64,000 nucleotides of DNA from a virus: positions 17,862 to 81,861 of the IMG/VR virus record IMGVR_UViG_3300022752_002570. The stretch is one strand, 5' to 3'. The translations under genes were made by a program, and so were the position numbers. Positions within the stretch are counted from its first letter, which is position 1. Each line of letters starts with the position of its first letter. This document shows positions 1 to 64,000 of this stretch, in pieces. The notes beneath the pieces are model-generated. The model saw only the letters and a program-made list of their open reading frames with translations. It did no database searches and was not told the origin of the DNA.

Positions 1-1340
1 ACCCAAGCAGGGACAGATGTGCTGACTTTTGATAATACATATGATCTATATCCTACAACATGTGTGGTAGCACTAAACCCTACTGCTAGCGAATTAGTTA
101 CAGTCGTGGAGGTGGTCCTTAAGCCTAGGCTTGTTCCACCTCCACCGCTGACAATTGTTGTCCAAGTTGAATCATAATTAGTATTACTTGCTTTGACTAG
201 AGCCTGTCCGGTCGTGCCACCTTCTCTTATACCCGGACCTGTTGGCCCAGACGGTCCTTGAGGTCCAATAGCGCCTGTAGGGCCAATAGCGCCTGTAGGC
301 CCTGTAATCCCTCCAGGCCCAGTTGGCCCAGTCGGCCCAGTTGGTCCAGTGGGGCCGCTTGGTCCTCCGCTTGGTCCAGTAGGTCCTTCTGGTCCTGTAG
401 GTCCAGTTACACCAGGATCTCCTTGAAAGCCTCTAGGTCCTTGTGGTCCTTGTGGTCCCTTAGGTCCCTGCGGTCCGCTTGGTCCTCCGCTTGGTCCCGT
501 TGGGCCTACAGGTCCCTGCGGTCCCTGCGGTCCCTCTGGATCTCCTTTATCACCCGTTGGCTGAAAAATAAATGCTAAGTCTTGATTTAAACTTGGAAGA
601 GCCCCACTAAGATACGTTACAGGAACCTCTAAATGATTACTCTGATTAGTGACTGTTCCTATTACTTTAAAAATGTTTGTCGTAACTGTACTAGTACTTT
701 GAGTATTGTTTATATATAATATACCCTTGCTAGAATCTGATGTACTATCGTCCCAACTTAATACCCAATTTGTCTGATTATGCCCTAGAGCGTCAATTTT
801 TGAAATTACTAAAATTGTTGCAGAGGTAATATTACCAGAATTATATCTTACATTACCATTACCCGGATTTGATAAAGTAGTTAACACACTAAAATTATAG
901 TAAACACCAGACCTCGGTCCACTTGGGCCTGTGATTCCTGTAGGACCGGTCGGGCCTTGTGGTCCAGAAGGTCCTTGCGGGCCTCCTGGTGGTCCTGTTA
1001 TACCTGCTGGTCCGGTTGGTCCTGTTACGCCTACACCAGTTGGTCCTGTTATACCTGCTGGTCCGGTTGGGCCAGTTGGTCCACTAGGTCCTCCACTTGG
1101 ACCTGTTGGTCCTAATGCGCCAGTTGGTCCTGTGACTCCTGCTGGTCCACTGGGACCGGTTGGTCCGCTTACACCTGTAGGACCCACCGTCCCTACATAG
1201 CCTAATCCTGCAACAGCACTAAGAATTTGGTTCTTAATCGTATTGTATGTTACTCTCCGTGTCAACTGATTATCCACAACTATAAAAGTTGTAGATGTAG
1301 TTGCTGTAGATAAAATATTCAGTTGTGCAACGTTAGGCAT
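1..1340 (-). CDS. Collagen-like (Gly-X-Y) fibre protein, C-terminus beyond left edge of window
   Basis: ATG at 1340-1338, 3 nt after the stop of the 4652-aa gene. Translates [18 protein letters not shown]..., with two long [10 protein letters not shown] collagen blocks (~235-560 and ~915-1195) separated by a globular domain. Missing from the ORF track because it has no stop in the window. Confidence 0.85.
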
Positions 1341-1343
1341 ACC

Positions 1344-4300
1344 TTATAATCCTTGTAATAAATCACCATCATCTTCTGTCAATGGGGCGTTAGTTTCATC
1401 TGTAAGTTCTAAATTGCCTCCATAGTAGTAAGAACTTGGTAACTGTGCAGGACCTTTACGTAAGAATTTGGCCTGTGTGCTTGTGCTTACTAGTATAGAA
1501 GCAGTTGAAATATCCCATACTCTGCCTTTACGTTGAATAACAGTAATTTGAGTTCCTGGAACAATTTCTTCGCTAATATTTAACAATAATGTCTGGCTTG
1601 TGTCAACTTCAATGGTATATTCAGGCGGTAAAACATCGTAACTACTAGTTGTTTCATTATTGTAATATACGCTAGAGGTTGTATCATATGCTCGTTCATT
1701 ATAGTGTAACTTAAGTTCTGTTTTTCTTAATTTTCTACCACCATAATATACATCTACTTGATCTACATATGCAGGTACATACCCATGGGTACTTGTGGTT
1801 AATAGACTAATACCACTTCCTGCATGTGTTGTAGTGTTTATACTAAATGAACTAGTATTGGTAACTGTGCTGATATTATACAACGTTAAGTATGTAGTTG
1901 GAATATTTTGAATGTTTACTGTCTCTTCTGTATAAACATTCTGCTTAACACTTTGATCAAATACCAACGTGCCTTCTGCAGAATACCACGGAGTTCCAGT
2001 TCCAAAGGTTCCTCTCCTTAGTTGTGTTAGTTCATTACCGTTCTTAACAAAGTATTCAATTCTTTCACCGTCTATAAAGACTACACCCGGAATATTTTTG
2101 CTAGGATTGGGACTAAACAGCATACTTCCATCTTCAACATGAATACTGTCATCATAATAGTTTAATGGATGTGCAAGTTTTGTACTAAAGAAATTTGAAA
2201 CTCTCCTGAATGACTGTCTATCAAAAATATCCTTGAATAACCTATAGGCAATAACAGTGTTATCATAATTTGCTGGATTAACTGAAACAATCACTACCTT
2301 TGAACCAGTAGTCATCGGAACATCATTACCTATGACAATTGTTTGTAGATCTGGCTTTACATAAAAATCGTAGCCTGCAATCAATGCCTTATCATTTGCT
2401 GTAACCCAAATATAATTTTCATTTATAACAGGCATATCTAATGTATACTCATTATTGTGCGTACGATCAAATCTTTCTGTTCTTAGTCCCATTCCGTCAT
2501 GATCTGTGAAACTTGTTACCTTAATAGCACCACTAGTAACAGCATTTTTCAAATATAAAATTCTATTAATGATAACATAATCATAATCTGTTAGATCCAT
2601 AATTGCAATGACATCATTAAAAGCAACTACATTTTGTATTATTGTAATAGTCTCTGTGGCAGCATTTACAACAAAATCGAATCCAGGACGAATCTCGTAT
2701 CCATTAACATACACCTTGACATTTTGGTTGTTATATGCAGCACCAGACTTGTTATTATTAATATCAAAGGTTAATTGATTACCTGTAATTTTATAATAAC
2801 TGGTATCAGGAGGTAACAATCTTGTTCTAGGTGAATAAGGATTTCCTGTAAGTTTTTCAACTATGACCTGTGTACTGATAGGTTCTAAGTTGAAAGGAAC
2901 AGGATCTAATGGTATGCTTACAGTTGATGTAGAAATATTGTAATAAGTTTCTTTAATTCTATTAAAGGTATCAATACGATTTCTAAAGAACCAAGCAGTA
3001 ACTTCGTTCCTTCCGGCAGCAATTTCGTTTACAGTAATCTTAGCTCGTTTGTTTACATTGCCGACTGGTTCTAAAACATAGCCAAGTCCAGTTCCTACAG
3101 AATAAGGACCTATTTGCTGATTTCCATTTAATTGTACAAAAACACTTCCCACCCCGTTAAAGGGCATATCACTTATCAATGTAGCGGTTTGTGTAGAAGT
3201 TGAATTCACATAGACATATTGGCTATCTAATCCAGTATCTGAACTTGCCGTTACATATGAATATCCAATTCTACCGCCAACTGTCTGTGCTCCAATGGTA
3301 ATTCTATTACCTTCTAGAAAATAAACCTGATTGTCTAAATCAAAAGGTAATGGATAGTTGTCTACTCTGGAAAGTGGTTTACCGTTAAAAGTTACAATTA
3401 GTCCTGCCGGTATTTCATCAGTCACCAATTGAAGAGTAGCAGTTGTTTCCTGACCTGCGATGTTATAGATTACTCCATTAAACATTATAGGACTAATTCT
3501 TTCTGGCCTTGTATACACAGTGATAGACAAACTATCTTTAGTGTCGCCGGGAACAAATTCTTCAGGTGCATAACTTCTAAATGGATTGATTAAACCGTCT
3601 GGATTAAAAGACGCATTAATTTGAGTGCTCTCAGCAGATACTTTAATATTTGCTTCAACTGATTCTAAAGTGTTATTGCCATCTACAATAGTTTGCACCC
3701 AGTAATCTAAACCTACCTGATCTGCGTGTCTATACAAGTATCTTAGATAATATCTGTCAATAGCGTCGGCATAGTTTGATGCAGTAGAACCAGGAACATT
3801 TGTGGTTAGTTTATAACCATAATATTGTCCAACTGGCTTAATCCAGCCCCCTCCTTGAACAATATTATCTGTAGCAGTTGTGCCCAATGCAGATGTTTTT
3901 ATACCATTGGTATACTGTCCACCGTCTAAGTTTACAGTCAATTGGTCTGGACTTAAATTATATTTCCAAAAATCTATATCTGTGTTTCCAAGAATAGTTA
4001 CCGTTGCTGTTGTACGAACACTAGGATTCAGACCTGAAATATTAACTATTGCTCGTTGAACTGTTCCTGAACTAGATGCAATATACCAAGATGGAGATCC
4101 TGAACTAAACGAAACTGTGGCTGTGGCTATCTGTGAATAAAGAGCATATGTGAAAATTTGTAAAGTCGACGTACCTGTTGAACTCTGTACTACCTTGTCA
4201 AGCACAGATGTTATGCTTGAAATAGTTGATAAAATGCTGAGAACACGGGCTGTTGCAGGTGTGCTTAACTGTGTAGTTGTTGAACTCAGTACCTGTGTTG

Positions 4301-7300
4301 CTGTAGTATAGAACTTATTATTTGTTGTAGTTGAAACAACATATTGTCCATTATACCCTCCTGTTATAATTCCATTTATTAACACAACATCGCCTACTTT
4401 AATATCACCTCTAAATTGTTTCTTAGTTGTAAATTCAATTAAAGATCCTATTGAGGTATCAGTAGATAACACGGTTTTTAAATCGTATACAGGACTACTA
4501 ATTGTAATTACGTTAGTAGAAGAATCAATTTCAGTAACAATAGTCTCAGGTCTAATCTTAATTGTACTGGTATTTCCGATAATAATACTTTGACCAGTTG
4601 TTATACCTGTAGTGGTATTAACAGTAATTGTAGTTGCAGTTGTATCAATGTCCTGCAATAATTTAACAGTTACCAATTCACTTACAATATCATCCCAAGG
4701 TGCAGAGTCATATGTAGTAGTTCCCCAAGGAGCAGTTTGATCAAACATCATACCTTCATAAGTTGTTAATGGATAATCTAAACCTGATACTAGATCTGTT
4801 AGATTATCTGCTAACATTCCCGGAGTAGGACTATAATATTGTTCAATCCTGTCTACTGCATTGAACAATTTAATATTTTTCTTGTAAATAACTTTAAATG
4901 TTTGACCTGCTAATGGCACAGATTTAAGAAGTGTTAATCTTGTAAATTCCTTAGTATATAGACCTTCATAATCTTCTTTATAGTATTCTAGTTTATAATC
5001 TGTTGCAAATACAAGTTTACCATCTATAGTTGGCGTAATTGTAGATTTATCGGGATTTGCCAACCATGTTAATACAAAACTATTTTGTTCACCTGTGCAA
5101 TCAAACTTATCTGTAACATAGGTATCGGTGATTTCTACTCCCTTGCTTATACGATCAAATCGTAAACCTATCTTATTCTTACGAATTGTATCGTTGTCCA
5201 TAACGACAGATAGAGCAGCGGGAATTACTCCTGCGCCGCCACCCGTTAATTGTGCCACAGGTGCGAATACATATCCAGATCCAGGATTAGTTACAATAAC
5301 CTTGTAAACTTTTCCTGCCCTTATAAATGCTTCTGCGGTTGCCCCTGTACCATAATCACCGTTTACAGTTATTAATTCAACAACAGGTCTTTGAGTATAA
5401 TTTTGTCCACCATCCGCTACAAGTATTTCCTTAACATAGTAAGTATAATTGTCTGTCCAATATTTCCAAGGATAAACATTTGTTAATGTGTTTGTCAATG
5501 TAAACACTGTGGCAGAAGTAGTACTTAATATAGTAATAGGTTTGTATTCGTTCAGTGTTTGATCATACACAGTAGGCAAGTCAAAATCAGTTATGTTTCC
5601 GTCATAAAATTCTATTGTGTTGTACTTAGAATTATAATTTCTAATTTTGGTATGATAAGGCTTAATTTCTTTTATATAATCTTCAAAATATTGTTCATTA
5701 TCTAACTTGTAAACTGGTCGCTGGTCTAATACTCCAAGATCAGTAACTACATTTACAAAAGAAGTTTTGAATGCCCAATCTAACAATTTTTGTTCTGTGA
5801 GAGCGTATCTCACAGCCACAAAAAATAACAAATTCCAATTAACTTTAAGATCGCCAACAAAAAGATCATTTTTTAAGGCTGTTAAAATGTTACGTAATTC
5901 AATAGTATTTGATTGATCATATAAATTGTCTGCAAGTCCTGCTTCATCATAATTGTCAGCGGCCTCTGCATCGTTCCATACTTTATCTAATATTTTAATA
6001 GTACCATCTTGTACATAAACTGAATTGAAATACTTTGTGAAGTTTCCGTTGTCGCTTACCTTTTCAACAATTACGTATTTTCCGTTACCATTGTTATTAA
6101 TTTTTATATAAGTTCCGTCAGTGGTATCGTTATATAAGGCAATGTCACTAGGAATACCTACAACATAGGAAAATATCTTATATTGATTGTAGTTACTAGC
6201 AGACCAATCTATATAATCCCAATAATCTTCTGTTCTAAATTTTTGTGTAGAAACCTTAAACCAGGTTTCGGATGCATTGTTATATTCGTGAACAGTCCAC
6301 CTGCCTCCGTCATCTGGGTTGCTGGTTAAAATTGCAGTAAATGGTCTCACTTCTAATAACGGAGCCGTAGCATATTCAGTTCCTGCGTTTGTGATATCCA
6401 CACGAATTATCTTACCAGACTCGTCTAAAACAGAAACTAGTTCTGCACTTGTATTAGTATCTTTAATGGTTACTACTGGTGCAAATATATATCCCTTACC
6501 GCTATCAATAACATTTACATTATCTATCTTTCCATTATTGACTGTACATGAAATAACTGCCTGTCTAATATTGGATGTATCTATACTGTCTAACTCTAGA
6601 ATAGAATCTATGAGAATGTCATATCTCCCTTCAGACTCTGAAGGAATTTCATCTTTAAGAAGAAGTGTATCTAGTTCATACTTGCCTACTATCTGTTCTT
6701 TGCTTAATACATCATTTGAGAATACAACTATATTTCTAAGGGCTTCTACTCTGTCCTTAAATAATGTCTGCTGCGGTCTGATTCCTAAACCGTATCTATT
6801 TCTAAAAGATAAAATAGGATCAGGAACAGGATTACCAGAAGTATCTTCTCCTAGTAAACTATCAAATAATTTCTTTTCTAATAAGGCATTAGGTACGCTA
6901 TTTTGATTGCCTTCATTTAACAATAACCACTCTGTGTGCCTTGGAATAGGATTGTCATAGGTAAAGGACATGTTGGCACTTATTCTATTATCAACCAATA
7001 AAGGCTGTACATTTGTAAATGCCACAGAACTAGAACTTAATACTTGAACAAATTTAACACCATTGGCCTGCGGATCTGCGATTAGATTAGCGACTTGATA
7101 AGAACTTAATCTTCTATTCTTAACATCTGGTAATAAAAGTTTATTCTTTACCCAGAAATAATAAACATTTTCAAAACTACCTGTAACAGCATTGAATATC
7201 TGCTTAACGCTTACTACATCGTTAGCAGGATACTTTGGTTGACCACTTATACCGTTTGAGGTACCCTGATTAGTATCTGCCTGTGCAGCCCAGGCACTTG

Positions 7301-10300
7301 GTAAGAGATCTGAACGCACCCATTCGTAGATATCTATAGTAGCACCAGGAAATAATTTGCCCCAATTATTCTTCCTAAAGATATCATCGCCTTGTTCATA
7401 CCAAATGTACTTTAAGGTGCTGAGATCCCACCATAGTTCACCAACATGATCATCTAGCCAATTATTTTTATCATCAACAATATTACCTGGTCTACCTATA
7501 GAGTAGATGGCAGGATCTGAAGGTGACTTATACTTGATTTCTTGCTCCGCCAATCCAGAAATTTTGCCCTTTAAAGGATCTATAAGTTCAAGATATTCAG
7601 ATACTTCCTCTTTGTAAGAATCAATAAGTGCTATTCTTTCAATACTCGAAATGTCTACTAAATCAGGCTGTTGATGCTTAACTGTCAATATTTCAGGCAT
7701 ATCAAAAACAAATGCCATGCTATTATCTGTTCCTGTAGACAATTTATTAAATGGTGCACCAACATAAGAATATTTGTTTGTTGAAACTACATCAAATCCA
7801 TATTTGCTACCTTCTTGTATGGCAGTATCAACTATTTCATTTCCAGGAACAAAATAAGTTCCTAGTCTTTGATAAGCATAAACTGTTCCAGAATCTGGAA
7901 TTAGATCCTTGAACTTGGTAGTTCCGCCATCGAATGTAGTGATACCAGATTTTGAATTTTCATCAAATTTAATTTCAATTGATCTATTTGTGCCTAAACC
8001 GCTAATTAATAATTTTGTTTCTGCTTTGTTTAATGATAGGCTATGCCCAAATCTTAAATCACTTCCGGCTATAGGGTTGTCTATGGTCTGTAGCAACGAG
8101 TAACGTCTATTCGTTCCTAATTGATAGACCTTAACACTTCCATAACTTGTATCAAGATTTCTATAATCCGGAGCACTAACTACAAGATATTTTCCTGTAT
8201 AAGAAATAATTTGATCTTTACCAAAATTACCACTTGTACCGTAAGGACTAAAAATAGTTTGGTTGTGATATATTCCGTTATTGATAAATCTAAATATCTG
8301 TACCAAACCTGATGAATTTTCGTCTTTGTAACCGGGAGCACTGACTGATATATAAGTTCCTGTACTATTACCGCTTACCTTGTAACCCCATTGATCTCCA
8401 ACCTTTAGTGCTACGCTAGATGTTGATAAAACATTTAGGCCTGACGCAAAAGCACCAATTTGTAATCCATTATTTTTTCTAATTCTGTAGGCAAATACAT
8501 TGCCTGTTGTACCTGTACTAATATTTGTGCTTGTTGAAGAAATCACACTTGCAGTAGACCCTGTACTCATAGCAAAGGTAACTGATGTTGGATATACATA
8601 AAGTTGGTTACCAACACCCTCTGTGCCCGGAGCACTTACAATCAATAAGGTCGATGCACTAGTCGTTGCTTCATTAATATATATTGAATGGCCAAATCTT
8701 ACTTTGTTAGATGAGGTTGAGTATTGTCCTAAAGGATTTGTTAGTACAGCTTCAACTACTTCTGCATCATTATAAGGCCCTATGCTACTGATCTTTACCA
8801 ATCCTTCATCATCAAAAATTCTTGTAGCACTAGTAAAAGTTCCGGCGGTAGAATATACAGTGCTAGTAGTAACACCTACTGTCATATTCCATGTGACTTC
8901 TTCCGGGCTAGCAATAAAGGCATTAGACCCTACCGCCTCTCCAGAGGATGAGGTAACTGTAGCAGAATTGCTAACAAGTATGTCTATAGAAAAAGTTACA
9001 TTAGTAGGTCTAAATTCTAAACTAGATAGTCCTTTGACATTACTTGCTCTAGGTGCTCCTATAATTAGATAATTTTTACCAACATCATAGGCCATTGCAT
9101 AACCAAATTCTGTAGGCTTAGCAGGATTGCAGTATTGAATATCGTAGGTGTTTAATGTATACTCAAACAGTTTAGTGATACTTTGATCTATCCTGTCATA
9201 GACCTTGACCCTTCCATAACTCTGAGTAGCGGTTGTATTAAAATTAGGAACCGCTACTAGGAATTTGTCAGTGTTGTCTGCTGCCCATATTGTGTATCCT
9301 AACTCCTGTGCAGAAGGACTGTCAACAGACCTTATGTACTCAACAGGAAATTGATTGCTTTTTTCATAGACTTGCCATCTATTGTCTATCCCGCTATCAA
9401 CCCATATAAGTTCACCTTCATCGAGATCGAATAACTGTTTTTTATTTCGTAGATCACTAAGTCTTGTAAATCTAGCAGATTCAAAAACAAATAAATTTCC
9501 ATAGGCAAGCTGCTCTTGATTTTGAATACTGGTTAAACTTGACTGAACTGTAAACTGACTTAATTGAGGGACAGATTCAACAATATAAACTCCATTTACC
9601 TGTTCATTGAAATTTACAATAGAAACAATATCACCCACTGATAGATTGTGATGTAAATTAGTACTAAATGTAATATTAGCACCAGGAGCACTTACATATA
9701 CACCTGTTACTTTGGCTTTATTTTTAGAATATCTATAAACAGACCAATCTCCATTTTCTAAAAATCCTGTCCATATAGTCGATCTATTTTGTATCTGATT
9801 GTTCTTTGCTATATCTAGCAGACTATTTTTATTATATGCTGTAGCAGTAACATCATCTAATCTTACATAACCTGCTGTTGAAAGAATTATTCCTGTTTCA
9901 TTATAGGTTCCGCCGGGACTATTTGGAGAATCTAAAAATGTCCCTCCAGGTACAATTGTAGACTCTGGAGTGATCACTGGAAATACATTACTTGATGAAT
10001 AGTCTTGTGGAGTCAATAGTAAATCATTAGGTGTTACATAGTTTTCCAATGGACCGACATCTGTAGGAACCTGATCAGCAAACTTAACAAGATATGGATT
10101 TTCTAAAGTAGTACCTTCTGGGAGAGTAAATTCTATTTCATCATAGTTACTGAATCCACCGTAATATCCTGTTCTAAATGCCCATTCTTCTGTAAATGTA
10201 ACTTCGCCCTTATTAAGATATCTACTGGCCTTTGATAATTTGTCAATGGCATTTTTTGTGCCTTTGTCTTTAATGAATCCTTGATAGAATTTATATTGAC

Positions 10301-13300
10301 TGATAGGGTTTGTGAAAATATTATTGAAGTATGTTCTTGGGGTATAACCGATAAGATGCTGTGCCAATTTTTGTTGTCCAGCGTCAAAGTTATCAATATC
10401 TAAACTGTAAAAGTCTTCAAACTGATTTATTTTATAATCAAAGTTAGGCAATAGATCAGGTACAGGTTTTTCGTTAAGTAAAGACCATTTCTTGAAATCA
10501 AAATTAGTGCTAGGCTCAATTCTTTTGTTTGCCTGATAATACGAACCATTATATCTTACAATGTCCCCTATGGTATAATTCTTTAGCGAACTCCAATCAG
10601 TTATAATTAGATTATCATAAACGAATCCAGGACTGTAAAAATCTCCGTTCCAGTTTTTAGTTCTAAATCCTGAAAGTTTGACCCTTCGTTGTTTATATCC
10701 TGTTTCAATATCATATATAGTATCATTAAAAACAGTAGTATTATTAAAAACTATAGCATGTTCTTTTTGTATAAGAACTAACTTAACAAAAAATATTCCT
10801 TCTTCGGTATTTTTTGTTTGTATTCTACAGGCACTGTCTTCTCTTATTAAACTAAAATTTTCAATAGGGAATGACTTGCCGTCGGCTTTTAATAAGTTGT
10901 ATGCGAACCGTCCTGTCTTAACATCATCAACTATGCTGTTATCGTAAAAATACTTGAACGCATTTGCAAAGGGACTCAGTGTAATGATATTTCCGTCAGC
11001 CCAGTTTTGTGTACACCAAAATAAAAATTCTTTAGCACTGTATTTCCAGTCTATATTTTGTTCTAAGTCTGTAGAATAATCATCAAAAATAAAACCTTCT
11101 TGCTCTAAAAATTTTCCGTAGCCGGTAATAATATCATAAACCTCTTGTATTGTAGGAATTTCAGAACCATAAAAGTATCTAGTTGTTGTAGGGCTAAACT
11201 TTCTAGAAGTTTGAACAGTGACACCGCCTTTTAATGGCAAAGTAGTCAATGAATACCATAAAGATGAATCAAAAGTACTTCCCGGATTATGACCAACTTT
11301 AGATCTATAAAATCTATTATTGTATCTAACTATTTGACCTTCTCTATAAAATCTAGTTGTAGGCGATGCATTTGCTGTAGATGTTTCAGATGCGGTTAAT
11401 TTTAAATTTTTATTTTGAGTAATACCAGACCATTCTGTAAAATCTTCACTTATTCCACCAACTGTTAGCGCAGGAGAAGTCGCTTCTTTAAAAGGTAACA
11501 GTACATCAAAATAAGGCTTTTCTAAATCATAACCCTTTAAAACAAATTTGCCATTTTGTTTCTGAATTATCATACCTGATGCAGAAGCAATTTTTACAGG
11601 ATTACTTACATTGAGAAATACATTGTAATCTTCATAAGGTACAACTAGTCCCGGACTTGTTGAAACTGGATCAACTGAATCAATATTAATCTGTAGTTTT
11701 TCTTTACTGGTAAATCCACCCAGTTTGTAAAATAGGTTGTAATCTAGATTATCTAAATCTTGTCGCAAACTTTGTAGATAATTTTGATTTTTTAATTTTC
11801 CTGCTTCTATAACCATTATACTATAACCAGAACTTTGATTATTATTTTCTCCGTCTAAAATAATTTTACGTGGATCTAAATATAAATCATCTTCTGTGTA
11901 AGTTACTTGATTTTTTATGTTTAAAGCAATCCTACTCGTATCAAATAATGCACTTAGATAATCTGCAGGATTTAATAATAGACTTATAATATTGACAGCG
12001 TATGGCCAGTAACTACTATTCTTCCATGCTGTTTCAGAAGGTGCGCCGTCTCCGTAGATCCATCCTAATATTTTAACATTGTCTGCATTGTTTGAAACTA
12101 CTGCTAGAGGTCCTACTAAATTTCCAGAACTATCAACAGGATTAATTGAAGCAAAATTAGGTCTTGCGTATCTTATATTGTATTCATCAGATTCGGTTGG
12201 ATCAGAAACTTTGCCTTGAACTATAGCGTCAATTAAATCTGCTCTTTTAACATTATCTACCCACTCATAATGAGTATCCCACCAGTTAGGTTTTATTGCA
12301 AATCCCAACATCTCCCAAGGATGACTATGTGGTCTATCAGTATCAAAGAAATAATTGTAAATTCCTCTCCAATAGGACGGAACTTCCTCAGCAAATATCT
12401 TGTCAACAGACTGAGTATAATTATAGGTAAATTCATTACCGTAATCAAATGCTGTATTAGTTTTTATATCTACATTGTTGATACCAGCCCAAAAACTAAA
12501 ATCTACATTAACAATATCTTGTGAAGGTCTAAATAAACTTCTATTCCTAAATGCTCCAGGAATACCTGCTCTAACATCATAAATGTTAGGTTGGTACTGA
12601 ACTTTAATATTATTGTAGATTCTTTTCTCAAATTCTAAAATAATATCGTCTCTGTAGTCACCATAGGCAACTAACAAACTTCCATCGTGTCCTCTTATTA
12701 AATCTACATTTTGATCTATGTAAGTGTCGTCTGTAAATATTTCTGGCTCGTACTTAGGATACAGTCCTAATTTTGTAGGAGTCGGCGGAACAAAACACCC
12801 TAAGGTGTTTGAATATACAAGTATTTCAATTTCATCATTTACAGATAAAGACAAATTAAAAGAAACTTCATCGATATTAATAAAATAATCTGTATCATAA
12901 ATTAATTGATCACCATTTAAGTAAACTAATACTGATTTAAAAGATAACGCTGATAAACTAAAATCTATACCAATTGGATAATCCGTAACAGCAGGATTAG
13001 TTACAGTATAATTTTTAACAGTCTTATTATCTCCATAACCTAGCATATCTGATCTATAATATGCAGAATTAAAATCTTTAGTTAAATTAATTTCTTTTAA
13101 AATTTGATCAACAGCCTCAGCATGTGTTATGTCAGCACTAACAAAAAGTAGTTTTCTTAAAAAGTTGTCTTTAAATTGTAGATAACTATTTCCCACTTTT
13201 CTTAATGCATCAACTACATTATGTTCTGATTTTCCTAAGAAAATAGATGCAAACGACAATGGGTTACTGTTAACAATAATACGTGTACCATATTTTGTAT

Positions 13301-15302
13301 AACCTACAACATCTCTCAAATTAGTGCCATCATAGTTAACATCGGTAATGTCATCTAACATGGTAGTAAGATGATCTCTTAATTCGGATAATGTAAAATC
13401 TTTTACAGGGCCATTAAGAGGATTATTAACCATACTTAAAGGAATTTCATAATATCCGTTTAAATTAGGCTCTTGGTCTGTAAAGATCTTAATTGCCACT
13501 GTATCATTTGCATCTAACTGATTATCTAAAGTTACAGATGACGCGGTAGAAGAGGCAGTAAACGCACTTCTTAATAGTTGATCATTTTTATAAACTGCTA
13601 TTGACGTAATAGATGCTGCCTCTATTGGAACATCTAAAGACTTTATATAAAGAGTACTGGTTGTTTCAGATACAGTTTGTATTTCAACTATTGGCAAATG
13701 ATATTCAGTTTCTTGTTGCCATACATTGAATAATTCACTTGTTTCATAATTTTTTAAATAAGTGTTAGCAACAAGTTTAGTAGAACTCTGATTATTTTCT
13801 TTAATGTTGAAAGAATCTGTCATAAAATAATTTTTAAATAGAAAACTTCCTATGCCCGAACTATTTTGATATTTTAAAGGAAATCCTAGCACAGTATCAC
13901 TGGCACCTATACCCACGTCATAGCCAAATAATCTTGTGCCTAAAAAATTAGACTGATATGTTGCAGTATTTGAATAACTTACGCCATCATTATCAAATAC
14001 ATCAAAAAGTGGAAACTGATTTATTGTTGTGTGCTGTTGTGCTAGTTTCCACGAATCAGATTCTGTATCAAAATACCAACTTGTACCTCCATAGGTATTT
14101 CCAAAATTAATTGACACACCTACACTGCTAGTTGTTAAAGATGTAACTGTAGTTAAAATTATTGTAGATGTTGTTCCTGTCGTATAAGAAACTTGAAAAA
14201 TTTTATTTTTATTATCAGGATCAGTATTAAAAATTAATCTATTTCCTGCTTGTATCAATGTTCCGTCAATATAATATCCATAAGAACCATTTACAGTTGC
14301 AAACGCATCAGCAGTATTATTATCAATTAAATCTACATTTTCTAAACCTACTGTACCGTGATTGTACAATTTAAGATTGGGTCTGAATTCTACAATAGGT
14401 CTTTTTGCACGTTGGTTAAAATCAAACAATACTGGTGTTTGATTAATTCCTGCTGTTTTTTCAATAATGTCTTTATGAAACCACCTATTATATCTGGTCC
14501 ATGAATTATAATCTTTGCTGGCTCTATTAATAGTAATGTATTCAGGTACCAATGGTAAACGTTTTCCACCGTCAAAAGGATATTCATCTAATCCATCTGA
14601 ATCAAATGTCTCGTTGTATACATCTGCTAAGCCTTCATTATTTTCTAAATATCTTATGTCAATTAACCTTATACTGTCACCAACTCCCTCAACATAATAA
14701 GTATTTTCTCTATAGGTGCTAGGAGTTACCTGAGTACCAAATACTAATTTCATACCATTTGATAAAGTGTAATTTATTAAATTTCCTTCACCATCAGTAT
14801 ACTGATATGGTAAGGAGTAGGTTGGATTTCCTACGATTTCAGCATCAACATCTATGCCTAATTCATCAATTACAATAGAATCTGGTCCTTGGGGCAACCA
14901 ATAATAATCAAAATAATTTACAAGTTTATCCCAATCTATATAAGGATCGTAAGAATAAAACTTAGACCTCATCAATTTATCTAAATTATCTGTATTAGAT
15001 TGATAAGATTTTAATTCATTTAATAAATCATCAAAGGCAATAATATCTGTTATTTCACCAGAAATATTTTTAAGTGTTAGTGCAGGTTCTAAAGAATAAT
15101 TCTTTTTTGAGCCTTGAGATTCATCAATATAAACATCAATGGTAGGATCGTAATTTGGCGTTAACTTTGATCCTACGAATCCGTCTATTCTTTCTACTTC
15201 AGGAGTTTGAATAAGATGATCTAATGTACTGGCTAAAAATTTTTTATTTTTTTCAGTCTTTAGATATTCGGGTAAAAAATTAACTGATTTCTTTTTAGCC
15301 AC
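1344..15302 (-). CDS. Giant baseplate wedge/structural protein (4652 aa)
   Basis: Long ORF with GTG start directly downstream of gp6-like gene. N-terminal LPEYLKTEKNKKFL and FYQGFIKDKGTKNAI resemble T4-like wedge proteins. Contains FG-GAP-like repeats, 'VTNPGSGY' repeats and CBM-like aromatic motifs. Confidence 0.75.
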   Translation of the reverse strand: MAKKKSVNFLPEYLKTEKNKKFLASTLDHLIQTPEVERIDGFVGSKLTPNYDPTIDVYIDESQGSKKNYSLEPALTLKNISGEITDIIAFDDLLNELKSYQSNTDNLDKLMRSKFYSYDPYIDWDKLVNYFDYYWLPQGPDSIVIDELGIDVDAEIVGNPTYSLPYQYTDGEGNLINYTLSNGMKLVFGTQVTPSTYRENTYYVEGVGDSIRLIDIRYLENNEGLADVYNETFDSDGLDEYPFDGGKRLPLVPEYITINRASKDYNSWTRYNRWFHKDIIEKTAGINQTPVLFDFNQRAKRPIVEFRPNLKLYNHGTVGLENVDLIDNNTADAFATVNGSYGYYIDGTLIQAGNRLIFNTDPDNKNKIFQVSYTTGTTSTIILTTVTSLTTSSVGVSINFGNTYGGTSWYFDTESDSWKLAQQHTTINQFPLFDVFDNDGVSYSNTATYQSNFLGTRLFGYDVGIGASDTVLGFPLKYQNSSGIGSFLFKNYFMTDSFNIKENNQSSTKLVANTYLKNYETSELFNVWQQETEYHLPIVEIQTVSETTSTLYIKSLDVPIEAASITSIAVYKNDQLLRSAFTASSTASSVTLDNQLDANDTVAIKIFTDQEPNLNGYYEIPLSMVNNPLNGPVKDFTLSELRDHLTTMLDDITDVNYDGTNLRDVVGYTKYGTRIIVNSNPLSFASIFLGKSEHNVVDALRKVGNSYLQFKDNFLRKLLFVSADITHAEAVDQILKEINLTKDFNSAYYRSDMLGYGDNKTVKNYTVTNPAVTDYPIGIDFSLSALSFKSVLVYLNGDQLIYDTDYFINIDEVSFNLSLSVNDEIEILVYSNTLGCFVPPTPTKLGLYPKYEPEIFTDDTYIDQNVDLIRGHDGSLLVAYGDYRDDIILEFEKRIYNNIKVQYQPNIYDVRAGIPGAFRNRSLFRPSQDIVNVDFSFWAGINNVDIKTNTAFDYGNEFTYNYTQSVDKIFAEEVPSYWRGIYNYFFDTDRPHSHPWEMLGFAIKPNWWDTHYEWVDNVKRADLIDAIVQGKVSDPTESDEYNIRYARPNFASINPVDSSGNLVGPLAVVSNNADNVKILGWIYGDGAPSETAWKNSSYWPYAVNIISLLLNPADYLSALFDTSRIALNIKNQVTYTEDDLYLDPRKIILDGENNNQSSGYSIMVIEAGKLKNQNYLQSLRQDLDNLDYNLFYKLGGFTSKEKLQINIDSVDPVSTSPGLVVPYEDYNVFLNVSNPVKIASASGMIIQKQNGKFVLKGYDLEKPYFDVLLPFKEATSPALTVGGISEDFTEWSGITQNKNLKLTASETSTANASPTTRFYREGQIVRYNNRFYRSKVGHNPGSTFDSSLWYSLTTLPLKGGVTVQTSRKFSPTTTRYFYGSEIPTIQEVYDIITGYGKFLEQEGFIFDDYSTDLEQNIDWKYSAKEFLFWCTQNWADGNIITLSPFANAFKYFYDNSIVDDVKTGRFAYNLLKADGKSFPIENFSLIREDSACRIQTKNTEEGIFFVKLVLIQKEHAIVFNNTTVFNDTIYDIETGYKQRRVKLSGFRTKNWNGDFYSPGFVYDNLIITDWSSLKNYTIGDIVRYNGSYYQANKRIEPSTNFDFKKWSLLNEKPVPDLLPNFDYKINQFEDFYSLDIDNFDAGQQKLAQHLIGYTPRTYFNNIFTNPISQYKFYQGFIKDKGTKNAIDKLSKASRYLNKGEVTFTEEWAFRTGYYGGFSNYDEIEFTLPEGTTLENPYLVKFADQVPTDVGPLENYVTPNDLLLTPQDYSSSNVFPVITPESTIVPGGTFLDSPNSPGGTYNETGIILSTAGYVRLDDVTATAYNKNSLLDIAKNNQIQNRSTIWTGFLENGDWSVYRYSKNKAKVTGVYVSAPGANITFSTNLHHNLSVGDIVSIVNFNEQVNGVYIVESVPQLSQFTVQSSLTSIQNQEQLAYGNLFVFESARFTRLSDLRNKKQLFDLDEGELIWVDSGIDNRWQVYEKSNQFPVEYIRSVDSPSAQELGYTIWAADNTDKFLVAVPNFNTTATQSYGRVKVYDRIDQSITKLFEYTLNTYDIQYCNPAKPTEFGYAMAYDVGKNYLIIGAPRASNVKGLSSLEFRPTNVTFSIDILVSNSATVTSSSGEAVGSNAFIASPEEVTWNMTVGVTTSTVYSTAGTFTSATRIFDDEGLVKISSIGPYNDAEVVEAVLTNPLGQYSTSSNKVRFGHSIYINEATTSASTLLIVSAPGTEGVGNQLYVYPTSVTFAMSTGSTASVISSTSTNISTGTTGNVFAYRIRKNNGLQIGAFASGLNVLSTSSVALKVGDQWGYKVSGNSTGTYISVSAPGYKDENSSGLVQIFRFINNGIYHNQTIFSPYGTSGNFGKDQIISYTGKYLVVSAPDYRNLDTSYGSVKVYQLGTNRRYSLLQTIDNPIAGSDLRFGHSLSLNKAETKLLISGLGTNRSIEIKFDENSKSGITTFDGGTTKFKDLIPDSGTVYAYQRLGTYFVPGNEIVDTAIQEGSKYGFDVVSTNKYSYVGAPFNKLSTGTDNSMAFVFDMPEILTVKHQQPDLVDISSIERIALIDSYKEEVSEYLELIDPLKGKISGLAEQEIKYKSPSDPAIYSIGRPGNIVDDKNNWLDDHVGELWWDLSTLKYIWYEQGDDIFRKNNWGKLFPGATIDIYEWVRSDLLPSAWAAQADTNQGTSNGISGQPKYPANDVVSVKQIFNAVTGSFENVYYFWVKNKLLLPDVKNRRLSSYQVANLIADPQANGVKFVQVLSSSSVAFTNVQPLLVDNRISANMSFTYDNPIPRHTEWLLLNEGNQNSVPNALLEKKLFDSLLGEDTSGNPVPDPILSFRNRYGLGIRPQQTLFKDRVEALRNIVVFSNDVLSKEQIVGKYELDTLLLKDEIPSESEGRYDILIDSILELDSIDTSNIRQAVISCTVNNGKIDNVNVIDSGKGYIFAPVVTIKDTNTSAELVSVLDESGKIIRVDITNAGTEYATAPLLEVRPFTAILTSNPDDGGRWTVHEYNNASETWFKVSTQKFRTEDYWDYIDWSASNYNQYKIFSYVVGIPSDIALYNDTTDGTYIKINNNGNGKYVIVEKVSDNGNFTKYFNSVYVQDGTIKILDKVWNDAEAADNYDEAGLADNLYDQSNTIELRNILTALKNDLFVGDLKVNWNLLFFVAVRYALTEQKLLDWAFKTSFVNVVTDLGVLDQRPVYKLDNEQYFEDYIKEIKPYHTKIRNYNSKYNTIEFYDGNITDFDLPTVYDQTLNEYKPITILSTTSATVFTLTNTLTNVYPWKYWTDNYTYYVKEILVADGGQNYTQRPVVELITVNGDYGTGATAEAFIRAGKVYKVIVTNPGSGYVFAPVAQLTGGGAGVIPAALSVVMDNDTIRKNKIGLRFDRISKGVEITDTYVTDKFDCTGEQNSFVLTWLANPDKSTITPTIDGKLVFATDYKLEYYKEDYEGLYTKEFTRLTLLKSVPLAGQTFKVIYKKNIKLFNAVDRIEQYYSPTPGMLADNLTDLVSGLDYPLTTYEGMMFDQTAPWGTTTYDSAPWDDIVSELVTVKLLQDIDTTATTITVNTTTGITTGQSIIIGNTSTIKIRPETIVTEIDSSTNVITISSPVYDLKTVLSTDTSIGSLIEFTTKKQFRGDIKVGDVVLINGIITGGYNGQYVVSTTTNNKFYTTATQVLSSTTTQLSTPATARVLSILSTISSITSVLDKVVQSSTGTSTLQIFTYALYSQIATATVSFSSGSPSWYIASSSGTVQRAIVNISGLNPSVRTTATVTILGNTDIDFWKYNLSPDQLTVNLDGGQYTNGIKTSALGTTATDNIVQGGGWIKPVGQYYGYKLTTNVPGSTASNYADAIDRYYLRYLYRHADQVGLDYWVQTIVDGNNTLESVEANIKVSAESTQINASFNPDGLINPFRSYAPEEFVPGDTKDSLSITVYTRPERISPIMFNGVIYNIAGQETTATLQLVTDEIPAGLIVTFNGKPLSRVDNYPLPFDLDNQVYFLEGNRITIGAQTVGGRIGYSYVTASSDTGLDSQYVYVNSTSTQTATLISDMPFNGVGSVFVQLNGNQQIGPYSVGTGLGYVLEPVGNVNKRAKITVNEIAAGRNEVTAWFFRNRIDTFNRIKETYYNISTSTVSIPLDPVPFNLEPISTQVIVEKLTGNPYSPRTRLLPPDTSYYKITGNQLTFDINNNKSGAAYNNQNVKVYVNGYEIRPGFDFVVNAATETITIIQNVVAFNDVIAIMDLTDYDYVIINRILYLKNAVTSGAIKVTSFTDHDGMGLRTERFDRTHNNEYTLDMPVINENYIWVTANDKALIAGYDFYVKPDLQTIVIGNDVPMTTGSKVVIVSVNPANYDNTVIAYRLFKDIFDRQSFRRVSNFFSTKLAHPLNYYDDSIHVEDGSMLFSPNPSKNIPGVVFIDGERIEYFVKNGNELTQLRRGTFGTGTPWYSAEGTLVFDQSVKQNVYTEETVNIQNIPTTYLTLYNISTVTNTSSFSINTTTHAGSGISLLTTSTHGYVPAYVDQVDVYYGGRKLRKTELKLHYNERAYDTTSSVYYNNETTSSYDVLPPEYTIEVDTSQTLLLNISEEIVPGTQITVIQRKGRVWDISTASILVSTSTQAKFLRKGPAQLPSSYYYGGNLELTDETNAPLTEDDGDLLQGL

Positions 15303-15304
15303 AA

Positions 15305-18300
15305 TTAATTCCCAGTAGAAGTGACTATTGATGAAGTTCTTAATTGTGATGCAGTAATAGCATCAATAACTTCAATATCATTTACACTAGCACCGCTTAT
15401 CAATATCTCATTTGATAAACAAGATATTTCATATAAACTTCCAAAACTACTGTCATTTTTTGGTAAAATTACAAGGTTAACTATACTAGGCGTTAACATA
15501 TTCATAATATATGTGCTAAGTTCACTAAAATAAAATGATTGACCGAAATCCCAATTGTTTAAATCAAAGAAAGAATTAATTGCCTCAATAATTTTAGTTT
15601 TTATTTCATTATCAGTAGTTACAATTTTATTGTTCCTTACAGCCTTAAATTGTGCCTGTAAGTTAACGTCTGCTTTTTCACCAAATAATATTTTATATTT
15701 TACAGGATTAAAAACAATCTCGTCGCTTATTGCCTTAATTGATTGTAGATACGGTTTATAATTTTGTTCTAAATCTTGCGATGTTGGAGATAGAGGAGCA
15801 GTAGAAGTTACACCTTTTAGATAGTTTCTAAAATCGTTATCGTATCCAGTTGTTAACATGTATACATCGATTAGATTAGTTTTACTTGGATCTATTCTTC
15901 TTTCTTTTCCGCTATTGTGCAAATAATGAAACTTTAGATCACTTCTTCCATTCCTGGCAAAGTATTGATCAGTATAAACAAATGACGCAGTTTGTGAATC
16001 AAAGTATTTTACAACATTAATATCTTCGTTATAAAAATAAAATAAATTTCCATTTACTTTATCTGTTTCTTGTACAAAACTTTCATTTGGTAACGATATA
16101 AAAATACTAGCATCTTCTAATTCATATCTTAATCCATCAGACATTTTTTTAAAATACACAAAGTTTTCTCTATACCCAGACGGACCTATTTCTGAGGGTT
16201 TTACAATACTTTCAAAAGATTCAGGATCGTCTAATTGACCTGTATTATTAAAATCGTAAAAACTTACCTTTATCTTTTTAGGATTAACATATCCATCTAT
16301 CTCTATAACAGGTGAATCAATTTGCCAAACTCTATCAAATCCTAAACTTCCATCACCTGATGTGTTAATAGATAAGACTTCTATTTTATCTTTTATAACT
16401 TTATTTGTGACATAATCAAAATTAATAGAAGTCTCATCAATGTGAAACGCTGTTTGTGCAACACTTTCAAATATATAGTCTAGTGTTCTATATCTCACTT
16501 TGTAATAACTACCCGTCCATGTAAAAGATATAAGCCAACTAGAATCAAACCCCGAGTCGTCAACATTTCCTTGCTTTTCTAAACTAAAATTTTGTGTTAA
16601 ATTTAAATTTGAACTTAAAATAATATCCCATGCTCTTGTAGAATTATCAATTGTAAGTCCAAAATTTTTCTGCGTCATACAAATATTTGCGATTTCATTC
16701 TCTACAGAAAATCCTAAAAGTTTAGGATATTTTGGAATTACTTCTGCCGGTATGCTGCCTTGTGGTACTCTTGTTGAAAATATAACAGGTCCAGTTCCGT
16801 CATCTAATTGTCCTATTCCATTATTAGAGCCATCGCCGATAACCTGTTGAACTAATGCCCAAATATACGATCTTCCACCTTGAGGAGTAGTTGTCCCTGC
16901 TTTTAAATTATTCTTTTTATCATAGTAATAACCCGACGGAGCAGTAAATTTTACTAAAGAACCAGGCACAATGTATTTCATTTCACTTTGACTAAATTCT
17001 CCTACTGCAATAGCAAGATCATTGAATGTGAAATAACCTCTAGATTGAGTTGCAACTTTATTGACTTCAGTCCATCCTATACCTAATGCACCAAGATTTG
17101 GATTAGAAAATTTTTCAATATAGAAATTTTTCATATTTGGTGAAGCAATCACGTCGCTTAAATTATTTTTAACGAATCCTAAAACCTGATTGCGGTTTGT
17201 AAATGTTAACTGTAAAAGTCCCTCTTGTTCTTCCTGATATAATATGCCATCATCGGCAAAAATGTTTGTCTTACTGTATGCACCACTGACATCAGCAATA
17301 TCAAAATATCTGCTAATACCACTTGATATTCTATTAACACTTTTTACCTTTAGTATATCACTACCTGCATTCAAAGGCGCTATGTTATAGTCCTCACCAG
17401 TAATCATTCTATTTTGTAGATAATAATTTTGCGGGGCTTTGAGTTGTATGCTGGCATTAGATTCTGGACCGCTGCTATTAGCCACTGTATATAGCAATGA
17501 GAGAGTAAGTTGAAGTGTATGACTTTGTCCAAGACTATTAACATAGGGCAGAGCAACTATGACTCCACTAAAATTCTCAGGCTTTAATACATAGGTATTG
17601 GCATTACTCTGTCTATAAAATAATACAAAATCACCTTTTGGAAGATCGCCAAATACACCGTCACTGAAATTTAAATCTATTTGATCATTTTCTCTAGAAG
17701 TCACAGCATAAAATGTTCTAAGATCTTTACTTAGACTATTATAAATGACATTGTTATTTTGTGAAGCAGAATTAACCTTGGTCCACAATTGACTGAAATT
17801 ATTAGCATTATCTTTTTGCCACAACCAAATATCTGTATCATTTATATTAGTTGTATTAACACCAATAATTTCATTTGGTACAGGATTGTCAACCGTAAAG
17901 TTTGCTACATTTAACTTACCTTGCCTAAAATGCACAAAAAAACCAGTATTTGCACTACCAGGACCTTGATTATCATTTTTGTAGATATAACTAAACTTGT
18001 TAGCAGGTGTAGGAGGTTCTTCATAAATGTAGTCTGTACCTGAAAACGTGCAAGGCACGATTTCAAAATTCATTTGAACACCGTTGATATTTTTATTAAA
18101 ACTGAATAAAGGTACATCTTGGTTGTCACTAGCAAACTTGTAGTTTTCAGTAGTAACGCCACTAATAACTGCTTTATCTACAGGAGTTCCAAAGTTTGAA
18201 GTAGATGCGCTATTAATAATATTAACAAATTGTTGATACCATTCTGGATTGGTAGAATCATTCCAACCTATAACTGTGTTTGCTAAATTTACACCATTAC

Positions 18301-18691
18301 TGTCAAAAACACTATCTGTGGTACTAACTGCTGTAATTTTTAAAAAACCATTTGACGGGACGTTTCTTTTAGGTGTGTAACCTATTAATTGTGCTAGACG
18401 TAAAATGCTATCACGTCGTTGCGCTGTCTCAATAAAGTTTTCTCTGGCATTTAGATCAATTCTAAAACTTAAATTTTGACCAAGAAATGCAATAAGATCT
18501 ATTAGTGCAACATACTCGCTACTATCAATGTAGTCATTAAAATCTTCAGGATAGTTATCACGAAGATAACCAATCATTGTTCTCTTAAGAGTCTCAAAAT
18601 CATAACTCTTAAAATCTGCGTTCTTAAAAGACTGGTATACTTTTTGCCAATCTTCTGTAACAAATAGTTTATTAGTAGTATTCGGTATCAT
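15305..18691 (-). CDS. gp6: Baseplate wedge subunit, T4 gp6-like
   Basis: N-terminal DFETLKRTMIGYLR...ARENFIETAQRRDSILRLAQLIGY and APQNYYLQNRMITGEDY motifs typical of gp6/baseplate-J; follows gp25. Confidence 0.85.
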   Translation of the reverse strand: MIPNTTNKLFVTEDWQKVYQSFKNADFKSYDFETLKRTMIGYLRDNYPEDFNDYIDSSEYVALIDLIAFLGQNLSFRIDLNARENFIETAQRRDSILRLAQLIGYTPKRNVPSNGFLKITAVSTTDSVFDSNGVNLANTVIGWNDSTNPEWYQQFVNIINSASTSNFGTPVDKAVISGVTTENYKFASDNQDVPLFSFNKNINGVQMNFEIVPCTFSGTDYIYEEPPTPANKFSYIYKNDNQGPGSANTGFFVHFRQGKLNVANFTVDNPVPNEIIGVNTTNINDTDIWLWQKDNANNFSQLWTKVNSASQNNNVIYNSLSKDLRTFYAVTSRENDQIDLNFSDGVFGDLPKGDFVLFYRQSNANTYVLKPENFSGVIVALPYVNSLGQSHTLQLTLSLLYTVANSSGPESNASIQLKAPQNYYLQNRMITGEDYNIAPLNAGSDILKVKSVNRISSGISRYFDIADVSGAYSKTNIFADDGILYQEEQEGLLQLTFTNRNQVLGFVKNNLSDVIASPNMKNFYIEKFSNPNLGALGIGWTEVNKVATQSRGYFTFNDLAIAVGEFSQSEMKYIVPGSLVKFTAPSGYYYDKKNNLKAGTTTPQGGRSYIWALVQQVIGDGSNNGIGQLDDGTGPVIFSTRVPQGSIPAEVIPKYPKLLGFSVENEIANICMTQKNFGLTIDNSTRAWDIILSSNLNLTQNFSLEKQGNVDDSGFDSSWLISFTWTGSYYKVRYRTLDYIFESVAQTAFHIDETSINFDYVTNKVIKDKIEVLSINTSGDGSLGFDRVWQIDSPVIEIDGYVNPKKIKVSFYDFNNTGQLDDPESFESIVKPSEIGPSGYRENFVYFKKMSDGLRYELEDASIFISLPNESFVQETDKVNGNLFYFYNEDINVVKYFDSQTASFVYTDQYFARNGRSDLKFHYLHNSGKERRIDPSKTNLIDVYMLTTGYDNDFRNYLKGVTSTAPLSPTSQDLEQNYKPYLQSIKAISDEIVFNPVKYKILFGEKADVNLQAQFKAVRNNKIVTTDNEIKTKIIEAINSFFDLNNWDFGQSFYFSELSTYIMNMLTPSIVNLVILPKNDSSFGSLYEISCLSNEILISGASVNDIEVIDAITASQLRTSSIVTSTGN

Positions 18692-18735
18692 ATCTTTATT
18701 GTACCAATATTTATTTTACAAATTATGTAGGTATT

Positions 18736-19173
18736 TTATTGCAGTCTAAGCCCTAGTTGTTGATCAAATGCTAATTTTAATACAGATGTTTGATCAGTTT
18801 CTCTTAGGGCTAAGGTTATTTCAATAAGATAACCTTTTTCATATTCGTTTATTGCTAGTTGAGTAGGGTATACTCTAGGATCAAATGCACAGATAGTCCT
18901 AATATCAGAGATCAAAATTTCTTTTGTCTGCTGAGTCATAGGTTCCATTAATAAATCCCATATAATTGTTCCAAAATTTGGATTCATTACACGTTCGCCC
19001 TTACGAGTATTAAAATGATTTAAAAGATTTTGTTTAATTAAATCAAAGTCGTATAATTTAGAGGAACGATTGTTAGGATTTAATGTACTAAATCCCTTAT
19101 AGAAATGTGTTCGCGATACTGTAACCTCAGGTGAATAAGGAGCAGGATTAAGTTCAATATTCTTGTATGGCAT
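18736..19173 (-). CDS. gp25: Baseplate wedge subunit, gp25-like
   Basis: LIKQNLLNHFNTRKGERVMNPNFGTIIWDLLMEP...DPRV signature of the gp25/GPW family. Confidence 0.9.
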   Translation of the reverse strand: MPYKNIELNPAPYSPEVTVSRTHFYKGFSTLNPNNRSSKLYDFDLIKQNLLNHFNTRKGERVMNPNFGTIIWDLLMEPMTQQTKEILISDIRTICAFDPRVYPTQLAINEYEKGYLIEITLALRETDQTSVLKLAFDQQLGLRLQ

Positions 19174-19180
19174 CTTATAT

Positions 19181-21487
19181 TTATTGACTGCCTGAACCAG
19201 TCTTTATTGGATTCCCACTGCTGTCTGTCACTATACCCCCTGTGCTGCTGAGTGTGGTTCCTTGTAATTGTCCAAGAAAACATTCATAGTATCCACGTTT
19301 TTTAGCCTTGATGTCTGGTGTATTATAACCAACAGCAGAACAGGCCGCTTCAAAATATCCTGGATCTGTTTGTGATAATTTACATCTGTCTAACATATAC
19401 TTTACACTGACTTCGGCGGCAACATCTGATGTGTTTAATTTTTTAGGATCAGCAATAAGATCTTGATTAATTAATCCACCGTACTTGGCGTAATTGGCTC
19501 TACCTGTTAACTGAATATATCCTCGTCCAATGAACTTACCACCATCTCCGGGCTGCGTATTGCCGAGCCCTTTACCTTTAGCAGTTGTTGATCCGTATAA
19601 AAATTCAGGTAGACTGTTATTAGGATTGCCTGCGTATTGTTGCGCCAATGAACGATCTCCCTTAAACACGCTAGGAAAGACCTGTAATAATCTATCTGCG
19701 CTGTAGTTAAAGTTTTCTTCAACTAACTTCCAACGGCATTCTCCTCCTGCTATTCCTAGTAAAGCAGCCACAGCGTAGGGGCTTGTTAGGCCGTATTTTT
19801 TACAGGCCGCTTTTAGTGCTTCAATACCTGGTTGAGCAGCAGAACTATTGATGTCTTTGGCATATTCTGGACTACAGGTTCCTGCAGGTACATCAGGAGT
19901 ATTAGCACTCTGTTGAGGCGCTGCACTTCCACCCTCGGCGGTATTAGGATTAGGAGGTATTCCTGCACCTGCCCTATTCTGTAGTGTAACATCTGTGGCA
20001 GCAGGACTAAACTGATTTGGATTTACATTTTCATGTTGTGGCCAAGGTTCATGAGTAGGCACACGCTGCATAATACTCTTTATAGGTGTACTGTTGTAGA
20101 AAGAACCGTTAGCCCATCCTGCACTTATTTTTCTATTTGGCAGAGAGAAGATCGGAAGGTCTGGTGGTATTTCAGCATTTGTAGCAACTTCAGGCGACGG
20201 TGCTGCTGGACCATTTAGGTGAACTTGACTACCACTGATCAATACTTGTCCATTGGCTCCTAGACCCAACTGTCCTGCTGTGCCTAGATTAATATTTCCC
20301 TCTGCGGCAAGACTTAATGCTCCACCTGCATTTAATATTATTTTATCAGAAGCATTAAATGACAGTGTGCCATCTATGGTAAATTTACTTGTGCCGTTTA
20401 CTGTATGATCATGATTACCCATCACACTAATCTTATGGTCTTGATCTACTTTTAGAAAATGATAACCTCCAATATTCACTTCATAATTCTTTATGCTTCT
20501 TACATTGATATTTCTTCCTGCTTCAAAGTTTATGTCTCTATCTGCTCTAAAATTAAAATCCTGTTCTGAATGTATGCTCATACTGTCATGAGCATAGATA
20601 TCAATCTTACCATTACTGGTCATTTCTATCCAGGCGGTACCCTTACTATTTGCTATATAAATTAGATCCTGACTGTTATGCATGAGTATTTGATGACCTG
20701 TTCTTGTCCTCAATCTAACTAATTCATTCTGTCCGTTGACATCACCATCGTCCATAACAAATTGACTGCCGCCTAAACGACTTACAGGCACAGTGGTACC
20801 TGCTCCATAACCAATTTTCCCACGTCTAGCATTTGGCCTTTCGTCTAAGGGACCAGGAGTGCTTATGCCAAACACGCTACTAGGTACTTCTCTCCTAGCA
20901 CTAGAACTTGTAACACCTCGTATAGTATCTAACAATAGACCCTGTTCTAATAATCGTTCTGCGAACGGATGTACAGGTTTTGCAAATGATTCTACATTAG
21001 GATTTTCTAACTTTTTGCTGCTGATATGAAACTCACCCACTGGTAAAAAATCTGTACCGTACTTTCTTTTTTGTTCTTCAGTCAGTGCAGTTTGTCTACT
21101 AGCAGCAATTCCGGGAACCATGTGATTCTGATAAGTATTCAACACACAACCAAACCAATAACCTTGATTAGTGTCTCCTTCTATAAAGAATACCATAACA
21201 GTAGCACCAATATCAGGAGGAATCATCCACATACCATAACTTTTTTGCACATCATTAAAGTCGCTGCTATTATTGCCTTCATATCTTACACTGGTATTTC
21301 CTTGAAAAGGACTACAGTATCTAACTACATAAGTTTCTCCTTCAGCCTTTGTTGACCCAGGTACTCCTTTATAGAGAGCAACTTCTAACATTCCCATATA
21401 AGTAGGATCTAGGTGGTTTACCACTTCGGCAAGATAGGGCCCTGGTTTACCTAAAGGTGATCTTTTTCTAGTTTCTATAAATCTCAT
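19181..21487 (-). CDS. gp5: Baseplate hub spike, gp5/VgrG-like, with C-terminal GH19 muramidase/chitinase-fold domain
   Basis: N-terminal OB-fold (PPDIGATVMVFFIEGDTNQGYWFG), RTRTGHQILM, beta-helix repeats, and C-terminal GRGYIQLTGRANY GH19 motif. Confidence 0.85.
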   Translation of the reverse strand: MRFIETRKRSPLGKPGPYLAEVVNHLDPTYMGMLEVALYKGVPGSTKAEGETYVVRYCSPFQGNTSVRYEGNNSSDFNDVQKSYGMWMIPPDIGATVMVFFIEGDTNQGYWFGCVLNTYQNHMVPGIAASRQTALTEEQKRKYGTDFLPVGEFHISSKKLENPNVESFAKPVHPFAERLLEQGLLLDTIRGVTSSSARREVPSSVFGISTPGPLDERPNARRGKIGYGAGTTVPVSRLGGSQFVMDDGDVNGQNELVRLRTRTGHQILMHNSQDLIYIANSKGTAWIEMTSNGKIDIYAHDSMSIHSEQDFNFRADRDINFEAGRNINVRSIKNYEVNIGGYHFLKVDQDHKISVMGNHDHTVNGTSKFTIDGTLSFNASDKIILNAGGALSLAAEGNINLGTAGQLGLGANGQVLISGSQVHLNGPAAPSPEVATNAEIPPDLPIFSLPNRKISAGWANGSFYNSTPIKSIMQRVPTHEPWPQHENVNPNQFSPAATDVTLQNRAGAGIPPNPNTAEGGSAAPQQSANTPDVPAGTCSPEYAKDINSSAAQPGIEALKAACKKYGLTSPYAVAALLGIAGGECRWKLVEENFNYSADRLLQVFPSVFKGDRSLAQQYAGNPNNSLPEFLYGSTTAKGKGLGNTQPGDGGKFIGRGYIQLTGRANYAKYGGLINQDLIADPKKLNTSDVAAEVSVKYMLDRCKLSQTDPGYFEAACSAVGYNTPDIKAKKRGYYECFLGQLQGTTLSSTGGIVTDSSGNPIKTGSGSQ

Positions 21488-21489
21488 TG

Positions 21490-24400
21490 TTATATGCTCG
21501 TTTTACGTATAAGTTTATCTAAGGGACTTTGACCGCTGGTTAGACTGCCAAACTTCTGCGAGACTGCTCCTTGAATGTTTTGATCTGCAATATTAGGAAA
21601 TCCCGTAAGTCCGGATAGGCTTTCCCGTGCAGAATTAAATCTGTCAGCAGATACCGTACTATCAATCGGCGTACTGGCAGAAATATTTCCTTCACTGTAA
21701 TAAGGATCATAACCTCCATTGTAAGATTCTCCAGGTTCTGGTGCAGTATAATTTGGAGGTATAGGAGGAAGGTTAGCAATTTTTGTACTAGGCAAATAGT
21801 CTAATATGATACCTTGATTGGCTGCTTTTTCTAGATCTAAATTCGGTGGTGTGTTTTTCATTAGATCAGAAATTTGTGAATTAACCTTACCAGTGTAGTT
21901 AGATAATCCAGATAACTTGGCAGCATCAAGCCCTCCTCGTGCGGCAATATTAAAAGGATCTGTAGTAGGCGCAGTTAAGCCTTGAAGTTTCTCGCCTACT
22001 CCTCCTATTAATCTAGATGCGCCTGCACCTAAACTTACAACGTTATCTATCGCTGCGGAACCTATATTTTTCACAGAATCTACAACGTCAGTTAAGGAAC
22101 CAACAGGGTTAGAAAAGTTATTGATATTCAATCCCTGCTTGGCCTCATTAGATGTTAAAAGTTCACTTGGTACAAAGTCTTGTGTTAATTTTACAGGAGC
22201 ATCTATACCTATACCAGTGCCTTGATTGGATTTACTGAGTGCAGATGAAATAACTGAACCTAACAATCCACCCGCCACAACGCCTGCCGCACGTTTAAGA
22301 GGAATATTACCAGTGACCACATTAGCCGCAGCGGCTACGAGAGCAGCACTACCGAGGCTGGTTTTATTTAAGTCAAACAGTCCACTGGTTTTCAATCTCA
22401 TGTTACTGGCTATATCTGATGTAGGTAAAGGTTGACCTATTACCTGCGAAACTATTGGTACAGGAGTAGGTATTATTGATGCGGGATTATTAATAGCGTT
22501 CATTACAAAGCTAGCAGGTGCAGTTCCAGGTGTCTGCACTAATAGACTAGGTTCAGCACCCCCAAGTCCTCCTACTGCTCCTGTAAAGTTGCTAGGTTCA
22601 CCTGGTTCACCAGGTGACGGTGCTCCACGACCTAAGGTTTCTGCTACTGTTTCGGAACTTACACGTTGACTGGTATTTTCGGCTGTGGAGGTATCAGGAA
22701 CAGGCTGTGCAGACGGATTCGGTTTACTGATTAATAGATCATCAGGATCAGTTATCGGAACTTTCTGATCTAATACTTGACCGTTAAATCGCATGACTTC
22801 TAAAACCTGTTTAAAGAAGCCATCTTTAAAACTACTTTTAGCCTTTATTACTCTATAGACACCACTGAACGGAATACGATTTTCATCAAACTGCATCATT
22901 CCTGTATCTGCGTTTATGTCTACAGGATTTCTAAAGTTTATCGTTATTAAAACTTCTGAAAATTGGTATGCGGCTTCTCCGTCTTTGGTTTCGTTTTCAT
23001 TTTTTAAATTAGGATTATAGTTACCCATACCTCCTGTAACAAGATAAAATGGATCTCCTACAATTTCAATCTCACCTTTTAGCAGAGCAGATTTAGAATT
23101 AATAATGGCTTCATGCATGGCTCTGGCCATATTTGAGTAAGGATCATGCCTGGGTTGAAGTGCGTTACCACCTGTTGATTGAACATCTACAGAAGTTGCT
23201 CTTACCGCAGGTAATGGTACAGTATGTTCTTTCTGCTCATTTACAGGGGTTCCTTGTACCTGTACATTACTGTCTCCGCTTTTACTGGCAGTACCTTTAC
23301 TTGACGGTGATTCCTTATTACCCATAGCAGGAGGAACTGCTTCGAAAAATAGATAATTAAAGTCTAATTTAAAATTAAGTACCTCTGTATTAAGTCCAGT
23401 ATAGAGATAATTGTATTCTCTTCGACTAAGTTTCTTTAATTTTTTTTCTTTATATGGTAAACTTCCAAACGGTTGTATTCTACTGATATGAACTTTATAT
23501 GGAGTTACCACATAGGTATACTTTTTATAAGGCTCTTTAGTTATAGGACTAATTTTTTCTAAATTCTCTACTTGGAGATTAACGCTGAAATAATCCATCA
23601 TACCATAGTCGTCAATCTTTTCTTTAACTTGAGTTAATAATTTTTTAACATAGGCACTATCTCTTATAACAGCAGTAATTAAACTATCAACCATTCCTCC
23701 TTCAGGAAATTGCACAACTGTTTTCCCTGGATTATATTTTATAGAGGAAGAACTAGCAGACTTATTTCCCTTGTACCCATTCTTTTTATTACTTTCTTCG
23801 GGTTGAACCATTTTGAATAGATTATTATCTTTGGCAATTTCAACCAATAGCGATCCTGCTATTTCATTTTCAGGATTATCTACAAATCCTAGTGTAGCAT
23901 CTCTAGAGGGAAATTTAATATCGTATATGTCGGTTGGTTCGAAATTATTTGTAAGGAGTCCATTAGGATCTACATCTGGACTAACACTGGCAACCTGTTT
24001 AGTAAGGTTGTCCATAAAATCTTTTAATATTTCTTTAACTGTAGTACCAGCCATTTTTATAGGCTTTTTAAGTCTATTAGGTTCACCGTAGGCTCTATCA
24101 TTTACAGGAATGGCCTGAATTTTATAGCGTGTTCCACGTTCTGTAACTTCAACACCCGCTTTGGTTATAACAATCGGATAGTATCTTACAGAATTAGGTA
24201 TTGGTTCGGGTTCAGGCAAATCCATATCATCAGGATATCCAACAAATTCTAACTTTAGAAGGAACGGAGTATTTTGATAAGTTGTATATCCTGCTGCAAC
24301 CGCGGTAACATGTAATGCTTCTAAGAATCCGTTAATACTGTAAGGTTCTATCACATCAAATGTAATCTTTGTAGGCTTAGACATATTGCCTTCTTCATTG

Positions 24401-24924
24401 GCAACCATTATACTTTCGACATATACGTTTTCAATATACATGTCAAACCTACCGGGACTATTTTTATTAAACCCGCTTATTAGAGCGTTATTATCTGTTT
24501 TAAGTTTTTCTACGTTTTTTATATTATTTTCTGTTACGCCTGAACCAACTGTAGGATCATTTGCTAACACAGTGTCAGATACTGCTGCCGACTGAGCAGA
24601 ACTTAGTTCAGTAGGAGGTGTAACACCTTGGTACCCTTTTCCTCCCGATTTTAAAATAACCAAATCTAATTCACCGGCCCTATACTTAGAGGCATCTTTT
24701 AAATAATCCTTAGGTAAGCCTGCCAGGGTCCAATTATAAGTATAGGATCTATAGAAACTAAGAACATTAGATTCTTGCGTACCTACTACACCAGTTTTAT
24801 CTGTAGATGTATTAAGAAATTGTGTTTTTTGTGCAGATTCTTCTGCCTGCGTTGACGCAGCCTCTAACGACTTTTCCTGACGTTCTATATCTGAATCACT
24901 TTTTTTAGGTGATGCAGTGCTCAT
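21490..24924 (-). CDS. Putative baseplate hub protein (gp27-like) with long low-complexity C-terminus
   Basis: Lies between gp53-like and gp5 genes. EIEIVGDPFYL and FSGVYRVIKAKSSFKDGFFKQVL motifs resemble contractile-tail hub proteins. Confidence 0.6.
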   Translation of the reverse strand: MSTASPKKSDSDIERQEKSLEAASTQAEESAQKTQFLNTSTDKTGVVGTQESNVLSFYRSYTYNWTLAGLPKDYLKDASKYRAGELDLVILKSGGKGYQGVTPPTELSSAQSAAVSDTVLANDPTVGSGVTENNIKNVEKLKTDNNALISGFNKNSPGRFDMYIENVYVESIMVANEEGNMSKPTKITFDVIEPYSINGFLEALHVTAVAAGYTTYQNTPFLLKLEFVGYPDDMDLPEPEPIPNSVRYYPIVITKAGVEVTERGTRYKIQAIPVNDRAYGEPNRLKKPIKMAGTTVKEILKDFMDNLTKQVASVSPDVDPNGLLTNNFEPTDIYDIKFPSRDATLGFVDNPENEIAGSLLVEIAKDNNLFKMVQPEESNKKNGYKGNKSASSSSIKYNPGKTVVQFPEGGMVDSLITAVIRDSAYVKKLLTQVKEKIDDYGMMDYFSVNLQVENLEKISPITKEPYKKYTYVVTPYKVHISRIQPFGSLPYKEKKLKKLSRREYNYLYTGLNTEVLNFKLDFNYLFFEAVPPAMGNKESPSSKGTASKSGDSNVQVQGTPVNEQKEHTVPLPAVRATSVDVQSTGGNALQPRHDPYSNMARAMHEAIINSKSALLKGEIEIVGDPFYLVTGGMGNYNPNLKNENETKDGEAAYQFSEVLITINFRNPVDINADTGMMQFDENRIPFSGVYRVIKAKSSFKDGFFKQVLEVMRFNGQVLDQKVPITDPDDLLISKPNPSAQPVPDTSTAENTSQRVSSETVAETLGRGAPSPGEPGEPSNFTGAVGGLGGAEPSLLVQTPGTAPASFVMNAINNPASIIPTPVPIVSQVIGQPLPTSDIASNMRLKTSGLFDLNKTSLGSAALVAAAANVVTGNIPLKRAAGVVAGGLLGSVISSALSKSNQGTGIGIDAPVKLTQDFVPSELLTSNEAKQGLNINNFSNPVGSLTDVVDSVKNIGSAAIDNVVSLGAGASRLIGGVGEKLQGLTAPTTDPFNIAARGGLDAAKLSGLSNYTGKVNSQISDLMKNTPPNLDLEKAANQGIILDYLPSTKIANLPPIPPNYTAPEPGESYNGGYDPYYSEGNISASTPIDSTVSADRFNSARESLSGLTGFPNIADQNIQGAVSQKFGSLTSGQSPLDKLIRKTSI

Positions 24925-25217
24925 TAAACTTCTCTAACTTTCTTTATGGTTGACATTTTTGGCAGATATATTTTAGTGCCTGCTGTGAAATCAAATACAG
25001 GATCTTTAAGGACCTGCTTGTTTCTAACAGCAAATACCCACCATAAATTAGAATCTTTATAAAGATCATTTGCCAACAAATCGGGTCTGTTTTCGTATAC
25101 CTTGGTTATTTCAAATAAAATATCATCAGTCTCTCTAGGTAAATCAGGAAGATTCAATATATCAAGATAACCATTAACTATAGGAGTGTTATAATATGGA
25201 CTAGAATTACTGTACAT
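24924..25217 (-). CDS. Baseplate wedge protein, gp53/LysM-like
   Basis: RPDLLANDLYKDSNLWWVFAVRN...GTKIYLP pattern of gp53/tail-X LysM proteins; TAATG coupling to both neighbours. Confidence 0.75.
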   Translation of the reverse strand: MYSNSSPYYNTPIVNGYLDILNLPDLPRETDDILFEITKVYENRPDLLANDLYKDSNLWWVFAVRNKQVLKDPVFDFTAGTKIYLPKMSTIKKVREV

Positions 25218-26035
25218 TAGATGTATCCTCTACCTTTAAAGGCATTTCTTAAATAACCTGTTACATTAAATTCTTGCATTTCTGCTCTGCTATACATAGG
25301 CACGCAAACAATGTTAATTGTGCTGGAAACTGGTACAGAAGTAGGTCCATAAGATATACCATCCCCAGGAAATGTAAAATAATCTACATTTTCAGGAAGT
25401 TCTATTCTAAATTGAGATACAGCAACAGGTACATTGTCTAACATCATTTCACCATAGGCATCTAAACGACAAACAGGAGGAGGACTGCCACTGTCCGCAT
25501 CACCAGTAAGACCACCGAATCTCATCTTAGTAAGTGCTTTTAACAAAACCTTTGTACTAACATACACCTTTGCATCTTCGATATTTTGCACTGTAAATTT
25601 TCCATTAATAGATATGTTGCCTATGGAACTATTTTTATAAAAATTTATAGGAAAATTGGAATGTGTAGGTGTTTGGGCTGTGTATTCTGCTTTGACCTCA
25701 TATTGAATTTGTGGGGTATACGGAAAAACAATACCACCTAACTCAACAAGTTCTTGATTCCTGCCGCCCTGTGTTAACTCAGTAAGATATTTTGGTGGGA
25801 CCCTTAACTTAACTCGTAGGTCTTCACCTAGGTTATTGCCAAAAATATCACGTACCAATACTTCCGGAGGCTTTGGACTCTGTGGTTGAGCGCCTTGAGG
25901 TACACCGTTTAATCTAATAGATTCCATTCCTGCGTCAATTCTTGGTCTAGTCGAAACAGCAGATAACACTGATGCATCACCTGTACCTGGAGTTCCGTAA
26001 GAATTATCAGTACTGTCGATGTAATTTTGGCTCAT
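25217..26035 (-). CDS. Putative tail-tube initiator/baseplate protein
   Basis: GIVFPYTPQI...GSPPPVCRLDAYG motifs typical of tube-initiator-like proteins; first gene of the baseplate operon. Confidence 0.55.
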   Translation of the reverse strand: MSQNYIDSTDNSYGTPGTGDASVLSAVSTRPRIDAGMESIRLNGVPQGAQPQSPKPPEVLVRDIFGNNLGEDLRVKLRVPPKYLTELTQGGRNQELVELGGIVFPYTPQIQYEVKAEYTAQTPTHSNFPINFYKNSSIGNISINGKFTVQNIEDAKVYVSTKVLLKALTKMRFGGLTGDADSGSPPPVCRLDAYGEMMLDNVPVAVSQFRIELPENVDYFTFPGDGISYGPTSVPVSSTINIVCVPMYSRAEMQEFNVTGYLRNAFKGRGYI

Positions 26036-26055
26036 ATTGAAATCCTAATAAAACA

Positions 26056-26061
26056 TATTTA
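26056..26061 (-). promoter_or_regulatory. Late promoter TAAATA for the baseplate operon
   Basis: tattta on + strand, 20 nt upstream of the 26035 start; the same hexamer recurs before most structural genes. Confidence 0.6.
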
Positions 26062-26090
26062 ACCAATAAATAAAGCGCCTATCTGCTCGG

Positions 26091-26118
26091 TTGACAACAC
26101 TGATTCCTGTGTTATACT
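26091..26118 (+). promoter_or_regulatory. Host sigma70-type promoter for the late sigma gene
   Basis: TTGACA (26091-96), 16 nt, TATACT (26113-18) with an extended -10 TG; SD AAGGA upstream of ATG 26143. Confidence 0.75.
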
Positions 26119-26142
26119 AACAATAAAGGAAAAAAATATTAT

Positions 26143-27051
26143 ATGACCTCAACTGTAAACCTTGCCGGTAAAAAAGTCAAGTATCTAAATAATAGAGACT
26201 TATTATCGGAAATACACAAAAGTAAATGCAGTTTTTCAAGTTTTAGCAAAAAAGAATACAGCCAACACGACATTATTCTACCTTCTTTGAATAAAATTAA
26301 TATCAGAACTATCGCTCAGGCCAAAAAAAACCGTGCCAAAAGATTAGGCCTCGAAACATTTATGGAGGCAAGAAACTCTGGAGATAAAAAAATTAAACTA
26401 GCGGATTGCACTGTTGACTATAAAACCATATCAAAATTGGATCTTGTTTTTAGAATAATGACATTTGAACATGTGCCATTGGCGCCTGGTAGAAAGAAAA
26501 CTACCAAAACTACAGCAGACAGTCACGACAAAGTAAACTTTCCACCGTTTCAGCATTGGAAATTTGATGATTCAGAAGAACTAGTATGTGTAGGTAAAAG
26601 CCACTGGAAAGGAACTGTAAGTAAAGGAAAATTTTCAAAGGATCACGGGCGCATAACTGAAAATTTAGGTAGAATGTTTTTAAAACTTTCAGAACGTTAT
26701 GCCCATCGTTCAAACTGGAGAGGATATACCTATATCGAAGAAATGAAGGGTCAGGCAATTTTACAATTGAGTCAGATAGGATTACAGTTCGACGAATCCA
26801 AATCAGAAAATCCCTTTGCCTATTACACAGCAGCAGTTACTAATTCATTTACTCGTATTTTAAATATTGAAAAGAAAAATCAAAATATTCGAGACGACAT
26901 GTTAGAAGAAGCAGGACTAACTCCTAGCATGACGCGACAATATCAACACGAATTTTTGGAAGAAACTGCACGTCAAGCCGAACTGTATAAAAATATCAGA
27001 TTACCAAAAAGTGAAGATACTCCGGAAGAAGATGCAGAAGTCGAAGCTTGA
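26143..27051 (+). CDS. gp55: Late-transcription sigma factor, T4 gp55-like
   Basis: YLNNRDLL, SNWRGYTYIEEM, FDESKSENPFAYYT...NSFTRILNIEKK match gp55; upstream of gp47/gp46 as in T4-like phages. Confidence 0.85.
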   Translation: MTSTVNLAGKKVKYLNNRDLLSEIHKSKCSFSSFSKKEYSQHDIILPSLNKINIRTIAQAKKNRAKRLGLETFMEARNSGDKKIKLADCTVDYKTISKLDLVFRIMTFEHVPLAPGRKKTTKTTADSHDKVNFPPFQHWKFDDSEELVCVGKSHWKGTVSKGKFSKDHGRITENLGRMFLKLSERYAHRSNWRGYTYIEEMKGQAILQLSQIGLQFDESKSENPFAYYTAAVTNSFTRILNIEKKNQNIRDDMLEEAGLTPSMTRQYQHEFLEETARQAELYKNIRLPKSEDTPEEDAEVEA

Positions 27052-27076
27052 CTTTGTCTTTTAAGCAGTATAAACT
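27048..27076 (+). promoter_or_regulatory. Host sigma70-type promoter for the gp47-gp46 operon
   Basis: TTGACT (27048-53), 17 nt, TAAACT (27071-76), then SD AGGAG and ATG 27097. Confidence 0.6.
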
Positions 27077-27096
27077 AAACACAGGAGATATTATAT

Positions 27097-28110
27097 ATGA
27101 ACCTTTTTAAAAAGGTAGCCTGTTTTACCGACATACACTTTGGTCTAAAATCAAATTCTACCACACATCTTAAAGACTGTGAAGAATTTGTAGACTGGTT
27201 TATAGACACTGCAAAAAAAGAAGGTTGTGAAACTGCGATCTTTCTAGGTGACTGGAGTCATAATCGCAACAGTCTTAATCTAATAACTCTAGATACCAGT
27301 CTACGTTGTTTAGAAAAACTTGGACAATCATTTGAACAGTTCTTTTGGTTTCCTGGTAACCACGATCTATATTATAAGGACAAACGTGATATACATAGCA
27401 GTGCGTTCGGACGTCACATACCCGGCGTAACTATAGTAGATTCTGTTACCACTCTAGGCAATGTTACATTAGTTCCATGGCTAGTAGGTGATGAATGGCA
27501 GGCAATGAAAAATGTAAAAAGCAAATATGTATTTGGACATTTTGAATTGCCACTATTTTACATGAACGCAATGGTTCAAATGCCAGACACTGGCGAACTG
27601 AGAGCAGAATACTTTAACGGCCCTGATTACGTATTCAGCGGTCATTTTCATAAAAGACAAAGTAGAGGTATAGTACATTACATAGGTAATACTTTCCCGC
27701 ATAATTTCTCAGACACATGGGACGATGAAAGAGGTATGATGACTCTAGAGTGGAGTTGTAAACCTCAATATCATAACTGGCCTAATGCTCCAAAGTACAG
27801 ACATATAAAATTATCTGATCTAATTGATCAAAAAGATACTATAATGAAAAGTAAAATGTATCTTAAGGTAAATTTAGACATTGATATTAGTTTTGAAGAA
27901 GCTAATTTAATCAAAGAAACATTTACCAATGATTATGATATTAGAGAGATCAGTCTTATACAGGATAAAGTTAACCTTGATGGTACCTATGAGGACAATC
28001 CTGATACGCAGTTTGAGTCTGTCGATCAAATTGTTTCGGAACAATTGATTAACCTCGAAGGTGATCAATACGATAAAAAACTCATGCTTGAAATTTACAA
28101 CAATCTATGA
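27097..28110 (+). CDS. gp47: Recombination endonuclease, Mre11/SbcD-like
   Basis: Metallophosphoesterase motifs DIHFG, FLGDW, GNHD, GHF, SGHFH. Confidence 0.92.
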   Translation: MNLFKKVACFTDIHFGLKSNSTTHLKDCEEFVDWFIDTAKKEGCETAIFLGDWSHNRNSLNLITLDTSLRCLEKLGQSFEQFFWFPGNHDLYYKDKRDIHSSAFGRHIPGVTIVDSVTTLGNVTLVPWLVGDEWQAMKNVKSKYVFGHFELPLFYMNAMVQMPDTGELRAEYFNGPDYVFSGHFHKRQSRGIVHYIGNTFPHNFSDTWDDERGMMTLEWSCKPQYHNWPNAPKYRHIKLSDLIDQKDTIMKSKMYLKVNLDIDISFEEANLIKETFTNDYDIREISLIQDKVNLDGTYEDNPDTQFESVDQIVSEQLINLEGDQYDKKLMLEIYNNL

Positions 28111-29891
28111 CATTTCGAATAAAAAATCTAACCGTAAAAAACTTTATGAGCGTGGGTAATCAAACCCAGGCCGTTGATTTTAACAAGGCTAATCTAACTT
28201 TAGTGCTAGGATCTAATCTCGACCTAGGTGGTGATGATACTGGCAGTAGAAACGGTACTGGTAAAACTACTATCATAAATGCTCTCAGTTATGCACTTTA
28301 CGGGCAGGCATTAACTAACATTAGAAAAGAAAATCTTATCAATAAGATAAATGGTAAGAATATGTTGGTCACTGTTGAATTCGAAAAAAATGGTCTCCAA
28401 TATAAAATTGAGCGAGGTCGCAAGCCTAACATACTTAAATTCTTTGTTAATAATCAAGAAATACAAAACACACATAATGAAGATGAAAGCCAAGGAGATA
28501 GCAGAGAGACACAAAAGTATATTGAAGAAATGCTGAACATGAGCCATACCATGTTCAAACATCTGCTAGCCCTTAATACCTATACTGAACCTTTTTTGGC
28601 CATGAAGGCCGCAGATCAAAGAGAAGTTATTGAACAACTTCTAGGTATCACAATCTTATCAACCAAGGCAGAAGCACTCAAGAACGTTGTAAAAGAAACT
28701 CGAGATTCAATACAACAGGAAACCTTTAAAATAGAAAGCATTAAAACTGCTAACGAAAATGTTCAAAAGAGCATTGACAGCCTGCATATCAAAAGTTCTG
28801 CTTGGGAAAATAAACATCAAACTGAATTAGAAAATCTAGGTCGTGCCATTGTTAATCTTGAATCTGTTGATATTGAAGCAGAATTACAGGCACACAAAGA
28901 TCTAGCCATATGGTTAGAGAATGATCGCAAACTGACTCAACTTAGAAAACAAATGGCTACATTAGAAACTGCGGTCATGCAGTCGGCTAAAAGTGTAGAC
29001 AAATATTCTAAAGACTACAACATGCTGATGGGAAAAACGTGTCCGTCATGTAAACAAGGTTTACAAGATCATGACCACGAAGACATGATTAAAGAAGTTT
29101 CAAAGAATCTAGCAGACGCTAGCGAATATGCAGGCAAGGTAACATATGAGTACGGTCTAGTGGTCAATGAAGTTGAAGCAATCGTTAAACAGCCTAGGAA
29201 ACCAGATACCTTTTATGAAACAGAAGCAGAAGCATTAGGTCATAAAAATAATTTAAGTAATCTAGAAAAGGCTCTTATAGAAAAAGACAACGAAGGAAAC
29301 CCTTACCAAGAACAGATTGAAGAACTACAACGCACAGCCATTCAAGAAATTGATTGGACCAAGGTAAATGAACTAACTAGGTTGCGGGATCATCAAGAGT
29401 ATCTATACAAATTATTGACAAATAAAGATAGTTTTATTAGAAAAAAGATTATTGATCAAAATTTAACATATCTTAACAAACGTCTAACATATTATATCGA
29501 TAAACTTGGCTTGCCTCATAAGGTAGTTTTTCAAAATGATCTCAATGTAGAAATCACTCAGTTAGGACAAGAACTAGACTTTGACAATCTAAGTCGAGGT
29601 GAACGTAATAGATTAATTTTATCTATGAGTTTTGCATTTCGAGATGTATGGGAAGGCCTATATCAAAGTATTAATCTATTGTTTATTGATGAACTTGTTG
29701 ATGCAGGTATGGATAGTGCCGGTGTGGAAGCAGCACTAGCAGTTCTAAAGAAAATGAGTAGAGAAAGAAATAAAAATATCTATCTAATTAGTCACAAAGA
29801 TGAACTTGTTGGCCGTGTTAACAATGTTCTTAGGGTGATTAAAGAAAACGGCTTTACCAGTTATTCAAATGATCTAGAGTATGTTGACTGA
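28107..29891 (+). CDS. gp46: Recombination ATPase, Rad50/SbcC-like
   Basis: Walker A NGTGKTT, CPSC zinc hook inside coiled coil, LSRGE signature, Walker B LLFIDE, ISHK; ATGA overlap with gp47. Confidence 0.93.
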   Translation: MTFRIKNLTVKNFMSVGNQTQAVDFNKANLTLVLGSNLDLGGDDTGSRNGTGKTTIINALSYALYGQALTNIRKENLINKINGKNMLVTVEFEKNGLQYKIERGRKPNILKFFVNNQEIQNTHNEDESQGDSRETQKYIEEMLNMSHTMFKHLLALNTYTEPFLAMKAADQREVIEQLLGITILSTKAEALKNVVKETRDSIQQETFKIESIKTANENVQKSIDSLHIKSSAWENKHQTELENLGRAIVNLESVDIEAELQAHKDLAIWLENDRKLTQLRKQMATLETAVMQSAKSVDKYSKDYNMLMGKTCPSCKQGLQDHDHEDMIKEVSKNLADASEYAGKVTYEYGLVVNEVEAIVKQPRKPDTFYETEAEALGHKNNLSNLEKALIEKDNEGNPYQEQIEELQRTAIQEIDWTKVNELTRLRDHQEYLYKLLTNKDSFIRKKIIDQNLTYLNKRLTYYIDKLGLPHKVVFQNDLNVEITQLGQELDFDNLSRGERNRLILSMSFAFRDVWEGLYQSINLLFIDELVDAGMDSAGVEAALAVLKKMSRERNKNIYLISHKDELVGRVNNVLRVIKENGFTSYSNDLEYVD

Positions 29892-30186
29892 AGAATTAGA
29901 AAAATACAATGAAATGTATCGCAAAATGATTGATCATTTAGTGACATTGCATAATGCAAATATTACTTTCCAAAAGTTTCAAGGTAGAGATCGTGCTAAC
30001 GATGTTAAACGACAGTTTAGAGGCATTATGAAATTAAGTCGCGAATTGATAAAGCAATGCAGCAAAGTCAGTCGAGAGGGTTCTGATCGAAGAAAACTTA
30101 TAAGTACTCAAAGGAAAGAAGCCAAACGACTAAGGCAACAACAAAGACAAAAAAATGTGGCTGTATCAGGGGGAAACAATCAATGA
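29881..30186 (+). CDS. Hypothetical basic helical protein (101 aa)
   Basis: ORF overlaps the gp46 stop and the GIY-YIG start, so it is operonic; helical, Arg/Lys-rich C-half. Confidence 0.6.
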   Translation: MLTEELEKYNEMYRKMIDHLVTLHNANITFQKFQGRDRANDVKRQFRGIMKLSRELIKQCSKVSREGSDRRKLISTQRKEAKRLRQQQRQKNVAVSGGNNQ

Positions 30187-30586
30187 ACTACCAGAAACTT
30201 GCGTAGGATTCGTGTATATTATAACTAATACAGTAACAGGCAAGATGTACATAGGCAAAAAACTTAGTAAATTTTCAAAAACAACTTATAAAACTGTTAA
30301 ATTAAAAAACGGCACTAAGAAAAAGAAACGAATTAAATCTAAAATATCCTCAGACTGGCAGACATATTACGGCTCAAACGATCATCTCAATCAAGACGTA
30401 CTAAATTTAGGCACAGATAAATTTGTAAGAGAAATATTATACTTTTGTAATTCAAAGGCAGAATGTTCCTATATTGAGGCACGTGAACAATTTACTCGCA
30501 AAGTACTAGAATCAGACGAATACTATAACGGACAGATATCTGTTCGTGTCCATGGCTCACACATCAAAGGCAAACTAAACGGTTAA
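30155..30586 (+). CDS. Stand-alone GIY-YIG endonuclease (143 aa)
   Basis: GFVYIITNTVTGKMYIGKK, YYGS, catalytic-type E (YIEAREQ) and YYN motifs; Lys-rich insertion; no appended DNA-binding domain. Confidence 0.85.
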   Translation: MWLYQGETINELPETCVGFVYIITNTVTGKMYIGKKLSKFSKTTYKTVKLKNGTKKKKRIKSKISSDWQTYYGSNDHLNQDVLNLGTDKFVREILYFCNSKAECSYIEAREQFTRKVLESDEYYNGQISVRVHGSHIKGKLNG

Positions 30587-31000
30587 CGGCTAGCGCAGGC
30601 TAATATCATGCGCCCTAGACCTGGATCTCAGATCGCAGGGACGGAATGCTCACCGCCGTAGTGAGAACTCAACCACTACCCGAAAGGATGACGATCACTT
30701 AACTGCTGTGATTTGGTTGTTTGAAGTAGAAGGAGCAAAAAGACGCAGAAGTGATTCTGCACGTTCATATGATGAGGTAGTGTTCGTTATATGAGCCGCC
30801 GTTGTAATAAAGCCTGAACGAGTAGGTACCGGACAACCGCCTACGCTAAACTAGTTCTAACACTATGTGACTATGCTACTCAGATGATGCATACCTTTGC
30901 CCGCCCTGGGCAAAGAGTGACCACTTAATCTAGATGATACTAAAAGACAAAAAATGCTTCGAGTCTCGTAGACGAAGAAGCAAACGAACGTAGTTCGTTA
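30584..31000 (+). ncRNA. Candidate large structured non-coding RNA, family not recognised
   Basis: ORF-free, ~46% GC by hand count against AT-rich spacers elsewhere. At least 10 stems, GNRA loops, and a 14-bp stem with four G-U pairs that form only on the + strand. Confidence 0.65.
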
Positions 31001-31001
31001 C

Positions 31002-31026
31002 TAAATATTGATTATTCCGGAATAAT
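31002..31026 (+). promoter_or_regulatory. Late promoter TAAATA plus perfect 16-bp palindrome ATTATTCCGGAATAAT
   Basis: TAAATA 31002-07; palindrome 31011-26 ends 2 nt before ATG 31029. Confidence 0.55.
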
Positions 31027-31028
31027 TT

Positions 31029-32339
31029 ATGCGATTACATCAAGCACTAGGTCAACAGACTATCTTTGAAAGTATAGGAGGAACTGATCCCTACTTCAAA
31101 ACATGGCAACGAGACATACATCCCGTATTATGTGAAGTTGCTCTAAACCCTGATCAGATAAATCAATTATTCAAATCTATAGAGAAGGGTGGAGGAAGAT
31201 CTCTTCTAGGTAAAGCCAAAGATGCTATAAGTGGTGCTACAAATAAAATTAGTGATGTATGGTTTAATAAGTTTGGAGGAATGTTGCAGAGCAGTGGACC
31301 TGTTCAAGCATTTGATCAAAAATTTGAAGAAATTAAATCCAGTATTGCAGCGAAGAATCCTAAATTGGCCGCAAAGTTAGCCAAATATGGAGAGTTTGCT
31401 AAGAACAATCCTAAATTACATAAGTTTTTATTAGCCATTGGAGGATCTGTAGCCGCTGCTGTAGGTGTTACTGTTGCGGGTGGAGTAGGCGCAGGTGCTC
31501 TAGCAGTGGGCACAGGTGCCGGTGTTGCTACTGGTATCATTAACATTGCTGATCGTTTATTACAAGGGCAAAAAGCATCAACTGCTATTGGACGTGGAGC
31601 CACTACAGGACTAGTAACAGGAATAACTGCTGCTGCCGCTACTAAAATTCTTAGTGGTGTGGCCAACAGTTTTAAGGCAGAATATGTTAATACAGTTCGA
31701 GGTGAGCGATTAATGAACGGAACATTTGACATCAATGGTCAGTGGACTTTTGTTACTGGCAGACCGGAAGATGTTAGGGCTCTCGGACAAGCCATGGATG
31801 CAGAAAACTATCAGTTATTCTACAGTCTTGTAGAAAAAATGAGGTCACCTGAATATGTAAAAGGTTTAGAAGCATCTCAAGAAATTATAAAACAGGCCAC
31901 TCAAAACTATCAATCCACGGCAGGTGTAATTAAAACTCTAGCACAGGCTGCAACAGCAGCCGCAGGTGGTGCAGCCAGTGCGGCTACAAATCAACAACCT
32001 AAAGAAAGTTTATCAGAAAATAAAATTTATGAATTATTTGGCATAACCGGTAACAAGATAGATGCTAGTAAATTAGAAAAGGCATGGAAGAAGGCAGGAA
32101 GTCCTACGGACAGTGATGAGATTGCGAAAATCTTACAGGGTGCTGGTGTGGATCCTACAATTATTTCACAGGCATTTAAGGAAATAGGAGCACCTACACC
32201 TCAAGGCCGTGTAGAACCAACACTAGGAACAGACACCAATACAACAGCCCAGCCAATAAATACAAAAGATATTGTAGCCAGGATAAAAAAATTACCTCCT
32301 GATCAACAAAAAATCTTAATACAACTATTAAAAGCATAG
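31029..32339 (+). CDS. Putative internal virion/ejection protein with Gly/Ala hydrophobic segments
   Basis: Late promoter; I/L-x-E motifs (IFES, LSEN, IYEL); long hydrophobic stretch FLLAIGGSVAAAVGVTVAGGVGAGALAVG. Confidence 0.5.
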   Translation: MRLHQALGQQTIFESIGGTDPYFKTWQRDIHPVLCEVALNPDQINQLFKSIEKGGGRSLLGKAKDAISGATNKISDVWFNKFGGMLQSSGPVQAFDQKFEEIKSSIAAKNPKLAAKLAKYGEFAKNNPKLHKFLLAIGGSVAAAVGVTVAGGVGAGALAVGTGAGVATGIINIADRLLQGQKASTAIGRGATTGLVTGITAAAATKILSGVANSFKAEYVNTVRGERLMNGTFDINGQWTFVTGRPEDVRALGQAMDAENYQLFYSLVEKMRSPEYVKGLEASQEIIKQATQNYQSTAGVIKTLAQAATAAAGGAASAATNQQPKESLSENKIYELFGITGNKIDASKLEKAWKKAGSPTDSDEIAKILQGAGVDPTIISQAFKEIGAPTPQGRVEPTLGTDTNTTAQPINTKDIVARIKKLPPDQQKILIQLLKA

Positions 32340-32347
32340 GAACTACA

Positions 32348-33325
32348 ATGAGAATACATGAAGTTATTGTTTTAGACCCGCAGATAAATGAAATTAGCGC
32401 CTTTGGTGCAGGATCAGGAATAGGCAAAGTTGCGGGAAACGTTGTAGGAGGTGTAAAAGATTTTTGGGCAGGCGCTAAACAGGGCTATAAAGATGCAAGA
32501 GCGGGATTTGTAACAGGACAAGGAGCAGGCACTACTGCGGCAACAACTGGCACCAATACACCCCAAGCCTCTGCTTCTACGGCTGGAACTGCTGCTCCAA
32601 CATCTGGCGCAGCATCAGCACCTAGTGGACAGGCAGCGTCTGCTGCACCACAACAGGCACCTACACAACAGGCACCTGCACCTCAAACTACACCGGATGA
32701 ACTAGACGATTTAAAGGCAACTATTGCAAAACTAAATCCCGAGCAGAAACAAGAAATTGCCTCACAACTACAGCAACCTGAAATAGAACAACCGTCAGCG
32801 CCTGCGGCAGGTGCAAAAACAGAACCTTTTGTTGATCCACGCAGTGCAGCGGCAAGAGGTCAGAAAGATCAAGGATTTGGATTTAATAGAGACACTGGTG
32901 TGGCGTTTAAATCACAAGCAGAAAAAGATGCTTACAATGCATCTAATCAGCAAGATGATGATGATTTTGAACCTGATTGGAATTTTGGTAAAGATTCTAA
33001 TGCTCCGTCTCCTGGAACTGCGGTTAATATAGGACAGGTTAAACAGCAAAGCGCCCAACAAGCACAGGCAGCACAGGCAGATAAACAAACTGCCCAACAA
33101 CAGATAGCAGCCACACAGGCCGCTAACGCAGCCAAGGCTAAACAAGATGCTGCTATCAAGGCCGCTAAAGATGCTGCTATGGCCAAGCCTGCGTTTCAAC
33201 AGACTGCATCAGATAGGTTAGCAATCAAACAAGCCAAGGACAGAGGTATTAGAGAATCTAAAAAATCCAAGAAGAAAAAAGTCGTTGCAGAATTTAATAG
33301 TAAGTTTCTAGGAATAACAATTTAA
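32348..33325 (+). CDS. Putative internal head protein, Ala/Gln/Pro-rich
   Basis: MRIHEV...QINEI N-terminus and IRES near C-terminus fit gp21-type sites; low complexity; SD AGGA. Confidence 0.5.
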   Translation: MRIHEVIVLDPQINEISAFGAGSGIGKVAGNVVGGVKDFWAGAKQGYKDARAGFVTGQGAGTTAATTGTNTPQASASTAGTAAPTSGAASAPSGQAASAAPQQAPTQQAPAPQTTPDELDDLKATIAKLNPEQKQEIASQLQQPEIEQPSAPAAGAKTEPFVDPRSAAARGQKDQGFGFNRDTGVAFKSQAEKDAYNASNQQDDDDFEPDWNFGKDSNAPSPGTAVNIGQVKQQSAQQAQAAQADKQTAQQQIAATQAANAAKAKQDAAIKAAKDAAMAKPAFQQTASDRLAIKQAKDRGIRESKKSKKKKVVAEFNSKFLGITI

Positions 33326-33558
33326 AAGAACGGCAAACCAGTCTTTTGGGCAGTTTCTAAATTTTCCTCAATAATTTTACTAAGGATTTCTCTATCTTCC
33401 TGGGTAAGTTGGTATGCTTCATTTACAGTAATACTGCCTCGCATGTACCAACAAATTTTAAATAATTCTCGTTTTATGGCTTTTACATCTTGGTCATAAT
33501 GATCAACTAGTGTCTTTATTTCCTCAAGATCTAGATATAAAAGCCTTACACGAAAAAA
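33322..33558 (-). CDS. Unannotated -1-frame extension of the 33546-34412 gene (gp51-like / GT-type segment)
   Basis: Frame open from the slippery site to TAA at 33324-33322: FFRVRLLYLDLEEIKTLVDHYDQDVKAIKRELFKICWYMRGSITVNEAYQLTQEDREILSKIIEENLETAQKTGLPFF. First ATG is only 40 codons from the end. Confidence 0.7.
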   Translation of the reverse strand, partial: FFRVRLLYLDLEEIKTLVDHYDQDVKAIKRELFKICWYMRGSITVNEAYQLTQEDREILSKIIEENLETAQKTGLPFF

Positions 33559-34412
33559 GTTGAAGGATCAAAAACTAGAGGAATGGTTATTGTGTCTTGA
33601 GTATAACCTTGCATTTTGATATTTTCAGGAGTATCGATAGTTATAGGTTTAATTAGATTGTTATCTTTTAGTTTATCCAAATGATTCTGTATAATATTGA
33701 ACATGTCCTTGTCAATGTTATCAATAAATTCTCTTATGTGTACTATATTTTCTGTACTGCCCGTAGGTGAGTCTATTCTAAATACACTTTCTTTTACAAC
33801 ACCAATAGTGACATCAGTAAGTTTACTAAATGTCTTTTGAAACATTTCTAATTTTTGCTCTTGACTTAGGCTTTCATCATTGGCCAAATTAAGAATCTTT
33901 TGTGTTTCAAAACTTTTTATACTGCTATCACTAATCTGTTTATAGTTAAGCGGTTTCACATAGACTGTTAAATCATCATTTATTGGAATCACTGGATCCC
34001 AATCTATCGTTTGGTATAGATTGTCCATTACAAGACGTAGATCAACTTCATATTCTAAATTAATATCTCCGGGTAGATTCAACGGAGTACTCATCTTTTC
34101 ACCGTAGGTAGCAATTCTGATAGCAATTAGAATTGCATCAAGATCTATACTTGGCGTCATCCATGCATTTTTAATATTCGGCATACAATTTTGTATTGCA
34201 TCTACTACTGCTTGCCCGTTCATAATAGCGTCTGGAACTTTTAGCAAGAGTTCATCCTTAGCAGTCATAGAAAAAACAGGATATTCATTGTTTTCTGATT
34301 TTTCCAAACTACCTGGAGGCCAGTATTCTCCATTACTGGGTAACCTAATATAAATCTTTGGTTGCCTCATATAATTCATTAAAGGGTTTTGATTTTTTGG
34401 GGATGATATCAC
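33546..34412 (-). CDS. Baseplate hub assembly/tail chaperone, gp26-like
   Basis: YIRLPSNG, MTAKDELLL, DLDAILIAIRIATYGE motifs of T4-like gp26 proteins; GTG start; adjacent to the tape measure gene. Confidence 0.7.
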   Translation of the reverse strand: MISSPKNQNPLMNYMRQPKIYIRLPSNGEYWPPGSLEKSENNEYPVFSMTAKDELLLKVPDAIMNGQAVVDAIQNCMPNIKNAWMTPSIDLDAILIAIRIATYGEKMSTPLNLPGDINLEYEVDLRLVMDNLYQTIDWDPVIPINDDLTVYVKPLNYKQISDSSIKSFETQKILNLANDESLSQEQKLEMFQKTFSKLTDVTIGVVKESVFRIDSPTGSTENIVHIREFIDNIDKDMFNIIQNHLDKLKDNNLIKPITIDTPENIKMQGYTQDTITIPLVFDPSTFFV

Positions 34413-34426
34413 AGTTTTTACTCCGA

Positions 34427-34460
34427 TAAATAAAAGATCAATTTAAGTGAAGTATTTATA
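34427..34460. promoter_or_regulatory. Face-to-face late promoters
   Basis: TAAATA on + strand (34427-32) towards the tape measure gene; full T4 consensus TATAAATA on - strand (34460-53) towards the gp26-like gene. Confidence 0.65.
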
Positions 34461-34485
34461 TACCAATATTATTGCATGAAAACTA

Positions 34486-36768
34486 ATGGCTGACGTAACA
34501 GGATCAATAGGTAATCAACCGGTAGAACTTAACAATGCTGCTACTGAAGCAACGTTACGGCAACTTCTTGCGGCGGTTCAAGGTAGAGGCGGTGCCGCTA
34601 ATGTTGCAGGACTGGCAGGACAAACTCTTAATCCACAAACTGTAACACAGGTCAATAATTCGCTATCCACTATGCATCGAGTGGGTACAAGTGTTGGACA
34701 GGGATTTGGTACACTTGTTAACGCACTGGCAGCGAATAAAGAAGGACTACAAAATTTTATATCCAAGATAAATCAGGGCACAGCACAGTCTAGTGATTTA
34801 TTTGGCGCATTTACAAAACTTCCAGGTCCTGCAGGAGCAGTAGCCAGAGGTTTTCAATTACTGGCACAATATCAAGAAAAGAATTTCGAAGCATACCAAA
34901 AGACAACAGCAGCAGGTGTCAGTTTTGGAGGAAGTTTAACTGACCTGCGTGTAGCGGCTGCACAGGCCAGTATGACTCTAGATAGTTTTGCCAGTCTTAT
35001 AAAAGAAAACAATAAAACATTTTTACTGTTAGGCGGCAGTGTAAACGAAGGTGCTAAGAACTTTGTCATGTTTAGCCAAAGCCTTACACAAGGACAAACT
35101 GGTAGAGAACTTCGTGCTCTAGGATTTACAACAGAACAAATTAACAGCGGCTTTGCTGCTATGTTAGCATCACAAGGGGGCTTGAGTAGGCAAGAGCAAG
35201 CAAACATGGGAATAGTAACTGCGGGAGCAAAACAGTTATTCATGCAAATGGATGCTCTAGCACAGTTGACCGGAGAACAGAGAGAAGAACAAGAACGCAT
35301 CATGAAGGAGCGTGCTGCTAATGAAGCCATACAGAATTATCTATCAACACTAGGAGTAGAAGAACGCAACAAGGCAGAAGCAGCACTTAATGAAGCACGA
35401 ATGAGAGGCGGTAAAGGTGCGGAAGAAGCATTGGCCAGTAAATTAATGGGAATCCCTCCCCTAACAGATCGTGCTCAACAATTTGAAACAGTGATACAAG
35501 GTGGCAGTCAGGCATTAGGTAATCTGGCCAAGGATGTTAATGATTCAAGTAAGACTGTTCAGGACATACAAAAAACAGGAGCACAGGTAACAAGATCTCT
35601 TGCAGAATCAGGCAGAGACAACAAAGAATTGTTTAGAGCGATGATTATGGGCAATGATGCTCAGTTTAGAGAAACTGCTGGCGCCGCTTTACGTGCTGAC
35701 ACACAGGCAAGAAAACAAGGTATAGAAAATCTAAACGACGAAGAACAAAGATTAGCAGCAACTAAAGAAGATCAAGATAAGAGAATGAGAGAAAGCCAAG
35801 CGAAGTCTATGGCAGATGCTAAAGCAGGACTTGATGAACTTACTCTTGCATTCCAACAGATGCTGGCACCTATTGTAGGTGCCCTAACCCCTGTGCTAAA
35901 ATTAGTAGTAGATGTTTTATCAGCAGTTCTAGTGCCAACCTTTACCAAAGTAGGGGAAGTAAGTAAAGGCCTCCTTGACAGTTTTCAAGGCGTAAAGGAA
36001 AAGTTAGGAGACAATGCCACAGGAGTAGTAGGGGGATTGGCTGCTGCTGGAGTAGGTGCTTATCTTCTTAGTAGGAAAATGGGAGGTAGAGGTACACCTG
36101 GATCTGGCGGAGCACCTGGAGGTGGTGGTGGCGTAGCCGGTGTGCTAGGAGGTATAATGGGCAGTGGTATGGGAGCACCTGGCTCTAGTCCTGCTAATCC
36201 TTTATTTGTTTCTATCGTGCCAGGAGATGTGAGTTCGATTCTTGCAGGTATGATGGGTGGAGGTGGTCCTAGTTTACCGTCGTCGGGTGGAGGCGGAGGT
36301 GGTGGCAAATTTAAATTAGGTAAACTTGGCGGATTAGGATTGGGCATGGTTGGTGGAATGGCAGGAGACCTTGCAGCAGATTACTTTGGTAGAGATTCAA
36401 CCGCAGGTAAAACCGCAGACATGCTAGGAACCGCAGCCAGTTTTGCAGGTATGGGAGCAATGTTAGGACCATTAGGTGCCGCACTAGGTGGGGTTGCGGG
36501 ACTAGGTTATGGAGCCTATAAAAACTTCTTTGCTGACAAGCCGCCTGAAATGGCAGCAGGTGGAGTTATCACAAGACCTACAGCTGTTATGGCAGGGGAA
36601 GCAGGTAAAGAAGCAATTATTCCGCTGTCTGATGAAAATGCTCTTCCAGGTATCAATGAGTTAAATAAGACTATGAACGAAATTCTCCGTTATATGAAGG
36701 ATACTGCTGAAAATACTAAGAAAAATGCAGAAGCCACTCAGGCTCTTAGCGGTGACTTATTTGCTTAA
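34486..36768 (+). CDS. Tail tape measure-like protein
   Basis: Ala/Gln-rich helical body, Gly-rich hydrophobic segments and C-terminal MAAGGVITRPT...GEAGKEAIIPL motif common in tape measure proteins. Confidence 0.7.
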   Translation: MADVTGSIGNQPVELNNAATEATLRQLLAAVQGRGGAANVAGLAGQTLNPQTVTQVNNSLSTMHRVGTSVGQGFGTLVNALAANKEGLQNFISKINQGTAQSSDLFGAFTKLPGPAGAVARGFQLLAQYQEKNFEAYQKTTAAGVSFGGSLTDLRVAAAQASMTLDSFASLIKENNKTFLLLGGSVNEGAKNFVMFSQSLTQGQTGRELRALGFTTEQINSGFAAMLASQGGLSRQEQANMGIVTAGAKQLFMQMDALAQLTGEQREEQERIMKERAANEAIQNYLSTLGVEERNKAEAALNEARMRGGKGAEEALASKLMGIPPLTDRAQQFETVIQGGSQALGNLAKDVNDSSKTVQDIQKTGAQVTRSLAESGRDNKELFRAMIMGNDAQFRETAGAALRADTQARKQGIENLNDEEQRLAATKEDQDKRMRESQAKSMADAKAGLDELTLAFQQMLAPIVGALTPVLKLVVDVLSAVLVPTFTKVGEVSKGLLDSFQGVKEKLGDNATGVVGGLAAAGVGAYLLSRKMGGRGTPGSGGAPGGGGGVAGVLGGIMGSGMGAPGSSPANPLFVSIVPGDVSSILAGMMGGGGPSLPSSGGGGGGGKFKLGKLGGLGLGMVGGMAGDLAADYFGRDSTAGKTADMLGTAASFAGMGAMLGPLGAALGGVAGLGYGAYKNFFADKPPEMAAGGVITRPTAVMAGEAGKEAIIPLSDENALPGINELNKTMNEILRYMKDTAENTKKNAEATQALSGDLFA

Positions 36769-36783
36769 AGGATCTATTTTTTA

Positions 36784-38502
36784 ATGTCTTGGAAAAAATA
36801 TTTTACTCCAGTTAATACATCTGGAGCACTAAGTCCTATCAGTGGAGCGTTAACAGCAGATTCCAGGGCAAATCCTACTCACAGAAATTATTCAAGTTAT
36901 CTTCCAGATGTATATTCAGGACATCCAAACCGTCTAGAACGTTATGGACAATATGATACAATGGACAGCGACAGCGAAGTTAACGCTGCACTAGATATTT
37001 TAGCAGAGTTTTGTACACAACAAAACGAAGAAAACGGTACACCGTTCCGTGTATTTTTTAAAGAACAGGCTACATCAACAGAAGTAAAAATTATTAGACA
37101 GTTGATGCAGCAATGGTGTAAACTAAACAAGTTTAATATTCGCATACATAAAATTGTTCGTAATGCATTTAAGTATGGCGATGTATTTTTTGTAAGAGAC
37201 CCTGAACTACAGTCTTGGATGTATGTTGATCCTGCTAAAGTTGATAGAATTATTGTAAATGAATCTGAAGGTAAGAAACCCGAACAGTATCACATAAGAG
37301 ACTTTAATCCAAATTTAGAATCTCTTGCTACAACTCAAATTAACCCTAGTAATGTAGCAGGTGGTGGCAGTCAATATGCCAGTGGATATGCAGGTAACAA
37401 TGCAGGCGTTGGAATGAGTCGAGGTATGACAGGTTCCTATCCTACAAATTTAACAGCGACAAGATTTCAAAAGACAGAAAACCAATGGGCTATTGATGCC
37501 AAGCATGTTATACATATTAGTATGAGTGAAGGATTAGATAACAATTATCCTTTCGGTACAAGTTTACTAGAAAGTATCTTCAAGGTTTATAAGCAAAAAG
37601 AACTACTAGAAGATGCTATTATCATTTATCGTATTCAACGTGCTCCTGAACGCCGTGTTTTTTACATTGATGTAGGTAATATGCCAAGCCACTTGGCAAT
37701 GAGTTTTGTAGAACGTGTTAAAAATGAAGTAAATCAAAGAAGAATTCCCAGTGTCACTGGCGGGAGCCAGAGCGTAATAGACGCAGGATATAATCCCTTA
37801 TCTATTAATGAAGATTATTTTTTCCCACAGACAGCGGAAGGCAGAGGAAGTAAGGTAGAAGTTTTACCAGGCGGAACTAATTTAGGAGAAATTGATGACC
37901 TTAAGTACTTTACTAATAAACTTTTTCGTGCTCTACGTATCCCTAGTAGCTATCTACCTACTGGTCCCGACGACGGAGGAAGTAATTTTAATGATGGAAG
38001 GGTCGGAACCGCTTATATTCAGGAACTTAGATTTAATAAATATTGTGAAAGACTACAATCATTAATGAATGAGCAATTTGATAATGAGTTTAAGGCCTAT
38101 TTGCATAATAAAGGCATTAATGTTGATTCTACAATATTTGAAATAAAATTTAATCCACCTCAAAACTTTGCCAGTTATAGACAGGCTGAAATGGATGGTG
38201 TTAGAATGAATGTGTTTTCTAATATCAGTCAAGTACCTTTCTTGTCTAAGCGATTTGCCCTAAAGAGATTTTTAGGATTAACCGCAGAGGAAATGGCAGA
38301 AAATGAAAAGTTATGGAGAGAAGAAAATATAGACGATGATGTAGATCTAACTGCTAATGCAGAACTTAGGGGAGCAGGTATTACATCAGCAGGAATGAAT
38401 GCTGACATGAGTGCAATTGGTAGTGCAACCACGCCGCCGGCACCTCAACCTGGAGCGGAACCTGCTGCTACTGCACCTCCAGGATCTCCACCACCTGCAT
38501 AA
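36784..38502 (+). CDS. gp20: Portal protein
   Basis: LLEDAIIIYRIQRAPERRVFYIDVGNMP, EDYFFP...GRGSKVEVLPGGTNLGEIDDLKYF and ELRFNKYCERLQ are T4 gp20 motifs. Confidence 0.95.
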   Translation: MSWKKYFTPVNTSGALSPISGALTADSRANPTHRNYSSYLPDVYSGHPNRLERYGQYDTMDSDSEVNAALDILAEFCTQQNEENGTPFRVFFKEQATSTEVKIIRQLMQQWCKLNKFNIRIHKIVRNAFKYGDVFFVRDPELQSWMYVDPAKVDRIIVNESEGKKPEQYHIRDFNPNLESLATTQINPSNVAGGGSQYASGYAGNNAGVGMSRGMTGSYPTNLTATRFQKTENQWAIDAKHVIHISMSEGLDNNYPFGTSLLESIFKVYKQKELLEDAIIIYRIQRAPERRVFYIDVGNMPSHLAMSFVERVKNEVNQRRIPSVTGGSQSVIDAGYNPLSINEDYFFPQTAEGRGSKVEVLPGGTNLGEIDDLKYFTNKLFRALRIPSSYLPTGPDDGGSNFNDGRVGTAYIQELRFNKYCERLQSLMNEQFDNEFKAYLHNKGINVDSTIFEIKFNPPQNFASYRQAEMDGVRMNVFSNISQVPFLSKRFALKRFLGLTAEEMAENEKLWREENIDDDVDLTANAELRGAGITSAGMNADMSAIGSATTPPAPQPGAEPAATAPPGSPPPA

Positions 38503-38510
38503 ATATTTCT

Positions 38511-38759
38511 ATGTTACTTAAAGAATTTATATATTTTGATCGTAAGCATCTTGAAATGAAAGATGATCAACGTTATGATTCTGACAGAGATGTTGGGGTT
38601 ATGTATCCTGACGATGTTAGAAAGCATAGTAGATTAACCTTAGGAATGATCAATAATGTTCGTAAGGCCACAGAGGCTCGTATGAAAGAGCGTAAAGAAG
38701 ATTTAGCATTAGTTAGAAAAATGTATGCCGCTCCTCCTCCTGAAGCAGCACCTACCTAA
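38511..38759 (+). CDS. Small putative prohead protein (82 aa)
   Basis: Directly after the portal gene; TAAATA (38500-05) overlaps the portal stop; begins MLLKEF (L-x-E). Confidence 0.6.
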   Translation: MLLKEFIYFDRKHLEMKDDQRYDSDRDVGVMYPDDVRKHSRLTLGMINNVRKATEARMKERKEDLALVRKMYAAPPPEAAPT

Positions 38760-39388
38760 GGTTTGTAGACAGCGTAAGAGCTAAATTTACCATCTTCTGG
38801 ATCTACTAAATCTGATTTCCTTAGAAAAGTTTCGTAATCTGTTCTATCTTTAAAAAATTCATCTACTGCTTTTCGAGCGCCCAGACATCCTGCTCCGCTA
38901 TAGTCGTCAAATATTAAAATGGCGCCAGGGACTAGTTTATCCTGAACCCAATTCAATATAAGTTTATAACTTTCATAAACATCTACATCTATATGTACAA
39001 GAGAGATCATAGATGTAGATACTTGCTCACTAGTTTCTAAAGGAAAAATCCCTTCAATTAAATTAAATTTTGTAATTTGATTACTAACCAGCAAATTGTA
39101 AACATGTTCTTTTGAAGTATTTGAAAAATCACCATCTTTATGATGATTGTCGTTAGGACCTGCAAGTACAATACCCTTAAAAGTATCGCATAGATAGACA
39201 TTAGATTCTGGTTTATATATTTTTGATGCACCTGCAATTACTAAAGATGAGCCACCTCTCCAGCAACCTATTTCTATAATATCTCCTTTAGGACAACTTT
39301 CTACAGCATTCCATAAAAAGTCTAATTTCCAAGGAGGGATTACTGTATTTCCGTTACTTGCAATCTGAATGGCTAAATTTTTATCCAT
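38756..39388 (-). CDS. TylF/MycF-family SAM-dependent O-methyltransferase
   Basis: GDIIEIGCWRGGS, YLCDTFKG, LVHIDVDVYES, GAILIFDDY...GARKAVDEFF motifs. Confidence 0.85.
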   Translation of the reverse strand: MDKNLAIQIASNGNTVIPPWKLDFLWNAVESCPKGDIIEIGCWRGGSSLVIAGASKIYKPESNVYLCDTFKGIVLAGPNDNHHKDGDFSNTSKEHVYNLLVSNQITKFNLIEGIFPLETSEQVSTSMISLVHIDVDVYESYKLILNWVQDKLVPGAILIFDDYSGAGCLGARKAVDEFFKDRTDYETFLRKSDLVDPEDGKFSSYAVYKP

Positions 39389-39405
39389 AAACTATCCTTT
39401 TTTTT

Positions 39406-39435
39406 ATTATATATTATTATTAGTTTCATTGTCAA
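39406..39435 (-). promoter_or_regulatory. Consensus sigma70 promoter for the methyltransferase
   Basis: Minus strand TTGACA (39435-30), 18 nt, TATAAT (39411-06), then SD AAGGA and ATG 39388. Confidence 0.7.
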
Positions 39436-39563
39436 GCATTAAATAATCTAGTATTAACATTTCTTTAATCTATTTTCGTACTCAAATAGATTAAATTCAC
39501 ACACATTAGGTCATAAAACAGACCGTTTTTGGCCTATTTCGTACGCCTTTGAAAAAACCCAAT

Positions 39564-39569
39564 TAAATA
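39564..39569 (+). promoter_or_regulatory. Late promoter TAAATA for the head operon
   Basis: Hexamer upstream of SD AAGGAG and ATG 39614; a second copy at 39440-45. Confidence 0.55.
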
Positions 39570-39613
39570 ACACACATTGCCTTGCCGCGAACAGATTAAG
39601 GAGATAACCCGAC

Positions 39614-40582
39614 ATGACAAAGTTTGAACAATTATTAGACTATATTGTCAATGAGGAGCATGATAAAGCTAACGAACTTTTTCATGAAATCGTTGTAGAA
39701 AAGTCTAGAGAAATTTATGAGAATTTAGTTGCTGAAGAAGAAACAGAAGAAGACGTTGAAGAAGCCATGCACGACGATGATGTTGAAGAGTCAATGGACG
39801 ATGATGATGTTGAAGAAGCCATGGATGATGAAGCAGATGAATCTGTTGACTTAGAAGATTCATATATGATGGATGGTGATGATGAAATGCCAGAACCAGG
39901 TGGTTTAGAAAAAACTGACGACCTAGAAGGCGATATTGAGTTTGGTGGTGAAGAAGAAGAAGCGGAAGACAAAATCAAAGACGCTATCGCCCAACTAGAA
40001 GCCGCACTTGCTGCCATTGGAGGTGGTGACATGGGCGACGAAATGGACGACCTAGGCGACGAAATGCCTGATGATGAAATGCCTAAAGAAGATGATATGA
40101 TGGGCGTTCCTGCATTTGAAGGTCGTCGTATGACCCGTGAGTATCGTGAAAAAGTTGGTAACGATTGGGATAAAAATTCTATGAAAACACAGGGCCAGTA
40201 CGTAGGTAGTGGTTCAGGTGACAAAGATGGAGCCCCAGTAGAAGGTCGTAGTCCAATTGCTAGCGGTTCAAACAAACCAGGTCCAGCAGGTGTTAATGCT
40301 AAAAATCTAAATCAAAGTCATCATGAGGGCCAAAACAATACAGGCACAAGCCCAGGTAAAGTTAATCATGGTATCACAGGCACCAAAGGTGACAAGATGG
40401 GATCAGGTATGAACAATGTTGATGGTAAGCAAACTGGTGTAAAGACATTGAGCAAGCAACCAGGTCATGGTCCTGAGAAGAAAGGTGGCGCTCCTGGCCC
40501 AGTAGGTAGTGGTTCAGGTGACAAAGCTGGTCAGACCAGTATTGGTAATCAACAATCTTTACTAAAGAGTTACGGTAAGTAA
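39614..40582 (+). CDS. Acidic prohead core/scaffold-like protein
   Basis: Very Asp/Glu-rich N-half with repeated VEEA/VEES; lies between portal and protease, like T4 gp67/gp68. Confidence 0.6.
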   Translation: MTKFEQLLDYIVNEEHDKANELFHEIVVEKSREIYENLVAEEETEEDVEEAMHDDDVEESMDDDDVEEAMDDEADESVDLEDSYMMDGDDEMPEPGGLEKTDDLEGDIEFGGEEEEAEDKIKDAIAQLEAALAAIGGGDMGDEMDDLGDEMPDDEMPKEDDMMGVPAFEGRRMTREYREKVGNDWDKNSMKTQGQYVGSGSGDKDGAPVEGRSPIASGSNKPGPAGVNAKNLNQSHHEGQNNTGTSPGKVNHGITGTKGDKMGSGMNNVDGKQTGVKTLSKQPGHGPEKKGGAPGPVGSGSGDKAGQTSIGNQQSLLKSYGK

Positions 40583-40594
40583 TCTGAGAAGTGG

Positions 40595-41224
40595 ATGAAA
40601 TTAACCTATTTAAAAGAAACTCTATCATTTGATCAGGCTCAAGCAGTGCTTGAGTCTGATGATAAAGATGGACGTAATCTACACCTAAAAGGTATTGCTA
40701 TTCAAGGCGGGATTAGAAACGCTAATCAGCGTGTCTATCCTGTTGATGAAATAGAACGTGCTGTAAAAACCCTTAATGATCAAATTCAAAACGGTTATTC
40801 AGTTCTTGGAGAAGTTGATCATCCAGATGATTTAAAAGTAAATTTGGACCGTGTCAGTCACATGATCACTAACATGTGGATGGAAGGTCCTAATGGTTAT
40901 GGTAAGTTTAAAATCCTACCTACCCCAATGGGCAACCTTATTCGCACAATGCTTGAAAGCGGTGTAAAACTTGGTGTCAGTTCAAGAGGCAGCGGCAACG
41001 TTGACGATATGAGTGGCAAAGTATCTGATTTTGAGATTATAACTGTGGATATAGTTGCACAACCTAGCGCACCTGGTGCCTATCCTACTCCGGTTTATGA
41101 GCATTTGATGAACGTAAGAGGTGGAAACCGTGCTTTTAAGGTCGCACAAGAAGTAAGAGAAGATCCAAAGGCCCAGAAATATTTGAAGGAATCGCTCCTT
41201 CAGATCATCAAAGGTCTAAAATAA
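40595..41224 (+). CDS. gp21: Prohead protease
   Basis: NANQRVYP, LGEVDHP, LGVSSRGSG, DIVAQPSAPGAY motifs. Confidence 0.95.
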   Translation: MKLTYLKETLSFDQAQAVLESDDKDGRNLHLKGIAIQGGIRNANQRVYPVDEIERAVKTLNDQIQNGYSVLGEVDHPDDLKVNLDRVSHMITNMWMEGPNGYGKFKILPTPMGNLIRTMLESGVKLGVSSRGSGNVDDMSGKVSDFEIITVDIVAQPSAPGAYPTPVYEHLMNVRGGNRAFKVAQEVREDPKAQKYLKESLLQIIKGLK

Positions 41225-41242
41225 GCCCGAGGAGAAAAACTA

Positions 41243-42328
41243 ATGTTGGACGCATTCAAAAAATTAGTAGAGAGTGGTGTAATTTCAGAAGATGTTGGAT
41301 CTGAATTAGAAACCGCCTTGGCTACTAAAATTCAAGAGAATCGCGACCAAGTTACCGCTGAACTTCGTGAAGAATTTGCACAGAAGTACAATCATGACAA
41401 GTCAGTTATGGTTGAAGCAATTGACAAGATGTTAAGCGAGAGATTGGCCGCAGAAATGGCCGAACTGCATGAAGATAAAAAGGCACTAGCAGAAGCAAAA
41501 GCACGATACGCACAACGTATTAGTGAAGATGCTCAAAAACTAGAAGGCTTTGTTATTCAACAGTTAGGCAAAGAGTTAGTAGAATTTCAAAGTGATCGCA
41601 AGAAAGTTAGCGAAAACTTTGCTAAATTAGAGCAATTTGTTGTACATGCTCTTGCTAAAGAAATTCAAGAGTTTGCTACAGACAAGCGCGACTTGGCAGA
41701 AACAAAAGTGAAGTTAGTTCGTGAGGCTAAGGCAAAATTTGAAGAAATAAAAGGTACCTTTATAAAGCGTTCTGCTAAGGCCGTTGAAGAGACAGTCAGT
41801 AAAAAACTTACAACTGAGATTCGTCAGTTAAAAGAAGACATTGACGGTGCTCGTAACAATGACTTTGGTCGTCGTCTGTATGAAGCCTTTGCACAAGAAT
41901 ATGCTAGTTCATTCCTAAATGAAAAATCTGAAACAGCAAAATTGTTAAAGATTATTCAAAAGAAAGATCAAGAATTAGCAGAAGCAAAAAATGCTGTTAC
42001 TGAAAAAGAAAGTTTAGTTGAATCTGCACAGCGCGAAATTCGTGTTACTAAAGATTTAATGGAACGCAAACAGGTAATGGCAGAACTGTTATCACCATTA
42101 AGTGGAGATAAGAGAGTAGTGATGCAGGAATTGTTAGAAAGTGTGCAAACACAGAAACTACGTACTGCATTTGACAAATACCTACCCGCAGTAATGGAAG
42201 GCGAAAAGAAAAAAGTAGAAAAAACTACTTTAACTGAAGGAACTGCTGTAACAGGCAATCGTGAAACCAAGCCCGAGGTAGGCTTAGACAACATCTTAGA
42301 TATCCGCAAACTTGCGGGTCTAAAATAA
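41243..42328 (+). CDS. gp22: Prohead scaffolding protein
   Basis: Coiled-coil, Glu/Lys-rich protein between protease and major capsid genes. Confidence 0.75.
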   Translation: MLDAFKKLVESGVISEDVGSELETALATKIQENRDQVTAELREEFAQKYNHDKSVMVEAIDKMLSERLAAEMAELHEDKKALAEAKARYAQRISEDAQKLEGFVIQQLGKELVEFQSDRKKVSENFAKLEQFVVHALAKEIQEFATDKRDLAETKVKLVREAKAKFEEIKGTFIKRSAKAVEETVSKKLTTEIRQLKEDIDGARNNDFGRRLYEAFAQEYASSFLNEKSETAKLLKIIQKKDQELAEAKNAVTEKESLVESAQREIRVTKDLMERKQVMAELLSPLSGDKRVVMQELLESVQTQKLRTAFDKYLPAVMEGEKKKVEKTTLTEGTAVTGNRETKPEVGLDNILDIRKLAGLK

Positions 42329-42347
42329 TTCAAGGAGACAATAGGAA

Positions 42348-43529
42348 ATGTCACAACTTTTAAATGAAAGATGGTCAGAGACCAAAGAAGCTCTGCTTGA
42401 AGGCCTACAAGGTAACCGTCGTGCTTCTATGGGCGTATGCTTAGAAAATACACGTCGTTATTTGGCAGAAGCCGCAACAGCAGGTGCAACAAGCACTGGA
42501 AATATTGCAACATTAAACCGTGTAATTCTTCCAGTTATTCGTCGTGTTATGCCAACAGTTATCGCTAACGAAATCATCGGCGTTCAGCCAATGACAGGAC
42601 CTGTAGCACAGATCCACACTCTACGTGTTCGTTATGCTGATGGTGTTGCATCTGGCGACACAGTAACAGCAGGCGAAGAGGCATTAAGCCCCTTCAAGAT
42701 TGCTCAAGCCTATTCTGGTAGTACACTTTCAGGTGGCGGCGCTGCTACAACAGCCGCTCTAGAAGGTACACCAGGAAAGCGTATGAGCATTCAGATCTTA
42801 AAGACACCAGTTGAAGCTAAGAGCCGTAAGTTATCAGCTCGCTGGACCTTTGAGGCTGCACAAGATGCACAGGCACAACAGGGTATCGACATCGAAGCAG
42901 AAATCATGGCTGCTCTAGCACAAGAAATTACTGCTGAAATCGATCAAGAGATTCTAAGTTCACTACGTTCATTAGCCAGTGTTGAAGAAACATATGACCA
43001 GGCTCTAGTTTCTGGTACAGCAACATTCGTTGGTGATGAGCACGCTGCTCTTGCTATTCAGATCAACCGTGTAAGCAACTTAATTGCTCAGCGTACACGT
43101 CGTGGTTCTGCTAACTGGGCAGTTGTTAGTAACCAGGCTCTAACAATTCTACAAAGCGCAACAACTTCTGCTTTTGCTCGCACAACAGAAGGCACATTTG
43201 AAGCACCTACAAATACTAAATTTGTTGGTACATTGAACGGTGCAATGCGTGTTTATGTAGATGCATACCTAAGCGACACAACAGACAATAACCAGGTTCT
43301 AGTTGGTTATAAGGGAACAAGCGAAGCTGATGCTGCTGCTTTCTATTGCCCATATATTCCTCTAATGAGTTCTGGTGTTGTTCTAGATCCAGCAACATTT
43401 GAGCCAGTAGTTGGCTTTATGACACGTTACGGATATGTTGAGTTAACCAACACAGCATCATCTCTAGGTAACGCTGCTGACTATCTAGGTAAGGTTGCAA
43501 TTACTTCTGCTAATGTAAGTTTCAAATAA
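42348..43529 (+). CDS. gp23: Major capsid protein
   Basis: IGVQPMTGP, AKSRKLSARWTFEAAQD, EITAEIDQE, FYCPYIPL, GFMTRYG are T4 gp23 motifs. Confidence 0.96.
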   Translation: MSQLLNERWSETKEALLEGLQGNRRASMGVCLENTRRYLAEAATAGATSTGNIATLNRVILPVIRRVMPTVIANEIIGVQPMTGPVAQIHTLRVRYADGVASGDTVTAGEEALSPFKIAQAYSGSTLSGGGAATTAALEGTPGKRMSIQILKTPVEAKSRKLSARWTFEAAQDAQAQQGIDIEAEIMAALAQEITAEIDQEILSSLRSLASVEETYDQALVSGTATFVGDEHAALAIQINRVSNLIAQRTRRGSANWAVVSNQALTILQSATTSAFARTTEGTFEAPTNTKFVGTLNGAMRVYVDAYLSDTTDNNQVLVGYKGTSEADAAAFYCPYIPLMSSGVVLDPATFEPVVGFMTRYGYVELTNTASSLGNAADYLGKVAITSANVSFK

Positions 43530-43551
43530 TAACTTATATACAGACGACATT

Positions 43552-43580
43552 AAGCCCGCAGTTGCGGGCTTTTTGTTTTT
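43552..43580 (+). terminator. Rho-independent terminator after the capsid gene
   Basis: AAGCCCGC-agtt-GCGGGCTT followed by TTTGTTTTT. Confidence 0.9.
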
Positions 43581-43587
43581 AATAAAA

Positions 43588-43658
43588 TAAATAATGAGTC
43601 TAGACAAATTATGCGGGACCCACCGCGTAGACCTAGAACGTCAATCAGGAGAAAACAA
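43588..43658 (+). promoter_or_regulatory. Late promoter and structured 5' leader
   Basis: TAAATA 43588-93; nested stems TCTAG/CTAGA and TATGCGG/CCGCGTA; SD AGGAG before ATG 43659. Confidence 0.55.
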
Positions 43659-44327
43659 ATGGGACGTCCGATTAAATCAAAATATTTTGGTATTCGTAAA
43701 GGTGTAGGCACAGGTGGTGAAGGTGTAACAGCAGTCACTATCGGTGGAACAGCGCCTGTATCTACATTAACTGTAACAGTTGTTCTTGGGGCACCTAACA
43801 TTGCAGGTGGTACACAGGCAACTGCTACAGCAGTTAAAACAGGTAACACGGTTACAAGTGTGACTATCACCAACCAAGGTTCTGGTTATACATCTGCACC
43901 AACAGTGGTGTTTACCGGTACAAACATGACCACACAAGGTACAGGTCATACTGCCACAATTAGCGTGAATACAGTAAGCAATGTAATTCTAGTTGAAGCA
44001 TATGTTCCTGCGGCAAACGGTGGTTCAAGTGGTGTTACAGGAGATATACTTGAGCAAGTAGCCAGTAAAAAATATCGTGTGCAAACCGCACAAGGTACAG
44101 GAACATGCTTATTAACAACTGCTACAGGTGCATTAACAGCAGGCAAGGTTAGAATAGTAGCAGAAGATACAAATGGTAGCACATATTTTATTAAGAAACT
44201 TACAGCACGTAGAGCAGTCTTAAGTCGTTCAACTGTGAGTACTGCATTTATATTTGACAACAGTGGATCAGTAGGTTGGAATTTAAGTGCAGCATCAGCA
44301 ACTTCTGTTAAAATACGCAGTCATTAA
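43659..44327 (+). CDS. Virion structural protein, possibly head decoration; start reassigned from 43611
   Basis: SD AGGAG precedes MGRPIKSKYFG; Thr-rich with ITNQGSGYTSAPTV motif; has its own promoter and terminator. Confidence 0.7.
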   Translation: MGRPIKSKYFGIRKGVGTGGEGVTAVTIGGTAPVSTLTVTVVLGAPNIAGGTQATATAVKTGNTVTSVTITNQGSGYTSAPTVVFTGTNMTTQGTGHTATISVNTVSNVILVEAYVPAANGGSSGVTGDILEQVASKKYRVQTAQGTGTCLLTTATGALTAGKVRIVAEDTNGSTYFIKKLTARRAVLSRSTVSTAFIFDNSGSVGWNLSAASATSVKIRSH

Positions 44328-44345
44328 GATTTAAAATATCGATGT

Positions 44346-44375
44346 AAAAAATGGGGGACTAGTTCCCCCATTTTT
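44346..44375. terminator. Rho-independent terminator, potentially bidirectional
   Basis: AAAAATGGGGGA-ctagt-TCCCCCATTTTT. Confidence 0.85.
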
Positions 44376-44394
44376 ATATTGGTAAATATCAATT

Positions 44395-44919
44395 ATGAGT
44401 TCACCTTGGGCACTTCCTAGACAAATCACGCAATATTCTGAAGCAGATGCAGGAAACATCCATGTTTCTTGGATAGAAAACGAAAACTTTTATAGTTTAA
44501 AATTTCGAGATGGTAAGCATGTAAGAACACAAAGAGATCTCATTCACATAGCAAGAGACCCTAAACACGACATTCTTGAAAAGACATACTATCTTAAATT
44601 AACAGATTTTAATTTTTCAGACTTGCCTCAAGGTCTTTCCGGTATTGAAGCCAAACTAATTATGAATAGAGGGGGCAGAATAACAGACGATACGATTCAA
44701 CTTTGTTTAAATGCCGATCTTCTAGGAGAAAATCAATCAACAACTGATTTGAATCCAATAAAATCTTATGGTGGTGAATCAAATTTATGGGGAACAAGTT
44801 TAACTATTAACGATATTAAAAGTTCATCGTTTGGAATAGTTTTAAGATTTAAAAGTCATCCTAAATTTCCTCACAGGACAAGCCCTTTGATTGATACCGT
44901 TGAGCTAAGGATTTATTAA
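44395..44919 (+). CDS. Hypothetical late protein (174 aa)
   Basis: ORF with TAAATA at 44383-88; YGGESNLWG...FGIVL beta-rich C-terminus. Confidence 0.65.
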   Translation: MSSPWALPRQITQYSEADAGNIHVSWIENENFYSLKFRDGKHVRTQRDLIHIARDPKHDILEKTYYLKLTDFNFSDLPQGLSGIEAKLIMNRGGRITDDTIQLCLNADLLGENQSTTDLNPIKSYGGESNLWGTSLTINDIKSSSFGIVLRFKSHPKFPHRTSPLIDTVELRIY

Positions 44920-44947
44920 AAAAATAAATACATTCGAGGAACGTTGA

Positions 44948-47900
44948 ATGGCCAAGACATATTTTTCAAATACACCACCATCATATACTGGTACACCCAT
45001 ATCCGCTACACTATCAAATGGAAGCACGGTTCTAGACCTACCCGGTGATTACGACATTAATGTCAGCAAAGGTTATACAAAAATAACCACAGATAATCTT
45101 TATCACGAAGTACAGAATAATTTTGAAGGTAATATAGGCGGTGATTATTTATTAGATGTTGGCGATAATTATACTGCTAATATTGTAGGTGACTACACAA
45201 CAGAAATTACCGGTGAAACACTTATTGAAGGTGTTGGCAATGTAAAAATTTGGACCCCAAGAATAGAACTCGGAACCGTGGACGGGTCTCAAGATATTGC
45301 TGTGTACTCTAAGGTTATCACCGACATACTTCCTAAGGTAGACGATGATGTTGCATTAGGAAGTGAAGCTCTTAGTTGGTCATATCTATGGACGCAAGAA
45401 TTAGATGTTAAAGATGAAACAAATGTAGGAAATCCTTTTGGCTATGCCTACGACCCCAACAATAGATTTGGCATGGAGTGGGGGCAGACAGAACAAGAGT
45501 CAATCGATTCGAGAAAAGAAGCTTCTGCGTATTTTGCGGGCGGGGTCGGTATTGAAAAAGATTTAAACGTAGGTGGATTTATCTACGGTCGAGTATTAAT
45601 TTCAGTAACTACTACAAACATTGTTATAACTGCAACCAATAATAATCTTGAATACTACCCAATTTTTGCATTGAATACAGGAAATCAATTTTTGTATGTA
45701 GATAACCAAGGAATTATTAACGGATTTAGATATAATCCATTTTTAGGACGTTTAAGAACTGACAGAATTATAGTTGTAGAAACTGACGTTGCAGATGCAT
45801 CTCAAGGAGCACTTAGAGTTGAAGGAGGTGCTAGCATTGGGGATAACTTGTGGGTAGCAAACGTTAATGCTGCTACCTCAGCCGATGGTTCAATTAGAAC
45901 AGATGGCGGACTCAGTGTAGAAAAAAATCTCTGGGTAAATGATGATGCTTATGTAGAAAACGCAGTAGAAGCAGATGAAGTCGTTCCTCATGCTAACGAT
46001 GATGGTAATATAGGCACAACCAGTACATTCTGGCACGAAGCATACATCAATAATATCTATACAAAACTTATTCAAAGCACCACAGGCACTATACAGATTA
46101 AACCTAAAGATCCTGTAACTGAAATAATTGGTGATATTAGAGTACGAGGAACAAATCCCATAGGTACCGCACCTGTTGTTACAAATACACTATATGTAAC
46201 AGTGGACGGAAACGATACAAATGATGGTAGAGCCATGGATGCTAGTCGTGCATGTCGTACCATCGGCGGTGCAATGCGTAGTCCATACTATCAACCAGGA
46301 ACTCAAATCCTTGTTAGTGCCGGTTTTTATCTTGAAGACAATCCTTTAAGGATGAAACCATATACCTCAGTTAGAGGAAGCGACATTCGTACAACGTTCA
46401 TTGAACCTATTAACAAAACACAAGATTTATTTCATGTAGAGAGCGGATGTTATATTAATTATGTTACGTTTTTAAATGGACGAAGTGGTCTATTAGAAGG
46501 AGATTATGCTCCTGGATTTAATAGAGGTGCTTACGCTACAGCCTTCCCCCCATTGAGCGGCGATGATAGAATTGATCTGTTTCATAGTCCATACATTCAG
46601 AACTGTACCAATCAAAGTGGACCTTGGCTTAGAGATGGTACTATGTTTGTACCAAATCAAACAGTTCAAATACCAAAAGCAGTGGGAACTGGTACATGGG
46701 CAGCAAATACAACTACCATTATTTTAACAGTGTCAACAGGTACACTAGCACCTGGTATGAGCATAAATGCAGGTCAACAGAACTCAGGATTCTTTGACGC
46801 AAGAACATTAATGTTGGCTAACAAGCCGTTCATGCAAGAACAGGTTGTTGCCTATGTGAATCAAACTTTTAACACAGGTACATTTACCTATAATGCCACA
46901 AAATGCAAAAGAGATATTGGTTTAATTGTTGATTCTATAGCAATAGACATGTTATATGACAGCGAAAGCGATAGTAGATTCGCTGGCTTACAATATTATG
47001 CTCAAGGATCGGTAAGTTTTCCTGGTGAATTAACAACAACTACACAGTCTCTAACATATCTAGGCACATTAGCGGCATCAACTGCATCAAGTGCCTCTGG
47101 GGATCCTAATCTAGGCTTGATTGTAACGGCCCTGTTTAGCACAATTACAAACATTTTAACAACCAGTTCTGCATTAATCGGTTTAAGCGAACAAATTGAA
47201 GCACATCCAAATGGTCTGCCTTCTACAACATCTACATATCAAGATGCATACGATGCGCTGTTAGCAAATAAATCTAGTTTTGCATCAGCAGTTACAACTT
47301 GGATTAACACTAATCATCCTGCGCATTCCTACAGCACTGCGACCTGTGAAAGAGATGTTGGATACATAATTGACAGTGTAGCATTTGATCTGTTACATGG
47401 AGGTACAAAGCAAAGTATCAAGTCTGGAATCTATTATTATAACTATGTTAGTACAGCAACAACTACCAATGATATTCCACAGACCTTTGCTGCCTATAAC
47501 TACATCAAGAGATTAATTCCCTATATTGTAACAGGTGAGGCTGTATCTACATCTACACTGTATCAAAATACTGTAACCCAGGTCACAGCGGTATCTATCG
47601 CTGGCAATTACGAAGCAGGTCAACTAAAAGATAAAGTAGATGTTATCACAGGAATAATTAGAAACGGTCCTAACAATGTTGTTAGAATTCCAATGGATCT
47701 AAGACAGGTGCCTAGTGAAGAAGCAGAAAACGCTTATAATGCCATGCAGGCCAACAAGGCATTCTTACAAGCAGAAGTCACTGCATTTATAGATGCCACC
47801 GCAGGGACTTTTGAATATTCAAGAGAAAAATGTTATAGAGATGTTGGTATTCTTGTAGAAAACATTGCCTATGATATAACTTTTGGTGGAAATGAAAAAA

Positions 47901-50900
47901 GTGTTGAAAGTGGACTTGGATATTATGACGGAGTAATAAGTCTCATTCAGGGACAAGAAACTCAAACAATTAGTGCAATTGATTACCTAAACGATCTATG
48001 TCAACAGGTTATCACAAATACCACAGTCACTGATTTATTAAGTGGCACAGGTACCGCAGTGCAGGTTATCAATACCGCACTGATTGGTGGTGCCGTCGCT
48101 AGCGATAGCTTGCAAAATGCCTGGAATATTGTTACAGATATTATTGCAAATGGTCCAAGTGTGGCACCTGCAATCTATAATAGCCCAGGACCTGATGCCG
48201 CTTTTGTCAGTGCTGAAATATTGATGCAGGCAAATCGTGCATTTTTACAAGAAGATACAATTAACTATGTTAATAATCTTGTACAAACATTCCCCTACAG
48301 CGAACGTAAATGCCGTAGAGATACTAAACTAATTGTAGACAGTATTGCACAAGACCTATTATATCCTACTACTAATATGAGCCAGAGCACGTTCGCTGGA
48401 CTACAATATTGGAATCAAGATAATTATACTGGTGATATAGAAGCACAATTACAACCAACTATTGAAGCAATGGAGTACCTAAAAACTCTCAGCAGTAAGG
48501 TAATCCTAAATACCACACCTGCTGATGATTTTAGAATTCCGTATCAATTTACTCTAACCCAAGTAACTACAATTACTCAGGCAACTTCTTACGAAGTAGG
48601 TATAATTGAAAATAATTTTGATATTATCTTAGAAATTCTAGGTGGCACGAAATTTGGTTGGACCGATAGAATAGTACCTAATAGCACAGCTAGCAATATC
48701 TTAAGCACTTTAAATGCCTATAAGATTCTGCAACAAAATAAACCGTATTTGGCCGCTGAGGTTATAGGATTTGTCAATGCTGTACATCCAGACTTTACCT
48801 ATGATGAATCTAAATGTTATAGGGACGTTGGATTAATTACAGATGCAATTTGCTTTGACCTAAAGCACAGTGGCAATAAACAGAGTATTCAGGCAGGACT
48901 TTATTACTATGGGTTTAGTACATCAACAAGTACTATCCACGGCCAAGAAACTCAGACTATTGCGGCCTATACAAGATTAAGTAATATTGTAGACGAAATT
49001 TTACTAAACCAAACAGTGGCTATAACAACTGGCAATACCGTTTTACAGGTTATATCAACTTCGACCGCTACTGTTGCTGAAGTGTTAGAAGTTCAAAGAG
49101 CGATTACAACAATAACCAATATTATTCAAAATGGTCCTTCAGTAGCAGGACCTCCAAGCAACATCTCTTTAACTGCAACAACTACTGCCAGTGTCATAAA
49201 TGCCTATAATTTATTAAAAGCAAATAGAGATTTTATTGCTGAAGAAATAATTGCCTACGTAGATTTTTATTTTAATGTGGGTTCGTTTAATTATAATGAA
49301 GAAAAATGTTATAGAGATGTGGGTCTAATTATTGATGCTGTCAGTCAAGATATTCTATTAGGTGGAAATCAAAAATCTTTAGAAGCAGGTTTATCTTATT
49401 GGAGTGCTGGCTACAACTCTGTAGCAGGTCAAGAAACTACAACAACTATGGCTCTAAATTATGTTAGAGACCAAGTTTTAGATATCATTAAAAATACCCC
49501 TGTTACCGCTCAAACACAGACTAATCTAACTCAGACTATTAATACATTCTTCCAATATGGTGAAGAATACGGTCCTCAAGAAGCGGTTCAACGTAACTTT
49601 AATATTATTACTAATATTATAGAAAATGGTCCAAGCGTGGCACCTCCTGTTTATGCAGGCGGCGGATTATTCAGTCTAACAGGACTTAATGGATCTGACG
49701 TCAAAATTGCGCCTACAGTGGTTAGTGTCACAACAATTACCACAGGTAGCACATATTTGATAGGCCTAAGCACTGCCACAGTTGGATTTGGTGTTAATAG
49801 TACATTATACATTGGTGATACAGAAATATTTCCCTACAGAGACAGTGAAGTTGATTCGTTAAGTTTTGAATATACAGGCGCAACTTCAACTTGGGCTATA
49901 CGTAAAATAGATCCTGTTGGTTCTATGGGCGGTAGCCTTGTAGACGGTGCTGTAATCAGCGATCGTTCTCCTATTCAATCATTTGTTTATGACGCATTTA
50001 CACAGGTCAATCAAGGTGGTAGGGGTGTTCACATTGTAAATGATGGTTATGCTCAGCTAGTTTCTGTGTTTACTATTTTCTGTTCAACTGGGGTAGAAGT
50101 TGAAAGAGGTGGTATTGCTAGTATTGTTAACAGTAATGCTAACTTTGGTAATATCTGTTTACAGGCCAAGGGTTATGGTAAGCGCAAATTCAGCGGACAT
50201 ATTTACAATCCTACCTTTAAAGCATACCCAGAAAGTCCAGATCCTTCATTGGCTGTGACATTCCCAACAAGTGAATACCTAGATCAATATTACCCAACAG
50301 GGTATTGGCCTAATGAATCACGAGTACGAGTGTTTATTCCAGACCCTGAAGATCGTCCTCACATTTCTTTAGTTATGGAAGTTGTTCCTCCTGAACAGGT
50401 AAGAGACTTTACAGGTGCTTTAATTCCACAGGTTAATCAACTCGGATTTCCTGGCTTCTTAAACGCAACAATTAATACTTCAACACTTTCAACAGGTAGC
50501 ATCACAATAACTGGCGTAGATACAGAAGGTGTTGCTGTGGGTAATGCAGTCTATATTAGAGATCAGTTTGGAAGTTCTACTGGCAGTAATGGTCTATTGT
50601 ATGCTGCGACCGGTACTGTGGTTACAAGAGTAGATTATCAAAAAATCACTATTAGCAAAGGTTTACCGAGCGGAGGTGGAGATCCTACTATTGATGAATT
50701 CTTTGATATCTATATTTGTGGAAATGCCTACTATACTGTTTTAGGTAGTGAAGCAGGAGACAATCCTAAGTATAACAGAATAGGTGCTGAAATTCCTTTA
50801 GGGATTAATATTTTAAGCACAGCATCAACAGGTATATTGACATCAGGTACTACACAACTAGCGGCGCATATTAGTGCAATAGGACGTTTACAGACCACAG

Positions 50901-51712
50901 TTCTTCAGGTAATTGAAAATAGTGTAGTATCAGTTACTACAGGTAACACATCTGTACAGGTATTAAGACCATTAGTTCAAGGTGGCGGAGAGGCGGCTAC
51001 GTTTATTACAGAAAGATTTACAAATATTTTAGGTATTATACAGGCCGCTAATCTAACAGCCGCAGAAGCAGTAATTACTCCTGCACAAAGAACTAAGACA
51101 GGCCCTGCAGTTGCAGGTGCAGGTAGTGCTATTACTTTAATAGAGGCTAACATAGAGTTTTTAGCCGATGAAATTAGCGCATATGTTCAAGATGCATTTG
51201 CATTTGTACCTGAGGTAAATTACGACGATTATAAATGTCAGCGAGATGTCAAGCAGATCTTACAACGTCTAATATACGATATAGAAACGGGTGGTAGATA
51301 CAACTGTGTCTACGTAGGACTTAGTTATTGGAATAGAGCCAATACTTATTACATTGTTCAGCTAGGAGAAAATATAACTAGAACAGATCTATTCCCTGAT
51401 GGTTCTACTATTAACTTCTATCAGAGAAGTTATATGAGTGCTTCTGGATACGTTTTTGAATATGTAGGCGCAGGTATAGATTATGGTTCTTTACCACAAA
51501 GAGGAGTCGCTGACCCTGTTCAAGGAAAAGAAGTTGTTATGTTAGACAGTGGTAAGGTATTCTTTACATCAACTGACCAGAACGGAGATTTTAGAATTGG
51601 TCCGCAGTTAGTAATTAGTCAAGCAACAGGTGTTCTAAGCGGTAGAACATTTACTCGTTCATTGTTTGCAAACATGACTCCGTTCATTCTAGCGATCGAA
51701 GGCGGTCAATAA
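44948..51712 (+). CDS. Large virion structural protein (2254 aa): beta-helix-like domain interrupted by C-x-R-D helical repeats
   Basis: TAAATA 44925-30, SD GAGG; LYVTVDGNDTNDG, SPYIQNCT, GYAQLVSVFTIFC motifs; seven KC-x-RD-type repeats. Confidence 0.7.
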   Translation: MAKTYFSNTPPSYTGTPISATLSNGSTVLDLPGDYDINVSKGYTKITTDNLYHEVQNNFEGNIGGDYLLDVGDNYTANIVGDYTTEITGETLIEGVGNVKIWTPRIELGTVDGSQDIAVYSKVITDILPKVDDDVALGSEALSWSYLWTQELDVKDETNVGNPFGYAYDPNNRFGMEWGQTEQESIDSRKEASAYFAGGVGIEKDLNVGGFIYGRVLISVTTTNIVITATNNNLEYYPIFALNTGNQFLYVDNQGIINGFRYNPFLGRLRTDRIIVVETDVADASQGALRVEGGASIGDNLWVANVNAATSADGSIRTDGGLSVEKNLWVNDDAYVENAVEADEVVPHANDDGNIGTTSTFWHEAYINNIYTKLIQSTTGTIQIKPKDPVTEIIGDIRVRGTNPIGTAPVVTNTLYVTVDGNDTNDGRAMDASRACRTIGGAMRSPYYQPGTQILVSAGFYLEDNPLRMKPYTSVRGSDIRTTFIEPINKTQDLFHVESGCYINYVTFLNGRSGLLEGDYAPGFNRGAYATAFPPLSGDDRIDLFHSPYIQNCTNQSGPWLRDGTMFVPNQTVQIPKAVGTGTWAANTTTIILTVSTGTLAPGMSINAGQQNSGFFDARTLMLANKPFMQEQVVAYVNQTFNTGTFTYNATKCKRDIGLIVDSIAIDMLYDSESDSRFAGLQYYAQGSVSFPGELTTTTQSLTYLGTLAASTASSASGDPNLGLIVTALFSTITNILTTSSALIGLSEQIEAHPNGLPSTTSTYQDAYDALLANKSSFASAVTTWINTNHPAHSYSTATCERDVGYIIDSVAFDLLHGGTKQSIKSGIYYYNYVSTATTTNDIPQTFAAYNYIKRLIPYIVTGEAVSTSTLYQNTVTQVTAVSIAGNYEAGQLKDKVDVITGIIRNGPNNVVRIPMDLRQVPSEEAENAYNAMQANKAFLQAEVTAFIDATAGTFEYSREKCYRDVGILVENIAYDITFGGNEKSVESGLGYYDGVISLIQGQETQTISAIDYLNDLCQQVITNTTVTDLLSGTGTAVQVINTALIGGAVASDSLQNAWNIVTDIIANGPSVAPAIYNSPGPDAAFVSAEILMQANRAFLQEDTINYVNNLVQTFPYSERKCRRDTKLIVDSIAQDLLYPTTNMSQSTFAGLQYWNQDNYTGDIEAQLQPTIEAMEYLKTLSSKVILNTTPADDFRIPYQFTLTQVTTITQATSYEVGIIENNFDIILEILGGTKFGWTDRIVPNSTASNILSTLNAYKILQQNKPYLAAEVIGFVNAVHPDFTYDESKCYRDVGLITDAICFDLKHSGNKQSIQAGLYYYGFSTSTSTIHGQETQTIAAYTRLSNIVDEILLNQTVAITTGNTVLQVISTSTATVAEVLEVQRAITTITNIIQNGPSVAGPPSNISLTATTTASVINAYNLLKANRDFIAEEIIAYVDFYFNVGSFNYNEEKCYRDVGLIIDAVSQDILLGGNQKSLEAGLSYWSAGYNSVAGQETTTTMALNYVRDQVLDIIKNTPVTAQTQTNLTQTINTFFQYGEEYGPQEAVQRNFNIITNIIENGPSVAPPVYAGGGLFSLTGLNGSDVKIAPTVVSVTTITTGSTYLIGLSTATVGFGVNSTLYIGDTEIFPYRDSEVDSLSFEYTGATSTWAIRKIDPVGSMGGSLVDGAVISDRSPIQSFVYDAFTQVNQGGRGVHIVNDGYAQLVSVFTIFCSTGVEVERGGIASIVNSNANFGNICLQAKGYGKRKFSGHIYNPTFKAYPESPDPSLAVTFPTSEYLDQYYPTGYWPNESRVRVFIPDPEDRPHISLVMEVVPPEQVRDFTGALIPQVNQLGFPGFLNATINTSTLSTGSITITGVDTEGVAVGNAVYIRDQFGSSTGSNGLLYAATGTVVTRVDYQKITISKGLPSGGGDPTIDEFFDIYICGNAYYTVLGSEAGDNPKYNRIGAEIPLGINILSTASTGILTSGTTQLAAHISAIGRLQTTVLQVIENSVVSVTTGNTSVQVLRPLVQGGGEAATFITERFTNILGIIQAANLTAAEAVITPAQRTKTGPAVAGAGSAITLIEANIEFLADEISAYVQDAFAFVPEVNYDDYKCQRDVKQILQRLIYDIETGGRYNCVYVGLSYWNRANTYYIVQLGENITRTDLFPDGSTINFYQRSYMSASGYVFEYVGAGIDYGSLPQRGVADPVQGKEVVMLDSGKVFFTSTDQNGDFRIGPQLVISQATGVLSGRTFTRSLFANMTPFILAIEGGQ

Positions 51713-51723
51713 GAGGAAAAATT

Positions 51724-52119
51724 ATGGCTTTAATTCCATTAAATTCGTTTAAAACTAAAACTAAAATTCTTACAGAATTTACGGCAACAACTGCTACAGT
51801 AAATGCCTATGTAGCGCCTATTGGTGTAACAAGTATTATCTTAATGGCACAGGTGTCAAACATAAGTACAACGAGCCAAACAGTTAGTTTTGTACATTCA
51901 AGAAATAAACCAATTTTAGCAGATGCTCAAGGACAAGGCGCACAAGCAGTAGGTTTACAGACATACCTAGTAAATGAATTTGAGGTCCCACCAAATGATG
52001 CTGCGACCGTTTTAGGAGGCAAATTGATTTTAGAACAATTAGATAGTGTAAAGGCATGGGCAAGCACAACTGGTACGTTACAACTTACACTAAGTATTCT
52101 AGAGACAGCTAACAATTAA
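51724..52119 (+). CDS. Small beta-rich structural protein (131 aa)
   Basis: SD GAGG; operonic between fibre-like genes. Confidence 0.65.
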   Translation: MALIPLNSFKTKTKILTEFTATTATVNAYVAPIGVTSIILMAQVSNISTTSQTVSFVHSRNKPILADAQGQGAQAVGLQTYLVNEFEVPPNDAATVLGGKLILEQLDSVKAWASTTGTLQLTLSILETANN

Positions 52120-52130
52120 TAGAGAATAAT

Positions 52131-54137
52131 ATGGCAAGTTTACTAAGTGGAAAGACGCTAAGAAGAGGAGGAAGTGGACAATATATAGACCTAGCCGGTG
52201 CTATGCCCCAATTACCTGCAACAGATACTACGCTTACAGGTTTTACACTGGTTACAGATTCGTTACTGAGAACTTCATATTCTAGTGCCCTTGGTTTTAT
52301 CCAATTTACATCAGCATCGATGTATAGCAGTTTACCTTCCGGATCAATTAGGATTCTAAACACTGGGGGGAGTACAGTCGTTTCAATCAACACCACTACC
52401 GGTTTATTAATTGTAGACGGTGATATTGGTGTCGGTGGCACTATGAATATCTGGAAAGATATTAAAGTTAATGGAATAACAATTGGTAAGGGTTATGATT
52501 TAGGTGTCAATAACATTGTAGTTAGAGGAACAGCGAGTCCGCAATTAACTGCTTATGAAGATGGTCAGCAAAGTATAGCAATTGGTTATGATGTATTACA
52601 AGGACTACAAACCAGTTATAAAAATATAGCTATAGGAAGATATGCTCTAAGTTCAGGTACATCTATTTCTAATAATATTGCTATAGGAGACAGCGCACTT
52701 AAAAAAGTTGGTGTAATTCAAACAGAAGTTGTTGCGACCATTACTAATATTTTATTAGGAACAATCACAAACGTCACAAGCCCAGGTCATGGTATTCCTT
52801 CTGGCACAAGAATACTCGTTGGAGGAGTATCTGGTACCACAGAAGTTAATAACAATTATTATTATTTAGGTACAGATACTAGTTCTACTTTTATTTTATT
52901 CAGCGATCTAAGCCTCACTACCTACGTTGATAGTTCCGCTTTCACACCTTACATAGCAGGAGGAACAGTTAGTGTTGATCTAACCAACGACAGCAATGTA
53001 GCATTAGGTACAGATGCAGGTACCTTGTTAAAAAATGGTACCCACAATGTAATAATAGGACACGAAGCAGGAAACATCCTAACTACCGGTTCCTATAATA
53101 TTATTATAGGCCCCCTAGCAAGCCAGTTTTTAACAACTGGTTCTGGCATAATAAGTATTGGTGGTGATAACATTGTTGACGGATTAAATGATCAAGTTAA
53201 TATCGGTAGTGTATTTTACTATGATGGTAATGGATATGCTACTGTTAATGCAGACACAACTCTAGGAATAGGAACAACTGCAACAATTTTATCAACAGGA
53301 ACGTTTTCAAGTTCTAGCACAGTAACAGCAGGTGTAGTAGTTTTAGGTGGTGTATTTGCCTATGAAAACGCTATTATTGGAAAAACTATTGATGTTTTAG
53401 GCACAGGTACAAGTTCGTTCGGATCTAGTATAGTGCCGTCGAATTCAGGATTGAGTTTAGGCAGTGCATCAAATCCTTGGGCAGCATTATATGTGAGCGG
53501 TAGCACTATATACCTTGGGTCTGCCACACTAAGTTCTCCCAGTGCTCTAACATTTAATGTAACATCGACTTCGGGTTATATAACTCAAACAGTGGGTAAT
53601 CTTACTTTAGATTCCGGTGCTGCAAGTCTAGGATCAACATCAGGTAGTCTTGTTGTTGTAGGTGGCGCAGGCATTCAAGGATCAGTTAACATTGATGGAC
53701 AACTGAAGGTTAAGGGTATAGGAAGTGTAGATTTAAGCCCGGTAGGTGCAAATGTTGTAATTAAACCAACAGCAAGTGGATTAGTAGATATACGTCCAAA
53801 CACTTTAGGCAGTATGGATAATGTAACAATAGGAGCACTTGATTCTGCTAATGGATACTTTGAAAATGTTCAAGTCCTTAGTACTACTAGTGCAACATCT
53901 ACAGTTTCAGGAGCCCTTCAGGTAGTAGGTGGTGTAGGTATTCGAGGAGATATTTACAGCCGTACAGGTAACCCAGATGAAAACTATCTGTTGTATTCGC
54001 CTAGAGTTACAGTTTCTACCAGCAGCCCATCAGGAGCAAGAATTGGTGATTTTTGGATAGAACCGACCATACCTGCATTTTTACAGTATATTTTAGATGG
54101 TACTTCAACAATTTGGGTACAAATAGGAACAGTTTAA
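52131..54137 (+). CDS. Tail fibre-like protein
   Basis: NIAIG/NVALG autotransporter-head-like repeats and GALQVVGGVGI repeats. Confidence 0.65.
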   Translation: MASLLSGKTLRRGGSGQYIDLAGAMPQLPATDTTLTGFTLVTDSLLRTSYSSALGFIQFTSASMYSSLPSGSIRILNTGGSTVVSINTTTGLLIVDGDIGVGGTMNIWKDIKVNGITIGKGYDLGVNNIVVRGTASPQLTAYEDGQQSIAIGYDVLQGLQTSYKNIAIGRYALSSGTSISNNIAIGDSALKKVGVIQTEVVATITNILLGTITNVTSPGHGIPSGTRILVGGVSGTTEVNNNYYYLGTDTSSTFILFSDLSLTTYVDSSAFTPYIAGGTVSVDLTNDSNVALGTDAGTLLKNGTHNVIIGHEAGNILTTGSYNIIIGPLASQFLTTGSGIISIGGDNIVDGLNDQVNIGSVFYYDGNGYATVNADTTLGIGTTATILSTGTFSSSSTVTAGVVVLGGVFAYENAIIGKTIDVLGTGTSSFGSSIVPSNSGLSLGSASNPWAALYVSGSTIYLGSATLSSPSALTFNVTSTSGYITQTVGNLTLDSGAASLGSTSGSLVVVGGAGIQGSVNIDGQLKVKGIGSVDLSPVGANVVIKPTASGLVDIRPNTLGSMDNVTIGALDSANGYFENVQVLSTTSATSTVSGALQVVGGVGIRGDIYSRTGNPDENYLLYSPRVTVSTSSPSGARIGDFWIEPTIPAFLQYILDGTSTIWVQIGTV

Positions 54138-54149
54138 AAGAGGAATATT

Positions 54150-55184
54150 ATGCCATTAGGATTTCCAAGTAACCCGTCTCCAGGAGATACTTATGTTATA
54201 GGCTCTACCACATATCAGTGGAATGGATCTGCATGGATTATCCAGTCGAGTCAAACATCTGTTTTAGCATCACAGGGTACTTTTACAGGTATTGTAACAA
54301 TAACAACTACAACTAACTCAACTAGTACAGATACCGGTGCTTTGATAGTCTACGGTGGTGTAGGTATAGGAAGAGATGTTAACATTGGAGGTACTTTAAC
54401 TGTCTATGGAAGCATTATTGGCATTGGTGTAGGTACTGCTATTTCAATTTCAACTGGTACATTTGATACAATTTTTGTAAGTTCGACAACAAATGCTATC
54501 AACACTCAATCAGGTGCGGTACAAGTCGTGGGAGGTGTTGGTATAGGCGGCGACGTATATGTTGGCGGAGTATTATATGCTGCGGGCGGAACAGTTTTAA
54601 CTACTGCCAGTTTCACCGCACAGTTAAATCAAGGTGATGATATTAGATTAGACGTTGTTACAGCCACAAATGTGGTCATTATCAATAATACAAGTACACT
54701 ACAGTCTGTGACCACTCGAGGATCAACAACAACTCAAAAGATCACAGTCCTAAATACCACTCAATCTACGTCAACTGATACTGGTGCCTTGGTGGTTTCT
54801 GGAGGAGTTGGTATAGGCGGAAGAATAAATGCTGAGTCAATTCGTATAGCAGATGCCGTTTTAGATTCTACTCAAACTTTGGTAAATACCACTAGTTCAA
54901 CAATTATAGATTCGTTTGATATTGGAGACTTTAGAAGTGCCAAATATCTAATACAGATCGATGAGGGAACTGGAGCAGGAGCGGATTTTGAACTTATAGA
55001 AATACTATTAGTTGGTGATAATAGCGGTAATGTATGGGCTACAGAATACGGTGTTGTTACTTCAAATGGTTATCTAGGGGACTTTAACGCTGAATATACA
55101 GGAACTACAGTGAGTTTATATTTTACAGCCTATGCAGCAACAAATAAAACCATAAAAGTTTTAAGAACTGGTATGGCGGCTTAA
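54150..55184 (+). CDS. Fibre-like protein with GAL-x-V-x-GGVGIG repeats
   Basis: N-terminal FPSNPSPGDTY...YQWNGSAW; C-terminal FRSAKYLIQ...TEYG domain shared with the next gene. Confidence 0.65.
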   Translation: MPLGFPSNPSPGDTYVIGSTTYQWNGSAWIIQSSQTSVLASQGTFTGIVTITTTTNSTSTDTGALIVYGGVGIGRDVNIGGTLTVYGSIIGIGVGTAISISTGTFDTIFVSSTTNAINTQSGAVQVVGGVGIGGDVYVGGVLYAAGGTVLTTASFTAQLNQGDDIRLDVVTATNVVIINNTSTLQSVTTRGSTTTQKITVLNTTQSTSTDTGALVVSGGVGIGGRINAESIRIADAVLDSTQTLVNTTSSTIIDSFDIGDFRSAKYLIQIDEGTGAGADFELIEILLVGDNSGNVWATEYGVVTSNGYLGDFNAEYTGTTVSLYFTAYAATNKTIKVLRTGMAA

Positions 55185-55195
55185 GGAACTAAGAG

Positions 55196-58100
55196 ATGTC
55201 ATTGACTTCAATTTCAAGAGATTTTTTTGTAAAGCAGGGTATAATAACCCTAGGACCTAGTGCAGTTACATCTAGTACAGGTAATACAGGTACCTTGCAG
55301 GTTGAAGGCGGTGCAGCAGTCAAATTAAATTTAATTGTAGGCTCAACAGCAAGTATATATGGTCCAACAAATTTATATAACGGCGTAACAATTTTAGGTG
55401 GTGCAGTTTTACCTGCTACCACTGCGACTTTTCTTAACGTAACAAATAATGCTAATATTGCTAACTTATTGGTTACAAATGTTTCTACCCTAACCAATCT
55501 AAATGTAAATGGTAATACATTTTTACAAGGTCTAACAGCGACTAGTGGTGCATTTACTACACTATCAGTCACCAATTTAGCAATTACGAATGTAAATGCT
55601 ACAAATTCTACAGCCAGTTTCTTTACAGTAGCCACTGGAACAGTCACTAGCCTATTAGATATCACATCTACTCTAAATGCTTCAAATACACAGACTGGTG
55701 CGCTTAGAGTAGCAGGTGGTGTGGGCATAGGGCAAGATGTTTATATAGGTGGTACACTTAGAGTCATTACCACTATAACAGGTGTTGCCTCAACCGCAAC
55801 ACATCTTGGTGACGGTCAAGACGGTTGGATTCCATATCAAACCTTTCCAGGTAGAACAGCATTTATTACCAATCACGCCAATGGTTATATTTTAACTTCA
55901 AATGGTACAACAGCAACTTTCCAACCTCCCAGTGGATTAAGTGCTGGTACTGCAAACACCGCATCAAATATTTCTGGCGGTCAACAGTTTTATATTCCCT
56001 ATCAAACCGGTGTAGGTTTAACCAGTTTCGAAGGTGAACTATCATATAACTATTTTAACAATACGTTTAGTACAACTAATATCACAGTTGTAGGCCAGGC
56101 TCAATCATATACCACAAATACAGGTGCTCTACAGGTTATTGGTGGTGTAGGCATCGGTAGTAATTTATATGTAGGCGGTAGTACCACAGTAACTAATTTC
56201 TTAGATGTACAATCAAATACAGAAAGTTCATCCACAAACACCGGTGCTCTAAGAGTTTGGGGTGGAGTTGGTATAGGTGGTAATTTAGTTGTCGGTGGTA
56301 TTAACACGGTCACAAATACCACAAATGCAACTACTACACAAACTGGCGCTCTACAGGTTCGTGGCGGTCTAGGCATTGGACAAAATGTCATAGTAGGTGG
56401 CACCCTTAAAACCACAGCAGCAGTTAATGCCAACAGCACAATTACAGGCGACCTTCAAATAGCAGGTGGTGCAGGTGTAGGTCAGAACTTATATGTAGGT
56501 GGCAATCTTAACCTTACTGGTTCAGAATCTATCACAAATACTACAAACGCAACCAATACAAATTCCGGTGCGCTAATTGTTGCAGGTGGCGCAGGTATTG
56601 GACAGAATTTATATGTAGGTGGCAATCTTAATCTTACTGGTCTTGGTGCAGTTACAAATACTACCAATGCCACATCAACAGGATCAGGTTCCCTACAAGT
56701 TGCAGGTGGTATCGGTGTAGGACAAAACATTGTTCTCGGTGGACAACTTAGAACTACTGGCGCTGTAAATGCTACCAGCACTATCACAGGCGATTTAAGA
56801 ATCGCTGGTGGTGCAGGAATAGGACAGGATCTGTATGTAGGTGGTAACCAATCAACAACAGGTAGAATCTACGCTAACAGCACGGAGCAAACCGCGAGTA
56901 CAACAACTGGGGCTCTTATTGTTGCAGGTGGAGCCTATGTTACTAAAGATCTTAATGTAGGACAGGCGGTTGACATTTTATCAACCGCCAGCAGTACAGG
57001 TACAGCAGCAGCAAATGCTCTTTATGTTGCAGGTGGTGTAGGTATAGACGGATCATTACTAGTTAATGGTAATACAGTATTCACTGCTGACGTATTGTTC
57101 CTAGGTACTTCTACAACAATCTTAAGTACAAACACATATATTACAGACAATATTGTTAGTATCCACTTTCCTAAAGTAGGTGGTACAAGTACACATGTTT
57201 GGGGAACAAACGATGGTTTAAATATTGGCCAAGTATATCATTACTATGATACACAAGATAGAGATGCGTTCTTAGGTAGAATAAACAGTTCTGGTTATTT
57301 AGAGTTCTATCAAGATGGTCTAATGTACGGTGATAACACCGTATACACAGGCACAACCTATGGTGTATTCAAGACTGGCGGTATTATACTGGCCTATACT
57401 TCAGCAACAGGAAACACGCTAACAGGTGCTCTTGTTGTTGCAGGTGGTGTAGGTATTGGACAGAACCTAGCAGTTGGTGGAGTGTTTACACTAACTGGTT
57501 ATGCGTCTTTGAATGATACATCTGCAGGTAACAGCACACAAACAGGTGCTCTAAGAGTTGCAGGAAGTGTAGGTATTGGACAGAATTTATTTGTGGGTGG
57601 AGTAGCAAGTATTTCTGGTGCAACTACTGTTACAAATACCACAAATGCAAGTACAACAAACACAGCAGCCTTAACCGTAGCAGGTGGTGTGGGCGTAGGT
57701 CAAGATCTAAGAGTTGGCGGCGACACAACACTAACAGGTGATCTAGCAATCAATGGTGGAGATCTTACATCCGGTGCTGCAACATTTAATCTACTAAACA
57801 GTGGTGTTACGACACTAAACTTAGCAGGTGCAGGCACAGCGATTACTATAGGTAATACCACAGGTCATACCGCAGTTCGTAATAAATTTACAGTTACAAA
57901 TACTACAAACGCCACAAGCACTCAAAGTGCTGCCTTAGTAGTTAATGGCGGACTTGCTGTAGGACAGGATTTACATATCGGCGGTGACATCTATGTTAAT
58001 TCTGTAGGCGGTAATCTTATTGGTGTTGCTACAACAGCAACAAATATAGAAGGCGGGGCAACTGGCAGTATTCCATATCAAACCAATCCTGGTGCAACAG

Positions 58101-59974
58101 CATTTATTCCTATTGGTTTGAATGGTCGTATACTTGTTTCAAATGGAACTACAGCGACCTGGGAATTACCCAGTGGCCTAAGTGCAGGAAGCGCAACCAC
58201 TGCTACAAATATAGCAGGAGGTGTTCAGTTCCAGATTCCTTATCAAACTGGACCTGGAGCAACTGCGTTTGAATCAGGCTTTGAATATTGGTATACAACT
58301 GATACACTTAGTGCAACAAATGTTTTATTAACAGGCGTTACTAACGCCACAAATACATCAAGTGGTGCTCTGCAGGTACGTGGAGGCGCAGGCATAGGTG
58401 GCGATCTATATGCTAGTCGCATACGTACAGTTTCAACCACAAATGCAACATCAACCACTACAGGAGAAATTGTAGTACAAGGTGGTGTTGGCATAGGTCA
58501 AAACCTATATGTTGGTGGTGGGCTTCAAGTAACAGGTAGATTTACATCTACAGGTATAGCAAATGTAACTAACACCACAGATGCGACCTCTACTTCATCA
58601 GGTGCTTTGATTGTTGCTGGCGGTGCGGGAATTGGTCAAAACCTATATGTTGGTGGTGGTATTCAGGTAACTGGATTAACCACTTTAACAAACACTGCAA
58701 ATGCTACCTCAACTGTAACAGGTGCTTTCCAAGTACTAGGTGGTGCGGGTATAGGCGGTGATTTATTTGTAAGCAGAATTAGAACCGTTAGTACCACAAA
58801 CGCTACAAGCACTTCTACTGGTGAAATAGTAGTTCAAGGCGGCGTTGGTATTGGACAGAATTTATTTGTAGGTGGAGATATTGATGTAAACGGTGGAGAT
58901 ATTACATCTACTCAAACTACATTTAACTTCTTAAATGCTAATGTTACAACAGCGAACCTATTAGGCGCAGCAACATCAATTACAATCGGTGCTAGTGGAT
59001 CAGGCGCTACAACAATGCGCCATGCATTTACTATAACAGATGTCACCCAAAGCGCATCTACTAATACTGGTGCTCTACAAGTGCGCGGCGGAGTGGGTAT
59101 ACATGGTAATCTAGTTGTTGCTGGTATTAACACTATAACAAATACCACCCAGGCTACAAATACCCAAAGTGGTGCTTTACAGGTCTACGGTGGAGTCGGA
59201 ATCGGATCGAACCTATTCGTAGGCGGGAATTTTAATTTAACTGGTGTTGGCACAATTGTTAATACAACCAATGCTGGTAATACTCTAAGCGGTGCATTAG
59301 TAGTCTATGGTGGAGCAGCAGTAGGCGGAAATGCTGTTATTGGACAAAGTGCTACCGTTACAAATAACTTATTTGTATTAGGAAATACTAATGCAGGTAC
59401 AACTCAAAGTGGTGCCTTCCAGGTAGTTGGCGGAGCAGGCATTGGACAAAACTTAGTAGTAGGTGGGGCTTCAACTCTAACAGGTATAGTTAGAATACTA
59501 GATGCTACAAATGCTGTAGCAACTAATGACGGAGCACTACGTATTACTGGTGGTATGGGTGTTATTAAAGACATTTATGCAGGTGGACTTATTACAGCAG
59601 GTGCAACACAGGCGGCTACCTCGGGCACAGTAGTTCCAGGATTCTTCTTTAATAACACACTGTTATCAAGTTTCACAAGTTTAGGTATTTCGTCAACAGC
59701 AACACAAAGTTTAGATAGTTTTAGTACCAGCACATACAGAAGTGCTAGATATTATGTTCAAATAGTACAGAGTAATAATATTCAAATTTCTGAGTTATCA
59801 ATTTTCCACGATGATACAACTGCATATATTAGTGAATATGGTATTTCTTATAATAATGGCCAATTAGGAACATTTGACGTTCAACTGGTTTCTCCTAACG
59901 TTACATTGCTATGGAATGCAAATAATTCTTCTGCTCATATAATTAAGGTATCAAGAATGGCAATAACTCGGTAA
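55196..59974 (+). CDS. Long fibre protein with many ~40-aa TNATST-x-x-GAL-x-V-x-GG-x-GIGQNLYVGG repeats
   Basis: 1592-aa ORF with more than 20 degenerate repeats, IPYQT modules and a C-terminal YRSARYYVQ...SEYG domain. Confidence 0.7.
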   Translation: MSLTSISRDFFVKQGIITLGPSAVTSSTGNTGTLQVEGGAAVKLNLIVGSTASIYGPTNLYNGVTILGGAVLPATTATFLNVTNNANIANLLVTNVSTLTNLNVNGNTFLQGLTATSGAFTTLSVTNLAITNVNATNSTASFFTVATGTVTSLLDITSTLNASNTQTGALRVAGGVGIGQDVYIGGTLRVITTITGVASTATHLGDGQDGWIPYQTFPGRTAFITNHANGYILTSNGTTATFQPPSGLSAGTANTASNISGGQQFYIPYQTGVGLTSFEGELSYNYFNNTFSTTNITVVGQAQSYTTNTGALQVIGGVGIGSNLYVGGSTTVTNFLDVQSNTESSSTNTGALRVWGGVGIGGNLVVGGINTVTNTTNATTTQTGALQVRGGLGIGQNVIVGGTLKTTAAVNANSTITGDLQIAGGAGVGQNLYVGGNLNLTGSESITNTTNATNTNSGALIVAGGAGIGQNLYVGGNLNLTGLGAVTNTTNATSTGSGSLQVAGGIGVGQNIVLGGQLRTTGAVNATSTITGDLRIAGGAGIGQDLYVGGNQSTTGRIYANSTEQTASTTTGALIVAGGAYVTKDLNVGQAVDILSTASSTGTAAANALYVAGGVGIDGSLLVNGNTVFTADVLFLGTSTTILSTNTYITDNIVSIHFPKVGGTSTHVWGTNDGLNIGQVYHYYDTQDRDAFLGRINSSGYLEFYQDGLMYGDNTVYTGTTYGVFKTGGIILAYTSATGNTLTGALVVAGGVGIGQNLAVGGVFTLTGYASLNDTSAGNSTQTGALRVAGSVGIGQNLFVGGVASISGATTVTNTTNASTTNTAALTVAGGVGVGQDLRVGGDTTLTGDLAINGGDLTSGAATFNLLNSGVTTLNLAGAGTAITIGNTTGHTAVRNKFTVTNTTNATSTQSAALVVNGGLAVGQDLHIGGDIYVNSVGGNLIGVATTATNIEGGATGSIPYQTNPGATAFIPIGLNGRILVSNGTTATWELPSGLSAGSATTATNIAGGVQFQIPYQTGPGATAFESGFEYWYTTDTLSATNVLLTGVTNATNTSSGALQVRGGAGIGGDLYASRIRTVSTTNATSTTTGEIVVQGGVGIGQNLYVGGGLQVTGRFTSTGIANVTNTTDATSTSSGALIVAGGAGIGQNLYVGGGIQVTGLTTLTNTANATSTVTGAFQVLGGAGIGGDLFVSRIRTVSTTNATSTSTGEIVVQGGVGIGQNLFVGGDIDVNGGDITSTQTTFNFLNANVTTANLLGAATSITIGASGSGATTMRHAFTITDVTQSASTNTGALQVRGGVGIHGNLVVAGINTITNTTQATNTQSGALQVYGGVGIGSNLFVGGNFNLTGVGTIVNTTNAGNTLSGALVVYGGAAVGGNAVIGQSATVTNNLFVLGNTNAGTTQSGAFQVVGGAGIGQNLVVGGASTLTGIVRILDATNAVATNDGALRITGGMGVIKDIYAGGLITAGATQAATSGTVVPGFFFNNTLLSSFTSLGISSTATQSLDSFSTSTYRSARYYVQIVQSNNIQISELSIFHDDTTAYISEYGISYNNGQLGTFDVQLVSPNVTLLWNANNSSAHIIKVSRMAITR

Positions 59975-60007
59975 ACTAAATAACTCTATAGGTGGATAGG
60001 GAAACCC

Positions 60008-63000
60008 ATGGCAGTTAATGACTTTATCGTTAAAAATGGTCTGTTTGTCTCAACAACAGCCACAATTCTTGGAACAAGACAAGCAGTATCTACATCTACC
60101 GGCGCTTTAGTTGTCAAAGGGGGCGTCGGGATAGGGCAAGACCTATATGTAGGTGGTACAATTTATGGTTATGGTATACTTGCAGGGAGTGTATCTACCG
60201 CTACAAATTTAACAGGTGGCCTTGCAGGCCAAGTTCCTTATCAATCATCACCAGGGAATACAAGTTTCTTTGGTCCTGGAACAGCGGGAGATGTGCTAGT
60301 CAGCAACGGCAGTAGCGCCCCTAGTTATAATAATACCCTTACTTTAGCCAGTGTCACAAGTGCTACATCTACCGCCACTGGTGCCCTACAGGTACGTGGT
60401 GGTGCTGGAATTGGTCAAAATCTACATATCGGAACATTCCTAAATGTTCAAACCCAGTCAACTACTGCTACAATTAATGCCAAAGCAGGCAACGGTGCGG
60501 TTTGGGCAGAAGTTGCGGACTTTCAAGGCGGAAACGGCGGTAATGATAATTCCGGAGCCGTTGTTTATGTAAGAAATAACCTTTACGGTTCTGGACAAGG
60601 TGGTAAAATTTATGGCGGACGTTGGGGAACTAACGATCGAGGACTAAGACTAACTGGAGTTAGTTTTGATGGTACAGAAAACGCTTATATTCACCTTAAT
60701 AGCGAAGGCAGTCTAATTCAATTAAATGTAGGTGGAATTAACAGATTAAGTATTGCTGCTACTGGTGTTGTTACAATTTCTACTGTTACAAATGCGTCAA
60801 GTACATCAACTGGTGCTTTGGTTGTGAATGGCGGTGCTGGATTTGGGCAAGATGTTTTTATTGGTGGTGATCTAGCAGTAAACGGTGGTGATGTTACATC
60901 TAATGCTACAACATTTAATTTATTAAATGCTACCGTAACCACCTTAAACTTTGCAGGTGCGGGTACAAATATTACAATTGGTGCCGCTAGTGGCGCTACT
61001 ACAATTCGCAATGCAGTTACGCTTACAAATACCACAAATGCTACATCTACGCAAACAGGTGCTTTAGTTGTTACAGGTGGTGTTGGCATTGGACAAAACC
61101 TATATGTAGGTGGCGGCTTACGAGTCACAGGAAGATTTACTTCAACAGGTATTGCAGATATAACAAATACAACAGTAGCCACTAATACATTAAGTGGAGC
61201 ATTGGTCGTTGCAGGCGGAGTTGGTATAGGACAAGATTTGTGGGTTGGGGGGAATATCTACGGGTCAATTGCTGCAACAGTAAGCACTGCTACCAATGTT
61301 CAAACCCAACGAAACGCAAATGGTGGTACTTATTATCTAACCTTTGTTGATAGTGATAATGCTACACCTTTAGCCGAAGCATTATTTACAAGTTCTACAA
61401 TTTATTTTAGCCCTACCTCTGGATTAACAATTACAAATATTACTGCGTCGTCAACTACGCAGACAGGTGCTTTGGTTGTTTCTGGCGGTGCGGGAATTGG
61501 TCAAAACTTATATATAGGCGGAGATCTAGCAGTAAATGGCGGAGATATGACTTCTGCCGCTACTACATTTAATCTATTAAATTCAGGTGTTACAAGTTTA
61601 AACCTAGCAGGTGCAGGAACCGCTATTGTAATAGGAGCAACAACAGGCGCGACAACTATAAGAAACGCTGTTACTCTAACAAATACAACTAACGCTACTA
61701 GCACTCAAACAGGTGCCCTACAGGTATCCGGCGGTGCAGGTATTGGACAGAATCTATATGTAGGTGGTGGAGTTCAAGTTACTGGATTAACAACTGTAAC
61801 AAACACTACAAATGCAACCTCTACTTCATCAGGTGCTTTGATTGTTGCTGGCGGTGCTGGTATAGGTCAAAACCTATATGTTGGTGGAGGTGTTCAGGTT
61901 ACCGGATTAACCACAGTAACCAACACCACCAATGCAACCTCTACTTCATCAGGTGCATTAGTTATATCAGGTGGTGCGGGAATTGGTCAAAACCTATATG
62001 TTGGTGGAGGTGTTCAGGTTACCGGATTAACCACAGTAACCAACACCACCAATGCAACCTCTACTTCATCAGGTGCATTAGTTATATCAGGTGGTGTTGG
62101 CATAGGTCAAAACTTATATGTTGGTGGAGGTGTTCAGGTTACCGGATTAACCACAGTAACCAACACCACCAATGCAACCTCTACTTCATCAGGTGCTTTG
62201 ATTGTTGCTGGCGGTGCTGGTATAGGTCAAAACCTATATGTTGGTGGAGGTGTTCAGGTTACCGGATTAACCACAGTAACCAACACCACCAATGCAACCT
62301 CTACTTCGTCAGGAGCATTATTTATAGCAGGTGGTGTAGGTATTGGCGGAGACCTCTATGCTAGCCGTATTAGAACAGTCTCCACAACAAACGCAACATC
62401 TACTACCACTGGAGAAATCATAGTCCAGGGAGGCGTTGGTATTGGACAGAACCTATATGTAGGAGGACTAATTGTAGGAACAATTGCTGCAACAGTTTCA
62501 ACAGCCAGTCAATTAACTACAGTTCAACAGCCCATACCATCTACATATTATCTAACTTTTGTTGATAGTAATAATTCTACAGCCGGTTCGGAAACTTTCT
62601 ATACAAGTTCAACGATATACTTTAGTCCTGCCTCAGGCATGACAATAACCAATGCTACCGCAGCATCTTCAACTCAAACCGGTGCATTGACGGTTGCTGG
62701 CGGTGTGGGTATTGGACAGAATCTGTACGTTGGCGGACAAGAAAACAACAGTAATCTAACCAATGCTACTAGCACATCTACTGGAGCATTGACTGTTGCC
62801 GGTGGTGTGGGTATTGGACAGAATCTTTATGTAGGTGGTGGTGTTCAGGTAACAGGTAGATTCACATCTACAGGAATAGCAAATGTAACTAACACCACAG
62901 ATGCAATCTCTACTTCATCAGGTGCATTAGTTATATCAGGTGGTGTTGGCATAGGTCAAAACTTATATGTAGGCGGTGGAACAGTGCTTGTTGGTCTAAC

Positions 63001-64000
63001 TACTGTAACAAACACTACAAATGCCACATCAACTCAAACAGGTGCCCTACAGGTATCCGGCGGTGCAGGTATTGGACAGAATCTATATGTAGGTGGTGGA
63101 GTTCAAGTTACTGGATTAACAACTGTAACAAACACTACAAATGCCACAAGCACTTCAAGCGGTTCATTACAGACACGAGGTGGCCTGGGCGTAGGTGGAG
63201 ACCTATTTGCTAGTCGTATAAGAACTGCGTCAACAACTAATGCTACTTCTACGCAAACAGGAGAAATAGTTGTACAAGGTGGTGTTGGTATTGGACAAGA
63301 CCTATGGGTAGGTGGTGATATCTATGCAAACAAACTTGTTATTCAGTATACAACAATCACCACTACCTTAATTCAAACTGATGATGTAATTCAAACAACA
63401 AATTCTACAAATGCAACATCAACCACAACTGGTGCTTTAATTATTCGCGGTGGTGCAGGCGTAGGTGGTGATTTATACGCTAGTCGTATAAGAACTGCGT
63501 CAACAACTAATGCTACTTCTACATCGACTGGCGAAATCATTGTCGGTGGCGGAGTTGGTATTGGACAGAATTTGTACGTTGGAGGTGATTTAAATGTAAC
63601 TGGGGTTATTGCTGGGGTTATTGCTGGGACTGTATCTACTGCTAGTCAAATTAATACTATACAGAATCCAACAACTGGACCGTTCTTCTTAACATTTGTA
63701 GACTCAAATAATGCCACTGCCATTCCAGAAACAGTTTATACCAGTGCTACTATAAAATTTAGTCCTACTATAGGATTAGGAATAGGCGGCACAGGAACCC
63801 CAACCGCTACATTAGATGTAACAGGCAGTGTAAGAATTAGTGGAATCTCAACAGTTTCAAATACTACTAACGCTACATCAACTGCAACAGGTGCTTTGAT
63901 TGTTGCTGGCGGTGCTGGTATAGGTCAAAACCTATATGTTGGTGGGGGTGTTCAGGTTACCGGATTAACCACAGTAACCAACACCACCAATGCAACCTCT
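60008..64000 (+). CDS. Long fibre protein paralogous to 55196-59974, running off the right edge
   Basis: TAAATA 59977-82; ATG 60008 gives MAVNDFIVKNGLFVSTTATILG...GALVVKGGVGIGQDLYVGG; repeats continue to 64000. Missing from the ORF track because it is unterminated. Confidence 0.8.
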   Translation, partial: MAVNDFIVKNGLFVSTTATILGTRQAVSTSTGALVVKGGVGIGQDLYVGGTIYGYGILAGSVSTATNLTGGLAGQVPYQSSPGNTSFFGPGTAGDVLVSNGSSAPSYNNTLTLASVTSATSTATGALQVRGGAGIGQNLHIGTFLNVQTQSTTATINAKAGNGAVWAEVADFQGGNGGNDNSGAVVYVRNNLYGSGQGGKIYGGRWGTNDRGLRLTGVSFDGTENAYIHLNSEGSLIQLNVGGINRLSIAATGVVTISTVTNASSTSTGALVVNGGAGFGQDVFIGGDLAVNGGDVTSNATTFNLLNATVTTLNFAGAGTNITIGAASGATTIRNAVTLTNTTNATSTQTGALVVTGGVGIGQNLYVGGGLRVTGRFTSTGIADITNTTVATNTLSGALVVAGGVGIGQDLWVGGNIYGSIAATVSTATNVQTQRNANGGTYYLTFVDSDNATPLAEALFTSSTIYFSPTSGLTITNITASSTTQTGALVVSGGAGIGQNLYIGGDLAVNGGDMTSAATTFNLLNSGVTSLNLAGAGTAIVIGATTGATTIRNAVTLTNTTNATSTQTGALQVSGGAGIGQNLYVGGGVQVTGLTTVTNTTNATSTSSGALIVAGGAGIGQNLYVGGGVQVTGLTTVTNTTNATSTSSGALVISGGAGIGQNLYVGGGVQVTGLTTVTNTTNATSTSSGALVISGGVGIGQNLYVGGGVQVTGLTTVTNTTNATSTSSGALIVAGGAGIGQNLYVGGGVQVTGLTTVTNTTNATSTSSGALFIAGGVGIGGDLYASRIRTVSTTNATSTTTGEIIVQGGVGIGQNLYVGGLIVGTIAATVSTASQLTTVQQPIPSTYYLTFVDSNNSTAGSETFYTSSTIYFSPASGMTITNATAASSTQTGALTVAGGVGIGQNLYVGGQENNSNLTNATSTSTGALTVAGGVGIGQNLYVGGGVQVTGRFTSTGIANVTNTTDAISTSSGALVISGGVGIGQNLYVGGGTVLVGLTTVTNTTNATSTQTGALQVSGGAGIGQNLYVGGGVQVTGLTTVTNTTNATSTSSGSLQTRGGLGVGGDLFASRIRTASTTNATSTQTGEIVVQGGVGIGQDLWVGGDIYANKLVIQYTTITTTLIQTDDVIQTTNSTNATSTTTGALIIRGGAGVGGDLYASRIRTASTTNATSTSTGEIIVGGGVGIGQNLYVGGDLNVTGVIAGVIAGTVSTASQINTIQNPTTGPFFLTFVDSNNATAIPETVYTSATIKFSPTIGLGIGGTGTPTATLDVTGSVRISGISTVSNTTNATSTATGALIVAGGAGIGQNLYVGGGVQVTGLTTVTNTTNATS
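61811..62318 (+). repeat. 120-bp near-identical in-frame tandem repeat, about 4.2 copies
   Basis: Units start at 61811, 61931, 62051, 62171 and 62291; 61811-61930 is identical to 62171-62290; a further copy at ~63889-64000. Confidence 0.92.

What the first reader, a model, noticed from the sequence alone, without database searches (positions are those of the whole stretch)
30155..31000. GIY-YIG nuclease gene directly followed by a ~420-nt densely structured, unassigned RNA
Seen: this is the largest intergenic gap in a tightly packed window, about 46% GC by hand count, starting at the nuclease stop codon. Stems include CCTG-GATC/GATC-CAGG (30620-39), CTCAC/GTGAG (30649-65), a CAACCA/TGGTTG multiloop containing CC-GAAA-GG and ATCAC/GTGAT (30670-30719), GCAGAA-GTGA-TTCTGC (30745-60), a 14-bp stem with four G-U pairs (30763-96), GTAGG..CGG-ACAA-CCG-CCTAC (30822-44) and CTTTGCCC/GGGCAAAG (30895-915). 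AACGGC (30585-90) can pair with GCCGTT (30798-803) to close a ~220-nt domain. CAGGCT (30596-601) with AGCCTG (30811-16) is a possible pseudoknot. GNRA loops and G-U pairs point to a + strand RNA. Knowledge: nucleases encoded beside large ncRNAs (IscB-omegaRNA/HEARO, TnpB) proved to be RNA-guided, and GIY-YIG homing enzymes normally carry extra DNA-binding domains. Inference: this minimal GIY-YIG has only a Lys-rich insertion and may work as a ribonucleoprotein with this RNA next to gp46/47. A ribozyme or replication-origin transcript are alternatives.
Basis: partly seen in the sequence, partly recalled or inferred. Interest (0 to 1): 0.88.

Follow-up and report, generated by a model that had tools for sequence, protein, structure and literature searches.

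The report
Large twin-box phage RNA, partly catalogued
The gene-free stretch behind a small nuclease gene of this uncultured giant freshwater phage encodes a real, heavily knotted RNA of about 445 bases whose first third is an already catalogued orphan motif, and the nuclease looks like a neighbour rather than the RNA's partner.

Summary
Window 30587-31028 is the largest true ORF-free gap (442 nt, 45.0% GC against 37.7%). It encodes a + strand structured RNA of about 445 nt (about 30560-31005).

It is not wholly unassigned. Bases 30588-30722 match Rfam RF01718 (Polynucleobacter-1 RNA, function unknown) at 117.9 bits over the full model. The remaining roughly 290 nt match no Rfam family. They are conserved in dozens of uncultured T4-like phage contigs and in three bacterial loci.

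A 91-pair model with two of the pseudoknots is 90.1% paired in 40 sequences, against 36-43% when the partners are slid. Two 3' modules 50 nt apart carry a short word that changes often but always in both copies (0 mixed of 85).

The proposed nuclease-RNA particle is not supported:
- A complete 162-kb phage has the nuclease (72% identical) and no RNA.
- Cultured phages carry homologues with no room for the RNA.
- Five loci have a PD-(D/E)XK nuclease gene in place of the GIY-YIG gene.
- The bacterial copies have no GIY-YIG gene nearby.

The function is unknown. My best reading is a stand-alone ncRNA that presents two identical recognition words.

This scan has already found the same RNA on other DNA (143 notes in at least 125 genomes).

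The parts
30155..30586 (+). GIY-YIG nuclease gene (143 aa). It is a neighbour of the RNA, and its last codons overlap the RNA's 5' leader.
   Evidence: Pfam PF19835 SegE_GIY-YIG, E 8.6e-32. PHROG 447 and homing-endonuclease PHROGs 7363 and 314. Single copy in the record.
30560..31005 (+). Whole structured RNA, about 445 nt. The 5' end is approximate.
   Evidence: Conserved over its full length in 53 of 80 nuclease-seeded loci and 90 of 120 pattern-seeded loci. The 91-pair model is 90.1% paired. RNA-library contigs of a relative all end about 74 nt before 30633.
30566..30587 (+). 5' leader with an AGGCAA motif (30568-73) and the 5' strand of a pseudoknot (30579-82).
   Evidence: The motif is kept even where the upstream gene differs. 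Pairs 30579-82 with 30656-59 form in 68 of 74, 77 of 85, 76 of 85 and 80 of 85 sequences. The pair 30581:30657 reads GC 50, AT 25.
30588..30722 (+). 5' domain, equal to Rfam RF01718 (Polynucleobacter-1): helices P1 to P4b.
   Evidence: 117.9 bits, gathering score 37, model positions 1-141 of 141. Helices 1-6 are 83-100% paired with compensatory changes. The extra pair 30589:30600 reads GC 71, AT 10.
30745..30760 (+). Hairpin H5 (GNRA-type loop in the window).
   Evidence: Covarying pairs 30746:59 and 30747:58. Poorly aligned by MAFFT, so only 65.8% paired.
30763..30796 (+). Long hairpin H6. Its loop (30777-82) forms pseudoknot PK2.
   Evidence: Ten stem pairs show Watson-Crick covariation. All 13 pairs of the helix have double changes.
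30861..30866 (+). 3' strand of PK2, pairing with the H6 loop 30777-82.
   Evidence: Helix 10: 99.6% paired, 6 of 6 pairs with compensatory changes. GC 76 AT 8; CG 71 TA 14; GC 68 AT 15.
30801..30805 (+). 5' strand of PK1 (GTTGT), pairing with 30833-37.
   Evidence: Helix 11: 98% paired, 3 of 5 pairs compensatory. TA 53 CG 32; GC 60 AT 18 GT 7; TA 69 GC 8 AT 6.
30816..30857 (+). Helix H7 (30816-19 with 30854-57) enclosing H8 (30822-26 with 30840-44). H8 holds the near-invariant core GGTACCGG...ACCGCC and the PK1 loop 30833-37.
   Evidence: Helices 12 and 13 are 98.1% and 99.4% paired. The pair 30816:30857 reads GC 40, CG 32. Invariant columns are listed.
30867..30890 (+). Twin module 1 (GTGAC, about 7 variable nt, then the shared word).
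   Evidence: Positions 30882 and 30886 match 30932 and 30936 in 85 of 85 sequences (AA 45, GG 40; AA 47, GG 38). Rarer variants are mirrored too. No Watson-Crick partner column was found.
30895..30915 (+). Hairpin H9 between the twin modules.
   Evidence: Helix 14 is 88.1% paired. The pair 30898:30912 reads TA 54, CG 10, AT 9.
30917..30940 (+). Twin module 2, exactly 50 nt after module 1 in the window.
   Evidence: The same two-module layout with another word occurs in the bacterial loci L326 and L327.
30957..30980 (+). Hairpin H10.
   Evidence: Helices 15 and 16 are 94.6% and 95.0% paired, and all 8 pairs have double changes.
30983..30999 (+). Terminal hairpin H11, the probable 3' end of the RNA.
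   Evidence: Helix 17 is 98.9% paired with 7 of 7 pairs compensatory. In relatives a TATAAATA-type motif follows within 70 nt in 18 of 110 distinct tails, against 11 of 5000 random windows.

Best explanation
The gap encodes a stand-alone, + strand, non-coding RNA of about 445 nt.

Its 5' third is the Rfam motif Polynucleobacter-1 (RF01718). Its 3' two thirds are an uncatalogued domain of the same RNA: a near-invariant core (GGTACCGG...ACCGCC), two pseudoknots, two 'twin' modules and two closing hairpins.

The RNA sits at the end of the gp55-like / gp47 / gp46 / small ORF / nuclease block of a giant (probably over 300 kb) T4-like freshwater phage. Homologous RNAs lie in genomic islands of a few small-genome Burkholderiales.

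The GIY-YIG gene is a frequent but replaceable neighbour. It is probably a Seg-type free-standing endonuclease gene parked between gp46 and a conserved RNA gene. It is not a subunit.

How the RNA works is inferred, not shown. The knotted fold acts as a scaffold that holds two unpaired copies of one short word (7 to about 11 nt), 50 nt apart on either side of a hairpin. One and the same sequence-reading partner reads both copies, either two copies or sites of a nucleic acid, or a dimeric protein. That partner differs between phage lineages.

Shown: the RNA's existence, strand, extent and fold; its family membership; the in-step change of the twin words; and the unlinking from the nuclease.

Inferred: that it is a separate transcript, that it acts in trans, and that the twin words are recognition elements.
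For: Family and extent:
- RF01718 at 117.9 bits over the full model.
- No other Rfam match at E up to 1.
- The whole 420+ nt is conserved in 39 distinct full-length copies among 80 loci, and in 85 distinct copies overall.

Fold:
- RNAalifold predicts 61 pairs, 38 of them with compensatory changes.
- My 91-pair model is 90.1% paired against 36-43% for slid partners.
- 69 of 91 pairs have double changes, against 23-32 for slid partners.
- The covariation score is 0.394 against at most 0.088, and 0 of 500 shuffles reach it.
- Two further leader pseudoknots are supported.
- G-U 219 against A-C 44 cells.

Not a leader of a given gene:
- The nearest downstream ORF falls in 28 protein clusters over 95 distinct contexts.
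- It is on the minus strand in 52 and the plus strand in 43.
- A late-promoter-like TATAAATA follows the last hairpin in 18 of 110 tails, against 11 of 5000 random windows.

Unlinked from the nuclease.

Bacterial homologues keep both domains and the twin layout. They are sporadic: 3 of 151, 1 of 33 and 2 of 7 genomes. One sits beside an integrase gene and Zorya-like genes.

Twin words are identical in 85 of 85 sequences at both variable purines. All four purine combinations occur, and at least 12 distinct 7-mers are mirrored.

Weak hint of a separate, abundant RNA: three contigs of a relative were found in RNA libraries (one study, two samples). They have depths of 185, 14 and 37.6 and all end at the same point, about 28 nt before the nuclease stop. 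Pieces matching the nuclease gene had depths of 3.7-6.
Against: - No transcript ends are shown. The RNA-library evidence is contigs of a relative. DNA can be present in such libraries, a shared contig end can be an assembly branch point, and one contig runs 1.76 kb on into downstream DNA.
- No sigma-70-like promoter stands out upstream, and no + strand intrinsic terminator was found.
- No partner for the twin words was found. No complementary site lies in the 64-kb window or in up to 4.5 kb upstream in 80 loci.
- Minimum-energy folds of the module region disagree between sequences.
- The GIY-YIG gene is the nearest upstream gene within 300 nt in 62 of 76 assessable loci, so a functional tie inside this phage group cannot be excluded.
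- The loci are related phages, so synteny and function cannot be separated by counts alone.
Confidence: 0.6

Rival explanations
1. The RNA is a cofactor or guide of the adjacent GIY-YIG nuclease, an RNA-guided or RNA-scaffolded nuclease like IscB-omegaRNA or TnpB.
For: - The RNA starts inside the last codons of the nuclease gene and runs downstream. From memory, this is the layout of TnpB and its RNA.
- The nuclease is only a catalytic domain.
- The GIY-YIG gene lies within 300 nt upstream in 62 of 76 assessable loci.
- The twin words change fast, as a guide might.
Against: - A complete 162-kb phage genome has a 72%-identical, equally long nuclease with the same Lys-rich stretch and no RNA.
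- 20 of 80 nuclease-seeded loci lie in another context without gp46/47, and in 15 of them the next ORF overlaps the nuclease stop.
- Homologues in three cultured phages have gaps of 29-148 nt and no RNA.
- Five loci carry a PD-(D/E)XK gene instead.
- Bacterial copies lack any GIY-YIG gene nearby.
- No target complementary to the twin words was found.
Confidence: 0.05
2. It is a cis-acting 3' element of the gp47-gp46-nuclease transcript. In this reading it is a structured 3' UTR that ends the operon and protects it from exonucleases, or that controls the nuclease gene it overlaps.
For: - It always lies at the end of the + strand block. In 52 of 95 contexts the next ORF is convergent.
- The last two hairpins are strongly conserved.
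- The 5' leader overlaps the nuclease stop codon.
Against: - A fold of about 445 nt with four pseudoknots and invariant unpaired stretches is far more than a terminator needs.
- The same RNA occurs in bacterial islands behind a divergent gene, where it ends no operon.
- It also occurs behind other genes in phages.
- No T-run terminator was found on the + strand.
Confidence: 0.12
3. It is a cis-regulatory leader, possibly a riboswitch, of the gene downstream. Weinberg et al. 2010 tentatively marked the motif this way ('cis-reg: y, switch: ?').
For: - The table row in PMC2864571.
- In 43 of 95 contexts a + strand ORF starts 12-126 nt after the RNA.
- In bacterial locus L326 an ORF follows on the same strand.
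- One RNA-library contig runs on downstream.
Against: - Downstream genes fall in 28 unrelated clusters, and 52 of 95 are on the other strand.
- A late-promoter-like motif often sits between the RNA and the next gene.
- The two bacterial downstream ORFs do not resemble each other by eye (not compared by a tool) and match nothing in the phage loci.
Confidence: 0.08
4. It works at the DNA or RNA-DNA level. It could be an RNA-primed replication origin, or a recombination or packaging site, with the twin words as protein-binding direct repeats.
For: - It sits beside the recombination genes gp46/47, at a break in synteny.
- The twin words never show wobble-type intermediates (0 of 85), as expected for reading at the DNA level or by a protein.
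- The bacterial copy lies next to an integrase gene.
- L155 has five TAGGCACA repeats upstream.
Against: - Compensatory changes run through the whole length, with a 5:1 excess of G-U over A-C. This points to a folded + strand, not duplex DNA.
- The chromosomal bacterial copies are single and sporadic.
- I ran no test for an unwinding element or for replication.
Confidence: 0.08

Closest known systems
Polynucleobacter-1 RNA motif (Rfam RF01718; Weinberg et al. 2010, PMC2864571)
   Same: Window 30588-30722 is a full-length match (117.9 bits). It has the same helices, and the habitat and taxa fit (fresh water, Burkholderiales).
   Different: The Rfam model is 141 positions long. Here it is only the 5' third of an RNA of about 445 nt, with an uncatalogued 3' domain that is also present in the bacterial copies. 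The carrier here is a T4-like phage. The tentative cis-regulatory label does not fit the phage contexts. A variant class ('type B') keeps the 3' domain but has another 5' domain and no RF01718 match.
Large ornate bacterial and phage ncRNAs of unknown function (GOLLD, ROOL, OLE; names recalled)
   Same: Size over 400 nt, many pseudoknots and invariant unpaired stretches, carried by phages and mobile islands, no known function.
   Different: No Rfam match to any of them. No tRNA genes nearby (one search found no tRNA in the window). The in-step twin words are not a feature I know of in those RNAs.
Nuclease-associated guide RNAs (IscB with HEARO/omegaRNA, TnpB with omegaRNA; recalled)
   Same: A large structured RNA next to a small nuclease gene, with the RNA overlapping the 3' end of the ORF.
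   Different: The nuclease fold differs (GIY-YIG). No transposon ends were seen, no guide-target match was found, and RNA and nuclease occur without each other.
Free-standing Seg-type GIY-YIG homing endonuclease genes of T4 (SegA-G; recalled, including segB in the tRNA gene region)
   Same: GIY-YIG domain of the SegE family. The gene sits between conserved genes and next to a conserved RNA gene. The same gene turns up in unrelated genome contexts. An unrelated nuclease gene can occupy the same slot.
   Different: It has only 143 aa and no C-terminal DNA-binding domain. It is present in most carriers of the RNA rather than sporadically. Homing or cleavage was not tested.

Membership tests
Rfam RF01718 Polynucleobacter-1 RNA | Covariance-model score at or above the gathering score (37 bits) over the whole model | tested here: met
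   117.9 bits, model positions 1-141 of 141, E 5.6e-25
Rfam RF01718 Polynucleobacter-1 RNA | Model helices kept with compensatory changes in relatives | tested here: met
   Helices 1-6 are 83-100% paired, and 18 of their 29 pairs have double changes. MI pairs.
Rfam RF01718 Polynucleobacter-1 RNA | Position in the 5' UTR of a gene (tentative 'cis-reg: y' in Weinberg 2010) | tested here: not met
   Over 95 downstream contexts there are 28 unrelated clusters, 52 on the opposite strand. This is a tentative label, not a defining feature of the Rfam model.
RNA-guided nuclease systems (IscB/HEARO, TnpB) | RNA and nuclease gene always occur together | tested here: not met
   Nuclease without RNA. RNA without this nuclease.
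RNA-guided nuclease systems (IscB/HEARO, TnpB) | A variable guide segment that matches a target or the element's flank | tested here: inconclusive
   The twin words vary, but no complementary site was found in the 64-kb window or in up to 4.5 kb upstream in 80 loci. Whole genomes were not scanned.
RNA-guided nuclease systems (IscB/HEARO, TnpB) | RuvC or HNH nuclease with an RNA-binding part | tested here: not met
   Only a SegE-type GIY-YIG domain covers residues 2-128 of 143. No match to any solved structure by sequence.
Seg-type free-standing homing endonucleases | N-terminal GIY-YIG catalytic domain | tested here: met
   PF19835, E 8.6e-32. GenBank annotators note cd10444 GIY-YIG_SegABCDEFG on the phiM12 homologue.
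Seg-type free-standing homing endonucleases | C-terminal DNA-binding domain | tested here: not met
   The protein ends 15 residues after the domain.
Seg-type free-standing homing endonucleases | Cuts the cognate site in genomes that lack the gene; patchy distribution | not testable with these tools
   Indirect evidence only: the gene occurs in several unrelated contexts.
   The purine inside the would-be box is A in 47 of 85 sequences (GAUAAU). The bacterial word is RGCGAAA.
GOLLD / ROOL / OLE large ncRNAs | Match to the family's covariance model | tested here: not met
   No match at gathering score in the window, nor at E up to 1 in 30100-31100.

The most novel reading that the evidence does not exclude
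The RNA is the specificity subunit of an undescribed system shared by giant T4-like phages and bacterial genomic islands. The bacterial copy lies between a DUF6641 gene and a small integrase gene, beside Zorya-like defence genes. In this reading the two always-identical, fast-changing words are programmable recognition sequences. They would bring together two copies of one nucleic-acid target, or load two copies of one reader, for recombination, replication start, or defence and counter-defence. The small nucleases of two unrelated folds found next to it in phages could then be exchangeable effectors.
Probability: 0.1. Interest if true: 0.9.

Novelty: new variant of a known kind. Interest (0 to 1): 0.6.

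Why it matters
Polynucleobacter-1 has stood in Rfam since 2010 as a 141-nt orphan motif thought to be a leader.

The evidence here shows that the real unit is a large RNA of about 445 nt with four supported pseudoknots. Giant T4-like freshwater phages carry it, and so do bacterial islands. A second class shares only the 3' domain.

That places it among the few very large bacterial and phage ncRNAs of unknown function. It also gives a concrete handle for experiments: two short words that must stay identical.

The work also removes an attractive but wrong lead, an RNA-guided GIY-YIG nuclease. If a reader of the twin words were found, the mechanism could be new.

Tried and rejected
Expression. 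The look-up of sequencing runs listed no RNA holder for the stretch. Read laying at 80% likeness gave only contigs of a relative, so no transcript ends or levels could be read for this phage.

Partner of the twin words.
- The window was scanned for sites complementary to the two 14-mers, G-U allowed. Nothing scored above 13 of 14 outside the element itself.
- Up to 4.5 kb upstream in 80 loci gave only background scores of 6-10 of 10 at scattered places.
- Pairing of the modules with each other or with a nearby segment: no Watson-Crick partner column (best MI 0.2-0.4), and the minimum-energy folds are inconsistent.

Other ideas considered and dropped.
- Translational bypass. The 50-nt period equals the coding gap of T4 gene 60 (recalled). 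Rejected because no ORF crosses the region.
- C/D-box reading. Rejected.
- Group I intron, tmRNA, RNase P, known ribozymes and riboswitches. No Rfam match.

Searches that gave little.
- Bacterial homologues by a DNA pattern in genome contigs: the pattern was too loose. RF01718 through the genome search then worked.
- A 21-nt exact match of window 30834-54 lies inside a 489-aa ORF of another phage. It is not present in the window's own homologue, so I did not take it as meaningful.
- The nuclease is more conserved than gp46/47 (77.5% against 68.7% and 69.3% in 43 loci). I did not use this, because the loci were chosen by nuclease similarity.
- Cultured carriers of the RNA: no blastn match in 50,697 GenBank phage records.

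Literature.
- 'Polynucleobacter-1' occurs in 1 paper of the library.
- 'DUF6641' occurs in none.
- Two broader searches found nothing on this RNA.
- Of PMC2864571 I saw only passages found by term, including the table row. Its additional files, which may show the motif drawing and gene contexts, are closed.

Rows dropped or incomplete.
- In one search, 14 of the 90 element-bearing pattern-seeded loci were left out for having less than 700 nt upstream.
- In one search, 7 of 85 sequences did not fit the regex.
- In one search, 8 of 67 module pairs were 'mixed'. They looked like chance regex matches at other ACCGCC sites, but I did not inspect them one by one.
Full report
WHAT IS THERE. The window is part of an 81,861-base virus record rated 23% complete. 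The ORFs around the finding, all on the + strand, are:
- a late-sigma (gp55-like) gene at 26143-27051 (PHROG 12791);
- gp47 at 27097-28110 (Metallophos) and gp46 at 28107-29891 (SMC_N/AAA_23);
- a 101-aa ORF;
- the 143-aa GIY-YIG gene at 30155-30586 (PF19835 SegE_GIY-YIG, E 8.6e-32);
- a 442-nt gap;
- a 436-aa ORF from 31029.

The gap holds no ORF over 30 aa. It is the largest true ORF-free stretch of the window. Its GC content is 45.0% against 37.7% for the window. The + strand folds better than shuffled sequence (z -3.94, 0 of 100 shuffles). The - strand does not (z -1.72).

IT IS PARTLY CATALOGUED. An Rfam scan of the whole window at gathering thresholds gives one match: RF01718, Polynucleobacter-1 RNA, at 30588-30722 on the + strand. 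The score is 117.9 bits (cut-off 37) over model positions 1-141 of 141. A permissive scan of 30100-31100 adds nothing at E up to 1.

The only paper in the library with that name is Weinberg et al. 2010 (PMC2864571). I saw passages only. Its table lists the motif as a likely RNA, likely cis-regulatory, riboswitch status unknown, found in Burkholderiales and in fresh water or estuaries.

THE RNA IS MUCH LONGER THAN THE RFAM MODEL. The nuclease protein has at least 574 confirmed relatives in IMG/VR, of which the best 80 loci were kept. In 53 of them an nhmmer profile of the gap finds the element on the + strand just after the nuclease gene, and 39 are distinct full-length copies. Conservation runs from the nuclease stop to about 31005.

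A second, nuclease-independent seed was a 17-letter pattern from the invariant 3' core. It brought 120 more loci, and 90 of them hold the element. Together they give 85 distinct full-length copies.

FOLD. RNAalifold on 40 sequences predicts 61 pairs, 38 with compensatory changes. Mutual information on 85 sequences recovers all Rfam helices. It also recovers, in the 3' part:
- hairpins 30745-60 and 30763-96;
- helix 30816-19 with 30854-57;
- helix 30822-26 with 30840-44;
- hairpins 30895-915, 30957-80 and 30983-99;
- two pseudoknots: 30801-05 with the hairpin loop 30833-37, and the loop 30777-82 with 30861-66.

I wrote these as a 91-pair structure and counted it on the 40-sequence MAFFT alignment:

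| Measure | Model | Partners slid by 1-3 columns |
|---|---|---|
| Cells paired | 90.1% | 36-43% |
| Pairs with changes on both sides | 69 of 91 | 23-32 |
| Covariation score | 0.394 | at most 0.088 |

None of 500 shuffles reaches any of the observed values. The two pseudoknots are 99.6% and 98% paired.

With 36 nt more upstream, two further pairings appear:
- 30579-82 with the P3 loop 30656-59, where 30581:30657 reads GC 50, AT 25;
- 30588-91 with the P1 loop 30598-601, where 30589:30600 reads GC 71, AT 10.

So the RNA begins inside the last codons of the nuclease gene. An AGGCAA motif at 30568-73 recurs even where another gene lies upstream.

G-U cells outnumber A-C cells 219 to 44, so the + strand is the folded one.

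TWIN MODULES. Bases 30867-30890 and 30917-30940 are two copies of one layout: GTGAC, about 7 variable nt, then a shared word. In the window they are 50 nt apart, on either side of hairpin 30895-915.
- The two variable purines of the word are the same in both copies in 85 of 85 sequences (AA 45, GG 40; AA 47, GG 38). All four combinations occur.
- Rarer changes are mirrored as well, and at least 12 distinct 7-mers occur, each in both copies.
- The bases between GTGAC and the word are not homogenised. This argues for selection rather than copy correction (my inference).
- No column of the RNA pairs with these positions.
- No complementary site was found nearby.

The absence of any A/G mixed state suggests a reader that does not tolerate wobble. 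This is inference.

RELATION TO THE NUCLEASE. Among the 76 pattern-seeded loci with enough upstream sequence, the nearest upstream gene was:

| Nearest upstream gene | Loci |
|---|---|
| GIY-YIG, within 60 nt | 45 |
| GIY-YIG, 61-300 nt | 17 |
| GIY-YIG, further away | 5 |
| PD-(D/E)XK endonuclease (PF24608, E 2.5e-29) | 5 |
| Another ORF | 1 |
| None of these | 3 |

In the other direction:
- 20 of the 80 nuclease-seeded loci lack gp46/47. In 15 of them the next ORF overlaps the nuclease stop, which leaves no room for an RNA.
- One of these records is a complete 161,882-bp genome with terminal repeats. It has one nuclease copy (72% identical, same length, same Lys-rich stretch). It has no RF01718 match, no BLAST match to the element and no core pattern within two mismatches.
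- A 99%-complete 345-kb genome has one nuclease copy beside one RNA copy.
- In GenBank phages the nuclease has homologues of 36-52% identity in 60 records.
- In Melnitz, S-SRM01 and phiM12 these lie in unrelated contexts with 148, 88 and 29 nt downstream and no element.

The nuclease family therefore works without this RNA, and the RNA occurs without it. The pattern fits a free-standing, movable endonuclease gene lodged between gp46 and a conserved RNA gene. It does not fit a ribonucleoprotein. Homing itself was not tested.

NOT A LEADER OF ONE GENE.
- The nearest ORF after the RNA falls in 28 protein clusters over 95 distinct contexts.
- It is on the minus strand in 52 and the plus strand in 43 (the ORF calls are mechanical).
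- Where a + strand gene follows, a TATAAATA-type motif often lies just after the last hairpin: exact in 18 of 110 distinct tails, against 11 of 5000 random windows. This is the T4 late-promoter consensus, recalled.
- In the window itself the motif is degenerate.

A SECOND CLASS AND BACTERIAL COPIES. Sixteen pattern-seeded loci matched only the 3' half. Eleven loci of this 3'-half-only kind that I scanned have no RF01718 match. In its place they carry a different conserved 5' domain of about 190 nt, joined to the same 3' core.

RF01718 also matches bacterial genomes, sporadically:
- 3 of 151 genomes sampled from the order of a Paucibacter genome (Burkholderiales), all of 1.8-1.9 Mb;
- 1 of 33 in one family;
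- 2 of 7 in one genus.

In loci L326 and L327 the 5' domain is followed by a recognisable 3' domain. It has the ACCGCC core, two modules sharing the word RGCGAAA (R is A in both modules of one locus and G in both of the other), and the closing hairpins.

Around L326 the genes are Zorya-like (MotB_plug/OmpA, EH_Signature, SNF2 with Mrr_cat), then a divergent DUF6641 gene, the RNA, a 224-aa ORF and a 212-aa integrase-family gene. No GIY-YIG gene lies there, and no neighbour resembles a phage protein.

EXPRESSION. No RNA run holding the stretch was listed. I laid the locus at 80% likeness on three freshwater metatranscriptome runs (one study, two samples, contigs only). Contigs of a relative cover 30633-30725 and 30824-42 at depths of 185, 14 and 37.6. 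All three end 74 nt before 30633, about 28 nt before the nuclease stop. One contig runs 1.76 kb further downstream. Pieces matching the nuclease gene had depths of 3.7-6. This is a weak hint of a separate, abundant RNA and no more.

VERDICT. The 5' third is already known as an orphan motif, and the 3' two thirds are not catalogued. The twin words are the most unusual feature. The nuclease-RNA particle idea is not supported.

The same RNA has been reported repeatedly by this scan on other DNA, with the same conclusions. I reached mine before reading those notes. I used one of them only as a lead to search cultured phages.

Noticed in passing
L104, L110, L114, L116, L125, L153, L161 and others (for example L104:2220-2620): A second class ('type B') of the RNA. 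It has the same 3' core and twin modules but a different conserved 5' domain of about 190 nt. It has no RF01718 match.
   Followed up: partly
L127:3963-4484, also L196, L106, L118, L155: A PD-(D/E)XK endonuclease gene of about 173 aa (PF24608) sits where the GIY-YIG gene usually is, directly upstream of the RNA.
   Followed up: partly
L330 (bacterial genome G054, contig 4, 63000-82000): The bacterial copy of the RNA lies in an island with Zorya-like genes, a divergent DUF6641 gene, a 224-aa ORF and a 212-aa integrase-family gene. The DUF6641 gene is also the divergent neighbour in L327.
   Followed up: partly
window 30834-30854; L331:1002-1022: A 21-nt exact match of the window's RNA core lies inside a 489-aa ORF of another giant phage (G005). 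The window's own homologue of that ORF (15320-16669, minus strand, 37% identical) lacks it.
   Followed up: yes
L155, about 100 nt upstream of its element: Five direct TAGGCACA repeats sit just upstream of the RNA. Single AGGCAA motifs recur upstream of, and inside, the other elements.
   Followed up: no
window 30407-30449: A 43-nt stretch of the nuclease gene is matched, with 8 differences, by RNA-library contigs of very high depth (884, 23 and 105). The contigs continue into unlike sequence on both sides. Their origin is unknown.
   Followed up: no
window 31029-33325: The two ORFs after the RNA (436 and 325 aa) are Ala/Gly/Gln-rich with low complexity. Neither has a Pfam or PHROG family above threshold; there is only a weak DUF3040 hit below the cut-off.
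   Followed up: no
window 26143-27051: This 302-aa ORF is a long form of the late sigma factor (PHROG 12791, E 3.9e-84). T4 gp55 is much shorter (recalled).
   Followed up: no
window 30155-30586 and GenBank homologues: This small GIY-YIG protein family is widely annotated as 'NAD synthetase' in GenBank phage records and in PHROG 447. This looks like a propagated misnomer.
   Followed up: no

What the first reader, a model, noticed from the sequence alone, without database searches (positions are those of the whole stretch)
30867..30938. Two GTGAC-N10-AGATGAT units at exactly 50-nt spacing, resembling a bipartite guide loop
Seen: GTGAC(30867-71)-tatgctactc-AGATGAT(30882-88), then the 8-bp hairpin CTTTGCCC/GGGCAAAG, then GTGAC(30917-21)-cacttaatct-AGATGAT(30932-38). 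The flanks are constant; the two 10-mers differ and do not pair with each other. Knowledge: UGA/GAUGA motifs flanking two short unpaired segments joined by a hairpin is the layout of box C/D guide RNAs, TIGR tigRNAs and IS110 bridge-RNA loops. Inference: a symmetric internal loop carrying two guide segments, or tandem binding sites for a dimeric protein. Caveats: only two units, the boxes are not canonical C/D, and no Nop-domain protein is recognisable in the window.
Basis: partly seen in the sequence, partly recalled or inferred. Interest (0 to 1): 0.72.

Follow-up and report, generated by a model that had tools for sequence, protein, structure and literature searches.

The report
Twin-box domain of a phage RNA
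The two look-alike units are real and belong to a large, knotted non-coding RNA of freshwater T4-like phages, where they show the same 7-letter word twice, always changed in step, for a reader that is still unknown.

Summary
The box C/D, TIGR or bridge-RNA reading is not supported.

The 72 nt lie in a 442-nt gene-free stretch (30587-31028). Its first 135 nt are the orphan Rfam motif Polynucleobacter-1 (117.9 bits). The rest is an uncatalogued pseudoknotted domain: 41 pairs, 95.0% paired, covariation 0.486 against 0.170.

In homologs the supposed constant flank AGATGAT is the variable part. Seven versions occur, and unit 1 and unit 2 carry the same one in 162 of 162 complete phage elements and 121 of 121 aligned rows. 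At least 10 changes on supported branches were shared by both units. The N10 segments are not hypervariable, and the spacing is 47-58 nt.

From -6 to +10 the two units differ mostly by transitions. Both could therefore pair with one partner, 5'-U[anti-box]GGGU-3'. No such partner was found in cis, in a complete relative phage genome or in Polynucleobacter genomes.

The RNA also sits in Polynucleobacter genomic islands without the nuclease; there the boxes are identical in 17 of 22 loci.

Best guess, at low confidence: two displayed copies of one base-pairing address. Earlier follow-ups in this scan reported the same twin-box RNA on other DNA.

The parts
30155..30586 (+). 143-aa minimal GIY-YIG nuclease gene that ends 1 nt before the RNA
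   Evidence: Pfam SegE_GIY-YIG PF19835, 8.6e-32. A homolog sits in the same place in 137 of 141 phage loci with a full upstream flank.
30588..30722 (+). 5' domain, the Rfam Polynucleobacter-1 motif (RF01718)
   Evidence: cmscan 117.9 bits against a gathering score of 37; model positions 1-141.
30763..30796 (+). Hairpin whose loop (30777-30783) forms a 7-bp pseudoknot with 30860-30866
   Evidence: Stem: 13 of 13 pairs with changes on both sides, 92.2% paired. Pseudoknot: 7 of 7 pairs covary, 98.2% paired.
30802..30857 (+). Second pseudoknot (30802-30805 with 30833-30836) and the hairpin 30816-30819/30854-30857 plus 30822-30826/30840-30844, which carries a conserved 13-nt loop
   Evidence: helices 3-5: 96.7%, 100% and 85.6% paired; 3 pairs in each helix have changes on both sides.
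30860..30866 (+). 3' strand of the pseudoknot; it ends directly before unit 1
   Evidence: helix 2. Compensatory variants are visible, for example AGCAG/CUGCU and AUUGUAU/AUACAAU.
30867..30893 (+). Unit 1: GUGAC, then stem UAUGC (30872-30876) / GCAUA (30889-30893), with a 12-nt loop that holds ACUC (30878-30881) and box 1 AGAUGAU (30882-30888)
   Evidence: The hairpin is in both the MFE and the centroid fold of the window. A unit-1 hairpin is supported across homologs above control. ACUC is invariant in 118 of 118.
30895..30915 (+). Central 8-bp hairpin between the units
   Evidence: 99.0% paired. Pair 30898/30912 takes the forms UA 68, AU 32, CG 7, GC 3.
30917..30938 (+). Unit 2: GUGAC, N6, AUCU (30928-30931), box 2 AGAUGAU (30932-30938). 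Predicted unpaired in the window.
   Evidence: Box 2 equals box 1 in 162 of 162 complete phage elements.
30956..30999 (+). Two 3' hairpins that close the conserved element
   Evidence: RNAalifold. Covarying pairs 30985/30997, 30988/30994, 30983/30999 and 30957/30980.
31001..31008 (+). ACTAAATA; most homologs have TATAAATA here. Late-promoter-like box for the downstream gene, so the RNA is not that gene's leader.
   Evidence: Alignment. The T4 late-promoter consensus TATAAATA is recalled, not tested.
31029..32339 (+). Downstream 436-aa gene, a variable slot in related phages
   Evidence: Only 79 of 135 downstream ORFs are homologous to it.

Best explanation
SHOWN. The two units are the 'twin boxes' of the uncatalogued 3' domain of a roughly 420-nt, multiply pseudoknotted non-coding RNA. 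Its 5' third is the Rfam motif Polynucleobacter-1. The RNA is made from the + strand, because G-U pairs occur in the helices. It lies behind a minimal GIY-YIG gene in freshwater T4-like phages. Each unit reads A-YYY-[7-nt box]-R. Box 1 sits in a hairpin loop directly after a pseudoknot, and box 2 sits in a single-stranded stretch after a GC-rich hairpin.

The 7-nt box differs between lineages but is the same in both units. The fixed differences between the units (CUC against UCU, G against A) are all transitions.

INFERRED, about one chance in three. The two units are two displayed copies of one base-pairing address. Each could form the same 13-16-bp duplex with a strand 5'-..U[anti-box]GGGU..-3', with strict Watson-Crick pairing in the 7-nt core and G-U wobble in the flanks. 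The RNA would then hold two copies of one complementary RNA or single-stranded DNA sequence, as a bridge or a sponge, or offer one partner two alternative docking places.

The partner is not encoded next to the RNA and has not been identified. The consequence of binding is unknown.

The confidence given (0.35) is for the inferred mechanism. That the units are the twin boxes of this RNA I hold at about 0.9.
For: The RNA is real. The 442-nt gap is conserved in 59 of 66 loci found through the downstream protein. It scores 117.9 bits to RF01718. Across 41 pairs, 95.0% are paired, 31 have changes on both sides, and covariation is 0.486 against 0.170, with 0 of 500 shuffles as high. Slid controls are 36-45% paired.

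The boxes are identical. This holds in 56 of 56 loci and in 162 of 162 complete phage elements, which carry 7 box types. It also holds in 121 of 121 aligned rows, with a minimum of 34 box changes on a tree built without the box columns. For letter 1, 10 of 10 independent pairs on supported branches change together (p 0.002); for letter 5, 5 of 5 do.

The units are wobble-equivalent. In 106 unique unit pairs, positions -6 to +10 are mostly identical or differ by a transition. The exception is -5. Positions -3 to -1 are CUC against UCU in 104. Position +8 is G against A in 95. Positions -7, -8 and +11 onward are mostly transversions.

The box is an arbitrary word, not a motif. Bacterial copies carry AGCGAAA, AUCAAAA, AGAGAAA, AACAAAA, GGAGAAA, GGCGAAA and AGCGAUG between the same ACUC and AUCU flanks.

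No third covarying site exists inside the RNA.

No column of the GIY-YIG protein tracks the box; the highest normalised MI is 0.18 for letter 1.

The phage loci and the bacterial islands share no neighbouring protein.

Box 1 is in a loop.
Against: No partner was found in any of the following searches:
- The held 81.9-kb contig has only one extra 11-nt match, antisense inside a gene.
- A complete 354,680-bp relative genome has 1 extra match against 1+1 in the reversed-pattern control.
- Within +-4 kb of 147 loci, on the same strand, WC matches are 46 against 47.0 in control, and matches with G-U are 828 against 844.7.
- Five Polynucleobacter genomes carrying the RNA show 7-11 matches each against 11-29 in controls, and the recurring hits are not orthologous.

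A partner that is unlinked to the RNA would have had to change together with both boxes at least 10 times, which is demanding.

One genome (G120) holds two islands with different boxes. A single host-encoded partner cannot serve both.

Identity is not absolute. In 5 of 22 bacterial loci the boxes differ: G/A at letter 1 in 2, AA/UC in 2, A/U at letter 7 in 1.

Position -5 is T against A, a transversion, in 21-25 sequences that include the window.

Expression evidence is one 167-nt metatranscriptome contig of a relative, covering only 30517-30681.
Confidence: 0.35

Rival explanations
1. The units are tandem binding sites for two copies, or a dimer, of a sequence-specific RNA-binding protein. 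Each unit (GUGAC ... A-YYY-box-R) binds one protomer.
For: There are two equivalent units with conserved GUGAC and A-YYY frames. The unit differences are of the pyrimidine-for-pyrimidine and purine-for-purine kind, which a protein reading base classes could also tolerate. No nucleic-acid partner was found.
Against: At least 14 different 7-mers occur, 7 in phages and 7 in bacteria. All are matched within an element, which would need a protein whose specificity changed each time. The only conserved phage neighbour does not covary with the box. No protein is shared between the phage and island contexts. If the protein merely tolerated the variation, unequal boxes should be common; they are 0 of 162 in phages.
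Confidence: 0.2
2. The boxes have a purely intramolecular architectural role. They contact each other or another part of the same RNA through non-canonical or wobble pairing. Candidates are the G/U-rich strand at 30710-30722 and the quasi-symmetric helix UCxyAU/AUCUxy.
For: The G/U-rich strand can pair with most phage boxes (68 of 118). The candidate twin helix is 87.7% paired against 17-55% in slid controls. The RNA is rich in tertiary pairings.
Against: The G/U-rich strand pairs equally well with foreign boxes (66.8 in control). It therefore cannot enforce identity, and it already lies in a Polynucleobacter-1 stem. The twin helix has 0 compensatory changes, and its C:x pair is unpaired in 59 of 121. 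It is also lost with the bacterial boxes. No third column covaries with the box letters.
Confidence: 0.12
3. The RNA is a guide or bridge for the small DNA enzymes encoded near it: the minimal GIY-YIG nuclease in phages and a catalytic-domain-only tyrosine recombinase in Polynucleobacter islands. The twin boxes would name the same 7-bp core in two DNA sites.
For: The GIY-YIG gene abuts the RNA in 137 of 141 loci. In all 13 fetched island regions a 188- to 212-aa ORF starts about 0.5-1.4 kb downstream. The one scanned, from L239, is covered by Pfam Phage_integrase over residues 6-176 of 188. A 7-nt identical core recalls the overlap region that tyrosine recombinases need to be identical in both partner sites; this is recalled, not tested.
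Against: The two enzyme classes are unrelated. The nuclease is absent from the islands. The islands belong to one related family, so their synteny counts as one observation. No box or anti-box enrichment is seen within +-4 kb or +-10 kb. The nuclease sequence does not covary with the box. No hypervariable guide-like segment exists. An earlier follow-up's bold reading was put at 2 in 100 by a later check in this scan's notes.
Confidence: 0.05
4. The units act at the DNA level: direct repeats for recombination or replication slippage, iteron-like protein sites, or promoter elements.
For: They are direct repeats bracketing an inverted repeat. The phage boxes resemble a -10 hexamer (GATAAT, AATAAT, CATAAT).
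Against: The surrounding sequence evolves as an RNA with compensatory pairs. The GTGAC-to-box distance is 10 nt, not 17. The bacterial boxes are not -10-like. The spacing varies from 47 to 72 nt, so there is no fixed helical phase. A 50-bp segment is too short for recombinase synapsis; this point is recalled. No single-box (deleted) form occurs among the 162 elements.
Confidence: 0.05
5. The units form a box C/D-like or TIGR-like dual-guide RNA.
For: In this one phage the units contain UGA and GAUGA around two 10-nt stretches.
Against: See the membership tests. The boxes are not conserved, the order is wrong, the N10 segments are not variable spacers, and no Nop protein is found.
Confidence: 0.01

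Closest known systems
Polynucleobacter-1 RNA motif (Rfam RF01718; Weinberg et al. 2010, PMC2864571; seen here only as one table row via paper reading 'find')
   Same: The 5' 135 nt of this element match the model end to end at 117.9 bits. The habitat is the same: the paper's table lists Burkholderiales and fresh water/estuary.
   Different: The catalogued motif stops at 30722. The finding lies about 145 nt further 3', in a conserved domain with pseudoknots and twin boxes that no Rfam model covers. The function of the motif is unknown. The paper's table marks it 'y' in the second column after the motif name and '?' in the third; I did not see the header, and from recall these are cis-regulatory and riboswitch. 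Here a late-promoter-like box lies between the RNA and the next gene.
IS110 bridge RNA (recalled)
   Same: One structured RNA displays two loops that each specify a nucleic-acid partner. The two loops share a short identical core.
   Different: No IS110 recombinase is present. No complement to the element's ends or to a target was found. Here the whole 7-nt word is identical, not a 2-nt core. The RNA also occurs with unrelated neighbours.
Archaeal box C/D sRNA and TIGR tigRNA (recalled)
   Same: The layout is two-fold, with two short stretches around a central hairpin.
   Different: C and D boxes are not conserved and their order is reversed. The N10 segments are conserved and partly paired. 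There is no array and no Nop-domain protein.
Kissing-loop or seed 'address' systems: ColE1 RNA I/II, phi29 pRNA loops, sRNA seeds and sponge RNAs (recalled)
   Same: A short, arbitrary, lineage-specific word of about 7 nt is displayed in a loop, and its exact sequence matters.
   Different: In those systems the complementary word is known and usually linked. Here the word is displayed twice in direct repeat and no complement has been found.

Membership tests
Polynucleobacter-1 (RF01718) | Score at or above the Rfam gathering threshold of 37 bits | tested here: met
   117.9 bits at 30588-30722 on the + strand, with the full model matched.
Polynucleobacter-1 (RF01718) | The finding's own 72 nt are covered by the model | tested here: not met
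   The model ends at 30722. No Rfam family matches 30723-31028 even at E<=10.
Extended twin-box RNA (defined in this scan, not in print) | A Polynucleobacter-1 domain is followed by a pseudoknotted domain with two A-YYY-[7 nt] units that carry the same 7-mer | tested here: met
   The window has AGAUGAU twice.
Box C/D sRNA | Conserved box C (RUGAUGA) and box D (CUGA), in the order C-guide-D'...C'-guide-D, forming k-turns | tested here: not met
   GAUGA becomes AAUAA or GAUAA in 93 of 118. The order here is GUGAC-N10-box. The best C/D model scores 13 bits against a gathering score of 45.
Box C/D sRNA / TIGR-Tas | A Nop-domain partner protein in the genome | tested here: not met
   PF01798 gives 0 of 5 phage records, including one 100%-complete relative. 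The control finds it in 4 archaea. The window's own record is only 23% complete.
TIGR tigRNA | An array of repeats with hypervariable spacer pairs | tested here: not met
   There are only two units. The N10 segments fall into a few conserved classes.
IS110 bridge RNA | An adjacent DEDD/IS110 recombinase | tested here: not met
   PF01548 gives 0 of 5 phage records. The neighbours are a GIY-YIG gene and a late gene.
IS110 bridge RNA | Loop guides complementary to donor ends and to a target | tested here: not met
   No complement of the box is enriched within +-4 kb or in a complete relative genome.
Translational bypass site (T4 gene 60 type, recalled) | Matched take-off and landing sites inside one reading frame | tested here: not met
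   No ORF of 40 aa or more crosses the region. Indels between the units are not multiples of three, and the hairpin evolves by compensatory changes.

The most novel reading that the evidence does not exclude
The twin boxes are a programmable 7-nt address carried in duplicate. With it the RNA would bring together two copies of the same DNA or RNA sequence for catalytic-domain-only DNA enzymes encoded beside it: the GIY-YIG nuclease in phages and a minimal tyrosine recombinase in Polynucleobacter islands. That would be an RNA-specified homing or recombination system unrelated to CRISPR, OMEGA, TIGR or IS110.
Probability: 0.04. Interest if true: 0.9.

Novelty: new variant of a known kind. Interest (0 to 1): 0.6.

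Why it matters
Polynucleobacter-1 has stood in Rfam since 2010 as a 141-nt orphan. The only paper in the held library that names it is the discovery paper.

The evidence here shows it is the head of an RNA about three times larger. It also occurs in integrative islands of Polynucleobacter, in 17 of 151 genomes above the family cut-off.

The twin boxes are an unusual signal. They are a direct repeat that co-varies by identity, not by complementarity, and standard covariation tools do not look for that. Identity of this kind points to an unseen reader.

It would also settle whether small nucleases or recombinases can borrow specificity from such an RNA.

Tried and rejected
(1) Partner searches.
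- The complement of box plus flank in the held contig gave one extra hit, antisense inside a gene.
- The same search in 5 phage records, including a complete genome, gave no more hits than the reversed-pattern control.
- On the same strand within +-4 kb of 147 loci there is no enrichment. Inside the element, only a G/U-rich strand pairs, and it pairs with any box.
- In 5 Polynucleobacter genomes there is no enrichment, and the recurring TTTCGCTAAAT and TTTCGCTGGRT sites are not orthologous.
- Targets for the two N10 segments in the contig are only scattered 1-mismatch hits, none adjacent to another.

(2) blastn of the 442 nt against 50,697 phage records found no match.

(3) Excision or deletion between the boxes, in RNA or DNA. 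Logan contigs of 4 runs showed no joint from box 1 to box 2. The joints that were seen replace variable parts in relatives. Contigs cannot show rare forms, so this says nothing either way. The regions without RNA cover in run X20 are likewise uninformative.

(4) k-turn or C/D reading: rejected; see the membership tests.

(5) Sigma-70 promoter reading of GTGAC-N10-GATGAT: rejected because the spacer is 10 nt and the bacterial boxes are not -10-like. The scan finds nothing at the units.

(6) Shine-Dalgarno or start mimic, CsrA GGA site, and tRNA anticodon-loop mimic were considered by eye. They were dropped because GGA and AUG are not conserved, U33 and R37 do not fit, and the bacterial boxes have none of these features.

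(7) Small ORF starting at the AUG that ends box 1: its length and stop position are not conserved.

(8) Quasi-symmetric helix between the units, suggested by RNAalifold: no compensatory support.

(9) Covariation between the GIY-YIG protein and the box: none.

(10) A hairpin around box 2 in phages: no better than control (34 of 114 against 31.8%).

(11) One search returned nothing because my distance threshold was too strict. It was repeated.

(12) The supplementary files of Weinberg 2010 may describe the gene context of Polynucleobacter-1.

Full report
OBSERVATION. GTGAC lies at 30867-71, a 10-mer follows, and AGATGAT lies at 30882-88. Then come the hairpin CTTTGCCC/GGGCAAAG at 30895-30915, GTGAC at 30917-21, a different 10-mer, and AGATGAT at 30932-38. 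The composite pattern occurs twice in 64 kb and nowhere else even with one mismatch. The expectation is 0.23 matches, and 3 of 100 shuffles reach two.

CONTEXT. The window is part of an 81.9-kb IMG/VR record that CheckV rates as 23% complete. The record is a T4-like phage: a gp55-like late sigma factor, gp47/gp46-like SbcCD subunits, a baseplate hub and a T4-type portal surround the site.

The finding lies in the 442-nt gap 30587-31028, between a 143-aa GIY-YIG gene (SegE_GIY-YIG, 8.6e-32) and a 436-aa gene. No tRNA is present in the window. The first 135 nt of the gap match the Rfam family Polynucleobacter-1 at 117.9 bits against a threshold of 37. Nothing in Rfam matches the remaining 300 nt, even at E<=10.

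The whole gap folds better than its shuffles, with z = -3.1.

HOMOLOGS. Searching viral contigs with the downstream protein gave 66 loci. In 59 of them the 442 nt are recognisable by blastn.

The GIY-YIG gene ends at the RNA in 137 of 141 loci with a full upstream flank. By eye, two more hold the domain inside a longer ORF call. The downstream gene is variable: 79 of 135 are homologous to the window's. In most homologs a TATAAATA box follows the last hairpin. I recall this as the T4 late-promoter consensus. If so, the RNA is not the leader of the next gene.

IT IS AN RNA. On an alignment of 121 distinct sequences, six helices around the units hold 41 pairs. 95.0% of cells are paired, against 76.7% in shuffles. 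31 pairs have changes on both sides. The covariation score is 0.486 against 0.170, with 0 of 500 shuffles as high. Slid controls are 36-45% paired.

G-U pairs occur in these helices, which places the RNA on the + strand. A 7-bp pseudoknot (30777-83 with 30860-66) ends one base before unit 1, and all 7 of its pairs covary. The central hairpin is 99.0% paired.

WHAT THE UNITS ARE. It comes out the other way round. The 3' flank is the variable part, with seven versions in phages: AGATAAT 64, GGATAAT 33, GAATAAT 25, GGATGAT 14, AGATGAT 13, GCATAAT 12 and GAATGAT 1.

Unit 1 and unit 2 carry the same version in all 162 complete elements. The other 15 regex matches are 13 unrelated sequences that lack the hairpin and 2 elements cut by a contig end. 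The pattern used to retrieve the sequences fixed only the constant letters of unit 2. It did not fix these three variable letters or unit 1.

On a tree built without the box columns, the boxes change at least 34 times. For letter 1, 10 of 10 independent pairs on supported branches change in both units (p 0.002). For letter 5, 5 of 5 do. The boxes are not especially fast-evolving: the closest pairs of elements with different boxes are at least 23% diverged overall.

The N10 segments fall into a few classes. The 5' part of unit 1 pairs with the linker behind box 1 more often than with linkers taken from other sequences (>=5 bp in 91 of 114 against 51%). In the window this gives the hairpin UAUGC/GCAUA, with box 1 in a 12-nt loop. 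Spacing between the boxes is 47-58 nt.

With both units anchored on the box, positions -6 to +10 are mostly identical or differ by a transition: CUC against UCU in 104 of 106, and G against A at +8 in 95. The main exception is -5, where the pair is T against A in 21 sequences of 106, including the window; +9 and +10 also hold 8 and 13 transversions. Outside this span the differences are mostly transversions.

C and U both pair with G, and G and A both pair with U. Both units could therefore form the same duplex with one strand, 5'-..U[anti-box]GGGU..-3'. This fits a common nucleic-acid partner better than it fits a protein. It is an inference, not an observation.

THE PARTNER WAS NOT FOUND.
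- No other column of the element covaries with the box letters.
- No same-strand complement is enriched within +-4 kb of 147 loci: WC 46 against 47.0, with G-U 828 against 844.7.
- A complete 354,680-bp relative genome has one extra match, the same as the reversed-pattern control.
- The held contig has one extra match, antisense in a gene.
- No column of the GIY-YIG protein tracks the box.

BACTERIAL COPIES. RF01718 matches 18 of 151 sampled Polynucleobacter genomes, 17 of them above the cut-off. Of 150 further sampled genomes of the same order, 3 match above the cut-off (G209, G162, G223); the centre genome G006 matches again, and G031 below it. Several of the matches lie on contigs of about 2 Mb.

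These copies have the 3' domain too, with the same ACUC and AUCU frames but quite different boxes: AGCGAAA, AUCAAAA, AGAGAAA, AACAAAA, GGAGAAA, GGCGAAA and AGCGAUG. The boxes are equal in 17 of 22 loci where both units can be read. The five exceptions differ by G/A at letter 1 (2 loci), AA/UC (2 loci) and A/U at letter 7 (1 locus). One 9.2-kb contig of a Polynucleobacter MAG carries the phage type.

The bacterial neighbours are a divergent DUF6641 gene, a variable ORF, a 188-aa tyrosine recombinase that is essentially the catalytic domain alone, a clamp-loader-like ATPase and a 423-aa integrase-like protein. None of these has a relative in the phage loci I hold. The RNA is therefore the only shared part.

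One genome holds two islands with different boxes, which argues against a single host-encoded partner. Searches of five such genomes for the predicted partner gave no enrichment and no orthologous site.

KNOWN FAMILIES.
- Box C/D: GAUGA is lost in 93 of 118, the order of elements is wrong, and the best C/D model scores 13 bits against 45.
- TIGR and C/D partner: no Nop domain in 5 phage records, including the complete one.
- IS110 bridge RNA: no IS110 transposase and no complement to ends or target.
- Gene-60-type bypass: no reading frame crosses the region.
- A helix between the two units proposed by RNAalifold has no compensatory support.

EXPRESSION. All public runs that hold the stretch are kept as contigs. 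One metatranscriptome contig of a relative (167 nt, 90-95% alike) runs from the end of the GIY-YIG gene into the Polynucleobacter-1 domain. This is a weak hint of co-transcription and no more.

VERDICT. It is one instance of the twin-box domain of an extended Polynucleobacter-1 RNA, which earlier follow-ups of this scan reported on other DNA. I reached the same description independently and checked it here.

The only paper in the held library that names the motif is its 2010 discovery paper. I saw one table row of that paper. A further search for a GIY-YIG-associated structured RNA listed nothing on it; I read listings only.

The most likely working is two displayed copies of one base-pairing address for an unidentified partner. 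I put this at about one in three. A dimeric protein reader comes next, and the guide or bridge reading is at a few percent.

Noticed in passing
window 31029-31060 and the downstream ORFs of L070-L186: The genes behind the RNA are very diverse, but many start with a similar N-terminus (MKIxEIIxE, MRINELLxE). From memory this resembles the capsid-targeting leader of T4 internal proteins. The slot may be a hypervariable locus for injected proteins.
   Followed up: no
window 31001-31008: The window has ACTAAATA where most homologs have TATAAATA, directly after the last hairpin of the RNA. This looks like a late promoter for the downstream gene.
   Followed up: partly
window 30679 and 30689: Inside the Polynucleobacter-1 domain two positions swap C/U against U/C (TC 76, CT 42 of 118). 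This is a non-Watson-Crick covariation that the Rfam structure does not explain.
   Followed up: no
window 30709-30722: The G/U-rich strand AUUUGGUUGUUU at the end of the Polynucleobacter-1 domain can pair, with wobble, with almost any phage box: 68 of 118 with the element's own box against 66.8 with foreign boxes.
   Followed up: partly
window 30484-30512: A weak sigma-70-like promoter match (TGAACA-17-TAGAAT, 9 of 12) lies inside the 3' end of the GIY-YIG gene, about 75 nt before the RNA. Its conservation was not checked.
   Followed up: no
L234-L246 (Polynucleobacter chromosomes): The bacterial copies sit in a recurring island. Its order is a DUF6641 gene (divergent), the RNA, a variable ORF, a 188-aa catalytic-domain-only tyrosine recombinase, two unknown genes, a clamp-loader-like ATPase and a 423-aa integrase-like gene. 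Two genomes carry two such islands.
   Followed up: partly
window 1344-15302 (-), 44948-51712 (+), 55196-59974 (+): Very large ORFs of 4652, 2254 and 1592 aa occur in this phage fragment.
   Followed up: no
L005-L013, about 97 nt after box 2: In one clade a third copy of the box (GAATAAT) lies in the hairpin just before the start codon of the downstream gene. This is not so in the window or in other clades.
   Followed up: partly
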